A stretch of 64,000 nt of DNA, taken from positions 63,922,001-63,986,000 of the forward strand of contig OX597830.1 of assembly GCA_951406725.2 (NCBI GenBank), given 5' to 3'. Shown here piece by piece: positions 1 to 64,000 of the stretch. The notes beneath the pieces were generated by a model. It made no database searches and was not told the origin of the DNA. It saw only the letters and a program-made list of their open reading frames with translations. The stretch is from Octopus vulgaris. Lineage: Eukaryota. Within the stretch, counting starts at the first letter, position 1; every line of letters begins with the position of its first letter. Made by a program: the position numbers and the translations under genes.

Positions 1-279
1 GATTTTCCACAGCGAGATGCCCTTCCTGATGCCAGCCTTCACTTGTTTCCAAGCAAGGTGATATTTCCTCATGGCCAGACATGTCTTTGTGGAAGATTGG
101 AAGCAAGCAGCACAGCTTGTATGATGGTGACACTCATTTACAACGATCACGTAACATCAAGTTATCAAGAAACAGACACACAGATCTCAAACACATGATG
201 GGTCTCCATTCAATATGCATCTACCAAAATTCATGGACAAGCTTCTTAACCATACAGCCATGCCTGTGCCTACATAATC

Positions 280-585
280 ATTCAGTTGAGATCAACCCTG
301 ACACCTGGGAAACGCAAGCACAAGACCACCATGCCTGGCAAAGCTGCACCAACAGAGGTGTCACCTTCTACGAACAGAACAAGATTGTAGGGGCACAAAG
401 AGAATGCAAGATGTGCAAGTCCAGAGCTAAACCCTTGCCTTCAGTCTCAATAAACCACCAGCACCCGACCTGTGGAAGAGCCTTCCAATCATGCATTGGA
501 CAGATTGACCACAGCCAGGCACACCATGCCCTGACTTCTTCACCTGTGTATTGTCTTTGGTCATAACTGATAATGACAGATATAA
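280..585 (+). mobile_element. RTE/BovB-type LINE, decayed 3' end
   Basis: ORF 81..566 contains INPDTWETQAQDHHAWQSC...FYEQNKI...PTCGRAFQSCIGQIDHSQAH, a degenerate version of the RTE C-terminal (CxxC...H...H) region. Confidence 0.75.
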
Positions 586-604
586 TAATAAAAATTAAAA
601 TGGT

Positions 605-937
605 GACCCCCTTCGGTCAGACACTGACCATGGGTTTGCACCTAGAGAGTTACTCTCTGAGGCACAAGTCTGGGCAAGGTTGTTTTATGGAAGACCAGCA
701 GTCGCCCATGCATACCGGCCTCCCCTCTCCACGTCACTGATGTCCAAGGGAAAAGCAAGGGCCGATACAGCTTAGCACCAGTGACGTCACAACTCATTTC
801 TACAGCTGAGTGAACTGGAGCAACGTGAAATAAAGTGTCTTGCTCAAGAACACAATGCGTAGCCCGGTCTGGGATTCAAGCTCACAACCTCACGATCATA
901 AGCTCGACGTTCTAACCACTGAGCCACGTGCCTTCAC
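605..937 (-). mobile_element. tRNA-derived SINE, family D (other copies ~13646-13971 -, 19465-19710 +, 30335-30660 +, 46126-46447 -, 56732-57063 -)
   Basis: Reverse complement starts with tRNA-like A/B boxes (gtggctcagtggttag...gcttgaatccc); the body recurs at least 6 times in the window. Confidence 0.85.
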
Positions 938-1229
938 AAAAAAAAATTAAAATAATAATGATAATAATAATAATAATAATAATAATAATGGTTTCAAATT
1001 TTGCAACAAGGGTAGCAATCTTGGGTGGGGGTGGGGGGATGAGTTGATTACATTGACCCAGTACTCAACTGGAACTTATTTCATCGACCCTGAAAGGATG
1101 AAATGCAAAATTGACCTTGGCAGAATTTGAACTCAGAATGCAGCAGCAGAAGAAATACCGCTAAGCATTTCACCTAGCGTGCTAACGATTCTGCCAGCTT
1201 GCCAACTTAATAATGATAATAATAATTAT

Positions 1230-1807
1230 TTCGTTTATTGGCCACAAGGGCTAACAAAAATCAATTATAACATTTAGGGACAAAACATAGGATGAAAGTT
1301 ACAAAGGGTTTTTATCCGTTTGAAAAATCCGTGTAAAAAACAGTGTAACAATAAAAAAATATTTAACAATGAAAAACTCCCAAAAGGGGGAGGTGCTTCG
1401 AAAGGTTACTCATGGAAAAACCCATAAAAGCCACGGTCAAAAGGGGGGTAGAGAGCCCCTTTCTCCTTTTGTAATACCTTTTTATATTACAGGTTTATCT
1501 TCAGAATTGGTCCGTTCATACTGGCCATTCTTGCGACATTCCCCCACCTTTCAATAAACTTGCTACCAGACAGAACTTCCCTCTCTACTCTCACCTTCCT
1601 TTTCAAGTGAAACTTGAAAAAGTTCATGAGGCCTTGGCCAAAGAGGAAAGTGTCTGACCTTAGCCCTTTCAAACGGGTCCACCATATCACCTCTTTCGTT
1701 ACAGCCACTAGGCAAAGGAAAACTGCCTTGCCCTCCTGGCTAAAGGAGGTCGGCGGGGCAATCCTCACTATGGATTCAGTTGATAGCTGGATCCGTCCTA
1801 TACGCGA
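1230..1807 (-). mobile_element. L1/Tx1-like LINE 3' fragment (ORF2 C-terminus plus 3'UTR)
   Basis: Minus ORF 1487..1834 (RIGRIQLSTESIVRI...KEVIWWTRLKGL...FFKFHLKRKVRVERE...FIERW) resembles the Tx1/L1 ORF2 terminus; followed by a UTR-like segment and an AATAAA-type tail; 5' truncated. Confidence 0.6.
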
Positions 1808-2357
1808 CAGTAAGTCTGTCTTTGTCAAGTTCAAAATAAGAAGTGATAAAAATTCAAAATTATTGAATCACGCTCTTCGTCTTGACTGCTTACCTTTATG
1901 AAGAGCTACGTCAATCCTTTTTAAAATACCAGAACCAAGTAGATTGAGATGATTGATTTTATGGTACACAGAATAAGAATTGGATCATTCTGGAAGTTAT
2001 CAAAGCAGTTGGTTGTCTAAGGAAAATTGTAATGTAAATTACAGCTTTTGCATTTTATTCCTTCTTACAGTTGGCCTGTCAGCCCTGTTAGTTTTCTTAG
2101 ACACCCATGTTGAGTCCAATCCTGGGCCAATGGATTTTGTATCATTCAAATATTCAACGTGTGGACACTGGTTACTCTCGTTCATACTTTACGTTTAAAT
2201 TTCTGTAATTTTGAATTTTTATCACTTCTTATTTTGAACTTGACAAAGACAGACTTACTGTTGAAATATCGTTCAACCAATAAAATATCTTACAATCGAA
2301 TTGCGCTCTTCGCCTTGACTGTTTACCTTTGTGATGAGTTATGTCAATCCTTTTAGA

Positions 2358-3100
2358 ATCATCATCATCGTTTAACATCCATTTTCCATGCTAGCATGGG
2401 TTGGACGGTTCGACTGGGGTCTGGGAAGCCAGGAGGCTGCACCAGGCTCCAGTCTGATCCGGCAGTGTTTCTACAGCTGAATGCCCTTCCTAATGCCAAC
2501 CACTCCGTGAGTGAAGTGGGTGCTTTTTACGTGCCACCAGCACAGGGGCGAGAGGAGGCTGGCAACAGCCATGATTAGTTGGTGCTTCTTACATGCTACT
2601 GGCACGGACGCCAGTCAAGGAGGTGCAGGCATCGGCCACGTTTGGATGGTGCTTGACCACTGACCACCTCATCTCATGTCTTCCTGGGTCTACCGCTACC
2701 CTGGATTCCTTCATCTGTATATAATATAATAATAAAAATCCTTTCTACTATGTATCTGTTTCTTGATAACTTGATGTTACGTGATCGTTGTAAATGAGTG
2801 TCACCATCATACCTGGCACGGGTATCACAACTACAATTTCCATTGGATTTTAATTTTGACATTGATGTACTTGACTCAATAGGTCTCCTCAAGCACAGCA
2901 GGTTGCCCTACGATCCAAGGTAAGCACAGCAGGCCATCCTGTGAGCCATGAACTCACTTCATTTGTCGGGACTTCACAGTCACAGCATATCTCCAGTCTT
3001 TTGTCATTGCCTCTGTGAGGCCCAACGTTCGAAGGTCATGCTTGACCACCTCATCTCATGTCTTCCTGGGTCTACCTCTACCCCGGATTCCTTCAACTGT
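2358..3100 (-). mobile_element. RTE-LINE 3' end / RTE-tailed repeat with (GAT)n tail (relatives ~8895, 27293, 29980, 31035, 33013)
   Basis: Recurrent catcatcatcgtttaacrtccg...gcatgggttggacgg...ggatgcccttcctaatgccaacc motif; minus strand encodes RTE-like G.RGRPRKTW. Confidence 0.7.
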
Positions 3101-3342
3101 ATATAATATAATAATAAAAATCCTTTCTACTATGGGCACAAAGCCTGAAATTTGGTGGGAGGGAGGGGGAAGAGTGGTTAAGTCGATTACATCAACCTCA
3201 GTACACAACTGGTACTTAATTTATTGACCCAAAAGGATGAAAGACAAAGTCAACCATGGTGGAATTTGAACTCAGAATGTAATGATGGGCAAAATGCCTC
3301 CAAGCATTCCTTCCAGTATGTTAATGATTCTGCCAGCTTATC

Positions 3343-3375
<33 letters not shown>

Positions 3376-3721
3376 GTTTCAAATTTGCCACAAGGGCAGC
3401 AGTTTTGGGGGAGGGGATGAGTTGATTACCTTGACCCCAGTGTTCAACTGGTCCTTATTTTATCGACCCCGAAAAGGATGAAAAGTAAAGTCGACCTCGG
3501 AATAGTGATAATGATAACAAGAGTACAATACGATGTTAACATGTGTTTGTCATTATTCAGTTCCATATTTCTTTCAATTGCGAGAGGAAACAGGGGGAAA
3601 CAAGTCTGTGGTAAACAACATTGCTTTGTTGAGTGAAAGGGGCCTTTCAAAGCCCTGGGGGTGTCTGTGGGAACACTGTAGAATTGCATTGCTCAGTGTT
3701 TTTACGGGACACATTGAATGG

Positions 3722-4109
3722 AATGGAAGCACTCCATCGGTTACGACGACGAGGGTTCCGGTTGATCCGAATCAACGGAACAGCCTGCTCGTGAAATTAA
3801 CGTGTAAGTGGCTGAGCACTCCACAGACACGTGTACCCCTTAACGTAGTTCTCGGGGATATTCAGCGTGACACAGAGAGTGACAAGGCCGGCCCTTTGAA
3901 ATACAGGTACAACAGAAACAGGAAGTAAGAGTGAGAGAAAGTTGTGGTGAAAGAGTACAGCAGGGATCACCACCATCCCCTGCCGGAGCCTTGTGGAGCT
4001 TTAGGTGTTTTCGCTCAATAAACACTCACAACGCCCGGTCTGGGAATCAAAACCGCGATCCTATGACCGCGAGTCCGCTGCCCTAACCACTGGGCCATTG
4101 CGCCTCCAC
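3722..4109 (-). mobile_element. tRNA-derived SINE, family C (near-identical copy 15466-15850 +)
   Basis: tRNA-like head ggcgcaatggcccagtggttagg...gattcccagacc; about 390 bp shared at high identity between the two copies. Confidence 0.85.
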
Positions 4110-4230
4110 TACACATTGAATAATGTAGTTCTAGATACATCGTGACAGGAAAAAAGAAAAAAAAAATCTGTGATGGTCATGGCTAGAATGCCTTTGATCA
4201 CAGGTTTGTTCAATCAGGGCTGAAATAATA

Positions 4231-4460
4231 TGGCGTAATGGTTAAGAGCACAGGCTACTAACCCCCAACATTCTGAGTTCGATTCCAGTCAGTGACCTGA
4301 ATAATAATACTAACATCAGAAAAATACCTTAGGAATGAGAACCCAGGTACGAAATTTTCCCAGGACACCTGATGAAGGCTGGAGGGTATATCAGGAGAAA
4401 CATTGTGTTAACAAGAAACAAGATGAGGACAAATATCCGTCAAATGTAAATAATGTAAAT
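4231..4460 (+). mobile_element. tRNA-headed SINE-like element carrying a minimal hammerhead-like motif
   Basis: A box tggcgtaatgg (4231), B box gagttcgattcc (4275), then gacac-CTGATGA-a-ggctg...cagga-GAA-ACAT-T-gtgtt (4364-4409) and a repeated tgtaaat tail. Confidence 0.6.
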
Positions 4461-4759
4461 GTTTGTTGCCACAAGGAAGCTTTATATAAGGGTGTTAGGC
4501 CTGATAAAAATAGCAGCCAGATCACCCTCATTTTATACCGCTGATATTTCAAAGAAAAAAAAAATATGAAAGAAACATTAAGATACGTTTTTCATGTGTT
4601 ATAACACGGTTGGGTGGGGTGGGGGCAAGACGGGATGGTCATGGTTGGAATGTCTCTGATCATAGAATAAGTGTACTGTAGATCAGAACCACATTGGATT
4701 TCAACAACTCCCATCCACCGGCCCCACCCCCGCGCGTAACTAAAACGTCTTAAAAACAA

Positions 4760-4816
<57 letters not shown>

Positions 4817-5640
4817 AAGAGAACCAACCTTGATTGCTGACATGGTAAAATATTGTTATTATTATTAAATCCGTCACTCTTGAGGCAAATAAATAAACGA
4901 TTATTGTTGTTGTTGTTGTTGCTGTTTTTGTTATTGTTGTTAGTAAATCGTACAGGGTATCGGCTCCGAGGTCGATCGCCAAAGTACAGGTAAAAAAAAC
5001 CCCACCGGAAACGGGAGTAGGAAAGCCAAAGGGAGTTTGCAAAATAAAAACGAAAAAGGGCAAAAAAACAACAAAAAATATAAAAGGAAGAGAAAAAAAG
5101 AAGGGTTAAAAAAAGTGGGGGGTGCAATCCTAATCAGTAGAGGTCGGCAGAGGGTTTAACGAGGACGAGGGGCTCGGGTTTTCATATCCACACACATACA
5201 CACACACACACATATGTGTGTGTGACTGAATCGCCAAGAAAGGAACGCTTTTGTTTTTTTTTGTTTGTTTTTTTACTTTTGGGTTGGTTGTTTTTGTTTG
5301 TTTTTGTTTTTAGCAAAAGTAGCGTCAAATCGAAACAGTCAAATTTCCTTCAAGATTCGTTAACGTGTGGCTGTTGTTGTTGTTGTGCTGGTGCTGGTGG
5401 TGGTGACTGTGGTTGTTGTTGTTGTTGTTGTAGTTGCTGCTGCTGCCAGCGGTGTTGTTGTTGATGATGATGATGATCATAACCACGATGATGACGACAA
5501 CAGCGATGATGATGATGATGATGATGATGACGACGACGACGACGATGATAGCCGCGACGACAACAGTGATAATGATAATGATGGTGTTGCTGATGATGAT
5601 GATGATGATGATGATAATCGTAACGATTGCGGTTGTGCCG
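4760..5640. repeat. Compound microsatellite cluster (GA, TTG, CA, GAT/GAC)
   Basis: Directly visible simple repeats; source of the poly-D/Q/H/V/M ORFs. Confidence 0.9.
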
Positions 5641-6570
5641 CCTTATTTGCTCCGGCTCTTTACGACCCGAGTTCAAATCCCGCCGAGGTCAACTTAGCCT
5701 TTTTTTTTCCTTTTCTTTCGGGGGCGATATAATAAAAAGTAACCGGTCAAGTGCTGGAGTCGAAGGGTATCGACTGACACCCGTTCCTCGACAAAATTTC
5801 AAACCTTGCGTGTCAATGTTTTTGTCAAAGCCACCCTCCACCTCGACCCTTACTTTCCATAAAAGAAAATGCTTTTAACTTTTAACTTTATTATAATTTT
5901 TCCTAAATAATAAATGCAATATACGTCATCAACATGCAAAACTACATCGAAAGAACATTGTTTAAAAATTTCCAGATAAAAATCTGTGGCTGGGAGAAAA
6001 CGAAAAAGATCCTGGACCTATTCTTAGCATGCGCTTCTAGATAGGACACCAGTTGGGTGAGAGCTAGAGCCCTTGAGCCAGGATAATCCTAGATTTGTGA
6101 GGTTCTTTGATTAGCTCTAGTTGGGGGTTCTCCTGTATCATCCATATGTTCATATATTTTGTACACAATGTATCATACCGGTAATCTCGATTCCCTGTCG
6201 TCCTATCCCGTTCTTCCCTTCATCTTTTATGTAAACCCCACGGACAAATTGTTTAAAGTCCTTATGATGTTCCCCTGTGGCAAAAATGAGAAACCTTCAT
6301 CATTTCCATCATCATCATCGATGATGCTTCGAAGAGGTTATTGACGTTGGCTGCTACTCGGTTTAGTCATTGGACTACGGCCATGCTGGGGCATTGCCTT
6401 GAAGGGTTTTAGTCCGACCCCAGCACTCTTTTTTTCTTTTTTTTTTTTCCTTTTAAGTCTGGTACTTATCCTATCGGCATCTTTTGCAGAACCGCTAAGT
6501 TAGAGGAACGTAAACAAACCAACGCTATTTATCAAGCGGTAGAGAGGACACACATACACACAGACATAAA

Positions 6571-6617
<47 letters not shown>

Positions 6618-7009
6618 GAGTGATGAGGAAACAAAGTCGATGTAGTCAGACTTGTGTAGGTATCCTTACATACGCACACACACACATCATACATACATAC
6701 ATACATACATACATCCATACACGATGAGCTTCCACTGTTTCCGTTTACCAAATCCACTTAAAGGTAAATGGCGGACCTGGGGCTATAGTAAAAGACACAG
6801 CAGTTCCTTCATTATTATATATATATATTTTTTTCTTTGATAACAGAAGTGGAAGCAATAGAGAGAGAGAGAGAAAGAGTGAGTGAGTGGAAAGGGACGA
6901 TGAAGTGAGGTACAAGACTACAGACAGGATTCGATTCGATTCGATCCGGCAACCCCTGTGCATGTTTAAAAACAATGAGACAACGTAGTAAAACACAAAT
7001 TTTACTTAC

Positions 7010-7560
7010 AACCAGAGGGAGTGAGTGTGTCGGCCATGGATACATTAAACTAAATGTAACTGGGAACGAACCACCGATCCTTCGGTATCCGACTGACTCG
7101 GCCATTCGTAGTTCACTGATGTTGATGTTGTTGTTTGTAGTGGTGGTGGTGGTGGTGTTGTTGACGGTGGTGGTGGTGGAGGTGGTGGTAGTGGTGTTGG
7201 TGGTGGTGGTGGTGGCGGTGGTGACGGTGGTGGAGGCAGCAGCGGCGGCCGATATAGAGGAAGTGTTAGTTTTGTTGCACATCACGTTAGTATTGTTGTT
7301 GCTGTTGTCTGCCGTGTCATGACTACTGCGATGGTGATGGCGATGGTGGTGAAAGAGTTTGTATTACAGTTGAAGTGTGGTTGCTGTTGTTATTGTTGTT
7401 AAGGAAGGGGAAAGGGAAGAGGCGAAGGAGAAGGAGGAGGAGGAACGCGGTCGTCACGGTTTCGGGCAGCACGAGCGGAGGAGTTGAATAAACGAAACGT
7501 TCGCTCGGCGCTCCTTTGTCATGACCACCTCGTCTTTGTTGCAGGCAGACAATTTTACTC
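7010..7560 (-). other. Candidate 5' exon of an unidentified leftward gene (low-complexity, CpG-rich)
   Basis: Minus-strand donor CTGGTT|GTAAGT at 7010/7009; ATGs in MAESVGYRRIGGSFPV or tccATGG MADTLTPSG context; non-repeat CpG-rich flanks; no protein similarity recognised. Confidence 0.3.
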
Positions 7561-7883
7561 TGGCGGACCTTCATAATCAAGCAATGTTTGAAAAATCCTA
7601 TTACATTTTTTATATTTAAATATTGTCGGGAATTGTATTTAAAAAATCGTTAAAATATTTTGTGTACAGAAGAAGTATAAACGATCTCTTCTTGTAGATG
7701 AATTTTAATAACAAATCTTATATGGACCCAACTCCACAAGGGTCGTATGACCCCCGTTTAGAATCACTGCTGTAGATTAAGCCCGAAGTCACCTCTGACC
7801 GAACGGACTGATCATCAAAGCACGAAGAATTGAGGGTATGTTATGTTCAAGGAAGAAGTACAAGCAAAGAGACACCCTACACC

Positions 7884-8112
7884 TATTTCTTTATTGCCCA
7901 CAAGGGGCTAAACACAGAGGGGACAAACAAGGACAGGTATAGGTATTAAGTCGATTACATCGACCCCAGTGCGTAACTGGTACTTAATTTATCGACCCCG
8001 AAAGGATGAAAGGCAAAGTCGACCTCGGCGGAATTTGAACTCAGAACGTAACGGCAGACGAAATACCGCTAAGCATTTCGCCCGGCCTGCTAACGTTTCT
8101 GCCAGCTCGCCT
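7884..8112 (-). mobile_element. tRNA-derived SINE, family A (copies ~990-1205, 3120-3340, 11914-12150, 15869-16100, 20413-20845, 47635-48030, 49771-50003)
   Basis: ggcgagctggcagaaacgttagc head, B box gagttcaaattcc, conserved core gaggtcgactttgcctttcatcctttcggggtcgataaattaagtaccag. Confidence 0.9.
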
Positions 8113-8380
8113 TTACACCCTACACCATTGGATCAAAGACATTCCAGCAAAGACCATCTCGTCTTTTTCTTTTCCAGATGGACAATGAAATACACGGTCG
8201 CGTGCGCACACACACACACATACATACATACACATGCACCACTGTCTTTGACGTCCACGAAAGAACGTGTTAAACAGTGAAACACACACACACATACATC
8301 TTTTATGTTTTCACAAATCGTTAATGTATGTATGTGTATATATGAATATTTGTGTAAGTTTATATATGTATGTTCTATAT

Positions 8381-8792
8381 AGGCGCAGGAGTGGCTGTGT
8401 GGTAAGTAGCTTGCTAACCAACCACATGGTTCCGGGTTCAGTCCCACTGTGTGGCATCTTGGGCAAGTGTCTTCTGCTATAGCCCCGGGCCGACCAATGC
8501 CTTGTGAGTGGATCTGGTAGACGGAAACTGAAAGAAGCCTGTCGTATATATGTATATATATATAAGTGTGTGTGTATATATTTGTGTGTCTGTGTTTGTC
8601 CCCCTAGCATTGCTTGACAACCGATGCTGGTGTGTCTACGTCCCCGTAACTTAGCGGTTCGGCAAAAGAGACCGATAGAATAAGTACTGGGCTTACAAAG
8701 AATAAGTCCCGGGGTCGATTTGCTCGACTAAAGGCGGTGCTCCAGCATGGCCGCAGTCAAATGACTGAAACAAGTAAAAGAGTAAAGAGTAA
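8381..8792 (+). mobile_element. tRNA-derived SINE, family B, full length (copies ~11175-11535, 24185-24575, 49305-49753, 55213-55595, 56118-56566, 58862-59706, 59975-60298)
   Basis: Head ggcgcaggagtggctgtgtggtaag...gggttcagtccc, internal TA/TG microsatellite, tail gcatggccgcagtcaaatgactgaaacaagtaaaagag. Confidence 0.9.
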
Positions 8793-9059
8793 TAGGTCTC
8801 TGAGTAAGTTGAAAAATAATATTAAAGAAATAAAAATCTTTTACAGAAACTGCCGAACAAAATGTTTCAGATTGGTGATACCATCTCCGAAGAGTCATCA
8901 TCGTTTAACGTCCGTTGTCCATGCTGGCATGGGTTGGACGGTTTGATCAGAGCTGGTAAGCTGCATCAAACTCCAGTCTGATTTGGCATGGTTTCTAAGG
9001 CTGGATGCCATTCCTAACGCCAACCACTTTACTGCCACGAGTGCTTTTCACCACTAGAT

Positions 9060-10345
9060 GAGCAGTGCTAACACTTCTGCTGTGGAGTACAGGTCTTCTT
9101 GAGTACAGCAAGGCGCCAGGCATTTCGATCCCCTGAAAGGTTCACCGTCCTGAGGTCATTCTTCAGTACTTCCTCCGATGCCTTCCTGGGTCTGCAATTT
9201 CCACATGTTCCATCTACTTTGGGAGATCGGTGCTTCTTTATGGCATCCATCTGCATAACATGACCAAACTAGCGCAGTCTTCTCTCTTGCACACTAATTC
9301 CTCTTATGTGTAACTTTTCTCTCAAAACACTAGTACTCTGTCGAACATGTACACTTACATTACACATCCAGCGGAGCATACCAGCCTCATTCCTTTCTAA
9401 CCTTCGCATGTCCTCTGCATTTAGGGCCCACGTCTCACTACCATGTAGAAGTGTTGTCCGTACACATGCATCACAGAATTTCCCTTTCACTCGGAAAGAG
9501 AAGCTTTTCGTGGCCAACAGAAGTAACAGCTCTGAATTTCCTTCATCCTATTCTTATTCTAGCTATCACACTCTCCGTGCATCCTCCCACGCTACTAATT
9601 TGGTACCCTGGGTAGCAGAAATTATCGACTACCTCTAATGAGACCCCAGGGTATTTGAGAGAATCAATTTCCTGAGTCTCTAAAGTTTTTCTGGATCCTG
9701 TGCATTTCCACATACGAAAACCATCTTCTCTGATAACCTTTTTATTAATTGACCACACCTCTTGTGTGTCCATAGCTCACACTGGGTACACTGTATGAAG
9801 TCCCTGCCTACACCTTTCCTACAAATCAAACAGTACCACCTATCTGAGTGGGGTAGGGTCCTGTCAGTTTTCTTGCTTACGAGGACCTTAGTTTTTGCTA
9901 AGTTAACCTTAAGGCCCTTAAATTCCAAGTTTTGCTTCCACACCTGGAATTTCTCGTCTGGCTCAGATATAGAATCTGCTATGAAGGTAAGATCATGAGC
10001 ATATAGTAGCTCCCCAGGGGCCACCAGTCTTGAATTCTTCTGTTGTGGCCTGGCAGACAATGATGAAAAGGAGGGGACTAAGGACTGAGTCTTGATGGAC
10101 CCCTACCCTGTACACCAAATTCTTCACTGTACTCATAGTAAACTCTCACCTTACTAACAGTGACTTTGTACATGGCCTGTACAGCTTTCACCAGCCACTC
10201 GTCAATCCCTAGCCCCCTCGGAGCCCACCATATCACACAGCGGGGCATTCTATCAAAGGCTTTTCCTAGATTAACGAATGTTATGTATAATGGTTTATTC
10301 TCAGCTAAGTACTTCTCTTGCAGTTACCTGACAATGAAATAGCGC
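9060..10345 (-). mobile_element. Decayed RTE-clade LINE reverse transcriptase region
   Basis: Frameshifted ORFs with ELLYAHDL (degenerate YADD), GLKVNLAKTKVL, a Cys/His finger CLIC...CTQC...WTHKRC, and LLHGSETWAL...MLRWMC. Confidence 0.9.
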
Positions 10346-13300
10346 CAGAAATGTTTTTCTTTTCCCTGGATGGTTTGACCAGAGCTGGGAAACAGCATCA
10401 GGTTCTAGTCTGATATGGCTTGGCATCTATGGCTGGATGCCCTTCCTAATGCCAACCATTTTACAGTGTGCACTGGATGCTTTTAATGCACCATACATAT
10501 AGCACAGGCTTACACACAGTTTCTGTTCCCAAATTCACTCACAAGGCACTAGTCGGCCCAGGGTTATAGTAGAAGATACTTACCTAAGATTCCATACGGT
10601 GGGACTGAACCCAAAACCATGTGCTTGCAAAGCAAGCTTCTTAAGCATGCAGTTATGTCATAGATAGATACATAGATAACTAGCAGCTAAGCCCGGTTTC
10701 ACCCAGTTGGTTTGGATGATGTGGCTGTAAAACCTGCTCTGTGTAAGCATTCAACTTGTTTGGGCACGCTTACATTAAAAAACAATTTTAGAATGATTTT
10801 TTTTCTGTCAAAACGCTAAAAAAATAACCAACAAAAAAACCAGCCAAGATTCAACCAAATCAAAAAATAAACCCAAATACTAAGCGAGCAAAGATGAACC
10901 AACCCACTTCCATTGCGCATGTGCGCGCACACACACATTCACATACGCGCACACACACATTCACATACCCCCCCCTTTTACATACACACACATATTCACA
11001 CAGAGTTGAATTATTTTTTCAGCGTACAATTTCCATCATCCCACTACCAAGTAGGACACCACCCCTTCCTGCCTTATTCACCTATCAACCCCTTCCTTTC
11101 TCATTCATAAACACAAGAGTATCATTATAGATTATCTCGGTAACCATGGGAGCTATATCAAATTTATATACCCTTTACTCATTTACTGGAACACTGACTT
11201 TAGTTGAGCAAATCGACCCCATGACTTATTCTTTGTAAGCCTAGTACTTATTCTATCGGTCTCTTTTGCCGAACCACTAAGTTACGGGGACGTAAACACA
11301 CCACCATCGGTTGTCAAGTGATGTTGTGGGGACAAACACAGACATGTAAACATACATAGATACTTATACAAGACGGGCCTCTTTCAGTTTCTGTCTACCA
11401 AATCCACTCACAAGGCTTTGGTCGGCCCAAGGCTATAGTAGAAGACACTTGCCCAAGGTGCCACGCAGTGAGACTGAACCTGGAACCATGTGGTTCGTAA
11501 GTAAGCTACTTACCACACAGCCACTCCTACACCTATGTTGTAAATGTATATATGTATAGCTTATGTTTAAAAGAAGTTTTAATTAAAAGTTCATAGCAAC
11601 TTTTGTTCACATGTTATTTATTCTCCACCAAAATATTGCAATGGTCAACTCTGAGAAACACCAGAGTTTGAGTAGACAAAGAATACTGACAGCTAAGTGT
11701 TTTGTCAACAGTATGATCCCCTCCGGTCATGAACGACCATGGGTTGCTAACCCTCAACTGTTTCCAAGTAAGGCAGAATTTCCCCCATGCCCGGAAATGA
11801 TTTCATGGAACATTGGAAATGAAGGACATCACTTACTTGATGGTGACACTCATTTACAATTATGAAACCCAGTTAAAGCAAAGAGACAGCACCACACACA
11901 CACATATATATATATTTCTTTACTACACACAAGGGGCTAAACACAAAGGGGACAAACAAGGACAGACAAAGGGATTAAGTCGATTATGTCGACCCCCACC
12001 CCAGTGCATAACTGGTACTTAATTTATCGACCCCAAAAGGATGAAAGGCAAAGTCGACCTCGGCGGAATTTGAACTCAGAACGTAGCAGCAGACGAAATA
12101 CTGCTAAGCATTTTGCTCGGCGTGCTAACGTTTCTGCCAATTCGCCGCCTTAAGCCCCACACATATATATATGCACCCAGTACATAGTGTAATGTGGTTG
12201 GCATTAGGAAGGGTATCCAACTGTAGAACCATGCTAACCAAACACTAGAACATGATGCAGTCCTTTGGTCCATCAGATCCTGTCAAACTGACCAATCCAT
12301 GCCAATGTGGATGATGATGATGAAGAGGAGTAGGGGGTGATGATGATGATATATGACAGACTTCCACACAGTTCCATCATCAACATCATCATTTAATGTC
12401 TGTTCTCCATGCTGCCATAAGTTGGATAATTTGACAAGAGCTAACAAGGCCTTGAGACACACTGGGTTCCACTGTCTGTTTACGCATGGTTGCTACAGCC
12501 GGATGCTCTTCCTACAGGGTAAAGAAGGTAAAGTTACCTTCTCGAGTCACACTGACTGATAAGGGCCAGTTTCCCTGTTTCCATGGCATATATATATTTC
12601 CCTCCTGGATGGGACTCCAGTCTGTCACAGGATTACTCATTTTTGCCAGTTGAGTGGACTGGGGCAATATGAAACGAAGTGTTTTGCTCAAGAGCACAAT
12701 GTGTCGCCCGATCAAGGAATCGAAACCACAATCTCACAATCATGAGTCCAGCACCCTAACCACTAAGCCACATGTCACTACTTTTACAGAATGTACTGGG
12801 TACTTTTTACATGGCACCAGCACCAGTGGTTTTTTTATGTGGCACCATCACCTGTAGCTTTTACATGTCCCACCAAATTCCCCCACAAGGCATTGGTTAG
12901 GCTGAGACTATAGTAGAGGATACTCGCACTAGCTCAAGGTGCCACACAGTAGGACTGAACTCAAAACTACATGGTTGCAAAATGAGCTTCTTAACCATTG
13001 TGCCTATAAAACATTTTCTTTCTTTTTTTTTTTTTTACCTTTCAAACACAGAGACAGCAAAACATGCTAAAGCACAAACTGATGCTACAGAAGTTAACAA
13101 GATAACCACAGAGCAAAAGGTAATGACCATCACCTCTTGAAACATTGTCTGGATATGTATTTGGCTTGAATTCGTGATTCTTGGGATTATCTTCCCTTCG
13201 CATATAGAGCTCATCTTAACTACCATTTGGTTATTATGATACATGTTCTGGACAGTCGAAGCAGATATGGAGCTTGTTTCCAGCCCTCAAGTCTTTGGCA

Positions 13301-15004
13301 TTCATCACAGAAACCAGGAATGGCTTCAATACACAGCTGGATCAGCTGCCAACAGTCATGCATGGACTACTTTGACCCATGACAGTGAACTCAGTAACAG
13401 CCAGCTTAAACCTTCCTGGGTGAATGTTGTTACAAGAAGAAGATGATTTGGAAGTGGAGATGATTTCAATAAACCAAGAATTTTTGTTGTGTGGTATTTG
13501 ATATACCTGTATTTGTCTGTGCAGTTCAAATGCATGCCACTGATCACCCTTGACCATAAATGTGTCCTACTCTTTTTTGCATATGTCTGGAAATAAGACT
13601 GCAAGTAATATCCGTTGAGCCAGAAACCTGTGACAACAAGGTAAAGACCCTCACTGGTCATGAATGACCATCGGATCACACCTAGAAAGTTCTCCTCTGA
13701 GGCACAAGTCTGGCATGGTTGTTTATGGAAGGCCCGCCCATGCATACCAGCCTCCCCTCTCTATGCCACCGATGTTACCCAAGGGAAAGGCAAAGGCTGG
13801 TATCGCTTGGTACCAGTAAATGTCGCAACTCCTTTCTACAGCTGAGTGAACTGGAACAACATGAAATAAAGTGTCTTGCTCAAGAACACAACACAGCCCG
13901 GTCCAGGATTCAGACTCACTACCTCATGACTGTGATCCCGACGCTCTAACCACTGAGCCATGCGCCTTCACAAACTGCCCTCTTTATCTCCAGACAATAA
14001 ACTCGTCCTTTTCCTTAATGGCATGGCAATTTTCTTGTCTTTTACTTGCTTCAGTCAGCAATTGCGACCATGCTGGAGCACCGCCTTTAAGAATTTTTAG
14101 TTCAATGAATTGATCCCTAATTTAGCGGTTAGGCATGCTATAACAGCATCATTAGGCTGTGGCTGGCATAATGGAAAAGGGGCTTTTTTTGCATTTTCAA
14201 AACATTTCCCGTAAACAACGGAAAGCGATGATCTTCTTCTTCTTCTTCAAATGTAAACAAAAGTACGTGCTCCAGTTTGACAGTAACGGTACTCATACCG
14301 TAATTTTGCCCAATATATATAGCTTTTACTTGTTTCAGTCATTGGACTACAGTCATGTTGGGAGAATCACCTTGACTGATTTAGGTGAACAAATCGACTC
14401 CAATACTTTATTTAAAAAAAAATCTGGTGCTAATTTCGAAACGTTATATTAGGGGGACGTAAACAAAACTAGTTATCAAGCGCAGATGTACACAGATAAA
14501 GATGTACATATATATATATATATATATATATGTAAAAGTAAGAAAATACAAACTGGGACAAGAACGTGAAACATTAGAAGACGACACAAAAAACACGGAC
14601 GGGACATACGAAGCCTTCAATCTTCAGTCAAGAACCGGATCATCTTCGCAATTTCGGCTGATATATATATATACTAACCTCAGTAGATTGTTGGGTGGTT
14701 AGTGACTAAACCTTCGATTTCCACACAGTTTTCTGGACAAAGAAGGTATAAGGGCCCAGTAGGATTACGACACAGATCATGTGTCGCATAGCCAGCTCCT
14801 GGGGCTAAGCAACGGTAGCATTCGTCCCAAAATGGGACTGCCACATTAGGTTGGCAAAAAATCCTTACTTTATACATATATACGTAAATATCGAACGATG
14901 AAAATATATGCTCAACACTGCATTGATGGATATATATCTAATGTATGTATGTATATGGCAATCAATATATTACTATATATATAAGTGTGTAGAATATTTC
15001 TTAC

Positions 15005-15181
15005 CGTTTTTTGTTTCTTCCGGGGATTCGTTGACCAAAGTGTAAAGAGAGAAATCGCCTTGTTAATTTTTCTCTCTTGTCGTGCTTTCTTTTTGGTAGA
15101 AAGGTTGTCTTCATCGATTGCGGAATATTTCCTTTTTAATTTCTTTAAATGATCGGATGAATTGTGAGAAGATGTAAACAT
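15005..15181 (-). CDS. Candidate first coding exon of an unknown small basic nuclear protein (exon 15005-15210)
   Basis: Acceptor tttattttatacttttcctgtctctcAG at 15211, start in CAAAATG context, 59 codons (MFTSS...LKRKYSAIDEDNLSTKKKAR...KKQKT), phase-0 donor ACG|GTAAGA; diverged paralog at 16246-16368. Confidence 0.5.
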
Positions 15182-16245
15182 TTTGAAGATGAAAATGACA
15201 CTCAGCGAAACTGAGAGACAGGAAAAGTATAAAATAAATAGAACTGAACTAATACAAAGTCTAGTAAGTCCTTTTTTCGATTTCTTCTTTGGAAGTTGAT
15301 TCCTTGTGGCTAATTATTCCATGATGGGACGAAAAAGATGAGAATTCCCCAACACATGGCTTTGAGACAACATGTGAGGTGTTACTTCAAGGGAGATAAC
15401 TCTCAACGAAGCGCTACATTTCCTTCTCACTAGAGAGCTTCCTACATGATGTCCTGATCTATACGTGGAGGCGCAATGGCCCAGTGGTTAGGGCAGCGGA
15501 GTCGCGGTCATAAGATCGCGGTTTCGATTCCCAGACCGGGCGTTGTGAGTATTTATTGAGCAAAAACACCTAAAGGCTCCACGAGTTTCTGGCAGGGGAT
15601 GGTGGTGATCCCTGCTGTACTCTTTCACCACAACTTTCTCTCACTCTTACTCCCTGTTTCTGTTGTACCTGTATTTCAAAGGGCCGGCCTTGTCACTCTC
15701 TGTGTCACGCTGAATATCCCCGAGAACTACGTTAAGGGTACGCGTGTCTGTGGAGTGCTCAGCCGCTTACACGTTAATTTCACGAGCAGGCTGTTCCGTT
15801 GATTCGGATCAACCGGAACCCTCATCGTCGTAACCGACGGAGTGCTTCCACCTGATCTATACTAACAGAAGGCGGCGAGCTGGCAGAACCGTTAGCACGC
15901 CGGGCGAAATGCGTAGACGTATTTCGTCTGCCGTTACGTTCTGAGTTCAAATTCCGCCGAGGTCGACTTTGCCTTTCATCATTTCGGGGTCGATAAATCA
16001 AGTACCAGTTACGCACTGGGGTCGATGTAATCGACTTAATCCGTTTGTCTGTTCTTGTCTGTCCCCTCTATGTTTAGCCCCTTGTGGGTAATAAAGAAAC
16101 ATATATACTAACTGCTAAATCTCTCTCAAATTGCTCCCTTATTGTCTTAAAACAGAGCGCAATGAGTAGTGTTGTCCAAGGTACACTACTCAGTATGTTC
16201 TTAAACAAGACTGAGCACTTCTCAACCAAAAAGAGAAATTTCCTT

Positions 16246-16368
16246 TTAAAATTCTTTCTCCCTTTTCCGTGCTCTCTTTCTGGTAGAAAGTGTGTTTACA
16301 TCGATAACAGAATATTTCCTTTTTAAATCTTTTAAATATTCGGTCGAAGCAGATGAAGATGTTAACAT
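16246..16368 (-). pseudogene. Diverged paralog of the 15005-15181 exon (40-aa ORF, frameshifted end)
   Basis: Translates MLTSSSASTEYLKDLKRKYSVIDVNTLSTRKRARKREKEF*; 21 of the first 34 aa identical to the 15181 ORF; AAAATG start. Confidence 0.5.
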
Positions 16369-17291
16369 TTTAACGATGCATTTAATCATAAAGGTGACTT
16401 GATTACTGAACAACATAACTCGACGGACTTAACTACTGACTTGTATTTCTCCACATCACCCTTAAATTCCTTCCTTATCGTCTCGAAATAGGGTCCACAG
16501 AGTAGTGTTCTTCCAAGGCATACTACTTAATGTCTTCTGAAACAAAATCGGAATGATAATGACTAAAATATATCTAATTATAGAATCAACTTAAAACTAA
16601 ACAACAACACTCGTCAAACACAACAGCAGATTGGTGTCCCGCCGCCGAATTTGTTTCTTTTATGTTTTACTAGTTTCAGTCATTAAATTGCGGCCATGCT
16701 GGGGCACCGGCTTGAGGAATTTTTGGTCGAACCAATCAACTCCAGTGCTTATTCTCTTTAAGCCTGGTACTTATTCTATCATTTGCCTTTGCCGAGCCAC
16801 TAAGTTAGGGTCACGTAAACACCGGTTGTCAAGTGGCAGTGGGGGATAAACACAAAGACATATACTCATATATATAATTGATGCAATAGACGTCTGCAGT
16901 AAAGGAACTTCTACACATCTAACTGAAGTAGACAACCAATTTTTTACATGGGATGCATCAATGACAAAAGTTCCATGGGATAGTGGTCACTATAGAAAGA
17001 CGAATCTTCTCTTTATGCCAATGGTGTGTGTGTGTATTGCTGCACGTTTGTCAAACTAATCCCTTTTAAACCTGAGAGTTGAAATGTTGAATTGACTATA
17101 AACGTTTTTTACATGGTTTCTCTGGGCAAAAACTTCTCGAATACTTGATAAATGACCGGTGCTTTAACAGTGATTTATTTTGAGGTTACATTGTATAGCA
17201 GGATATTTCCATAGCTTTTCAAACACTTTATTTACAGATAAATATAAACACTTTACCTGTAGATATAGTTACCTTTGAGCACTTTCTAGCT

Positions 17292-17480
17292 CAGTGGTTT
17301 TCAACCAGGGTTCTGCCAGTACAGTCCAGGGGTTTTGCAAAAAGTTACAAAAATGCTAAAATCGACAGTAATTTTTAATTCTCCTGTGCATAAGACAATT
17401 AAATTATTGCACAGGGGTTCCTCAAGCCAGTGAAATGTTTCCTTGGGGTTCCGCTCCAGCAAAAAGGTTGAAAAGCACTG
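17292..17480. mobile_element. hAT-type MITE
   Basis: TIRs cagtggttttcaacc / ggttgaaaagcactg; 8-bp TSD ttctagct / ctctagct. Confidence 0.85.
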
Positions 17481-18439
17481 CTCTAGCTAATCCATTTTTT
17501 ATCTGTTGAATAAGAGATTGTATATGCAAGCTGTTTACATTTGTTAATACCTGCAGTGTTGGTTAAACATTTGTAGATATATTTTGTAGTACAGCACAGC
17601 AATTAGGAATAAGTCTGTGTTTTACGATTAATCCATGCTCTACCTGTTTCAGAAACCATCCAACTCAGTGGATTGTTGGGTGGTTAGTGACTAAACCTTC
17701 GATTTCCACACAGTTTTCTGGACAAAGAAGGTATAAGGGCCCAGTAGGATTAAATAAAACCTGTCAATGTTTGGAGCTCCTGAGAGAAAAGCCAAATTCT
17801 AAGCATATCTGGAGAGAGACATCACCAGATTATGCATTTAATAAAAACATTATAACATGAAGTGAGTAGGTTGTCTGTCTTGCAGTGTAAGTGTTGACAC
17901 AGTTCAGCTTATTGTAATAATCGTGAAAACTCAATTCTCTTGTTACTATCCTGAATATCATGGTGTTGTATGTACAATTATTTTATACTATGGTCGACCA
18001 CACTATTTCAGGTTGCACCATTTGGTTCTTATTGTAAGTATGGGAACCAATATGCATGTACTTTAATTTGCAGTAATGTTTCATTCTTCCTGCCTAGAAA
18101 ACTAAGCCTCTTGCAATATTATATGATTTTAAAGGACTTCTCCCACACAAAGTTTTGGTACACAACTAAGTCTCCTTGGTTCCTTTGGGTTTGCTGTTTC
18201 ATCACCCTCCACCCTATGACTTGTTCTATCATATTTATTGGCTTGTCCTGCTGGTATTGGGTGTCTTTTATTTTGTTCCAAAATATATGTAGACATGAGG
18301 TGCCAAATCTCTTACAGATTTAGCAGACTCCTGTCCTTCTGCATGTATGATAGTTGCATAAGTTGGTTTAAAATTAGTTCCTTCTTGTGGTTTCTCCAGA
18401 AATTTCAGTTTCATTGGTCTTGGTGAAGCAGACTAGTTG

Positions 18440-19060
18440 TCAAATAGATTGGCAATCCCTTGTGAGTCAAAGACATGCTGAAGATGTCACTAACTTCACC
18501 TTCTGTGCCAGCATTATTGCTACAGAGCAGGGTTCTGAGGCAGAAGTCAACCTGAAAACCAGGCAAGCTGTGGCAGAATTTGGAGAAATGAACTAGATCT
18601 GGGATATCACTTCAAAAAAACAACTAAATGAAGATCCTAATGTGTCAAAGCAGTGTCTTGCCAATAGTCGTCTGTGCATGAGAAACTTGGAAAATGACTG
18701 TCAAGCTCATTCAGCAGTTGGATGCATTCCATCAACAGTGTCTATGCAGAATACTCAAGAGCACCTTTAGGAACAGAATCTCAAACTTTGAAGTCCCAAC
18801 AAGAGTCAATCTGTGCAGCCTGCAGGATATTGTGGTGGGAAGAAGAATGAGGTCGTTTTTCAACTGCCCAGAAGAACAAATATTCTGGACAGCTATACAA
18901 TGAGTATCACCAGAAAGTTGAAGAAAGAGGAGACCTGAGAAGACCACCTTCAAAGGTCTGAATCAACTCAAAATCGCTTGAAAAGATGTAGGCAACTATA
19001 CTCAAAACTGGAGTTATTGGGGATGTCAAGCTGCCCAAAGTATGAAAGGAATTATATCTA
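18440..19060 (+). mobile_element. Decayed RTE LINE 3' fragment
   Basis: ETWKMTVKLIQQLDAFHQQCLCRILK...RISNFEV...RRPEKT with internal stops. Confidence 0.75.
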
Positions 19061-21423
19061 AGACTGGCCTAGGAGTCTTTAGCCAGCGGGGCATTGAAAT
19101 TCTAAGGCAGGATCTTGAAGTTAGTTGTGTCTTTTGTCACCAAGATATAAAGACAATTAGAGTTTATGACTGAATTTGGGATTTCCTTTCCCTATCATGT
19201 ATAATATCTAATCCCAAACTATACCCTTTGAGATACATAACTGTTCAGGCAGGAGTTAAATACTACAAGATATAGTGGTTTTGAAGCCAAATCTCTGGAC
19301 ACCCAGACATCATGACCAAACCACAATATTTCACAGCTATTTGGTTTATTCAGCCTCAAGCCATTGCAGAATTCAATCTTCTAGAATCTTCTTGTGCCCT
19401 ACAAAAAAGGCCACTTTTGGTGGAAATTAATTGAAGAATGAGGTGGTGAATTTGATTACTGGAATAGGTTGTGTGTTGTGTTCTTGATCAAGACACTTTA
19501 TTTCCCGTTGCTCCAGTTCAGTTAGCTGTAGCAAGGAGTTGTGATGTCACTGGTACCAAGCTGTATTGGCCTTTACCTTTCCCTTGGATAACATCGGTGG
19601 CATGGAGAATAGAGGCTGGTATGCATGGGCAACTGCTGGTCTTGTGCCTCAGGGGTTTAACCGTGTAGGTGCAATCCCATGGTCATTCATAACCAATGGA
19701 GATCTTTTTCTAATATATGCTTATTATTTTGTTGTTTGTCTCAAAGGAACTGGGATTTTTTGGTTTGTTTTAAGTTGGGTAATTTTATTTGTTTTTATTT
19801 GAATAATAATTTTAACTTCATCAACTGATTATTTTCAAGTGCATACCTTAACATGATATCAATTAGTTTGAGGTTAAAATCTAGTTTACCACTGTATAAA
19901 ATAGTGTATAGACACAGGCATTGCTGACCAAAACTTTGCGAGTGGATTTGGAAGGCGGAAACTGAAAGAAGCCCATCATATATATATATATTGGCCTGCT
20001 CGCTTAGCCAGCGGGATGGCGTCATTTGAAGGCTAAAACAATGTGAAGCGCATTGTGACCAGCGATGTGTAGCAACATCTGATAGCCTGATTGGTCATGG
20101 TGATCATGGTGATATATATATATATTTGTTTGTGTGTGTCTTTGCCTACCCCAACTCTCTTGACAACCAATGTTGGTATGTTTATGCCCCTGTAACTTAG
20201 AGGTTCAGCAAAAGGGACCAATAGAATAAGTATCGAGTTTACAAAGAATAAGTCTTGGGGGTCGATTTGTTCGACTAAAAGGCAGTGCTCCAGCATGGTC
20301 GCGGTCAAATGACTGAAACAAGTAAAAGATTAAAAGAAAAATACAATACAGTGTTTATTATAGAGTTGTAGAATTGCTTAGTTCTGGGGTTCGGAGTATT
20401 TGGTCTGGTAATGTGAGCTGGCAGAAACGTTAGCATGCCGGGTGAAATGCCTAGAGGGTATTTCGTCTGGCCGTTATGTTCTGAGTTCAAACTCCACCGA
20501 GGTCGACTTTGCCTTTTATCCCTTCGGGGTCGATAAATTAAGTACCAGTTACGCACTGGGGTCGATGTAATCGAGTCAATTCCTTTGCCTGTCCTTGTTT
20601 GTCCCTTCTATGTTTAGCCCCTTGTGTGCAATAAAGAAATAAGAATCGTTAGCACGCCAGGCAAAATGCTTGCGGTATTTCGTCTGTCTTTATGTTCTGA
20701 GTTCAAACTCCACCGAGATCCTTTGCTTTTCATCCTTTCGGCGTCGATTAAATAAGTACCAGTTACACACTGGGGTTGATGTAATCGACTTAAACCCTTT
20801 GTCTTTCCTTGTCTGTCCCCTCTATGCTTAGCAATAAAGAAACAAATGTGCTGCTCCCAAATAAACCTAACCAACGTTACAATCGAAAATATTCAAGTTA
20901 TCGGATATCTTAGAATTATATTGGAGTAAGCTATTCATAAAGTCGGAAATATTTTTAATTAAAAAAACAAAATGCATGAACATAATCGAAAGCTACACAT
21001 TTATAAATGCATCTCTGCAAAATTTCAGTAAGAAATATGCAGCGAAACAGAATGTTATGAAGGTGGAAAATCGGTTCGGGGCACCAAACTGTAGTTACGC
21101 CACATTTTAAAGCCAAAAAAAAAAAAAAGCAATAGTTTCAAATTTTGGCACAAGGCCAGCAATTTCGGGGTGGATGGGTGGGAAGGTCGATTATATCAAC
21201 CCCTAACTTCTCAACTGATACTTATATTATCGACCCCAGTTCATTCCTATTGCTGTGTGTGTGTGTGTGATTTGTTCGTGAACACGGACAGAACATTCCT
21301 GAAGACCGGTGTTGATAGAATGAAGTTCTCCGAGTAAAAGATGTTCCCTTGCAGAAATGCATTGAACCAGGAAATAGACAGACCGTCGGAAAACTGGAAC
21401 CAAAGAAGATACTATTAAAAAAT

Positions 21424-21716
21424 GGCACTACTTGAGAACAGTGGTCCCGGTGCGCGCACTCGCGTAGTCGCGCATCCGCTCTTGCTAGTCGTGACTAGTC
21501 GATCCTACGACTGCTAGCAAAGTAAATAAAACACAAAATAAATAATTTTTTTACACAAAATAAATAAAACACAAAAAAACAAAGTAATTAATTTTTTAAA
21601 CAAAGTAAATAAAATACAAAAAAAAACAAAGTAAGGATCGACTAGTCATGACTAGCTGGCGCGGGTGCGCGAGTACGCGAGTGCGCGCACCGGGACCACT
21701 GTTCTCAAGTCGTACC
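21424..21716. mobile_element. Mutator-like MITE with ~83-bp GC-rich TIRs
   Basis: 21424-21506 is the near-perfect reverse complement of 21634-21716; GG...CC ends; 9-bp TSD ttaaaaaat / ttaaaaagt; A-rich internal repeats. Confidence 0.8.
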
Positions 21717-21869
21717 TTAAAAAGTTACATGAAATATATAATTAAAACTTAGAAATGAATATTCTTAAAATTCCGGGAGAGTGTCTATGTAAGGGAAATA
21801 ACCGGAGTGGCGCCCGGTGAAAGCGAGATAAGTCCTGGAAACTGACGGAGGGAAAAATTATCTCCAAAC

Positions 21870-23348
21870 ATGAACCGAAATGATGGAAGCGAACTGGTTA
21901 TTGGTGATCGTATCGAATGTGATGATTATTTTGGGACGATAAAATATATAGGAGAAGTTGACGCGATGGAAGGTGTTTGGTTTGGCATTGATTGGGACGA
22001 AATTCATCGGGGAAAACATGACGGAAGCTATAAAGGTAGGCGTTACTTTCAAGCAGGACATCCTAAATCTGGTTCGTTTATTAAACCAATAAAGGCTAAA
22101 TTGGGACAATCTTTCCCTGACGCTTACGTCTGTAAAGTTAAAGATGTTATTGATGTGCCTTCAAGAATTCTGATTCTCAATAATCATGCAATTTATGGTC
22201 TTGGTTCCCAGCAAGTGACCAGTCAGTTTTCGGCGATTGCCTCAAAAATAACAGAATTAGATCTTTCTGGTAATTTGTTGAAGAATTGGACTCAAGTTGC
22301 TGAAATTACTAACTTAATTCCTAATCTGTTGAAGTTAAATGTAAGTAATAACCGTTTAATAATTCCTGAACACGCGGAAAACTTGTCAAAATCTTTTGCC
22401 AAAGTAGAAGATCTGGTTTTAAACCGAATGAACTACGACTGGGTCGACATTTTATCTGCTACGTCGATGTTTCCGTCCCTTCGAGGTTTGTACGTGTGTT
22501 TTAATAATTTGGAAAAATTGGCTGATTCCACGGGGAAATTGACAAACCTGAAATTTCTCTCATTAATAGACAATCGCTTAAGTGACTGGAACGAACTTTT
22601 AAAACTTGGTCAACTTCCTCAATTGAGCACACTTTATGTAAATAACAATCAACTGACAGCCGTCTCCTTCAATGACGTACCTTTGGAAGACGGCGAGAAA
22701 ACCACATATTTTCCTTCTCTGAAGTGTTTAGATTTAAGCAGCAACCTCATCGATAACCTGTCATCAATCGATGAGCTTAGTAAATTAGCCAACCTTGCCG
22801 AGTTTTCTTTCCTTCATAATCCAGCAGCAGATATAGATGAGGACAAACTATTTAATTTGATAATTGCCAAAATTGGCAGTTTAAAAAAATATTCAAAAGC
22901 CGAATTCCTTGTCGAAGAACGGAAAAGTGCTGAAATATTTTATCTTCGCATGGTTGAGAAACAGGCATTAGAGAAAAATATCAGTGAAGAAGACACAGCT
23001 AAAACATGTTCAAGATACAAAGAACTGGTAAAGTTATATGGACATGCAAGTCCTGAATCATTAATAACCAAGACAACTGTTCTACGAGATAAATTAATTG
23101 CTGTTGACATTGAAACTGTTAATATTCCTGATAAAGTGTTCAAGAACAAGAAATTATCTCCAACCATGACCATTCTAAAACTGAAGTTACTTGTACAAAA
23201 ACTCTTTAAAATTCAAGAAATAACTAACCTAGAATTATCTTATATCAGTAAAAACAATTCTCAATTGGAAGTTCACTTAGAGAATGATTTGCATGAACTG
23301 TCGTTTTACAGTATAGAAAATGGTGATAATCTCGTTGCAAAATGGTAA
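21870..23348 (+). CDS. TBCE: Tubulin-specific chaperone E homolog, intronless CDS (492 aa: CAP-Gly, LRRs, LRR cap, ubiquitin-like domain)
   Basis: CAP-Gly GTIKYIGEV...GVWFGIDWD...RGKHDGSYKGRRYF...SGSF; LRRs (ITELDLSGNLL, LKCLDLSSNLI); ERxxAE cap; C-terminal UBL KKLSPTMTILKLK...LENDLHELSFYSIENGD..VAKW. Confidence 0.93.
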   Translation: MNRNDGSELVIGDRIECDDYFGTIKYIGEVDAMEGVWFGIDWDEIHRGKHDGSYKGRRYFQAGHPKSGSFIKPIKAKLGQSFPDAYVCKVKDVIDVPSRILILNNHAIYGLGSQQVTSQFSAIASKITELDLSGNLLKNWTQVAEITNLIPNLLKLNVSNNRLIIPEHAENLSKSFAKVEDLVLNRMNYDWVDILSATSMFPSLRGLYVCFNNLEKLADSTGKLTNLKFLSLIDNRLSDWNELLKLGQLPQLSTLYVNNNQLTAVSFNDVPLEDGEKTTYFPSLKCLDLSSNLIDNLSSIDELSKLANLAEFSFLHNPAADIDEDKLFNLIIAKIGSLKKYSKAEFLVEERKSAEIFYLRMVEKQALEKNISEEDTAKTCSRYKELVKLYGHASPESLITKTTVLRDKLIAVDIETVNIPDKVFKNKKLSPTMTILKLKLLVQKLFKIQEITNLELSYISKNNSQLEVHLENDLHELSFYSIENGDNLVAKW

Positions 23349-24160
23349 TTTATGCTTTACTTCATTCCTGTCTATGATAACTTTAAACCGGCAACTATTG
23401 TGCTTTGTAAAATATTTCCTGCATGAACTTTTATTAAAAGTGTGAGACACTTCAGTTTTTTTTCTTTTTTTTGTTTTAGTATTTTAGTTTTGTTTTCACC
23501 ATGAAAGCTAAGCTCATGCTGGAGTCCTTCTTTCAGAACTGTAATCATGTTTATGTTTGTCTCTCTCTCTCTGTACTTGACAACTAGTGTTGGTCTGTTT
23601 CCATACTTGTAACTTAGCGGTTCAGCAAAAAGTGCCCGATGTAATAAGTACTAGACTTAAAAATTCACACTGGGGTCGGTTTGATTGACTTAACCCTTTA
23701 TGATAGTACCCCTGCATAGCTGTAGATAATGACTGAAACAAGTAAAATTAACCTGTCTCCTCGTGACGAGAAATTCTTATTATTTGAAACGGGACAAGCT
23801 GGCAGAGTCATTAACATGCCAGACAAAATGCTTAGAAGCATTCCATCTGTCTTTAGGTTCAAATGCTACCAAGGTTGATTTTATCTTTCATCCTTTTGGG
23901 AGACGAGGAAGCATGAAATAAATACCAGTTGAGTGTTGATGTAATTGACTCGCTCCTTCTACAAGAAATTTTGGGACTTATGCTTGTAGAAGTACGGATT
24001 ATTTGAGAGAGAAGTGGTTTACAGAATCAGTGGAGTATCAGACAAAATGTCTTGTATTTAAATACTTTACATCTGATTTCAAAAACCACCAAACTGAAGT
24101 TGATCTTTAATCCACGCAGTTAATAAAATATACACCAATCATGTAACAGATACTATTTAA

Positions 24161-25203
24161 CCCTTTCGTTACCATTCACCGCCTTTACTCTTTACTCTCT
24201 TCTACTCTTTTATTTGTTTCAGTCATTTGACTGCGGCCATGCTGGATCACCGCCTTTAGTCGAGCAAATCGACCCCGGGACTTATTCTTTGTAAGCCCAG
24301 TACTTATTCTATCGGTCTCTTTTGCCGAACCGCTAAGTGATGGGGACGTAAACTCATCAGCATCGGTTGTCAAGCAATGCTAGAGGGACAAACACAGACA
24401 CACATACATATATACGACAGGCTTCTTTCAGTTTCCATTTACCAAATCCACTCACAAGGCATTGGTCGGCCCGAGGCTATAGCAGAAGACACTTGCCCAA
24501 GATGCCATGCAGTGGGACTGAACCCGGAACCATGTGGTTGGTAGGCAAGCTACTTACCACACAGCCACTCCAGCGCCTTTGTTTCAATTGATTTTGCAAT
24601 TAAACACTTAGTAAAGTAATTGTTGTCATTTAGGTGTAAGGGGGTGAGCTGGCAGAATCGTTAGCATCATGGACAAAATTCTTAGTAGCATTTCATCCTT
24701 CTTTATGTTCTGAGTTCAAATTCTGTGAAGCTTGATTTTGTCTTTCATCCTTTCAGGGTTGATGTAAAAATAAGCACCAGCTGAGCTCTGGGTTCAGCGT
24801 AATTGACCAGCACCTTCCCCTAAAATTTCCACCTTTATGCCTACAGCAGAAAGGATTTTTAAACTGTTGTAAGGCAGTGAGCTGGCAGAATCATTAGCAT
24901 GCTTAGCGGCATTTCACCTGCCTTTAGGTTCTGAGTTCAATTTCTGCCAAGGTCGACTTTGCTTGTATTCTTTCAGGATTGATAAAATAAGTACAAGTCA
25001 AGCACCAGAGTAGAGGTAATAAACTTCTTCCTTTCCTGGAACATGCTGGCCTTGTGTCAAAATTTGAAACCATTGTTGAGCAGATTTTCGGGACATAAAT
25101 AAAACCGAAATATTGAAGAAAGATTTTAATTTGAATCACTTTAGAACAAGAAGTTTGTGTCTTAGACTTGTGGAGGGCCTCAGGTAGGTTGGTATCAAAA
25201 GGG
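24161..25203. mobile_element. piggyBac-like MITE expanded by nested SINE insertions
   Basis: TTAA|ccctttcgttacc ... ggtatcaaaaggg|TTAA; internal pieces match the compact MITEs at 29530 and 31788. Confidence 0.65.
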
Positions 25204-26139
25204 TTAATCAACTCCCCTCTCCACCTGCCACACGTCTTTCAATGAAACATGTTAGCAATGGTTTACATGTAATATTTAATTAGAATACATCCTTGAGATA
25301 TTAAATATTACATTCTTTTGCAAAATTCAGTGGTGTCCACTGAGATGTACATTTAAGATTGTTCTCTACTGACAAAGACGTGGGTATGGGGTTAAGAAGT
25401 TTGCTTCAGTAATCACATGGGTTGAGGTTCAATTTCACTGAACAGCATTTTGGGTAAATGCCTTCTACAATAGCCCTGCACTAATCAAAGCCTTGTGAGA
25501 AGATTTGGTTGACGGAAACTGAAAGACGCTCATCATGTGGGTTATGCACTTGCATGCATAAATACATTTGTGTCCCCTTGTCTTGACATTGTGTCGTAAT
25601 TGAAAATGAGAACCCCTGTCATGCAAGCAGTAACATTCATTTCCATTATTCTGTGGAAACATGTCTGGTCATTGGGGAAATACTATCTTGTTTAGAAGCA
25701 TGTGAGGGTGGACAACAGGAAGGGCATCCAGCTGTAGAAAATCTGCCCAAATAGACTCCATCAGACTCATAGAAAAGTGGATGTTAAAATGATGGTGATC
25801 TATCATTTATTTGCTTCAGTCATTAGACTGCAGCCATGCTGGAGCACTGCCTTGAGGAATTTTGAGTCCAATGAACTGACCCTGCTACTTTTATTCTTTT
25901 TCTTTTTTAATAGTACATATTCTGTTGGTCTGTTTTGCCAAATGACCAAGTTATGGGGATGTAACCACCAACATCAACTGTCAAACAGTGGAAGACAAAT
26001 ACACACAAACACACACACATTCAATTTCTGCCAGCTTGCCACCTTATTAACAATAATAATCTTTTCTATTAGAAGTACAATGCCTGATAATGATAATAGC
26101 ATCCACTTTTCTGTCTTTTATGATCAGATGCCCTTCCTG

Positions 26140-26385
26140 TGGAGGCACGTAGCTTAGTGGTTAGGTGTTGAACTCATGATCGTAAGGTTGTGGTTTCGAT
26201 TCCTGGACCAGGTGATGTGTTGTGTTCTTGAGCAAAACACTTCATTTCATGTTGCTCCAGTCCACTCAGCTGGCAAAAATGAGTAATCCTGCGATGGACT
26301 GGCATCCCATCCAGGTGAGGAATTTCTACGCCACTGAAACCGGGAAACCAGCCCTTATGAACCTGGCATGGCTCGAGAAGAAGGA
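26140..26385 (+). mobile_element. tRNA-derived SINE, family E (copies ~12522-12778 -, 27030-27275 -, 52120-52375 +)
   Basis: tRNA-like head gtagcttagtggttagg...ggtttcgattcc; core ttgagcaaaacacttcatttc...cactcagctggcaaaaatgagta. Confidence 0.8.
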
Positions 26386-27485
26386 AAGATGCCCTTCCTG
26401 TCACCAGTCCTCACTTGTTTCCAAGCTAAGTAATGTTTTACAGTTGTCAGACATGTTTTGATTCAAGATTGGAAATGAGAGTTGTAAACAAGCATCACTG
26501 TCATACAAGCAGTGTTGCTCATTCCCAGTCTTTCATGAAAAAAAAACCAAAAATATTTGCACATGTGGAAATATTACTTTGCTCGGAAACATGTATGGGT
26601 TGGTGATAAGGTGGACATCTGGCCATAGAATATCTGCAGAAAGAAATTCCACCTGAGCCATGCAAGCATGAAAAAAACCTGATGTTGAAACAATGATGGT
26701 GATGATATGGTGATTCTGTAACCTCTTCAGAAATAATATCTGTTGCCACACACTTGGTCCTTCCTTAATTTTCCAGTTGCTATGTGTTGACAGGTATTTA
26801 TGCAGCTTTCTAACTTAATTTATATATATATAAAAATAAATAAATGCGCCCTTTTTAAAGCCTAGCCAGGCTCATGGACCCAGTTTCTATGGCGTATGTG
26901 TTCCCCAGCAACGTGAAATGAAGTGTTTTGCTCAAGAACATAAACGCATTGCCTGGTCCAGGAATCAAAACCACAATCTTACGATCATGATGCTGACACC
27001 CTAACCACTAAATGCCTCCACAAAAATGTTCCTTCTTAAACCATGCCAGACTCATAAGGGCCGGTTTCCCGGTTTCAGTGGCATAGAAATTCCCCACTTG
27101 GATGGGACACTGATCCGTCGCAGGATTACTTATCTTTGCCAGCTGAGTGGACTGGAGCAATGTGAAAATGAAGTGTTTTGCTCAAGAACACAACGCATCA
27201 CCCGGTCCAGGAATTGAAACCACAACCTTGCGATCATGAGTTCAACACTCTAACCACTAAGCTATGTGCCTCCACGACTTATTGTATATATATCATCATC
27301 ATCATTTAGCGTCCGCTTTCCATGCTAGCATGGGTTGGACGGTTCAACTGGGGTCTGTGAAGCCAGAAGGCTGCATCAGGCCCAGTCTGATCTGGCAGTG
27401 TTTCTACGGCTGGATGCCCTTCCCAACGCCAACCAATATATATATACATATATATATACACACACACACACGTGTGTATAAATAT

Positions 27486-27726
27486 ATATAATCTATATAA
27501 AGGTTACAATACATGCATTAAAGTGCTACTAATAGTTTCATATGTTGAGAAATATCTCAAACATAATCTTCAGATGCAAACCACAAATCATAATGAACCA
27601 AAGACATTTTCTGTAGTTCATTATGATATGTGGTTTGCGCCTGAGGAATATGTTTGAGTTTTCTCAACACATGAAACTATTTGTAGCACTTTAATACATG
27701 TATTGTAACATTTATATAGATTATAT
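27486..27726. repeat. Long imperfect foldback palindrome (~113-bp arms, ~17-nt loop)
   Basis: 27486-27598 is the reverse complement of 27616-27726 with roughly a dozen mismatches. Confidence 0.85.
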
Positions 27727-27945
27727 TTGTCTCTCACCAAATGGAGTACATTTTTTGTTGAATTTTCTACCACAGATCAGTACATTATATATATATGTGT
27801 GTGTAGTTGTTTTTTGTTCATTACCTTCCACCATTTCTATCTAATTTACTACTCATTTACAAACTTACATTATTTAGCTGTCTTCTTATTCTTCTTATAT
27901 ACATACATAATATATATAGATATGTAAGTACGTACATATATGTAC

Positions 27946-27999
<54 letters not shown>

Positions 28000-28011
28000 C
28001 ATATATATATT

Positions 28012-29168
28012 ACAGTGGCTCATGGGTGGATGTTGTCTACCTTGACTTTGCTAAGGCTTTCAACTCTGTGCCACACAAAAGGCTTATGGTGAAACTCTCT
28101 GCAATGGGTGTGGGGGATGACCTTTTTAACTGGTTGAAATCCTTCATCCCCAGCCGAAAGGAGGTAGTCACAGTTCTAGGACAGCACTCTACACCATATG
28201 AGATGTCATCGGGTGTACCACAGGGATCTGTCCTTGGTCCCCTCCTGTTTGTGGCATACATTAATGACATAGATGCCAATTTAAAGAATGCCACAGTATT
28301 GAAATATGCAGACGACATCAAGCTGTACCTTGAAATCAAGAGGACTGATCCTGATGTCTACAACTCTTTCCTGCAATCAGACCAAGACACAATGCAGCAA
28401 TGGATCACAGACTGGCAACTGAAACTGGCTGTGGACAAGTGTACCACCATGCATTTTGGGAGAAAAAACCCTGCGTCCACATACTCCCTTCACAACACTG
28501 ATATCAAGAAATCCTCTTGCGAGCGTGACCTAGGCATCACTGTCAGCAGTGATTTGCGTTGGACAAAGCATATCTCTAAAATTGTCAAGAAGGCCGAGGG
28601 TGTCTTGGCATCACTCAGCAAGACTTTTGTTAGCCGCTCTCCAGCCATCTATTTAAAACTGTATACAGCTATGGTACGACCACACTTGGAATTCGCATCA
28701 TCAGTTTGGAATCCCTATCTTGCTCAGAACATTGACCTCCTGGAATCTGTCCAGAGACATGCAACCAAACGCATACCCTCCATCAGACACCTACCATATT
28801 CTGAGCGCCTTGTTTCCCTGGGCATGGATTCACTGAAGCTCCGGCGTCTGGCGACGGACTTGGTAAACACCCACAAGGTTATCAACCACCTCACCAACAA
28901 CAACACTGAACACCTTTTTGATCTCCATGTGTCTAACACACGTGGACATGCCTACAAAGTCAGAAAACAGCACAGCTCCCATGACTTTCGGAAACATTTT
29001 TTCACGTTCAGGGTTGCTGAAGCGTGGAATAAACTGCCTGCATCAGTTGTTGACTGCCATGACACTGCATCCTTTAAGGCCCTCATGCTTCCCGAAATCC
29101 GTCGAAACTACACCTGATTATATATATACACTTTAGATGAGTTGTAGTGCACCTGAGCACTGTACACA

Positions 29169-29185
<17 letters not shown>
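28012..29185 (+). mobile_element. CR1-clade LINE, 5'-truncated, with uninterrupted RT-domain frame
   Basis: VDVVYLDFAKAFNSVPH, SGVPQGSVLGPLLF, KYADDIKLY, ERDLG, VRPHLEF...WNP, TRGH, WNKLP; stop at 29117; (ATT)n tail; inserted in (TA)n. Confidence 0.95.
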
Positions 29186-29199
<14 letters not shown>

Positions 29200-29225
29200 T
29201 ATACATACATATATATGCATATATT

Positions 29226-29259
<34 letters not shown>

Positions 29260-29529
29260 TATACATACATACAAACAAACAGTATACATATATAACAAAA
29301 CAGGAAAGTGGAAATGTTTTAGTATTATTTATTCTGCATTTGACATGTTTTTTATTTGCTGATAGGTGCTACAAAGATTTACATGTTATATACATATGTA
29401 AAGAATTTCTTATGAGAAATTTATGAGATAAAGAGAAAATTTTTGCTATATAATACAAAAATACACCTAGATGAAGCGTTTATATATACAACCTCCAATA
29501 CCATTCATAGCCATGACTTGATCCCTTAA

Positions 29530-29749
29530 CCCTTTCGTTACCATATCTATTTTGAGATGTTCTGTGTTTCTTTCAATTACGTTAAATATAACAAAGAATT
29601 TAGTAAATTAACTCAGTTATCATTCAACTAGTGTTAGGAACATAAATTGTGACTAATGTTTGGTGGAAGATTTTAATTCAAATTTTATGAAAACAAGACA
29701 TTTGTACTCAAAGCAAGAGCCAGTTTCAGCCAGGTTGGTAATGAAAGGG
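29530..29749. mobile_element. piggyBac-like MITE
   Basis: TTAA TSDs; TIRs ccctttcgttacc / ggtaatgaaaggg. Confidence 0.85.
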
Positions 29750-31787
29750 TTAACTTGACATTATCCATGGCATCCATCATAATCCCATAATGTTGAACTT
29801 TTCCCAGACATCTTTCATACACTAGCATTATCTATCCTATCAACTGCTTTCCTACTTTGTCCAAAAATTCTTTCCAGATAATAAACCTTGAAGTTAACTA
29901 AGTCACCTTGATCCATTGACTGGAGCAAAGAATCTGTGTTCTTAAGGTTGTGTTCCATTCTGATGTTATCAGAAACATCACCATCATCATCGTTTAACGT
30001 CCGTTTTCTATGCTGGCATGGGTTGGACGGTTTGACTAGGGACTGGCAAACTAGAAGACTGCACCAGGCTACAATCTGATCCAGCAAGGTTTCTACAGCT
30101 GGATGCATTTCCTAATGCCAACCACTCCGAGGGTATAGCGGATGCTTTTAATGTGTAACTGGCATGGGAACCAGTCAGGCAGCACTGGCAACAACCACAT
30201 GTGGATGGTACTTTTCATGTAGCACCATTTATGTCTATTTGGTGGGTTAGTGCCACATGTAAAAGGAGCAATACTTTGTAAGAAATATTACACCAAACAG
30301 TGTACCTTTGTATAGCAGGGCAGTAGGCTTGGAAAAGCACATGGCCCAGTGGTTAGAGCGTCAGGCTCACAAGCATGAGGTAGTGAGTTTGATTCCTAGA
30401 CTGGGCTGTATTCTTGAGCAAGACATTTTATTTGATGTTGCTCCATTTTACTTAGTTGTAGAATTGGGTTGTGATGTCACTGGTGCCAAGCCGTATCAGC
30501 CTTTGCCTTCCCCTTGGATAACATCGGTGCCATGGAGAGGGGAGGCTGTTATGCATGGGTGACTGCTGGTCTTTCATAAACAGCCTTGCCCAGATTGATA
30601 CCTTGGAGGAGAACTTTCTACGTGCAATCCCATGGTCATTCATGACCGATGAGGGTCTTTATCCCTTTAGTCTTGGAAAAGGTTCATAGTCACCCAATTC
30701 TTTTTATTTGAAAGCCAAATCACAGCTTGATTAAACTTAACACCTGAAACCTACCTATTGGTTAATTGTAATGATGCAAAAACAGAGACTTTCATTTCAT
30801 ATCACCAACATCATCGACAGTATTTCCTCATTCAAGAATTGTCATGGAATTATAAAAACCTTAATTCTTTAGCTTTTGAACTGACCATATATGGCCCAAA
30901 TATTCTTCCAGTTATATGCTCAAACTGTCAAAATCTGATCTCTTACACCTACCCTACAATGTCTTTGTAAAAATGAACAGTTACATCTCTGAGTAATTCA
31001 AAGCAATGCAAACTAATATACATTTGACAGAGTAATCATCATCATCATTTAATGTCTGCCTTCCATGCTGGCATGGGTGGGATGGTTTGACAAGAGCTGG
31101 CCAGGCAGAAGCCAGCAACACTCTTCTGTAACTGTTTTGCAGGATTTTTACAGCCGGATGCCCTTCCAAACACCACCATTCAGCAGAGTGGACTTAGTGT
31201 TTCTTACATGGCACAAGCACAGGTGAGGTTAGTTTTGGCAAGGTTTTTACAGCTGGATTCCCTTCCAAACAACAACCACTTTACAGTGTGGACTGGGTGC
31301 TTTTAAGTGGCACCTGCACTGACAGGGTCACCAAGTACTTGCAAGACAAAAAAAAAAAAATTAAATGCTAAATGGTTAAAGTTTGGTATCAGTTTTCTTC
31401 ACCGGAAATTTTTTTTAAATGTCCTGGCAGGCAATCACTTCCAGAAAAGCCAAACTTCATCAAAATTGTACACTCGTTCTGGTATGTAGCTTCTTTCAGC
31501 AATCAATTTCTTTGGTTTTTCAGGATAATTAATAACAGCCTCTACAACAGCAGTGGCAGCTTCACTGACTATTTTAATGTTGTAAAAAATAAGGCACTTC
31601 TTTAAACCTTTCAAACCAGTAGTTAATAACCAGAAAAGGATTTTGCATTACATGTTGCTCCATGGCCATTTTGCAAATTGCCATAAAAACTTTTAGCTTT
31701 CATATAGAAAAAACAATTTTGTTTATCAACACATAGCATTTCATCTGATCAGCAATCTACACACACAATAGAGACATTCCATATTAA

Positions 31788-31992
31788 CCCTTTTGTTACT
31801 GTATATATTTTGAGATGCTCTGTGTTTCTTTCAATTACTTTAAATATAACAAAGAATTTAGTAAAATAACTTAGTTATCATTCAGCTTGTATTAGGAACA
31901 TAAATTGTGACTTAGGTTTGGTGGAAGATTTTAATTAAAACCTTAAGCAAACAAGACATTTGTACAACAAAGCCGGGTTGGTAACAAAAGGG
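31788..31992. mobile_element. piggyBac-like MITE (same family as 29530)
   Basis: TTAA TSDs; cccttttgttac / gtaacaaaaggg; internal sequence alignable with 29530-29749. Confidence 0.85.
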
Positions 31993-32164
31993 TTAAACAT
32001 TGTATCAGATCTAAGCAAGAGAATATTTCTCCATGGTTGGTCATGTTTTTCTCAGAAGATTGGAAACAAAGGACACGTCTTGTGTGACAGTGATGCTCAT
32101 TCATGACTAGTGTGTGATATTAATGATATCAAAGTATAGAGTCATATACACATGCACACAAACT

Positions 32165-32204
<40 letters not shown>

Positions 32205-32279
32205 AGCAAATTAGCTTGTTAGAAAACCACTGTAAAAGATGAAACTATCTATACTGAGTAGTAATGCTTATCACCACTT

Positions 32280-32520
32280 GAGGCTTGAGGCTTCCACTTA
32301 AGGACTTGATTGATGAATTTTGTTCATCAAGAGTCTAACATGTTGCAGCCAATTCATTCAGCACTTGCGGATGATGATGTCTGCTGGGCATTGGTCTGTT
32401 CTTCTTTTGACCTCCTCACTGCTGATAAAGTTGTTCCATTTGATGTCCAGTATTTTCTGGAGACATCTGCTATCAAAAGTGTCCACTTTCTTTGACTGGT
32501 TTTCAGTTGCTATGGTTAAA
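32280..32520 (-). mobile_element. Short decayed RTE LINE fragment
   Basis: KKVDTFDSRCLQKILDIKWNNFISSEEVKRRTDQ. Confidence 0.65.
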
Positions 32521-33289
32521 TTCAATGACAATACTAAACAGGTGGGCAGAACAAAGTTTCTACTCAAAAATTAATTTAGAGCATGTAAAAAAATATTTCT
32601 TTATTATTAAAATATATGAGCAAATGATATGAAATTTATATAAAGCATATATCAAGATTTTTTATATTAAATAGCTAAATTATGCTTGTCCCAAACCAAT
32701 TAAATAAACAAATTAAATAATAAGAAAGCAAGAAAAAAAATATATTATGAAATTTCACACAAAATTTCAGATATGCATTAAATTTTGATATGTTCAGTGA
32801 ATAAAGCATTATTATTATTATTATTATTAGTGTTGTTGTTATTATTATTGGTGGTAGTTTCAGATTTTGCCACAAGGCCAGCAAGGACAGATGGTAAAGT
32901 TGATCTCAGTGGAATTTGAGGTCAGGACATACAGACAGATGAAATGCTGCTGAGCATTATGCCCAGCATGCTAATGATTCTGCCCACTCACTGCCTTCAT
33001 TAGTATAATTATGATCATCATCATCCTCATCATTTAACATCCATTGTCCATACTAGCATGGGTTGGACGGTTCCACCAGGGCTGGGAAGCTGGAAGGCTG
33101 CACCAGACTCCAGACTGATTCGGCATGATTTCTACAGCTGGATGCCCTTCCTAATGCCAACCACTCTTAGTCTGTAATGGGTGCTTTTATGTGCCAGCTG
33201 CACAGGTGCCATTTGTGTGACACCATGTTGCCAAAATTGTTAAAGCATCGGACAAATTGCTGAGCAGCATTTCTTGCAACTCTTTACAT

Positions 33290-33850
33290 TATTACTGACC
33301 TTTAGCGAAGGCAGAGGTATTGTTTTTCAGTCATGTTTGTTTGTCCGTAGTCAAGATATCTCAAGAACCACTGGACGGATTCAGATGAAACTTTCGGGGA
33401 TGTTTGGCCTCGTGACTGACCTGAACTAATTAAATTTTGGGAACCGGACAAGGGTTCTGGATTGTTATATCATGTTAACTTTCAAGTCTTTCTCAATTAT
33501 CTCCCTTTAGGCTGTAACTATTTTGAATGGTGAATCTGTTAACTTTGACTTGTATTAGATAAGGATAAACTATTTATTACTTATTACTGTTACTAAATTT
33601 TCTACAGCCACTGTCACATTCCATGACTATCATTGGGATCGATCAGGTACCAGGAAAGGATTCTGGATTATTTTTCAGGCTTGTTTTACTTAATGTCTGA
33701 GAGCGGTCGGGTTTGTTTTTAGTATTCTCGCTTGTGTGAGCAGACAAGTTTATTTCAAATATTCTCATTTTAAAAATCATCTCTGACTAATTGTTGAGAG
33801 GATGTTGGCGTTGCCTTGGTGGAGGTTTGCGCTCTCTGAGTGCTCTTGTT
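33290..33850 (+). mobile_element. Non-autonomous Helentron (HINE/DINE-like) element; 3' part repeated at 39148-39302
   Basis: 5' attac...gaggtattgttttt followed by a gtttgtttgtcc microsatellite; 3' ccttggtggaggtttgcgctctctgagtgc subterminal repeat and hairpin; T-rich insertion site. Confidence 0.6.
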
Positions 33851-33893
33851 ATTATTATTTTTACAATTATTATTATTATTATTTTTATAATTA

Positions 33894-34405
33894 ACTAGCA
33901 GTATCACCCGGCGTTGCTCGGGTTTGTAAGGGAAATAACTATATAAGCATTTTTAGTGAGCTATAGCAAAAAAATGCATTAAAAATGGAATAAAAAATGA
34001 TGGTAATTTTGGTGTCTTCAAGCCATGAAGTCGTTCTAAAAGAACGCTGGTCTCCTTGACAATGCTTTACGACGTTGATTTCCTAACACTCCCTTCCCCA
34101 CAGCTTCACCAGGGAGGGAAGAAGGGGGAGAAGCACACAGGTGCAGCTGTGAGCATGGATGCCAACTCCGCCGCCATCGACACACGAAAAATTAGGCATT
34201 AAAATGGAATAAAAAATGATGTTAAATTATTTTTAAAATCGTAGACTCATCGTTGACGCGCGCTAATAGCCAGACGGGCTCGATATGAATCACAACTATA
34301 AGATACCCGAATTTGGTTAAACTGCACCGCAAAATATGGGAGTAGTTAGGAATCTAAATCGAAGGGGACAGACACTCACACAACTACAGTTTTATATATA
34401 TAGAT
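33894..34405 (+). mobile_element. Non-autonomous rolling-circle (Helitron-like) element
   Basis: actagcagtatcacccggcgttgctcggg hairpin at one end, gacagacac...tttatatatatagat at the other; absent, without TSD, from the paralogous segment near 39580-39630. Confidence 0.65.
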
Positions 34406-34483
34406 ATTATTTCCTCAATTTTATGAAAGCAGAATAATTGCCTGTTTAACGTTATCATAGACAGGAATGTATTAAAGCCAGAA

Positions 34484-37228
34484 TTACCACTTTGCAATTA
34501 AACTATCGCCATTTTCTATGCTGTAATGAGACAGTGGCTTAAAATCATTGTCTAATTCAACTTTTACTTCAGGATTTTCTCTGCTGATATAAGATAGTTT
34601 TAGATTAGTCATTTCCTGAATTTTAAAGAGTTTTTGTACAAGTGACTTCAGTTTTAGAATGGTTATGTCTGGAGACAATTTCTTGTTCTTCAATACTTTA
34701 TCAGGAATATTATCAGTTTGGATATCAACAGCAATTAATTTATCTTGTAGCAGAATTGTTTTAGTTATCAATGATTCTGGACTCGCATGTCCATATTTCT
34801 TCACCAGTTCTTTGTACCTTGAACAGGTTTTAGCTGTGTCTTCTTCACCAATATTTTTTTCTAATGCCTCCCTCTCAACCATATCTAGATAATATACTTC
34901 AGCATTTTTCCTTTCTTCATCACGAATAAGGGTTTTATCATATTTTTTTAAACTGCCAATTTTACCAACGGTAATATAAAATAGTTTGTCCTTATATACA
35001 GCTCCCAATGGGTTATTTGCTAAAATAAGCTCAGTCAGGTTGGCCAGTTTGCTAAGCTCATCGATTGATGACCGGTTATTGATGTCATTCTTGTTTAAAC
35101 TTAGACATTCAAGAGAACGAAAATGTGATGTTTTCTTGCCATCTTCCAAAGATACGTCATTAAAAGAGACGGATGTCAATTGATTGTTATTTACGTAAAG
35201 TGTGCTCAACTGAGGAAGCTGACCAAATTTTAAAAGTTCATTTTCATCACTAATACGATTGTTTGACAATGAGAGGAATTTTAGCTTTGTCAATTTTCCT
35301 GTGGAATCAATAAATGTTTCCAAATTATTGAAACTTGCATACAAACGTTGAAGTGATGGAAACATTGATGTAACAGATAAAATGTTAGCCCAGTTATAGT
35401 CCATCCTGTTCAGAATAAGTTCTTCTACATTTGTAAAAGATTTTGCAAACATTTCTACATTTTCAGGAATTATCAAACGGTTACTACTTACATTTAATAG
35501 TATTAGATTAGGAATAATGTTAGCAATTTCCACAACTTGAGTCCAACTCTTCAACAGGTTAGTAGAAAGATCTAGTTCTGTTAATTTTGAGGCAATTGAC
35601 GAAAACTGACTGGTCACTTCCTGGGAACCAAGACCATAAACTCCATAATTATTGAGAAACAGAATTCTTGGAGTCATAATTAAAACATCTTTAGCTTTAC
35701 AGGCATAAGCATCAGGAAAAGACTGTCCGAGGTTAATGTGAAGTGGGTTAATAAAGGAACCAGATTTAGGATGGCTTGCTTGATAATAACGCCTACCTTT
35801 ATAGCTACCGTCATGTTTTCCCCAATGAATTTCATCCCAGTCAATGCCAAACCAAATACCTTCCATTGTGTCAACTTCTCCTATATATTTTATCGTCCCA
35901 AAACAATTCTCACTTTCAATACGATCACCAATAACCAGTTTGCTTCCATCATTTCGGTTCATATCTGGAAATAATTTCTTGTTTCTGATCATTTCTTCTG
36001 GAATATCACCATCTGTTAAATGACTTTGGAGGGAATGCTTTTCAGGATATTCATAACCATATTTCTGTCCAAGTTCTTTGTACCTTGAACACGTTTTAGT
36101 TAAGTCTTCTTCACTGATATTTTTCTCTAATGCCTGTTTCTCAATCATGCGAAGATAAAATATTTCAGCATCTTTCTGTTTTTCATCATGGATAATAGTT
36201 TTTGCATACTTTTTTAAACTGCCAATTTTGGCAATTATCAAATTAAACAGTTTGTCCTCATCTATATCTGCTGTTGGATTATGAAGGAAAGAAAACTCGG
36301 TAAGGTTGGCTAATTTACTAAGCTCATCGATTGATGACAGGTTATCGATGAGGTTGCTGCTTAAATCTAAACACTTTAGAGAAGGAAAATATGTGGTTTT
36401 CTCACCGTCTTCCAAAGGTACGTCATTGAAGGAGACGGCTGTCAGTTGATTGTTATTTACAGAAAGTGTGCTCAATTGAGGAAGTTGACCAAGTTTTAAA
36501 AGTTCGTTCCAGTCACTTAAGCGATTGTCTATTAATGAGAGAAATTTCAGGTTTGTCAATTTCCCCGTGGAATCAGCCAATTTTTCCAAATTATTAAAAC
36601 ACACGTACAAACCTCGAAGGGACGGAAACATCGACGTAGCAGATAAAATGTCGACCCAGTCGTAGTTCATTCGGTTTAAAACCAGATCTTCTACTTTGGC
36701 AAAAGATTTTGACAAGTTTTCCGCGTGTTCAGGAATTATTAAACGGTTATTACTTACATTTAACTTCAACAGATTAGGAATTAAGTTAGTAATTTCAGCA
36801 ACTTGAGTCCAGTTCTTCAACAAATTACCAGAAAGATCTAGTTCCGTTATTTTTGACGCAATCGCCGAAAACTGACTGGTCACTTCCTGGGAACCAAGAC
36901 CATAGATTACATAATTATCGAGAATCAAAATTCTTGAGCGCACATCTACGATATCGCCATGTTTACAGACGTAAGCGTCAGGGAAAGATTGTCCCAATTT
37001 AGCCTTTATTGGTTTAATAAACGAACCAGATTTAGGATGTCCTGCTTGAAAGTAACGCCTACCTTTATAGCTTCCGTCATGTTTTCCCCGATGAATTTCA
37101 TCCCAATCAATGCCAAACCAAACACCTTCCATCGCGTCAACTTCTCCTATATATTTTATCGTCCCAAAATAATCATCACATTCGATACGATCACCAATAA
37201 CCAGTTCGCTTCCATCATTTCGGTTCAT
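34484..37228 (-). CDS. TBCE: Tandem-fused TBCE homolog, intronless CDS, 914 aa: (CAP-Gly + LRR) x2 + one UBL
   Basis: Single open frame. Aa 1-422 are a TBCE unit truncated at the start of the UBL. Aa 423-914 (second MNRNDG, ATG at 35962) are a complete 492-aa TBCE colinear with the + strand gene. Confidence 0.92.
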   Translation of the reverse strand: MNRNDGSELVIGDRIECDDYFGTIKYIGEVDAMEGVWFGIDWDEIHRGKHDGSYKGRRYFQAGHPKSGSFIKPIKAKLGQSFPDAYVCKHGDIVDVRSRILILDNYVIYGLGSQEVTSQFSAIASKITELDLSGNLLKNWTQVAEITNLIPNLLKLNVSNNRLIIPEHAENLSKSFAKVEDLVLNRMNYDWVDILSATSMFPSLRGLYVCFNNLEKLADSTGKLTNLKFLSLIDNRLSDWNELLKLGQLPQLSTLSVNNNQLTAVSFNDVPLEDGEKTTYFPSLKCLDLSSNLIDNLSSIDELSKLANLTEFSFLHNPTADIDEDKLFNLIIAKIGSLKKYAKTIIHDEKQKDAEIFYLRMIEKQALEKNISEEDLTKTCSRYKELGQKYGYEYPEKHSLQSHLTDGDIPEEMIRNKKLFPDMNRNDGSKLVIGDRIESENCFGTIKYIGEVDTMEGIWFGIDWDEIHWGKHDGSYKGRRYYQASHPKSGSFINPLHINLGQSFPDAYACKAKDVLIMTPRILFLNNYGVYGLGSQEVTSQFSSIASKLTELDLSTNLLKSWTQVVEIANIIPNLILLNVSSNRLIIPENVEMFAKSFTNVEELILNRMDYNWANILSVTSMFPSLQRLYASFNNLETFIDSTGKLTKLKFLSLSNNRISDENELLKFGQLPQLSTLYVNNNQLTSVSFNDVSLEDGKKTSHFRSLECLSLNKNDINNRSSIDELSKLANLTELILANNPLGAVYKDKLFYITVGKIGSLKKYDKTLIRDEERKNAEVYYLDMVEREALEKNIGEEDTAKTCSRYKELVKKYGHASPESLITKTILLQDKLIAVDIQTDNIPDKVLKNKKLSPDITILKLKSLVQKLFKIQEMTNLKLSYISRENPEVKVELDNDFKPLSHYSIENGDSLIAKW

Positions 37229-37329
37229 GTTTGGAGATAATTTTTCCTCCGTAGTTTCTAAGGAATTACCTCGCTTCCACTGGAAACTATGAGAGTGATT
37301 TCCCTTAGATAAACACTCTTTTTTTCCCT

Positions 37330-37600
37330 CTTTTGTTTGTTCTTTTTATATATAAAAGATAAAAAGAAACAAGTTTTGTGACGAAGGGGGGGAGAAAACG
37401 TGGAGTGTCACGTGGGGAAGGCGGTGGCAAACCCGCGGGAATAAAACTGATTTACTATGGTAGCTGGTTATTTTTTTTCTCTTTTTCCAACTTTTCTGGA
37501 AGTTTGTCCTCTTACGTCAACCACTGGCAGCACCTCGCACCCGAAAAATTCGGCGCAAACAATGTCGTTATGTAGTTGATACCTGATGACGTAAACTATC
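37330..37600 (-). promoter_or_regulatory. Putative promoter of the fused TBCE gene
   Basis: Palindromic ttttatatataaaa (37344-37357) about 25-35 bp beyond the end of 5'-leader homology with the other gene; CpG-rich; E-box gtcacgtg; CRE-like ttacgtca and tgacgtaa. Confidence 0.5.
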
Positions 37601-37854
37601 TGATATAGTGTTTAGTGCTCCAGCATGGCCGTAGTCAAAATGTCTGGAGCAAGTAAAAGAATAGAAAATATAGTTATTTAAGTTTTTTGCTTTTATTTTT
37701 TTAATCTTTTTATTTTTCCTGAAATATTATAATCCCAAGGACACCTGTACCTGAGTGTCACTCGGTAGAATGGCGAAGTTTTGCGATTATAAACGTTATT
37801 TTAAATTAAATTAAACCTTTTATTAACGTGAATTCACAGTATAAAGACAGGTGG

Positions 37855-37892
<38 letters not shown>

Positions 37893-39585
37893 TCTTTTAC
37901 TCGTTTCTGTCATTTTGATTGTGGCCATGCTGGAGCACCGCCTTTAGTCGAACAAATCGCCCCCCTGGATTTAGTCTTTGTAAGCCTGGTACTTATTCTA
38001 TCGGACGCTTTTGCCGAACCACTAGCTTATGGGGACGTAAGCACACCAAGATCGATTTTTCAAGCGATGGGGTGCGTGCGTGTGTGTGTGTGTGTGTGTT
38101 CAATTACATCAAGGATATAAAATCGAGTACAGGTAATAAAAAAAACCGATAGAATAAGTACTAGGCTCACAAAGAATAAGTCCTGGGGTCGATTTGCTCG
38201 ACTAAAGGCGGTGCTCCAGCATGGCCACAGTCAAATGACTGAAACAAGTAAAAGTAAGTATTTATATATAATCTTTCAAGTAGGATTTAATGAGGCTGCG
38301 CTGTAAGAAGTTCATTTCCCATCCATATAGTTTTGGGCAAATGTCTTCTATTATAGCCCTGGGTTGATCAAAGGTTTGAGACTGGTAGCCGTTGTGTGTG
38401 CGTGTGTATAGGGGGGGGGTGTTACTGTCTTCTTGCCTTGACATTGTGTGACAGTTGTAAACAAGTGTCATTCTCATGCAAGCTGTGTCCTTTGATTTCA
38501 GTCTGGCCATGGGAAACCTCATTTGGGAAAAAATGAGAGTTGGCCACAGGGAGGACGGTAGAAAAATCTGCTTCACCAAATTCTGTCAAACTCATGTAAG
38601 CAGCTGGGAAAAGTGAACATTAAAATGATGATGATGATGATGATGACGACGGCGACGACGCTAATGATGGTGATGATGATGACGATGACGACGGCGACGA
38701 CGCTAATGATGGTGATGATGATATTTCGCTGCTAAAATAGGTCATGAGAATTTTATTGAACATGGCCTTCACATTTATCTTAAACGTGTATAAATTTTGA
38801 GATTAGATTAGGCCGTCCATATTTCTCTGATAACTCAGTAGATTTTTTTCATTTGAATAACATTCGCCGCGTGTTATTAATTTTATTGTTGATATATAAA
38901 TAAAAGCCCCTCTTATCGAAGTTCAAACTGATAACAGAATTGCGAGGACTGTTCCACTGTGACATAAACTTATTTATATGAGAAATTAACAATGTTGAAT
39001 TAACATTCAATAAAATGCAAATTTATACTTTTGTTACGTTTTTACTATTATACCCATCATAAGTAAGTTGGAAAAATTCTTAGCATGCTAGACAAAATGT
39101 CTAGCAGCATTTCATCCATCTCTACATTCTGAATTTAAATTCCACTTATGAGAGCGGTTGGGTTTGTTTTCAGTAATCTCGCTTGTGTGAGCAGACGAGT
39201 TTATTTCAGATATTCTCATTTTAAAAATCATCTCTGACTAATTGTTGAGAGGACGTTGGTGTTGCCTTGGCGGAAGTTTGCGCTCTCTGAGTGCACTTGT
39301 TATTATTATTATTTTTACAATTATTATCATTATTATTATTATTATTATTATTGAGTGAGCGAGCAGAGCATGCCATCAAAGTGACACTGGGGTAAAATAT
39401 ACGAAGCCCAGTATACCCATCATGACTACCCGTCTGATAAGGGTACACCAGGCACATGCATCACAACCATATGTGCGCGACATGGTGATCTCATATCAAG
39501 ATAAACAGCACATGACCTTGCAGGTGGAGCCCAGTTAGAATTTTCTTCAGATCGAGTAACCCATATTATTATTATTATTTTTATA

Positions 39586-39617
<32 letters not shown>

Positions 39618-39630
39618 AATTAATATTATC

Positions 39631-39830
39631 ATTTCCTCAATTTTATGAAAGCAGAATAATTACCTGTTTAAAGTTATCATAGACAGGAATGTATTAAAGC
39701 CAGAATTACCATTTTGCAATTAAACTATCGCCATTTTCTAAGCTGTAATGAGACAGTGGCTTAAAATCATTGTCTAATTCAACTTTTACTTCAGGATTTT
39801 CTCTACTGATATAAGATAGTTTTAAGATTA
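39631..39830 (-). pseudogene. TBCE: Third TBCE copy, 3' remnant (last ~40 codons plus 3'UTR)
   Basis: LKLSYISRENPEVKVELDNDFKPLSHYSLENGDSLIAKW* (stop 39706-39708); nearly identical to ~34408-34608. Confidence 0.9.
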
Positions 39831-39837
39831 ATGAAAT

Positions 39838-39990
39838 ACAGAGTGGTATAAAAAAGTCCCCGGAATAGTTATGGTTAATAAAAAAAAAACTAACTTATTT
39901 ACCTGAGTTTTAACATCATCTTCGAAATAATCACCTTGCGCAGCGTTCCTGTCACTTCTGGAATCCGGCCTTGAAGTCGTTTTCCGTAAA
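39838..39990 (-). mobile_element. mariner 3' terminal fragment abutting the TBCE remnant
   Basis: Minus strand ENDFKAGFQK...AAQGDYFEDD (mariner C-terminus like G.YFE); TA|cagagtggtataaaaaagtccccggaa TIR-like end. Confidence 0.55.
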
Positions 39991-40471
39991 CGAGTCCAAA
40001 ACACACACACAAATACATATATACCGAATATATGTATTTGTGTGTGTCCTTGTCTTGACATTGTGTGATAGTTGTAAAGGATTGGTCTTGCTATACAACC
40101 AGCATCATTCATTCTTAATATTCTACAAAAGCCACGAGGAGATTGTTTTAAACAGTCACCTGAAGAAATGTATCTTGAATGTTTGATAACACAATATGTT
40201 AATTATATCATCTTACCAATGTACTACAAGTGTAAAAATGTGTCGAAACACTTGTAGCGATTTAAATAAAGAATGTCCTTCAATCCATTTTCTATTATCT
40301 ATTTATGTAAGCTTTACGGATAGTGTAGAATTTCTGATGTATATCTAGTAGCAAGAATATTTCTAGTTTGCTAACATTCAGTAGTCAATAATACGGACAA
40401 GCTTTGCATAGCATTCTACTAAACACATAGATATATAGATATATACACAGAAACATATATACATGTATAAA

Positions 40472-40522
<51 letters not shown>

Positions 40523-40670
40523 AGAATTTACGAAAAAAGACAAAAGACGAAGACAGGTGGAGTACAAAACAAACAGATGTATTAGTATAACGCTCAGGAA
40601 TAGAAAAAGTCTTTTACGTTTCGAGCCTACGCTCTTCTACAGAAAGGGACACAGAAAAAACAAGGAGAGA

Positions 40671-40748
<78 letters not shown>

Positions 40749-41118
40749 TCTTTACTCTCTTACTTGTTTCAGTCATTTGACTGCGGCCATGCTGGAGCAC
40801 CGCCTTTAGTCGAGCAAATCGACCCCAGTACTTATTCTTTGTAAGCCCAGTTTTTATTCTATCGGTCTCTTTTGCCGAACCGCTACCAGTACCAGCACCA
40901 GCGGGGTCACCAAGTAACTTGCAAGACAAGGCAAAGTTCCCTTTTACTAGGGGAAGTAGTATTGAGAAGGATAGGTTTGTGCCAGCTGATCAGAGGTTAA
41001 AAGAACAATAAAGGGATGGAGATAGGTGTCCTGCAGTAGACGAGATACAAGGATATCCCTATTGGAGGGGAAGGGAGAAGTAGGCTTGTGTGTGTGTGTG
41101 TGTGTGAGTGTATACATA

Positions 41119-41861
41119 TGTAGCGAATCCTGCAAGCATGAATTGAATTCGATCCACCATAGCCAAATTTAAATCAATACTGCTACATAACTTTTCCCAC
41201 GATGGAACAATGGTTTTTCTCCGACAGCAGTTTTACATTTCCCAGATGCCTTTAGCTAGGCCAAAACAATGTCTTCACCACTTGACCCTATCTAACCTCT
41301 TCTACTTCACCAAAAGCTAGAATAAGAGATAACAAGACCACAAACTAAATCTATTGTTCTCAACGATATATCTATCCTTCTGGATCTTAATATAAGCAAG
41401 CACATCCCAAGCAAAAATCAGTTAGTCACCAGCCGGGTGACGACTCCTGCAGTCAGTCACATCGTGACGACTCAACGAGATCTAGTTGACCAACCTTGGT
41501 CAGAGGGAGAAAGCAACTGTGAGACAACACCCTATAATTCTCTCTAGTTCTAATTCTGTTCTCTTACACACCTATCTATCTGTCTCAGCAATTACTACTA
41601 GACAATGAAAAGAACCCAAACACATCTAACTTTCTTTCGCATGCTTTTGGATTTATCAAAACCTGCCCGTCGAGGTAAGGTATTGTAACGTAACGGTAAA
41701 ATAAAATATTTCCTTAAAACTTTATACACTTTGTTCTTACACATCTTACAACATGCAATTATGACAACAAATTATTATCGTTACCACTGCCTCCACCGAC
41801 ATTTCAATAATATTGTCAACAAATCAATTTAAATCCGTTACAACTAAAAATTCGATACCGT

Positions 41862-41865
<4 letters not shown>
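41119..41865 (+). mobile_element. Putative solo LTR
   Basis: tgtagcg...cgttaca termini; internal TATA-like and AATAAA signals; 41225-41430 homologous to 51700-51900; sits in TA repeats. Confidence 0.55.
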
Positions 41866-41918
<53 letters not shown>

Positions 41919-42136
41919 TATACACATTCAAAATGTGACTGCGTGTGTACCGTTGGCGATTTTTTTCCTCTGTCTTCCCTTCTCTGGATATTTCCTTCTC
42001 CTACATTTCCGACGAAGAGCTCCGCTCGAAACGTTAAACCCTCCTTCTTTCCTTCCTTCCTGAGCGTCCAATAATACTATATTTGTTCCACTTCCTCGCG
42101 TTGTTGTATTTTTTCTTTGTGTTTTCATGTTTGGAT

Positions 42137-42193
<57 letters not shown>

Positions 42194-42195
<2 letters not shown>

Positions 42196-44074
42196 TAGCA
42201 GCATAGCCCGGCGTTGCCCGGGTATGTAAGAGCCCCTAGTAGGCAACGACTAATCCCAATCTAGTCCTTTCCCTCTAGGGAACGAAGGCGCATGTGTAGG
42301 TTTCAATGTCTTCTCTTCACTCCCAAATAACTATCAAACAGCTATCGATAATTCAACCCAACCAATTCCTACCAGGAAGAAATTACATTCGAGACTTTAC
42401 CCCCAACACCGCCACTTCTGCTAATAGCTGCTGCAGCCGCAAGTTATTCGAATACTTTTTTTGTTTAAACTTTCTTTATAACTACCACCCCAAACGTTTT
42501 ACCTTAAATTTTTGACGTACCCTAAGGGTCCTCGGACGCTACTTGCAAACTCTTGGTTTATTATAAACCGCTTTTGTCGTGTGCACCAAAAAACTTTTTC
42601 CATTCGTTTGTTCAGTTTGGTCACTTTTGACTTTTTCGTTGTTGTCACTCACATTGCTGCCCGCTTTTTTTGCCGTTTTTGTACATTTTTATACATTTTG
42701 GGATACTTACCCCACGTGTTCCGAGAGTTAAAAAGGTCGAGTTGCGTACCCTAGACAGTCTGTAGAAAATGTGTTTAATACACAAATCGGTTTGCTATGT
42801 GTGCCACATATAATAATAATGAAATTAATTGTATACAGTGCTCAGGTGCACCACAACTTGTCAGAAAGTGCATATAAAGTACATGCAGTAATGTACAAAT
42901 GTCTGGAAAGTGAACAGTGTATGAGTCAGATACATGCTTGTGTGTGTATGGAGGGGAGAAAATCAGGTGTAGTGTTGGCAAATCTCAGGAAGCATGGAAG
43001 TTTTGAAGGATGCAGTGCTCCGACAACTAACAACTGATGCCGGCAGTTTGTTCCATGCTTCAGCAACTCTCAGCGTGAAAAAATGTTTCCTGAAGTCATG
43101 GGAGCTGTGCTGTTTTCTTACTTTGTAAATATGTCCACGGGTGTTAGATGGGTGGAGTTTGAAAAGGTGCTCAGAGTTATTGTTTGTACGATGGTTGATA
43201 ATTTTATGGGTGTCTGCCAAGTCAGCTGCCAGACGTCGGAGTTTCAATGTGTCCATGCCCAGGGAAGTAAGGCGTTCAGGATATGGCAAATGCCTGATGG
43301 AGGGTATTCTTTTGGTTGCACGTCGCTGAACAGCTTCCAGACGATTGATATCCTGGGCAAGATAGGGATTCCAGACCGGTGATGCAAATTCCAGGTGAGG
43401 TCTTACTATAGCTATATAAAGCCGCAGATAGATAGCCGGAGAGCGGCTCACAAAGGATTTGGTGAGTGATGCCAAGACACCCTCAGCCTTCTTGACAATT
43501 TTAGCGATGTGTTTTGTCCAACGCAAATCACTGTCGACAATAACACCCAGGTCACGTTCAACCGATTTTTTCCAGTAATAAAGTATCCTATTGGAATAAA
43601 AAGGGCCATATAGCTCCTTGGAGCAGATACGATGCTCGTTGTGAATTTAAAAAAAAATTCCTGCCAATTCGTGAAAGATATTGTCGAAAATACGTCATCT
43701 TGAATTTGAACGCGATTTCCCAAAATGGCATGATTTTATCGATTTTTTCTGATGGTAAGGTATTGCATGGAAAACTAACGTCAGAATTAAGTTTCTTAGG
43801 GTAACATTAAGCTTCACCATGAGTTTGGTGAAAATCGATTGCAAGTTGCGAAAACTACAACAGAAAATGTGTTGCATATAAAAAGCTTAGATTCTCGACC
43901 CCATGTCGAATTTATCGATTTTTTCAGAACTGGGGGAACTTTTCAAAATTTTCGCTGCGTTAGTTTTGAATTATGACATTGGGCTATGTGTGTGTCAAGT
44001 TTCATCAGAATCGGTTGAAAGCTGTGGTCAGGGTGAGGGTACAACCTGACAGACACACAGACAGACAAACTGCC

Positions 44075-44080
<6 letters not shown>
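42194..44080 (+). mobile_element. Helitron-like non-autonomous element containing a nested CR1 fragment
   Basis: Same actagcag...cccggcgttgcccggg start and gacagacacacagacagac...tttatatat end architecture as 33894-34405. Confidence 0.6.
42810..43562 (-). mobile_element. CR1-clade LINE 3' fragment (same family as 28012)
   Basis: ORF 42963..43526 (RWTKHIAKIVKKAEGVLASL...VRPHLEFASPVWNPY...WNKLPASVV) aligns with the C-terminus of the 28012 copy; shared gtgcacctgagcactgt 3' motif and ATT tail. Confidence 0.93.
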
Positions 44081-44116
<36 letters not shown>

Positions 44117-44132
44117 TTTTATTCGTTTTACT

Positions 44133-45514
44133 AGTATGCTATTAAAATCTTTTTCTACTATAGGCACAAGGCCTGAAATTTGGGGGAGAGGGTAATCGAT
44201 TACATCGACACCAGTACTTAACTGATACTTAATTTATCGACTCCGAAAGGATGAAAGGCAAAGTTGACCTCGGTAGAATTTGAACTCAGAACGTAAAGAC
44301 AGACGAAATACTGCGAAGCATTTCGCCCGGCATGCTAACGTTTCTTATTTCTTTATTACCCACAAGGGGCTAAACATAGAAGGGACAAACAAGGACAGAC
44401 GAACGGATAAAGTTAATTATATCGACCCCAGTGTGTAACTGGTACTTAATTTATTGACCCCGAAAGGATGAAAGGCAAAGTCGACCTCGGCGGAATTTGA
44501 ACTCAGAACGTAACGGCAGACGAAAAATTGCTAAGCATTTCGTCCGACGTGCTAACGATTCTGCCAGCTCACCGCTCATTCATGCTGAAAGTATGTGTGT
44601 TCGTCAGAGTATGTGTATATAAGTGTGTAAGAAATTTCATTAGGACGGCAGAGTGATTTTAGAAAGGTGTGTAAAAGAGACTTTATTTGAATAGCATACT
44701 AAGGCAGCGAGCTGGCAGAAACGTTAGCACGCCGGGCGAAATGCTTAGCGGTATTTCGTCTGCCGTTACGTTCTGAGTTCAAATTCCACCGAGGTCGACT
44801 TTGCCTTTCATCCTTTCGGGGTCGATAAATCAAGTACCAGTTACGCACTGGAATCGATGTGATCGACTTAATCCGTTTGTTTGTCCTTGTTTATCCCCTC
44901 TATGTTTAGCCCCTTGTGGGTAATAAAGAAACAGGTATTTCGTCTGCCGCTACGTTCTAAGTTCAAATTCCGCCGAGGTCGACTTTGCCTTTCTTCCTTT
45001 CGGGGTCAATTAAATAAGTACCAGTTACGCTCTAAAGTCGATATAATCGACTTAATCCGTTTGTCTGTCCTTGTTTGTCCTCTCTGTGTTTAGCCCCTTG
45101 TGGGTAGTAAAGAATTAGGTATTTCGTCTGCTGCTACGTTCTAAGTTCAAATTCCGCCGAGGTCGACATTGCCTTTCATCCTTTCGGGGTCAATTAAATA
45201 AGTACCAGTTACGCACTGGGGTCGATATAATCGACTTAATCCGTTTGTCTGTCCTAGTTTGTCCCTTCTATGTTTAGCCCCTTGTGGGCAATAAAGAAAT
45301 AAGAAACGTTAGCATGCCGGGCGAAATGCTTAGCAGTATTTCGTCTGTCTTTACGATCTGAGTTGAAATTCTACCGAGGTCAACTTTGCCTTTCATCCTT
45401 TCGGAGTCGATAAATTAAGTACCAGTTACGCACTGGGGTCGATATAATCGATTACCCTCTCCCCCAAATTTCAGGCCTTGTGCCTATAGTAGAAAAGGAT
45501 TTTAATAGCATACT
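44133..45514. repeat. Divergently oriented SINE-A arrays (dimer -, tetramer +) forming a large inverted repeat
   Basis: 44133-~44520 is the reverse complement of ~45125-45514; the tetramer 44701-45503 is flanked by the 11-bp TSD aatagcatact. Confidence 0.85.
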
Positions 45515-45535
45515 TTTCCATTAATAAATGTTTTT

Positions 45536-45582
<47 letters not shown>

Positions 45583-46841
45583 CTCGCTTGTTGCTCAATG
45601 GGGTTTAAAATTTAAATTTACCAAATGTTTTTGCTCGTTAAATCTCAACAATGGACCACCGCATCATCATTGCATGAAATATGCTGAAGGGGAAGGAATA
45701 TTGGAAAATATCAAGGCATGTCATAGTGACAAAAAAACAAAGCAAAAAACATTGAAGGCACCAGGTGGTCGTGGGATGTACTAGAAACAACAGCTAAATC
45801 TCCCTTAAATCACACACGTTTTCGTCTGAAAATCACGTTTAAATTATAAACAGATATAAATTGCAGATTCGGATTGTCTGTATTTTAAAATTATGATTTT
45901 AAAAAATTTCGAAAAATGTCGAAATTTTAGGATTTATGGGTTGTGATGGGGTGGGAAGCTGGGGGTTAATGAAAAAATTTAAATGGTCTTGGTGGTCTGA
46001 ATCGTTTAGCTAAAGTATGAAAACCAGCAATCTCAGGCCCAAATAGTCTACTTGCGTTACGTTGAAGGTCTGGTCCCTAATTCCACTCAACAAGGTCATT
46101 CTAAAAGTAAACAATCACATCATGAAACCCCTTCAGTCATGAGTGACCATGGGATTGCACCTAGAAAGTTACCTTCCAAGGCACAAGTCCAGATATGGTT
46201 ATTTATGGAAGACCAGCAGTCTCCCATGCATGCCAGCCGCCCCTCTCCCCGCCACCGATGTTATCCAAGGAAAAGGCAAAGGGGCCGATACAGCTTGGCA
46301 CCTGTGACGTCGCAACTCATTTCTACAGCTGAGTGAACTGGAGCAACGTGAAATAAAGTGTCTTGCTCAAGAACACAGCACACAGCCCGGTCTGGGAATC
46401 GAACTAATTACCTCATGATTGTGAGTCCGATGCTCTAACCACTGAGCAAGAAAAAAAAAAAGACCAAAGTCGGTGTTTGAAGACTTCACAAAATTTCGAA
46501 TTTTTTTTTCTTTTCAATATAAAAATAGGCGTGTCACATAGTTTCTAGGTGCGCAAATTGGACGAAATTGGTCTAGAAAGGTAAGTTTGTACGTTGACTG
46601 CTGATTTCACTAAATGAAATTGGTAATAAATTAAGTTCTGTGTGTCTTTTCAACTAATTTAACATCCGTAAAAGCTTTGTTATGGATTTCTTTTGTCCGG
46701 AATCGGTGGTGTGGAATGGGACGGATAAATTACCTTTACAATTTGAAGTTCGTAAGTGTGGAAGTTGTAAAGGTAATTTATGGACAGCTTTCTGTCTAGT
46801 CAGTTGGAAAAGAAAGCTAAAAGAAATTGAATTTAGTTTAT

Positions 46842-47562
<721 letters not shown>

Positions 47563-48417
47563 TGCATGTTAATACATAGGAGTTAATAAATATGTTTGCG
47601 TATGTATGAGTTACACACACATATCAAAAGAATAATCTTTTCTACTCTAAGCATAAGGCCTGAAGGTTTTGGGGAGGGGACCAGTCGATTAGACCGACCC
47701 CCAGTACGCAACTGGTACTTAATTTATCGACCCCCAAAGGAGGAAACGCAAAGTCGATCTCGGCGGAATTTGAACGCAGAACGTAAAGACAGACGAAATA
47801 CTTATTTCTTTACTACCCACAAGGGGCTAAACACAGAGGGGACAAACAAGGACAGACAAAGGGATTAAGTCGATTACATCGACTCCAGTGCGTAACTGGT
47901 ACTTAATTTATCGACCCCGAAAGGATGAAAGGCAAAGTCGACCTCAGCGGAATTTGAACTCAGAACGTAGCGGCAGACGAAATACGGTTACGCATTTCGC
48001 CCGGCGTGCTAACGATTCTTATTTCTTTATTGACACGTGTGTCAATAGCCAGCTGGAGGAGGTGTCCTCCTGGGGCTACAAGCTACAGTAGCATCCACCC
48101 GTATGGGTTAGCCACATTTAAGTGGCAAATGTACTTCATGATGTCGTGCAGCTACTGTTCATACCTCCCTCAGAGATTTATTATTGCTCATATATATATA
48201 TATATATATATTGTCCGAGTCAGACGCCATGATAGATCGTTAGCCACTACACACATGTTTTTCTCTCCTTGTTTTCTATGTCCCTTTCTGTAGAAGAGCG
48301 TAGGCTCGAAACGTTAAACCCTCTTTCTTTCCTTCTTCCCTGAGCGTCCAATAATACTATATTTGTTCCACGTCCTCACGTTGTTGTGTTTTTTTTTTTG
48401 TGCTTTCTTGTTTGGAT

Positions 48418-48471
<54 letters not shown>

Positions 48472-48482
48472 CACACACACTC

Positions 48483-48518
<36 letters not shown>

Positions 48519-48528
48519 GCACGCACAC

Positions 48529-48559
<31 letters not shown>

Positions 48560-48776
48560 TGTGTCTACGTATGTGCGCATGGATATTTGTGATTCTCCCC
48601 ACCGCCACTTGGCGACTAGTGTTACTTGCTTATATTTCAAGGCAAAACGAAAACAATTAGCAAGAGCTTAAAAAGAAAATAAAGTAGTGAAGTCACTGCA
48701 TTCGGCAAAAAATTCTTCAAGGCCGTGCCCCAGCATGGGCGCGGCGCAGTCTAATGTATAAATAAAAGATATACAC

Positions 48777-48813
<37 letters not shown>

Positions 48814-49222
48814 ACCTGTTAGTCACATGCTGACGTAGGAATAAGAAACAGGGTTAATGGGGGAAGGTTATGCTGTGTGTGAGTAGGTGTTCTCATTTCG
48901 ATTTTCTTGGAATTCATTAGCGGCAGAAACTGCTAGAAATTCCAGGAATCGGCCAGAAATGTCATTTCTTGGAATCGGCAAACAATATATTTTCTCAGAA
49001 AAAGCCTCTTCCCCCCACAATCTCCATTTCTCTATTCTGACTGCTTATGCAAGTCGATCGTTCGCCGACATGAATTATCTGCTGCTGTTGAAATGAATAA
49101 AGCAGGCGTGCAATGTTTCCATTACCGTCAGCTGGCGTCTTCCCCGCTCTTTCTCTCTTCTTCTCTCTTTCTCTCGCTAAACATGATAGCTTTCCTGCAG
49201 GTGTAAAGTGCTGATACTACTG

Positions 49223-49292
<70 letters not shown>

Positions 49293-49506
49293 GATGTCTC
49301 ATATACTCTTTTACTCTTTTTACTTGTTTCAGTCGTTTGACTTGCGGCCATGCTGGAGCACCGCCTTTTAATCGAGCAACTCGACCCCCGGGACTTATTC
49401 TTTTTGTAAGCCCAGTACTTATTCTATCGGTCTCTTTTTGCCGAACCGCTAGGTGACGGGGACGTAAACACACCAGCACAATGCTAGGGGGACAAACACA
49501 GACGCA

Positions 49507-49589
<83 letters not shown>

Positions 49590-50013
49590 GACAGGCTTCT
49601 TTCAGTTTCCGTCTACCAAATCCACTCACAAGGCATTGGTCGGCCCGGGGCTATAGCAGAAGACACTTGCCCAAGGTGCCACGCAGTGGGACTGAACCCG
49701 GAACCATGTGGTTGGTTAGCAAGCTACTTACCACACAGTCACTCCTGCGCCTATCTCTGTTGATATTTAAAGGCGGCGAACTGGCAGAGTCGTTAGCATG
49801 CCGGGCGAAATGCGTAGCCGTATTTTCGTCTGCCGTTTCGTTCTAGGTTCAAATTCCGCCGAGGTCGACTTTGCCTTTCATCCTTTTGAGGTCGATGAAT
49901 TAAGTACCAGTTACGCACTGGAGTCGATGTAATCGACTTAATCCCTTTGTCTGTCCTTGTTTGTCCCCTCTGTGTTTAGCCCCTTGTGGGTAGTAAAGAA
50001 ATATATTTATGTA

Positions 50014-50233
50014 CAGGGCTGGCCAAAATTCAGCCGACAGTAAATCAAAATTCCATAAATACTACCTGTAATACTGTATTGACTCGAATGGAAAAATGTG
50101 TCACACAGGAAGGACTTCAGTTTGAACAATATTCATGATGTTTCATACTTAGATGCTTGTATTAAATTCATTCAGTTGTTGAACATATATAATTCTTGGA
50201 AATAAATGGTCAGGTAACTTTTGGCCGACCCTG
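50014..50233. mobile_element. Tc1/mariner-type MITE
   Basis: TA|cagggctggccaaaa ... ttttggccgaccctg imperfect TIRs. Confidence 0.6.
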
Positions 50234-50529
50234 TGTACACACACGTATATATATATATATATACGTATACTCACATAAATATTTATATACATATCCACAC
50301 ACACACACACACACACACGCATACACACACATGTCATGTGTATGTTAATAAGTGAAATGATATATTTAATTAATTCATTAATAGTTTGGTGTCATTAACT
50401 ACCGCCTATCTATTATTCATTTATTTATTTATTTTTGAACTTTCATTAGATCTGTTCCGCACTGGGTTTTCGGAATCTGGTCCTGAATTGTATGTCTCTG
50501 TTATACAATTTATCTACGTATTCCTATAC

Positions 50530-50653
50530 ATTGTATGCATGCATGTATGTATGCATGCATGCATGCATGCATGCATGTATGTATGTATGTATGTATGTAT
50601 GTATGTATGTATGTATGTATGTATGTATGTATGCTTGTATGTATGTATGTATG

Positions 50654-50687
<34 letters not shown>

Positions 50688-50872
50688 TGTATGTATGTAT
50701 GTATGTATGTATGTATGTATGTATGTATGTATGTATGTATGTATGCTTGTATGTATGTATGCATGTATGTAACTGTTATGTATGTATGTATGTATGTATG
50801 TATGTATGTATGTATGTATGTATGTATGTATGTATGCATGTATGTATGTATGTATGCATGTATGTATGTATG

Positions 50873-50906
<34 letters not shown>

Positions 50907-51084
50907 TGTATGTATGTATGTATGCATGTATGTAACTGTTATGTATGTATGTATGTATGTATGTATGTATTATGTATGTATGTATGTATGCATGTATGTA
51001 TGTATGTATGCATGTATGTATGTATGCATGTATGTATGTATGTATGTATGTATGTCATTATTCAGTTTTATTTCAATATTTCTT

Positions 51085-51149
<65 letters not shown>

Positions 51150-51485
51150 GGTTTCTAACCTAGATCCAAGATTCCTTCATTGGAAGTTCAACATCAACAA
51201 CAATGTATTTTTGTATGTATGTATATGTATAGATTTATGTTTTACTTTATGTATGTATGTATGTATGTATGTATGTATGTATGTATGTATGTATGTATGT
51301 ATGTATGTATGTATGTATGTATGTATGTATGCACGTATGCATGCACGTATGTATGTATATATGCATGCACGTATGTATGTATGTATGTATGTATGTATGT
51401 ATGTATGTATGTATGTATGTATGCATGCACGTATGATTGTATGTATGTATGTATGTATGCGCGTACATAGATACATGTATGTATC
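50530..51485. repeat. (TATG)n and (GA)n microsatellite field
   Basis: Directly visible. Confidence 0.95.
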
Positions 51486-51576
51486 TATATTCCAGGTATG
51501 ACTTTAAACTGCATCCGGGTTCTGATTTGGGTGTTCCGGGGATTTGAGGAGTGTGGTCCCATTCCTTAGCTACTAT

Positions 51577-52724
51577 TGTTACCAGGTTTACCTCTGATCT
51601 AGAATAGTAGCATCTGTCATGGTGCCAGCTATGGGCTAATCAGCATATTAGGTCATGCCTATTTAGGCATGTGAAGACAGCAGTTTAGACATGTGTGACA
51701 GCAGTTTATATTGTCCAGATGCCGTAGCTAGGCCGAAATAATGTCTTCACCATTTGACCCTTCTAACTTCTCCTAGACCACCAAAAGCAAGAATTAAAAT
51801 AACAAGACCACCAACGAAATCCATTGTTCTCAACGATATGTCTATCCTTCTGGATAGTTATAAAAAACAAGAACCTCCAAGCAAAAATCAGTTAGTCACT
51901 TGGTGACAACTCAGCTAGTGAGAACGGAGTCTAGCTGACAGGCTGAACAAAACACCGTCTCTAAAGAAAAGGGCACAAAAATGACAACAATGGTAACTCA
52001 CCAACGAAGCAATTGCTTCGTCCCACACTCTCTCACTCTCACTAGCTCACTTTAATTTTTCTCACAACATCACTCTATCTCCATCTGTAATTACTACTAC
52101 ACAATGACGAGAACATAAACGAGGCACGTGGCTTAGTGGTTAGGGTGTCAGTATCATGATCGTAAGATTGTGGTTTCGATTCCTGGACCGGGCGACGCGT
52201 TGTGTTCTTGAGCAAAACACTTCATTTCACGTTGCTCCAGTCCACTCAGCTGGCAAAAATGAGTAACGCTGCGATGGACTGGCGTCCTGTCCAGCTGGGG
52301 AACACATACGCCATAGAAACCGGGAAACCGGGCCCATGAGCCTGGCTAGGCGTTAAGGGGGCGTATTTATTAATTTTTATTATACATGGAAAATATACGG
52401 CATCTATCTTTACTTCGTATGCACTTAACTAAAGTACTACATGATAAGACTTCCCCTGTTTCATTATCAATGGTCTGCTAGAGGTCGACCCCCTTAGTTG
52501 TTAGCTAACATCTTGTTTTAAGTTTTCCTTTACCAAACCTCATGATATTACTTCTAATAAATCTTGTTTTTTATTACTATACCAACTATGATTTCTGTCT
52601 GCTCCCTCAGCCCTACTCCTAACAGATACTGCACTTTATTCTCTCAGCCTTAGATATTCAAGGATTTGATAAACTAGTCTGTAAATTAAAACTGGTCCCA
52701 TAAAAACAAATAAAATTAGTAACA
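51577..52724 (+). mobile_element. Putative solo LTR related to 41119-41865, interrupted by a family-E SINE
   Basis: tgttac...gtaaca ends and an internal block homologous to the 41-kb element; no TSD seen. Confidence 0.4.
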
Positions 52725-53115
52725 TGCAGAATCTTCTTGATAATTTAGTAACTTCTATGCTGAAGTAGAGACAACATGTTCTTTGTCTATCTCCTTAACT
52801 CCTTGGAGATTTTAGGTATAATTATACTAATGTGTCCAGTTCTAATTTAATTAAATTCTACGTCTTTGTGCAGCTGAGGATTGCTCTGCATTTTAAAGTG
52901 ATGCAATGATTGCATTGTTCAATTAAATGAAGTTGCATGAAACGATCGTACTGCATTACCTCTGGATATCCTTGTTGCTTATTTTGATTTTAATCACCTT
53001 ACTTTGAAATTGTATAGGTAATACCGTACTAAATTCTGGTGCCTCAACTTAAGCACCATATTCACCTGAATCAAAATTTTTGCTGAACTCATCTACCATA
53101 CCCAGTATATATATT

Positions 53116-53996
53116 CGAGGGGCTACCTAAATGTAACCGGAAACGTTCTCTGAGGGACAAACCCATTGTAGTTCAGGCTTATGCCTCTCGAAGCCACTTG
53201 ATGCAACCCTCAGGCATCAGTCTGCCGACCGGCGTCGTCCAATGGAGTTGTACTGCCACATGGTACGTCTTTCTTTTGCAGTACTTATCCCTTATTCGTA
53301 GATTTTTGCAATGGCTGAAATGAAGGAACAGCGTGCTTCCGTGAAATTCTGTTTCGTGTTGGGGAAAACGGCCGCCAAAACAGCCATCATGCTTCAAAAA
53401 GCTTACGAGGACGCTGCCATGAGCAAAACACAAGTTTCTGAGTGGTTTCTACTCTTTAGGAATGGTCACTTGTCGCTTGAACACCAGCCTCATTCAGGGC
53501 AACCGTCGATCTCCTGAAAATATCATGAAAATTCATGAACTGATCTTCTCCGAACAGTTGACAAACTTGTTGATATGACAAGTGTGTCCTGGAGCTTCTA
53601 CCAACGATTTTTGAACGAGGAATTGCGAATGAAAAGAGTCGGAGCAATATTTGTGCCTCGCTTGCTCACGGAAGATCAAAAGCAGTCACGACTGAGTGCG
53701 TGTCGTGAACTGAAAGAACAATTGGAAGTTGATCCAAGTCTGTTTTCGAAGGTCATCACAGGTGACGAAAGCTGGTGCTATGGAATTTGAAGATGTGGGA
53801 GAGGTGAAGAAAAAAAGGCATTAAAAGGCATCACTTCGCAAGAGTTCCAGGACTGCTTCAAACAGTGGAAAACGCGTCCGAACCGATGCATTGCTTCAAA
53901 TGGAAAATACTTTGAAAGCGATAAAAGTCTAAACACGTAAAACTAACTGTATAAAATAATATTGCAACATTCAAGCTTCTTTTGGGTACCCCGTCG
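53116..53996 (+). mobile_element. Decayed, internally deleted mariner transposon
   Basis: EQRASVKFCFVLGKTAAKT..MLQKAY...SKTQVSEWF...SGQPS (HTH region), FVPRLLTEDQK, VITGDESWCYG; imperfect TIRs cgaggggctacctaaa / tttgggtaccccgtcg. Confidence 0.9.
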
Positions 53997-56900
53997 TATA
54001 CGAAGGGATTCTGCACAAATTCCATCAGGCAAATTCACTCACAAGACACTGCTCAAGCAGGGGTACAGTAGCAGACACTTGTCTGTTGTGCCGCGCTGTG
54101 GGACTGAACTCGAACCCCAAGTGGTTTCAAAGTGAACTTCTCAACAACAGCCATTTTTGAAAATTAATTTGAAGGCGAGGATTTATAGTAAAACTGTCGG
54201 ATCATTACGAAAAGTGCGGCTTCCGGTATAACAGGAAAGAGGTCACATTGAAAGCACATCGGAACCACGAGGAAATTCGGTGACATTCACTCAATTTAAT
54301 CATCATTTTATATAAGTGACTACTGAGCTTAATTATAATTAAACTAATTACAGTTTTGTGGCGTATTTTGTAGACGTAACATAACACACTTTAAAATTTC
54401 TGTAGTCATTTGGGGATTCTGTTACGAAGTTTTGGCTGGAAAAATATTTTAGGAGCCAATAACGGAGCCTATGGTTGATTAAAATGACTTAATTACTGCT
54501 TTATTATATATTTTGTAAACAATTAAAAGCCACGCTCTCGAATTTTTGTTGACATTCGGGAATATCTTTGCGATGTTTTGTGAAAATAATGCTTTATGAG
54601 GCAATGAAGGAGCCAGTGATTACTAGGACTAATTAGGCTATCTTAATTATTGTTTTATGGTACACACACATGCGCACAAGCGTGCACAGACATGCACATA
54701 CGGATACTCTCTCACGCACTAACTCGTCAGGGCTGTTTTAGCATTATAATAGGTTTCTCCATAACTGGCACTCTGTTGGTTACGGCGATGAGGGTTCTAA
54801 TTGATCCGTTGGTCCCAGGGTTCCAGTCTGCTCGTGAAATGAACGGGCAAATGGTTAAGCACTCCACAGACAGACGTATCCTTAACGTAGTTCTGTGGGA
54901 GATACAGCGTGACACAATAAATGTGACAAGACTGGCCCTTTGATATTACAGGTACTATTCATTTTTACTAGCCGAGTGGACATGAAACAAAGTGTGCTGG
55001 TCAAGGATAGAATACGTAGCCAGGAATCGAACTCAGTTTCTGACGATCGTGAGCCGAATACCTTAACCACTAAGCCATGCGCACTACATCCTATTATATG
55101 TATTTATTGGCAGGAAGCCACAGCATACATAGATTGGAATTAGGATCCCAAGGGCAGTGAGGCCCACGGGCAGCTGTAAATGTACCCACCCCTTAGAACG
55201 GCACCATTTTCCAGCAGGCGTGGCTGTGTGGTAAAAAGATTGTTTCCCAGTCACGTGGTTCCGGGTTCAGTCCCACTGCATGGCACCTGGTGCAAGTGTC
55301 TTTTACTATAGCCTCGGGACGACCAAAGCCTTTTGAGTGGATTTGGTAGACGGAAACTGAAAGAAGCCTGTCCTGTGTGTGTGTATGTGTGTTTGTCCCC
55401 GCACCATCGCTTGACAACCGATGTTGTTGTGTTTACGATCCCGTAAATTAGCGGTTCAGCAAAACAGACCGATAAAAAATGTCTTTGGTTTACAAAGAAT
55501 ACGTCCTGGGATCGATTTGTTTGACTAAAACCCCTTATGGTGGTGCTCTAGCATGGCCACACTCAAATGACTGCTACAAGTAAAAAAGAATAAATGACTA
55601 AAGAAAGGAACATCCTTGTCTAATTTAAAACGGCAAGGTGTAATTTGAGGAAAATTTAGTTGCTATATCTAGCATACCGTGCGCTCGCACCGAAGCCTTG
55701 CATCATTGGCTAGAAACTAACTTTGGTGTTATCGTGAAGAAAAGCATCCCAGTAATGACCAGCCCGTTGCTTGTACATTAGGAACAATAATATTCAATAC
55801 TACGTTTCAAGATAACGTTATTCAATATAAGACGAGGAACGATATTATTCAATATAATGTATGCAAGAGTGTTGGCTGCTATTTTCAGCAAGTTAGGTAA
55901 TAATGTATTAGCAGCTTACACAAGCTGAGAAAATAAACATTTCTCTCTCCCACTCCATGTTCTTCTTCTTCTCCCACCATCTCTTGTTTTGTTTTTCGTT
56001 TCATTTTCTATATCTTGTCATCAGAGCTGGTGGTTGGACTAACAAGATAGTCACCTTTAGAAAACAGGTGAGCCTCACCCTGTGTGGTCATTCTCTTTCA
56101 AATAGTGATTAGGATTTTCTTTTATTCTTTTATTTGTTTCAGTCATTTGATTGCGGCCATGCAGAAGCACCGCCTTCAGTCAAACAAATCGAACCCTGGA
56201 CTTATTCTTTGTGAGCCTAGTACTTATTCTATCGGTTCCTTTTGCTGAACCGCTAAGTTACGGGATCGTAAACACACCAACATCGGTTGTCAAGCGATGG
56301 TGCGGGGATAAACAGACAGACACACAGACACACACACACATACACATACATACATACATACATACATACATACATGCACACACACACACACACATACACA
56401 CACACGACGGGCTTCTTTGAGTTTCTGTTTACCAAATCCACTCAGAAGGCTTTGGTCGGACCAAGGCTATAGTAGACGCTTGCCCAAGGTGCCCCGCAGT
56501 GGGACTGAACCCGGAACCATGTGGTTGGGGAGCAAGCTACTCACCACACAGCCACGCCTGCGCCTTCTAGATCATACTTTGCTTTCTCTCCATGTCTTGC
56601 TCTCCTTATCACTTTCCTTTCTCTCTCATTCCTATTCTTGAATCCTTTGTTGCTATTCTCATTATTTTATACTTTTTTCTCATATTCTCTTCTCACAGAC
56701 GCTGCAGCGGTCACACGTTCTATTCTGCTGAGACCCTCTTCGGTCACGGTACAGACCATGAGATTGCACCTAAAATGTTACCCCCCCCCTCCCAGGCACA
56801 AGTCCGGGTAAGGTTGTTTATGGAAGACCAACAGTCGCCCATGCATACCGGCCTCCCGTCTCCACGCCACCAGTATTATCCAAGGGGAAGGCAAAGGGAC

Positions 56901-58153
56901 CGATACAGCTTGGCACCTGTGACGTCGCAACTCATTTCTACAGCTGAGTGAACTGGAGCAACGTGAAATAAAGAATACAACACGCAGCCCGGTCCGGGAT
57001 TCGAACTCACAACCTCGCGATCGTAAGCTCGACGCTCTAACCACAGAGCCATGCGTCTTCACACGTTCTATTTTACTGCCTCTATAACGAAGTGGTATTG
57101 TTACAAAAGCCATTGCGCTAGCATATTCTGTATTTGTTTCCTTACTAAGCAGAAAAAATTCATACCTTTAAAGTTTATATGTAATAATTTGTATTTGGTT
57201 GCATTTGTCTCCATTTTGTTTGAATACCGCTGATCCCCAAGTTTTACGTCGTTAGAGTTTGTATTTAGCTGTCCTATACTCTAGTGATGTTCATTATCAC
57301 TGGAACTATTTTATAGAATGATGCGCATGCAATTCTTTTTAAGTGATGAAACTGCTATGATTCTGGCTAACGCAGCTGATGAGGAGTTTCCCACGACTGT
57401 TTCTGTTCTTTTCATTACTTGTTTTCTAAATCGCCCCATTTCATATACATATATAAGCATTTGTTTGGTCTAAGTCAGTATATACCTCTTTTATTTGTAA
57501 ACTTAACAATACTTAAGGCGGTGCCCCAGCATGGCCACAGTCAAATGACTGAAATAAGTAAAAGAATATTGAACAGTGTCAAAGACATTTTACATGTTGG
57601 ATACCTGTGTTGTTGTCTAATTACTTTCGTCTTGAACATTTGATTCAAGATACATTGCAGTCAATATATATATATATATATACTATACTTATGCTTATAT
57701 ATGGGTACAGGACAACAGTAAACAAAATGAAATACGAAAACAAATCAGTTAAATGCACAAATAACGAGAGAGAGAAGGACAAGTAATACAAAAACAACCC
57801 TTCATCAGATGTCGGCTGTCTATCTACTCCACATTTCGAGCAATCAACGATAATCTGAGTCTCCAAAGACAGTTGCTCCCATTAATACCAAATAGGTGTA
57901 GGACATAAAGTTCTTTATTTTTTTATTTTTTTTAGTGGGACATGGAACTGTGAAAGCCCTTTTTTTTTTTCGTCACAGCAAACATACTACTCCTGTACAT
58001 TTTTTTCACTACCGGTGGCGCATGGGTGAAAAAGGGTCGGAAAACACTGCTCTAGTTTAATCCGCTGTAAATTAGTCCCAGTTCTGCTGCATACCCCACC
58101 CCTCTCTCTCTTTCTTCCTATATATCATCACATCCTGTCCGTGTCTCTTTCTA

Positions 58154-58682
58154 TTGGGTTGTCCGGAAAGTTCGTGCCGATTTATAGTAGCTTAACTTTC
58201 GACTTATTTTAGAACATGGTTGAGTTCATAAAATAGGATTTGACTACACTTCGATTTAGAGCACAGTTTTATGTTCCTATAACCTGTGTTAATTCTGTAA
58301 CCCTTTAAAATAGAAGATAAGAAAGTACATTTTCGGCACTTGATGCTTTGGGAACCAGACAAAAATTGCTGCAGCTCGGCTGAGATGTATTACCCCACCC
58401 TCCATATTACTCCTTCGGATTTCCACTTATTCAGATCTCTGCAGAATAGTCTTAATGGTAAAAATTTCAATTCCTTGGATGACGTAAAAAGATACCTTGA
58501 TGAATTCTTTGCCATGAAACCACCTCAATTTTGGGAAGAGGTTATTTTCAAGTTAAAGGAAAGATGGAGACTCATTGTGCAACAAAATGGTTCATATTTG
58601 GTTGATTAAAAATGTAATGGCAAGTATTTATTGACCTTTTTCTTTCCTTTAAAAATCGGCACGAACTTTCCGGACAACTCAA
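58154..58682 (+). mobile_element. Internally deleted mariner element
   Basis: TA TSDs; TIRs ttgggttgtccggaaagttcgtgccgattt / aaatcggcacgaactttccggacaactcaa; ITPSDFHLFRSLQNSL...KLKERW..IVQQNGSY. Confidence 0.93.
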
Positions 58683-59069
58683 TACTTACGACAGTATAAG
58701 GACCTAAAACAATTACTCGCTCGCAGATGACAGCTGTCTCTACTTTTACGTACCCACACTTACGCGTGCGCGCACGCACACACACAATACACACACACAC
58801 ACAATACACACACACACACACAATACACACACACACAAGTAGGCATTCATATATATATATATTCTTTTATTCAATTACTCGTTTCAGTCATTTGACTGCG
58901 GCCATGCTGGAGCACCGCTTTTAGTCGAGCAAATCGACCCCAGGACTTATACTTTGTAAGCCTAGTACTTATTCTATCGTTCTCTTTTGCCGAACCGCTA
59001 AGTTACGAGGACGTAAACACCCGCATCGGTTGTCAAGCGATGGTTGGGGAGACAAACGCAGACACACGA

Positions 59070-59305
59070 GCATACATACATACATACATACATACATACA
59101 TACATACATACATACATACATACATACATACATGCATGCATGCATGCATGCATACATATATACATACATACATACATACATACATACATACATAACATAC
59201 ATACATACATACATAACATACATACATACATACATAACATACATACATACATACATACATGCATACACGCATGCATGCATACACACATACATGCATACAT
59301 ACATG

Positions 59306-59337
<32 letters not shown>

Positions 59338-59540
59338 CATACATGCATACATACATACATACATACATACATGCATGCATACACACATACATACATACAT
59401 ACATGCATACACGCATGCATGCATACATACATACATACATACATACATACATACATGCATACATACATACATGCATACACACATACATGCATACATACAT
59501 ACATACATACATGCACACATACATACATAAATATATATAT
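59070..59540. repeat. (CATA)n expansion inside a family-B SINE
   Basis: SINE halves flank the ~470-bp microsatellite. Confidence 0.9.
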
Positions 59541-59838
59541 AGGACGGGCTTCTTTCAGTTTCCGTCATCCAAATCCACTCAGAAGACATTGGTCGGCCCC
59601 AGGCTATAGTAGAAGACACTTACCCAAGATGTCACGCAGTGGGACTGAACCCGGAACCATGTGGTTCGTAAGCAAGCCTCTTACCACACGGCAACTCGTA
59701 CGCCTATATAAGCATACGTATATGTATGCATGTATGTATATTTTCATATATTTGTACATGCATGTGTATATATCTGTATGTTTGTGTGTGTACGTGCATT
59801 TATGTATGTATATATACATATGTATGTATATACACGTG

Positions 59839-59910
<72 letters not shown>

Positions 59911-60934
59911 CATATGTCTGTCTCAAGCGAATTCTTTGAATTTAATTTGCATATATGTAACATTTTTATAATTTCATTAACTGCGTGGCACCTTAGGCAA
60001 GTATCTTCTGCTATAGCCACGGGCCGACCAAAGCCTTGTGAGTGGATTTGGTAGACGGAAACTGAAAGAAGCCCGTCGTATATATGTATATATATGTGTA
60101 TTTGTGTGTCTGTGTTTGTCCCCCTAGCATTGCTTGACAACCGATGCTGGTGTGTTTATGTCCCCGTTACTTAGCGGTTCGGCAAAAGAGACCGATAGAA
60201 TAAGTAGTGGGCTTACAAAAAAAGAATAAGTCCCGGGGTCGAGTTGCTCGATTGAAGGCGGTGCTGCAGCATGGCCGCAGTCAAATGACTGAAACAAGTG
60301 GTCCCGGCACTTACAATAAATGAATAAAATAAAAATGAAAATAAATAAATAAAACTTTTCACTCTCCGTTTCATCTAGAAAGCTCGTCCCGAAACCCGAA
60401 AAACCCCTGGAAAAGGGGGCGGAGACAAATAATTTATGCAGCATATATTAAACACTTCCTCCAACTGCCTTTCTTCTACTACTTCTCCTACTCCCCCTCT
60501 TGCCCTCCTTCTTTCTCACTAAAACTAACAGATTTTCTTGGAATTTTTCAGAAATGAAACTAAAAAGCAATGTTTCACGGAAATTCATAAATTTACTGTT
60601 CATTTATAATATAAAAGTATCCGTACAACATCACATTCATGATTGTAAGTCGTAATTATGACGAACTCGGAAAAAATGACTGCGGATGAGTCGGAACCTT
60701 CTTCTGAAATGATAACCAGCAAGGTATATATGTATTGTATATTATTTCTCTTTGCTATCTGCGCTGTTCAATTCCTTTCTTTCGGAGTTTGTTTGGAATT
60801 ATATTTATATTATAGGGATTCTTGCTTTTGTTCTTTGATTTCTAAGCGGTGGGGGTTTGAATTAAGGCATTTTTCTCTTCTCTCTATCTCTCATTTAATT
60901 TGTTTTCGTCTGTTCTTTTTATGATACAATAGGG

Positions 60935-64000
<3,066 letters not shown>

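Follow-up and report, generated by a model that had tools for sequence, protein, structure and literature searches.

An octopus pair of TBCE genes, one ordinary and one encoding a conserved 914-residue protein with a doubled tubulin-gripping arm

TBCE is an essential chaperone that is usually encoded by a single-copy gene. The window analyzed here, a stretch of 64,000 nucleotides of Octopus vulgaris DNA (contig OX597830.1, positions 63,922,001 to 63,986,000), contains two such genes, A and B (Table 1). They are convergent, their frames are free of stops or gaps, and, as both coding frames are continuous, neither has coding introns. The ORF calls thus confirmed the two intact, intronless and facing TBCE frames plus a 3′ remnant that a preliminary description of this DNA had put forward; its "expanded cluster" amounts to three CAP-Gly-LRR units in two genes, plus a single remnant, for which the word "expanded" is an overstatement. 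No further TBCE copies were found within 30 kb to either side of the cluster. The 3′ flank of the remnant (to position 39627, and 39149–39347) matches that of B. The ends and hairpin of the high-copy element beyond the stop codon of B are presumably Helitron-like. A search of Rfam with positions 15000–46000 of the window yielded zero matches. Z-linkage of the window was rejected, as the one Z-linked marker used, SPAG9 (PMC10925132), lies on C16 and the window on C17.

Table 1. Features of the TBCE locus (positions are those of the window).
Feature	Position	Strand	Evidence
92-nt 5′ flank of A, shared with B 37229–37319 (opposite strand)	21778..21869	+	flank alignment
5′ leader and start codon of A, likely fusion template	21855..21873	+	18/19 nt match to A codons 428–434
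Gene A, intronless 492-aa TBCE	21870..23348	+	ORF call, Pfam, alignment to solved human TBCE
510-bp high-copy element, 80 nt past the B stop codon	33895..34404	-	copy number, ends, hairpin
Gene B, intronless 914-aa double-armed TBCE	34484..37228	-	ORF call, Pfam, 914-aa orthologues
Unit B2: full-length though diverged TBCE (492 aa), three-helix bundle and UBL intact	34484..35962	-	alignment
Fusion junction; B2 Met at the position of monomer UBL Met433	35959..35977	-	alignment, contigs in 4/4 runs
Unit B1, 422 aa: CAP-Gly and LRR nearly as in A, altered three-helix bundle	35963..37228	-	alignment
3′ remnant, B2-type copy, last ~41 codons	39706..39830	-	97% DNA identity to the B2 3′ end

The product of gene A has the domain order CAP-Gly (aa 11–74), LRR, three-helix bundle and UBL; Pfam recognized a single PF01302 (CAP-Gly) domain plus LRRs, and the human TBCE chain of a solved structure (9M1K_E) could be aligned to it from residue 125 through to the C-terminus. 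Its orthologues are XP_029647187.1 (98%) and XP_014777020.1 (91%). In B, PF01302 was matched twice, together with LRRs, and a weak ubiquitin-like match (aa 832–907) scored 21.3 bits versus a cut-off of 23.1. Unit B2 opens at the Met at position 35962 and aligns with A without a gap at 73% identity. The composition (CAP-Gly-LRR)-(CAP-Gly-LRR-UBL) with a second unit of 492 aa, as described before, is therefore borne out by Pfam and by this alignment. A and B2 both end at the last residue of human TBCE, in a UBL with the conserved terminal Trp; B1 has a short decayed UBL start at its C-terminal end and then no UBL. The GKHDG motif is present in A, B1 and B2, and the residue preceding it is changed from Arg to Trp in B2 of the O. 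vulgaris genome only. The three-helix bundle of B1 carries E350K and R351Q; R351, which is 97% conserved among 116 other TBCE-family sequences, is kept in B2. Conserved family positions are retained at 105/139 in A and 99/139 in B2, and the net charge of the LRR is −1 in B2 versus −7 in A. An existing structure prediction of B has a pLDDT of 0.77 and a lower pTM of 0.58, as expected of two folded halves lacking a fixed orientation. Judged from their sequences, the two arms of B are not equivalent: B1 resembles A and lacks the UBL anchor, whereas B2 retains that anchor and its arm has diverged.

Orthologues of B with the same length of 914 aa are present in Octopus sinensis (XP_029647177.1; 98%) and O. 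bimaculoides (XP_014777048.1; 90%), and 819 of the 914 columns are invariant in the three species. The B1/B2 junction was bridged by contigs in all four sequencing runs examined, one presumed to be DNA (X3) and three presumed to be RNA (X1, X6 and X16); their nucleic-acid type was guessed, no run with a match being recorded as RNA, and junction-crossing contigs do not establish a single transcript. X3 also lacked cover upstream and hence offers no silent-region control. In run X6, all six differences listed at B2 codons 32–47 match A; this A-like tract could reflect either conversion of one allele or a bubble that collapsed during assembly. The near-identical stretches of A and B1, with a longest identical run of 349 nt, could mislead an assembler. 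That B is an assembly artefact or a neutrally decaying duplicate is nevertheless scarcely credible: an identical 914-aa architecture is on record for two further species, the junction was found in every run examined, and neutrality was rejected by both dN/dS and simulation. With the misassembly that the preliminary description had named as a danger thus ruled out, and with junction-spanning contigs from presumed-RNA runs (RNA status guessed) at hand, B is almost certainly a real, conserved Octopus gene under purifying selection.

The evidence for selection is as follows. Between O. vulgaris and O. bimaculoides, B differs at 89 amino acids, versus a neutral expectation of 162–211 based on a genome-wide dS of 0.091–0.123 (PMC10925132), and none of 2000 neutral simulations retained the open frame. 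The dN/dS between A and B2 was 0.38 (CI 0.29–0.51). With a ratio between units that is not near 1, and with B changing at about half the neutral pace or less, the earlier claim that selection keeps the frame open was upheld. The helix bundle of B2 contains 2 changes in 60 positions. Gene A, with 46 changes in 492 positions, evolves at the pace of B, so that none of the copies is under more than moderate constraint. For B1, the stretch that is specific to this unit (residues 341–422) has 7 differences in 82 positions versus 15–19 expected if neutral (P 0.001–0.014). The remainder of B1 is harder to read: compared with A, its CAP-Gly (85 codons) differs by 1 synonymous change and its LRR by 4 amino-acid changes in 230, and conversion from A could preserve both without selection on B1 itself. 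Direct support for selection on B1 thus comes only from residues 341–422 and from the intact reading frame.

Identity between A and B1 is a patchwork, in which a B1-specific patch (residues 91–106) keeps its own residues in three species although the sequence on either side of it was converted. As read from this pattern, gene conversion holds the first arm of B nearly identical to A, the TBCD-facing parts being lost or altered. An intron-containing TBCE parent was not found in an exon-by-exon search in which only the best candidates were scored, whether the query was of octopus or bivalve origin or was the CAP-Gly family, and the other CAP-Gly matches in the genome (11/11) have no GKH motif; A and B therefore look like the sole TBCE genes of this genome. 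A weak match on C10 proved to be an intron-containing gene with a Met start just before the linker; the 200 kb examined there yielded no match to CAP-Gly. From this architecture and its motifs, we take it to be probably TBCEL-like, and it was ruled out as the parent; an atlas look-up of it gave no usable match. The proposal of a locally amplified retrogene is consequently retained as far as intronless copies and local amplification are concerned, and revised in that no living parent was found and the amplification was at the DNA level, as the common flanks of the copies indicate.

In a tree without TBCEL outgroup, A, B1 and B2 form one clade (98/96), to which Argonauta TBCE is sister (100/99). 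The leader and start codon of A match A codons 428–434 (positions 23151–23169) in frame, a score reached in 1 of 2000 shuffles. Beyond this 19-nt core, similarity of the leader to UBL-coding DNA is weak (9 of 30 non-independent tests with P<0.05, the best 0.006); the leader may derive from UBL-coding DNA. We infer that a DNA-level duplication of an intronless cephalopod TBCE would have followed the split from Argonauta, that two head-to-tail copies were probably joined at the 18/19-nt match, and that A and B1 would have exchanged sequence repeatedly ever since. An in-frame deletion between copies in tandem is thus the likely origin of B; the age estimated for the fusion is after the Argonauta split and before that of O. 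bimaculoides (13–34 million years ago).

What does the additional arm do? In published structures of TBCE, the UBL and helix bundle touch TBCD and β-tubulin, and the LRR-CAP-Gly arm binds α-tubulin (PMC12881605, PMC13155304); the arm was recently proposed to be a lever that places or removes α-tubulin, and there is disagreement over whether TBCE remains bound throughout the cycle (same sources). In yeast, an N-terminal GFP on TBCE was tolerated and loss of the UBL was not (PMC4574351). The B1 arm, with 422 residues, is far bigger than that tag. A division of labor is suggested by B1 equaling A in CAP-Gly and LRR while lacking the UBL and carrying R351Q, and by B2 keeping both R351 and the UBL. 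That B docks into TBCD-TBCE-Arl2 via B2 and that its first arm likely holds extra α-tubulin is the reading we tentatively adopt, at slightly less than an even chance. B2 would anchor and swing in the manner of TBCE, and B1 would be a tethered, non-anchored catcher that either feeds α-tubulin to the cage or holds the α-tubulin released by it. A bolder version, in which this protein loads or unloads α-tubulin processively, with B2 anchored in the TBCD-Arl2 cage and B1, held in canonical form by gene conversion with its inverted neighbor, pre-loading the next molecule as an answer to the surplus of α- over β-tubulin loci (about four to one in this genome), is doubtful. The CAP-Gly-LRR linker comprises 49–52 residues in cephalopods versus a median of 81 in 116 others, and five conserved positions of its motif are gapped in 12/12 units of the cephalopod clade; lacking this motif, cephalopod TBCEs may not follow the yeast/human mechanism. 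The motif shed in the octopus lineage is conserved from fungi to vertebrates.

Alternatively, B could be a second working TBCE, i.e., a dosage or tissue-specific paralogue, the first arm of which is tolerated cargo that is kept by the need for a frame and by conversion from A. B2 by itself is a complete TBCE; it would rely on the promoter and start codon of B1, which would keep B1 in frame, as translation of B2 demands an open B1 frame anyway; exchange between A and B1 is shown, and N-terminal tags on TBCE are tolerated. This explanation is rather unlikely given that the unconverted stretch 341–422 changed at less than half the neutral count, that patch 91–106 persists between converted sides, and that the length of B is fixed in three species. 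It is also conceivable, if quite improbable, that only the DNA is fused and the products are separate, B2 being made from its own Met (by internal start or cleavage) and B1 remaining a UBL-less fragment: the Met of B2 is in a start-like context and B2 is a full-length TBCE, but the junction shows no stop or length change in three species, and contigs from presumed-RNA runs span it.

The preliminary description had proposed a bivalent tubulin-binding chaperone or depolymerizer, possibly a lineage-specific microtubule regulator (e.g., of germline or nervous system); B could act outside the cage, as an avid, TBCEL-like dissociator of tubulin dimers or microtubule destabilizer. Two GKHDG CAP-Gly domains could indeed confer avidity for α-tubulin tails, the LRR charge of B2 is shifted, and the paralogue TBCEL depolymerizes microtubules when overexpressed (PMC3789837). 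Such a role is improbable, however, as the TBCD-docking UBL and helix bundle of B2 are under constraint and as a TBCEL-like gene is apparently present on C10, so that the role of TBCEL is not vacant.

No second double-armed TBCE was found among 6 matches at E≤1e-60 in proteins of 502–1600 aa (8000 candidates scored) or among 3 matches in proteins of 955–2725 aa (7998 candidates). From a search of 1.84 billion representatives, the best 150 were taken, and two CAP-Gly-LRR units were absent from the 10 longest of these; the 50% clusters can conceal fused forms behind a monomer, as is the case with octopus B. These protein searches did not turn up the architecture elsewhere among molluscs, where its wide occurrence had been named as counting against the preliminary proposal. 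Likewise, none of the papers listed in the literature covered (subscription journals and most supplements excepted) dealt with TBCE in cephalopods, a TBCE with two arms or an α-tubulin expansion in octopus, in line with the earlier remark that a two-CAP-Gly TBCE is not known to have been described. The B proteins are already in public annotation as plain TBCE, and their architecture is not remarked on in that literature. Octopus thus appears to possess a TBCE pair, an ordinary A and a conserved 914-aa B with a doubled tubulin-gripping arm, which likely holds a spare α-tubulin during work on another. A natural, selected TBCE with two arms, one anchor and a lost linker motif offers a direct test of the arm's own role and of α-tubulin delivery as a limit, and in this new protein architecture the breakpoint, age window and upkeep by gene conversion are all readable in the sequence.

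Compared with TBCE/Pac2 (human 9M1K_E and the yeast TBC-DEG structures), A and B2 share the CAP-Gly with GKHDG, the LRR, the helix bundle and the C-terminal UBL, whereas B adds a further CAP-Gly-LRR arm that has no UBL. The octopus genes also lack coding introns and have been duplicated (two genes and three arms versus a single arm and a single copy), and cephalopod sequences are short of ~30–37 residues of the CAP-Gly-LRR linker, including the conserved motif. TBCEL (COEL-1, mulet), a TBCE paralogue, likewise has an LRR and a UBL and affects how stable tubulin is (PMC3789837), but it lost the CAP-Gly, which is present in A and doubled in B. TBCB hands α-tubulin to TBCE (PMC4574351, PMC13155304), which is the job proposed for arm B1; it is, unlike B1, a free protein of UBL and CAP-Gly without LRR. 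Exons of TBCB were found on C6, so B1 is no replacement of a lost gene, and B as a substitute for either TBCB or TBCEL was rejected, both being apparently present. CLIP-170 and CLIP-115 have two CAP-Gly domains per chain, as does B; theirs, however, are adjacent, carry GKNDG and are not accompanied by an LRR, whereas those of B lie 422 residues apart and each heads an LRR arm.

The preliminary description had two intact intronless TBCE genes facing each other beside a third, 3′ remnant. Both frames are indeed unbroken, the genes (A, single, and B, double-armed) are convergent, and the remnant, which also carries part of gene B's 3′ flank, was located (Table). The window, rich in microsatellites, lies at G000:C17:63922001-63986000 of a 2.8-Gb genome, and no further TBCE copy was found within 30 kb on either side. 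In gene B, a first unit of 422 aa (B1; CAP-Gly, LRR, helix bundle) is fused to a complete unit of 492 aa (B2), which, as described before, has the length of the monomer and aligns gap-free with A (73% identity). The window's TBCE proteins are 98% identical to those of O. sinensis and 90-91% to those of O. bimaculoides. Among the repeats, one LINE-type fragment sits between A and B; the inverted-end element could supply or alter gene A's promoter; and the 510-bp element just downstream of B, which we take to be Helitron-like, is missing from the remnant's matching flank.

Features of the window and related loci
Feature	Location	Strand	Description
Gene A	window 21870-23348	+	Unbroken frame, 492 aa
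Gene B	window 37228-34484	-	Unbroken frame, 914 aa
3′ remnant	window 39830-39706	-	Final ~41 codons of B2-type copy, 97% DNA identity
Linker deficit site in A	window 22130-22170		Equivalent sites in B1, B2
Inverted-end element	window 21424-21716		CpG-rich; 83-bp ends 90% alike; stops ~150 nt upstream of A start
High-copy element, 510 bp	window 33895-34404	-	TC...CTAG ends, 3′ hairpin, A/T target
LINE-type reverse-transcriptase fragment	window 27807-29117	+	80% like the next, opposite orientation
LINE-type reverse-transcriptase fragment	window 42961-43646	-	
Repeat nest	window 44133-45514		184-bp unit, 3 tandem copies plus inverted copies
TBCEL-like gene (L102-L106)	G000:C10:62204885-62241996		With introns; ~160-residue acidic, serine-rich insertion inside LRR region
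30 tubulin loci (L064-L093)	G000 C9, C11, C6, C1, C2, C4		
Divergent beta-type tubulin frame (L040/L090)	G000:C2:139622597-139623736		Intronless, 463 aa, without acidic C-terminal tail
Alpha-tubulin gene (L073)	G000:C9:61167175-61170564		Intron-like segment in frame and stop-free; 496-aa read-through
JIP3/SPAG9 exons (L094-L096)	G000:C16:32318616-32321920		

The fusion in gene B is real, not a misassembly. In a cluster look-up, O. sinensis had a 914-aa orthologue (XP_029647177.1) and so did O. bimaculoides (XP_014777048.1), in either case accompanied by a 492-aa orthologue of A. The three species' B proteins align gap-free with 819 of 914 columns invariant. Of 24 sequencing runs, 20 contain 72-91% of the sampled words from the region, and contigs bridge the junction with >31 nt on each side in all four runs checked (X3, guessed to be DNA; X1, X6 and X16, guessed to be RNA, from three studies). 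In X1 (contigs totaling 17.6 Mb), two overlapping contigs span 34371-37165, which fits a transcript if the guess of RNA holds; X3 likewise has holes upstream and thus provides no control for this reading. At window 35824, the arginine preceding GKHDG in the B2 CAP-Gly domain (96% conserved) is tryptophan, also in X1; the O. sinensis protein and that of O. bimaculoides have arginine there.

The dN/dS between A and B2 was 0.38 (bootstrap 0.29-0.51), not near 1; the interval for B1-B2 was 0.29-0.50. Compared with O. bimaculoides, which split off 13-34 (PMC10925132) or ∼34 (PMC10700109) million years ago, 89 of 914 residues differ in B and 46 of 492 in A. Genome-wide dS for the pair O. bimaculoides and O. 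sinensis is given as 0.091-0.123 (PMC10925132). With the neutral expectation built on genome-wide, not locus-specific, dS, 2,000 simulations of B yielded 162-211 changes and kept the open frame in none; the B1-only stretch (341-422) showed 7 changes versus 15-19 expected. Gene B is under selection, with a constraint that is moderate, not strong.

A and B1 differ patchily at 59 of 1,188 nt, with one identical run of 349 nt, and A and B2 at 268 of 1,479 nt, the longest identical run being at most 34 nt. Among informative residues taken from O. vulgaris and O. bimaculoides, eight (26 and 148-282) place A with B1 by species and 14 (91-106 and 344-397; counted to residue 400) group them by paralogue (clustering P = 0.0007). 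Gene conversion thus homogenizes CAP-Gly and LRR again and again, and the latter two patches, specific to B1, persist.

In yeast and human structures, as described in PMC12881605 and PMC13155304, TBCE touches TBCD and beta-tubulin with its UBL and helix bundle, and its LRR-CAP-Gly arm, by swinging, places or removes alpha-tubulin; UBL deletion reportedly blocks assembly and a GFP at the N terminus is tolerated (PMC4574351). In B1 the UBL is lost, bundle residues E350 and R351 (conserved in 77% and 97% of 116 sequences from outside the cephalopods) are changed, and CAP-Gly and LRR agree with A. B2 still has E350, R351 and the UBL; its conserved arm positions 72, 75 and 240 and its LRR charge are altered. 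An existing structure model of B has a pLDDT of 0.77 and a pTM of 0.58. The simplest reading, put forward tentatively, is one anchor with two arms: B2 would dock as the anchor and B1 would be a tethered catcher of alpha-tubulin. In the main alternative, which is rather unlikely, gene B would be just another ordinary TBCE that tolerates B1 as cargo; the constraint on the B1-only stretch speaks against this, though that stretch comprises just 82 residues. A gene B product acting as a free depolymerase seems improbable, and its yielding separate products quite improbable.

No intron-containing TBCE was found in the genome with A or a bivalve TBCE as query. A CAP-Gly search able to detect intron-split domains (some were found) gave 14 matches, three in the window; the GKH motif is missing from all other 11, and the sole TBCE-like exon elsewhere belongs to the TBCEL-like gene on C10. 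Hence, the genome seems to have no TBCE genes besides A and B. A 498-aa relative, recorded whole on one 412-kb contig, suggests that intron loss may predate octopuses. In the tree (23 rows, midpoint root), A, B1 and B2 cluster (98/96); the one Argonauta protein branches outside this group, and the cephalopod stem is long. A 92-nt 5′ flank common to the copies and a 3′ flank common to B and remnant indicate that they arose by DNA duplication. Of the local retrogene amplification previously proposed, the intronless state thus stands, but the parent was not found and the spread was via DNA. The 5′ leader and start codon match codons 428-434 of the same gene, in frame and at the junction, at 18 of 19 nt (reached by 1 of 2,000 shuffles). 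Had a deletion joined two tandem copies at this match, exactly the gene B layout would result; alternatively, the leader itself may descend from an older junction.

All 12 cephalopod-clade units lack the CAP-Gly-LRR linker motif of other TBCEs, a deficit of ∼30-37 residues including five positions 63-94% conserved in the 116 other sequences. Among 30 tubulin C-terminal loci retrieved out of 41 matches, 23 are of alpha type, 6 of beta type and 1 is unassigned, so that alpha loci far exceed beta loci; one or more of the alpha copies seem to be broken. Alpha-tubulin clusters lie on C9 and C11, with varied C-terminal tails. Because TBCE is the alpha-side cofactor, this skew is suggestive, as a correlation in one genome. 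JIP3/SPAG9 is reported to be Z-linked in O. bimaculoides (PMC10925132), and from its location here C16 may be the Z.

No other double-armed TBCE emerged among the protein candidates scored and the cluster representatives, in which cephalopods are thinly sampled; titles and abstract openings mention none, and cephalopod genome-paper supplements, of which one file was searched, may list the duplication. By sequence tests, A and B2 are TBCEs; the doubled arm of gene B and the copy number deviate from the usual TBCE, and gene B is a real, selected, octopus-lineage TBCE variant.

Follow-up and report, generated by a model that had tools for sequence, protein, structure and literature searches.

A single-unit TBCE gene of Octopus vulgaris and the first unit of a neighbouring double TBCE gene have almost certainly undergone recurrent gene conversion outside two short patches, as judged from the sequences of three Octopus species. 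The explanation that we favor, with moderate confidence, is that the two copies are older paralogs that repeatedly exchanged their CAP-Gly and LRR regions, and that the patches stayed specific to each copy, likely through selection against conversions carrying the predicted hinge residues of one copy into the other. This explanation includes the reading of the patches as hinges and of the first unit as a second arm. The window, that is, the whole stretch of DNA that was analyzed, comprises 64,000 nucleotides.

The TBCE locus

The locus contains three TBCE-like units in two genes. The single gene (M) and the double gene (units U1 and U2) are in convergent orientation and form inverted arms approximately 15 kb apart. 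The canonical TBCE gene has many exons. The genes and their parts are as follows:

21870..23348, forward strand: monomer TBCE gene M, a single intronless ORF of 492 aa (ORF list, Pfam, and structure matches)
34484..37228, reverse strand: double TBCE gene (U1+U2), a single intronless ORF of 914 aa
35963..37228, reverse strand: unit U1 of the double gene (aa 1-422), with CAP-Gly, LRR, helices, and linker and without a ubiquitin-like domain
34484..35962, reverse strand: unit U2 of the double gene (aa 423-914), a complete 492-residue TBCE colinear with M
39627..39830, reverse strand: orphan duplicate of the U2 3' end, comprising the last approximately 39 codons and 3' flank, 96.6% identical

The domain order of M is CAP-Gly, LRR, a predicted three-helix bundle, and ubiquitin-like domain. 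U1 is fused in frame to U2 (junction 35963/35962), and the identity of U2 to M is approximately 82% in nucleotides and 73% in amino acids. Counterparts of 492 and 914 aa were found in the protein collections of O. sinensis and O. bimaculoides, and the window proteins share 98% identity with those of O. sinensis. Argonauta has a relative of 490 aa.

Judged by the CAP-Gly domain, LRR with helical bundle, and ubiquitin-like domain, M and U2 are TBCE. M matched human TBCE of cryo-EM entries by sequence (9m1k_E, E 3.6e-71), and Foldseek aligned the model of M to 9m1m_E with a TM of 0.71. Pfam placed CAP-Gly (PF01302) above the cut-off once in M and twice in the fused protein. LRR matches were present as well, and M and U2 keep residues R351 and E355 of the ER-x-x-AE motif that follows the LRR. 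The ubiquitin-like domain of M and U2 matched 1wjn and 4icu, while PF14560 in U2 (21.3 bits) was just below its cut-off of 23.1. By the same features, U1 alone is a TBCE-derived arm and no complete TBCE, as it stops where the ubiquitin-like domain would begin and carries Q351 in 3/3 Octopus species. R351 was present in 153 of 154 named single-unit TBCEs, and position 350, which is K or V in U1, was E or D in 152 of them. At codon 47 of U2, in the CAP-Gly motif (35822-35824, reverse strand), the window has R47W, either a variant or a sequence error; this arginine is present in 150/154 named TBCEs, as well as in U2 of O. sinensis and O. bimaculoides.

M and U2 are alike to the canonical TBCE of TBC-DEG, the chaperone that TBCE forms with TBCD and Arl2 (human 9m1k/9m1m chain E), in all domains, R351, and E355. 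In contrast to it, the octopod proteins are shorter by approximately 34 residues in the CAP-Gly-LRR linker and by 8 in the helical bundle, the octopus locus has three units, and the 914-aa protein joins two CAP-Gly-LRR arms to one ubiquitin-like anchor. The linker span S69-L136 measures 67 residues in octopus, compared to 99-102 in each of the 29 listed TBCEs from molluscs other than cephalopods; the median of the 154 named single-unit TBCEs is 96. An earlier note, made from the window alone, had placed an apparent shortening of a longer conserved linker at the first patch, and the shortening is real. Of 174 named proteins, only the three from Octopus and a partial 670-aa record from a fish had two CAP-Gly-containing matches. 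A weak search of longer proteins for further double TBCEs gave only the Octopus cluster, and no full double TBCE was present among the longer matches in the best 150 representatives. No canonical long-linker cephalopod TBCE was named among the best 120 of 581 matches to gastropod TBCE, so M and the double gene may be the sole TBCE genes of Octopus.

Homology between the flanks of the arms is limited to approximately 90 nt on the 5' side (common to M and U1) and 65 nt on the 3' side (common to M and U2). Several other elements were observed in the surroundings. The orphan end of U2 lies 2.4 kb upstream of the fused gene and is either a recent partial duplicate or the remnant of a fourth unit. 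Approximately 150 nt upstream of M, two 83-nt inverted arms (21424-21506 and 21634-21716) are 90% identical and separated by a short A-rich spacer; this element, which we take to be MITE-like, has no counterpart before U1. A reverse-transcriptase ORF remnant (PF00078, 28086-29117) is located between the arms, and its inverted partner (42961-43559, 80% identical) beyond the fused gene. The segments 46848-47586, 50492-51501, and 58969-64000 consist of large, strongly strand-skewed arrays of low-complexity repeats, which resemble one another and occur in either orientation.

Near-identical tracts and divergent patches

The near-identity of M and U1 with two divergent patches, described in the earlier note, is confirmed, and all six peptide strings quoted there were found exactly. 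The boundaries required correction: dense divergence in patch 1 extends to 22193 instead of 22260, and identity resumes in the second tract at 22287. The M-U1 alignment is divided as follows:

21851..22136, forward strand: converted tract 1, the last 19 nt of the 5' flank of M and CAP-Gly, with 1 difference to U1 (in 21870-22136)
22137..22193, forward strand: patch 1 of M (codons 90-108, 57 nt), differing from U1 at 16 nt and 8 aa; 6 residues paralog-fixed in three species
22194..22286, forward strand: patch 1 shoulder, with 4 synonymous and 1 non-synonymous difference between M and U1
22287..22889, forward strand: converted tract 2 (LRR core), with 349 nt identical to U1 (22287-22635), then 7 scattered differences (22636-22889); contains 7 of the 8 species-shared residues
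22890..22928, forward strand: patch 2 of M (codons 341-353, 39 nt), with 14 nt and 9 aa differences to U1; 7 paralog-fixed residues
22929..23057, forward strand: partly homogenized stretch (codons 354-396), with 16 differences; ends where U1 becomes its linker
36905..36961, reverse strand: patch 1 of U1, from the M-U1 alignment
36170..36208, reverse strand: patch 2 of U1, from the M-U1 alignment

The 5' edge of patch 1 is abrupt (22136/22137). Uniform divergence along the alignment, which the earlier note had named as evidence against its proposal, was not found: neither the 349-nt run nor the density of 16 differences in 60 nt was reached in any of 100,000 permutations. Within codons 1-340 alone, the clustering had p=1.1e-4 for the run and <1e-5 for the density. 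At the sites where M and U1 differ, M agrees with U2 at 11/16 in patch 1 and 12/16 in codons 354-396, and the sharing of bases with U2 that had been noticed in patch 1 and the C-terminus is thereby verified. The majority pattern in patch 2 is U1=U2 (8 of the 14 differing sites). In codons 354-396, dS(M,U1) is 0.16 versus a dS(M,U2) of 0.48.

Gene conversion across three species

M and U1 of the window were compared with those of O. sinensis and O. bimaculoides, with proteins only for the latter two. Eight residues (26, 148, 218, 220, 226, 233, 271, and 282) are common to M and U1 within a species and differ between species; all are outside the patches, in CAP-Gly or the LRR core. A ninth, R376, is common to both O. 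bimaculoides copies and lies behind patch 2. Twenty residues are paralog-fixed in the three species, namely six in 90-106, seven in 344-353, one at 362, and six in 387-394, with none in the 307 codons of 1-89 and 109-326, nor from there up to 343. Among the 75 variable sites of M/U1, 45 are in neither class and 4 are window-specific captures. Shared and fixed residues are separated with a Fisher p of 1.2e-5, for segments that were chosen post hoc from the window's own sequence.

Tree comparison revealed the same division. For the core (322 columns), the AU test rejected the paralog tree (p-AU 0.0012), with a core tree bootstrap of only 53-82; for the patches (31 columns), both species trees were rejected (p-AU 3.7e-6 and lower). 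Gene conversion between the inverted arms, as proposed in the earlier note, is borne out by these tests and by the cross-species site patterns. In codons 140-255, 0/77 synonymous sites differ between M and U1, and the dS to U2 is 0.66. The dS(M,U1) of the patches is 0.53, approximately as old as the M-U2 split (dS 0.42). Because the patches are paralog-fixed across species, both loci predate the speciations, and M and U1 are, by this pattern, paralogs older than the split of the three Octopus species.

The extent of homogenization varies. Of 321 core residues, 4 distinguish M from U1 in the window, 14 in O. sinensis, and 29 in O. bimaculoides. Long identical stretches are also present in O. 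sinensis, and conversion is, on the protein records, much weaker in O. bimaculoides. U2-type residues in M (A192, N193) and U1 (A192, Q205) of O. sinensis are possibly short conversions from U2.

GC-biased conversion is suggestive only. The third-position G/C excess in M is 39:20 in the converted zone (p=0.018) and 8:9 in the ubiquitin-like domain, and the contrast between the zone and this control domain was not significant (p=0.17). The CpG count in codons 109-341 (22194-22892) is 23 in M, 24 in U1, and 11 in U2, which fits either GC-biased conversion or CpG decay in U2.

Probable selection on the patches

Selection on the patches is likely, since neutral models seldom reproduce the islands. 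Two paralogs were simulated on a three-species tree with neutral substitution and conversion, using crude models with parameters of our own choice. Without a heterology block, an interior island was obtained in ≤1/400 runs (12 settings), in 0/200 with a fast patch (8 settings), and in 0/150 when rates were set per lineage to approach the observed cores (9 settings). A mismatch block gave an island in up to 13/150. When the block was combined with four times faster patches, patch 1 was reproduced in up to 30/100 and both patches in up to 7/150; an island in which one copy stayed the same across species was obtained in ≤1/100. The claim of the earlier note that selection keeps the patches distinct thus probably stands, as the neutral models rarely give both islands.

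The patch dN/dS is 0.39/0.53, estimated on approximately 21 synonymous sites. Positive selection on the patches is not shown because this ratio is below 1; for the same reason the case is one of selection against conversion and not of diversifying selection, and the description of the patches as specificity sites is not shown either. Between the window and O. bimaculoides, the changes in patch 1 number 0/19 in M (p=0.40 vs background), 4/19 in U1, and 8/19 in U2 (p=0.0002, fast), and those in patch 2 number 5/13 in M (p=0.003, fast), 1/13 in U1, and 1/13 in U2. Accordingly counted, the mean ortholog divergence of M and U1 is near background in patch 1, while in patch 2 it is raised in M and not in U1. 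Patch constraint is, by these counts, reciprocal between the copies. Within patch 2, a burst of changes was observed at M codons 345-348 (22902-22913), where the window and O. sinensis have D345E, R347L, and D348V relative to O. bimaculoides.

A neutral origin of the islands is the first alternative, and we regard it as unlikely. It accepts the conversion and holds that two fast surface segments gained mismatch early, in part because U1 was less constrained once truncated, and that this mismatch now stops conversion tracts mechanically. The location of patch 1 in a low-confidence loop at an old deletion site agrees with this, as do its abrupt 5' edge, the fast patches of U2 and M, the dN/dS below 1, and the frequency of patch 1 in block models with fast patches. 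However, both a heterology block and four-fold faster patches are required, and the two islands together are still rare in such models, as is an island with one copy unchanged. In the sequences, little or no change separates the species in U1 patch 2 and M patch 1, and almost every family member retains R351.

Teshima and Innan reportedly described, in 2008, a divergence-peak signature under gene conversion. The octopus locus displays what their criterion describes, a paralog-fixed cluster amid species-shared sites that is unlikely in neutral simulation. At the peak residues, R351Q and the place in the predicted structure point to a putative functional difference.

Direction of exchange and origin of the double gene

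Window U1 contains M-type D31 and V36, which are absent from U1 of O. sinensis and O. bimaculoides; this points to a recent M-to-U1 event after the O. sinensis split. Conversely directed, F38 and I74 in M of the window and O. sinensis look U1- or U2-derived. Judged by the polarizable residues, exchange between M and U1 went in both directions. M and U2 share the derived residues Y26 and D31, which suggest M-U2 exchange near the N-terminus as well.

In the version derived from the earlier note, M was a unit-2-type gene whose N-terminal and LRR regions had been overwritten by U1, with the patches as partner-specificity sites under diversifying selection. The base sharing with U2 in patch 1 and codons 354-396 favors this history, together with the low M-U2 synonymous divergence in patch 1 (0.5 of 13.8 sites), the common Y26 and D31, and the 3' flank of U2 in M. 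We nevertheless consider it improbable. In the ubiquitin-like domain, where U1 could not act, dS(M,U2) is 0.37, not distinctly lower than the 0.42 of the whole gene. The patch tree slightly prefers (U1,U2), with AU values of 0.86 for this grouping, 0.16 for (M,U2), and 0.15 for (M,U1); none of the three is rejected. M also has the 5' flank of U1, as expected of an intact ancestral gene, and the clearest recent event is the one from M to U1 at residues 31 and 36. Moreover, the Argonauta relative is similar to M and U2 in patch 1, so the change there took place in U1 and the M-U2 base sharing is mostly ancestral, and dN is not above dS. With the groupings inseparable and exchange in two directions, the unit-2 origin of M is not upheld.

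The order of the three duplications could not be taken from the patch tree, because the AU test rejects none of the three groupings. We discounted a GENECONV-like run of M-U2 identity at 22138-22149 (5 sites, uncorrected p=0.007), which chiefly mirrors clustered changes in U1.

We infer a simpler history, in which M would be the intact gene with both ancestral flanks and its inverted twin would have been internally duplicated. A candidate site for this duplication is provided by two short segments of M:

21855..21873, forward strand: half of a 19-nt match in the start-codon region, with 18/19 bases equal to 23151-23169
23151..23169, forward strand: internal half of the match, at codons 428-434 and the start of the ubiquitin-like domain, corresponding to the position where U1 is cut and U2 joined

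None of 5000 shuffles reached the score of this match. Weaker similarity extends approximately 30 nt further upstream, and the fusion junction is at 35963-35980. The match is a candidate microhomology for the internal duplication; it could also postdate the fusion. In the first step of the proposed mechanism, an intronless short-linker TBCE would have been duplicated in inverted orientation. One copy would then have been internally duplicated, probably by unequal crossover at the 18/19-nt match between the start codon and the start of the ubiquitin-like domain, to yield an in-frame fusion of a truncated U1 with a complete U2. In the second step, M and U1 were homogenized piecemeal, in both directions and in each lineage, as shown by the sequence patterns; the putative route is pairing of the inverted arms.

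Unlikely alternatives: assembly artefact and absence of exchange

A merging of the arms during assembly or polishing, which would make the identical tracts an artefact, is very improbable. The copies in the window are more alike than those of O. sinensis or O. bimaculoides, and the window-specific N-terminal identity alone could be such an artefact. Nevertheless, the same patches recur in the records of two other species, each with shared residues of its own, and the arms keep scattered differences inside the tracts as well as distinct flanks. Consensus collapse, the other finding that the earlier note had thought able to overturn its proposal, is thus unable to explain the data; an artefact could add to the extra identity of the window but could not yield the cross-species pattern. 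A history without exchange, in which purifying selection on TBCE, a conserved chaperone, acted together with parallel substitution, or in which separate recent duplications occurred in each species, can be dismissed with near certainty: synonymous sites are identical too although orthologs differ at 18/201 core residues, eight shared species-specific residues are too many for parallelism, the paralog-fixed patches place both loci before the speciations, and the AU tests refute it.

A predicted two-armed chaperone

The AlphaFold2 model of M has a mean pLDDT of 89.7. Patch 1 covers a low-confidence loop (91-99) and the first LRR strand, at the site of the cephalopod linker deletion. Patch 2 runs from the last part of the LRR into the beginning of helix 348-368 and includes R351, the residue that is Q in U1. 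This helix is the first of three predicted helices (348-390) before the ubiquitin-like domain. The patches are therefore predicted hinges, one between CAP-Gly and LRR and the other between LRR and the three-helix bundle, with the assignment of helices 348-390 to this bundle being by our own mapping rather than by residue numbers of the published structures. In the model of the fused protein (pTM 0.49), two folded units are separated by a disordered linker (393-420), and no contacts were reported.

In the available text of two structural reports (PMC12881605, PMC13155304), the ubiquitin-like domain of TBCE anchors on TBCD, CAP-Gly and LRR bind alpha-tubulin, and the LRR-CAP-Gly arm pivots on the three-helix bundle, which touches TBCD H26 and beta-tubulin. 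Side chains at the joints of this swinging arm are poorly resolved in cryo-EM, according to the same text. Applied to the octopus proteins as the third step of the mechanism, M and U2 would retain the ubiquitin-like domain that anchors on TBCD, and U1, without an anchor, would hang on its flexible linker as a second CAP-Gly-LRR arm. Conversion in the core may be tolerated because the alpha-tubulin-binding parts of U1 and M do the same job. At its two joints, CAP-Gly/LRR and LRR/three-helix bundle with its pivot on TBCD, the arm would work in a different context in U1. A U1 patch in M would then be damage, with R351 and E350 lost, while the U1 version is itself conserved.

A more specific function can be offered only tentatively. 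In such a two-armed octopus chaperone, U2 would act as a normal TBCE in TBC-DEG, and U1 would be a tethered arm that captures or pre-loads alpha-tubulin. Conversion would keep the surface of U1 in step with M, and the patches would couple the arm to the TBCD power stroke.

Comparison with known systems and significance

Divergence peaks in duplicates under conversion have been described in human red/green opsin exon 5, RHD/RHCE, and the Drosophila Pre28 pair CG18281/CG17637 (PMC3924837, PMC2588116). As far as the accessible text of these papers extends, the octopus locus resembles them in that clusters of paralog-fixed (type-N) sites, with species-shared (type-C) sites on either side, recur at one position across several species; as in Pre28, there are two peaks, which neutral simulation seldom gives. 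The octopus peaks differ in being far shorter (39-57 nt) and inside one intronless ORF, and in involving three units in two genes, one of which is a fused dimer. Unlike in Pre28, ortholog divergence appears not to be flat in octopus, as M patch 2 and U2 patch 1 are raised, and the criterion used for Pre28 is therefore weakened here. The paralogs GOT1p1/GOT1p2 of the copepod Tigriopus californicus, studied with population data, also have divergence islands amid ongoing conversion (PMC3728101). They are likewise housekeeping-gene paralogs of an invertebrate, but no fused double protein is described in the accessible part of that paper.

No description of a two-armed TBCE or of an octopus TBCE locus was found among the titles and abstract starts of the open-licence literature. 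The evolutionary signature is already known; the octopus case stands apart by where it occurs, in a housekeeping chaperone that is intronless and has a conserved fusion with two arms. This conserved 914-aa architecture was not found outside Octopus among the proteins searched, nor in print.

The locus provides a compact three-species example of divergence peaks in a core cytoskeletal chaperone. The residues that would not tolerate exchange are located at two predicted joints of the swinging arm seen by cryo-EM. If selection does hold the patches, the locus would represent a natural mutational scan of TBCE, which separates exchange-tolerant from exchange-intolerant residues in anchored and unanchored arms.

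Follow-up and report, generated by a model that had tools for sequence, protein, structure and literature searches.

It is known that genes can lengthen through internal tandem duplications that arise at microhomology, and repair by microhomology uses shorter matches than homologous recombination. In polyubiquitin-type polyprotein arrays, units lie head-to-tail in one frame and their number is variable. Efficient homologous recombination needs more than 200 bp in mouse cells and 337−456 bp in humans, as given in a passage of PMC3966225. For tubulin cofactor E (TBCE), part of PMC12881605 describes how the UBL anchors TBCE on the TBCD spiral while the LRR−CAP-Gly arm swings along α-tubulin. According to the same part of that paper, a single tubulin dimer is enclosed by the TBC complex, and attaching fusions to the ends of its subunits is disruptive (PMC12881605).

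Here, we analyse a window of 64 000 nucleotides from Octopus vulgaris (assembly GCA_951406725.2, contig OX597830.1, positions 63 922 001 to 63 986 000) that carries two TBCE genes, one of which encodes two units in a single chain. An initial annotation of this DNA had observed that the start-codon context of TBCE matches its own UBL coding sequence over 19 bp, and had put forward this match as the explanation of the fusion.

Results

A TBCE monomer and a fused TBCE in inverted orientation

The window consists of animal DNA rich in microsatellites and contains two long frames without introns, organized as follows.

21870..23348, plus strand: TBCE monomer, intronless, 492 aa, with CAP-Gly, LRR, helical bundle and UBL
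34484..37228, minus strand: fused TBCE, intronless, 914 aa, inverted relative to the monomer
35963..37228, minus strand: unit 1 of the fused TBCE, 422 aa, with CAP-Gly, LRR and helical bundle, without UBL
34484..35962, minus strand: unit 2 of the fused TBCE, a complete 492-aa TBCE with UBL, 73% identical to the monomer
35963..36052, minus strand: linker, residues 393−422 of the fused TBCE, with low pLDDT

The CAP-Gly family (PF01302) is matched once in the monomer and twice in the fused protein. LRR families are matched in both, each time followed by a helical bundle (helices 348−389 and 770−812 in the structure model of the fused protein). The UBL family (PF14560) scored below the cut-off of 23.1 (17.8 for the monomer and 21.3 for unit 2); the C-termini of both align with TBCE UBLs, and the UBL of unit 2 is folded at residues 832−913 in the model. 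Judged by sequence, both proteins are assigned to tubulin cofactor E. The best named relative of the monomer is O. bimaculoides TBCE (XP_014777020, 91%), and the fused TBCE has orthologues in XP_029647177 (98%) and XP_014777048 (90%); both window proteins are 98% identical to their O. sinensis counterparts.

Units 1 and 2 are 68% identical to one another. The linker between them is by descent the N-terminal part of a UBL, with a net loss of 10 codons. A different origin, as read-through of the leader of unit 2, was ruled out because the linker could be aligned with the UBL but not with the upstream sequence of the leaders.

The fused protein was modelled using AlphaFold2 (mean pLDDT 82.6, pTM 0.55). 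The model comprises two CAP-Gly−LRR−helical units, a low-confidence linker (392−421) and one UBL (832−913), and its best fold matches are TBCE chains. The low pLDDT of the linker is no proof of disorder, since only three alignment rows cover it.

The pair is shared by three Octopus species

The combination of a 492-aa and a 914-aa TBCE is also present in O. sinensis (XP_029647187 and XP_029647177) and O. bimaculoides (XP_014777020 and XP_014777048), and protein searches with approximately 8000 candidates scored returned no Octopus TBCE of any other form. A junction lying elsewhere in related species, which the initial annotation had named as evidence against its own proposal, was not seen: all three fused proteins found read IRNKKLFPD/MNRNDG (the slash marks the junction), so that the junction falls at the same residues in each. 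O. bimaculoides separated from the vulgaris−sinensis clade approximately 34 My ago, according to part of 10.1101/2023.05.16.540928. As the same pair and junction occur in all three species, the number of units has been constant for about that long.

Beyond these species, Argonauta (P0002) and the more distant P0003, P0004, P0192 and P0193, which we guess to be cephalopod-like, were found as TBCE monomers only. Two-unit TBCEs made up three of the 341 proteins compared, and three-unit TBCEs none. The search for fused proteins covered lengths of 502−1600 aa, with 7999 candidates scored. Among short proteins, six candidates gave three matches, none of them across the junction. With 50% representatives, P0001 was the sole close relative among the best 150, and the long proteins among the 10 representatives checked by name were unrelated fusions or gene models. 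A metagenome scan with the cephalopod alignment kept 80 of 112 loci at a best-segment identity of 22−56%, none close enough for a comparison of leaders. We found no paper on the fused pair in the literature on octopus or cephalopod TBCE or on TBCE duplication, although gene-family tables in the supplements of genome papers could list it; on TBCE duplication, the matches listed held one mention of TBCE, in salmon.

Two features distinguish the cephalopod-type TBCEs (P0001−P0004, P0192, P0193 and the window proteins). About 35 residues are missing between CAP-Gly and LRR, after approximately residue 96, as are eight residues of the helical bundle; bivalve, gastropod and nemertean TBCEs have both stretches.

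The start context of TBCE matches its UBL code

The sites related to the 19-bp match, and the two leaders, are as follows.

21855..21873, plus strand: leader/ATG 19-mer, AAATTATCTCCAAACATGA, reading KLSPN-M in frame; identical to the fused-gene leader at 37225..37243, minus strand
23151..23169, plus strand: monomer UBL 19-mer (KLSPTM), which shares 18/19 with the leader and contains an in-frame ATG 1296 nt away from the start codon
35959..35977, minus strand: fusion junction KLFPD/M (NKKLFPD/MNRNDG), AAATTATTTCCAGATATGA; agreement is 16/19 with the leader and 15/19 with each intact UBL
34663..34681, minus strand: unit 2 UBL site (KLSPDI), 16/19 to the leader, with ATA for ATG (Met to Ile)
21778..21869, plus strand: monomer leader, homologous to the fused-gene leader (73/90 aligned bases); a putative decayed UBL relic
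37229..37319, minus strand: fused-gene leader, resembling the unit 2 UBL code for about 45−75 nt past the 15-mer

The strings and coordinates on which the match was first based all proved correct, as did the agreement of 18/19 between the leader/ATG and the monomer UBL. Likewise, the breakpoint of the fusion does lie within the motif, with UBL-like sequence (AACAAG) upstream and N-terminal code downstream. In the structure model, the motif forms the end of the second strand of the UBL.

Of the 15 bases that precede the start ATG, 14 are the same as in front of the in-frame UBL ATG. The chance of at least 14/15 before one given ATG is 1.6 × 10⁻⁷ or, over the 24 ATGs in the coding sequence, 3.8 × 10⁻⁶ per gene; the best of the remaining 23 reaches 8/15. 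For at least 18/19 anywhere in the window, on both strands, the chance is 1.7 × 10⁻⁴. Only five sites in the window reach 15/19, all within the TBCE genes. The longest exact run is 13 bp between leader and monomer UBL, 11 bp between leader and junction and 6 bp between leader and unit 2 UBL.

The leaders probably share the motif through gene conversion

The motifs of the two leaders are identical because both lie within a longer tract.

21851..21997, plus strand: 147-bp tract identical in the monomer and unit 1, which includes the leader motif and starts four bases before it

The second leader is therefore no second witness: that the motif is the same in the leader of the fused gene, as first reported, is right as to identity, but this does not count as independent evidence. 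The monomer and unit 1 have other identical tracts of 349 bp (22287−22635) and 138 bp. In this genome the two agree over their first 89 residues, and unit 1 has been homogenized with the monomer across most of codons 1−340, with synonymous differences at 0/39 sites in codons 141−200 and in codons 201−260. Unit 1 begins MNRNDG here, as does the monomer, but MKRKDG in O. sinensis, where several of its residues are unlike those of its own monomer.

Eight residues that group by species pair the monomer with unit 1, compared with two that pair it with unit 2. These eight fall in residues 26−282, while 28 sites that group by paralogue fall in 91−106 and 344−432. Segment trees were mostly unresolved, and the order of units had no starred support. 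The 147-bp tract is likely to represent recent gene conversion, and the pattern as a whole suggests that the inverted copies, 11 kb from each other, have repeatedly undergone conversion. In this one genome, local mis-assembly could also contribute to the identical tracts of monomer and unit 1.

One patch of unit 1 just after CAP-Gly (residues 90−107; window 36910−36965, minus strand) is not homogenized with the monomer in any of the three species, and may be where function has diverged. Unit 2 of this genome alone carries tryptophan in place of arginine at its residue 47 (window 35822−35824, minus strand), before GKHDG.

The leader probably descends from UBL code

On the UBL side of the match, KKLSP[TS]M is present in Argonauta P0002 and in P0003 and P0004, and the pattern K[KR]L..M.[IV].K in 59 of the 341 proteins compared, including those of bivalves, insects and vertebrates. 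The motif is thus old, constrained coding sequence in the UBL, which argues that the leader is the likely copy and that sequence likely moved from UBL to leader. The only hint on what precedes the start codon in outgroups comes from P0004 and P0003, which have ASGFVT and MT, respectively, ahead of the matching Met.

Similarity between leader and UBL code falls sharply upstream of position −15. We compared what lies beyond, with the 15-mer removed, against nulls of 2000 dinucleotide shuffles and 2000 genomic pieces. The leader of the fused gene matched the unit 2 UBL with uncorrected p values, from overlapping tests, of 0.003 (45 nt) and 0.0045 (75 nt) by shuffles and 0.010 by genomic pieces. 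Against the monomer UBL, p was 0.03−0.05, a signal that was lost under one of three scoring schemes (67/149 reach the score). The joint p for an upstream extension of the fused leader was 0.003−0.0035, and with positions in the coding sequence as the null, 5 of 223 reached the joint score. The monomer leader was not significant in any test (p 0.09−0.40), and neither leader resembled the sequence upstream of the present junction (p 0.21−0.47). In an nhmmer search, the best non-gene match in the window was the fused leader, at profile positions 1242−1299 with the motif included (E 0.82). These results are suggestive of a similarity that extends 45−75 nt past the 15-mer, in the leader of the fused gene only.

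If, by a rough reading of the alignments, the relic had about 60−65% identity throughout, 14/15 next to the ATG would have a p of 0.005−0.014, so that extra constraint or later conversion is needed. When the window was searched with tblastn and nhmmer, an upstream unit that had been lost left no trace.

Neighbouring sequence

Part of the fused gene is present a second time in the window.

39149..39833, minus strand: duplicate of the 3′ end of the fused gene, with the last ~39 codons, the 3′ flank and a 199-bp downstream block

This corresponds to 33698−34607 (minus strand) and lies on the same strand, 2.4 kb upstream. The copy of the gene's 3′ end (39627−39830) is 96.6% identical to the original and the downstream block 92%, and duplicate and original are each broken by a different insertion. 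Such a duplicate resembles what is left of a recent tandem duplication. In the original, an insertion of approximately 510 bp (33897−34410, minus strand) that is absent from the duplicate directly follows the 3′ flank of the fused gene; it ends in CTAG, which we take to be Helitron-like. A GC-rich pair of 83-bp inverted repeats, 90% identical, lies at 21424−21716, ending about 150 bp before the ATG of the monomer, and resembles a small DNA transposon that sits in the promoter region. A 343-aa reverse transcriptase fragment (PF00078; 28086−29117, plus strand) lies between the two TBCE genes.

Discussion

Origin of the match and of the fusion

In our view the leader is probably, if by no means certainly, a decayed UBL relic from an old head-to-tail junction, and the match a trace of the fusion, not its first cause. 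Rare in-frame duplication would have linked the Met codon of the UBL with the start ATG by way of a few bases common to both (at least ATGA). A later copy would have started at the inner unit with its own ATG, leaving the upstream half of the UBL to decay into a leader of about 90 nt, and that arrangement would have yielded the inverted monomer and fused gene. The present junction would be either the original one or the product of a second crossover within a relic that was then longer and less decayed. Units 1 and 2 share D432 and T344, which fits the order with a second crossover. Subsequent conversion between the inverted copies would keep the monomer and unit 1 alike and their motifs identical. 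Closure of a circle from one ATG to the other would give the same, indistinguishable product.

That the leaders are relics of UBL sequence had been offered initially as the alternative to recombination at the match. It becomes the favoured reading, since the UBL motif is ancestral and the upstream extension has a p of about 0.003, but the extension is weak and uneven between the two leaders. Recombination at the motif, the main proposal, holds up in so far as the junction lies in the motif and falls at the same residues in all three fused proteins; a pre-existing chance match is weak as the first cause, because coding sequence on the UBL side is old and such a match has a chance of only about 4 × 10⁻⁶. 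A second crossover inside the relic would make the initial annotation partly right on cause.

A different order of events, which we regard as unlikely, has the fusion first, followed by a conversion from the 5′ end of unit 2 that copied the end of the junction into an unrelated leader. The tract would have run 15−19 bases past the ATG, and the match would again be a consequence of the fusion. Such an event would account for the sharp drop in similarity upstream of −15. It is also consistent with Y26, common to the monomer and unit 2 here and in O. sinensis but not in O. bimaculoides, and with synonymous differences between monomer and unit 2 of 2/24 in codons 1−40 compared with 102/287 elsewhere (Fisher p 0.006 for a window chosen post hoc). 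However, the leader has TCT CCA AAC, whereas FPD is encoded at the junction of all three species; the overwrite must then be older than their separation, and it leaves the upstream extension between leader and UBL unexplained.

We think it improbable that leader and UBL first matched by chance and that the match then guided one unequal crossover to the fused gene, as was originally proposed. The breakpoint does lie inside the motif. In addition, units 1 and 2 have D432 and T344 in common, unlike the monomer, and cluster with each other over residues 341−432 (86/87, not starred), as expected if one copy was duplicated internally after its split from the monomer; these shared residues could equally come from conversion between the units. 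Set against this order are the low per-gene chance of the match given above and, once more, the upstream extension. Slightly less probable still is a bolder form of the favoured reading, in which every Octopus TBCE, even the seemingly standard and essential copy, was reborn from an inner unit of a head-to-tail array and has its former UBL code as leader, and in which selection keeps the self-match for gain and loss of units, the junction Met giving the fused gene an additional one-unit product.

The claim that the gene carries a built-in device for changing unit number is not supported. A motif maintained for altering unit number in living populations is, to our mind, very unlikely, although the monomer retains 18/19, the junction Met is retained in all three species and the 96.6% identical duplicate indicates that the locus still duplicates. 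Against such a device, lengths are fixed at 492 and 914 aa in three of three species, no three-unit protein was found among the 341 compared, and in the fused gene itself the sites have diverged from the motif. The breakpoint of the 3′-end duplicate lies near codon 452 and not at the motif, and a crossover at the two sites of the monomer would leave a 60-aa stub. The motif offers 6−13 exact bases compared with the minimum of more than 200 bp in mouse cells, although mammalian minima may not hold in octopus, while longer exact runs are available elsewhere, of 39 bp between units 1 and 2 and 349 bp between monomer and unit 1. Today, the motif is likely to be inert for copy number. Finally, an assembly artefact can practically be dismissed for the fused gene: the monomer and unit 1 do share identical tracts of up to 349 bp, but three independently deposited species have the 914-aa form with the same junction, and the sequence of both unit 2 and the linker is unique.

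A two-armed TBCE

Homology and the part of PMC12881605 outlined above suggest that TBCE here would form TBC-DEG with TBCD and Arl2 and act on tubulin. The fused protein would dock on TBCD by the single UBL, in unit 2, and carry an additional CAP-Gly−LRR arm on a flexible linker. Identity between this genome and O. bimaculoides is 91% for unit 1, 89% for unit 2 and 91% for the monomer, and dN between monomer and unit 2 is 0.16 compared with a dS of 0.44. Conservation of both units at the level of the monomer, together with dN below dS, indicates that the fused protein is under constraint.

Quite apart from the motif, a TBCE with two arms that has been retained for about 34 My represents an uncommon natural variant of a complex in which a single tubulin dimer is enclosed. 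If the leader is indeed a UBL relic, a core housekeeping gene would have built its 5′ leader from its own C-terminal code, and the leader would be the record of a lost concatemer; cephalopod genomes already available make this testable. Duplication, microhomology joining and conversion, on which these events would rest, are all known mechanisms.

Comparison with known systems

The monomer and unit 2 have the CAP-Gly, LRR, helical bundle and C-terminal UBL of the known TBCE structures (PDB 9m1l_E and 9m1m_E, described in part of PMC12881605), whereas the Octopus fused chain has two units, the first without a UBL. The 147- and 349-bp tracts and the species-grouped residues resemble interlocus gene conversion between close paralogues, as outlined in part of PMC3966225; here, by contrast, the monomer's partner is one half of a fused gene that runs the opposite way, and the tract continues across the start codon to reach the leader. 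With duplication by circular DNA, as presented in part of PMC7450558, the locus shares the possibility that a circle between the two ATGs would set UBL code before a start codon, but no permuted distant copy is seen here, and the outcome is not separable from that of unequal crossing-over.

Gene elongation by tandem duplication has in-frame, head-to-tail units and a breakpoint at shared bases in common with the fused TBCE. Here, however, the shared sequence also precedes both the first unit and a separate monomer, an arrangement that one duplication alone does not produce. Arrays of the polyubiquitin type likewise have head-to-tail units in a single frame; in contrast, the units of the fused TBCE are 68% identical and unequal in their domains, their number is fixed in three species, and the chain has no known processing site.
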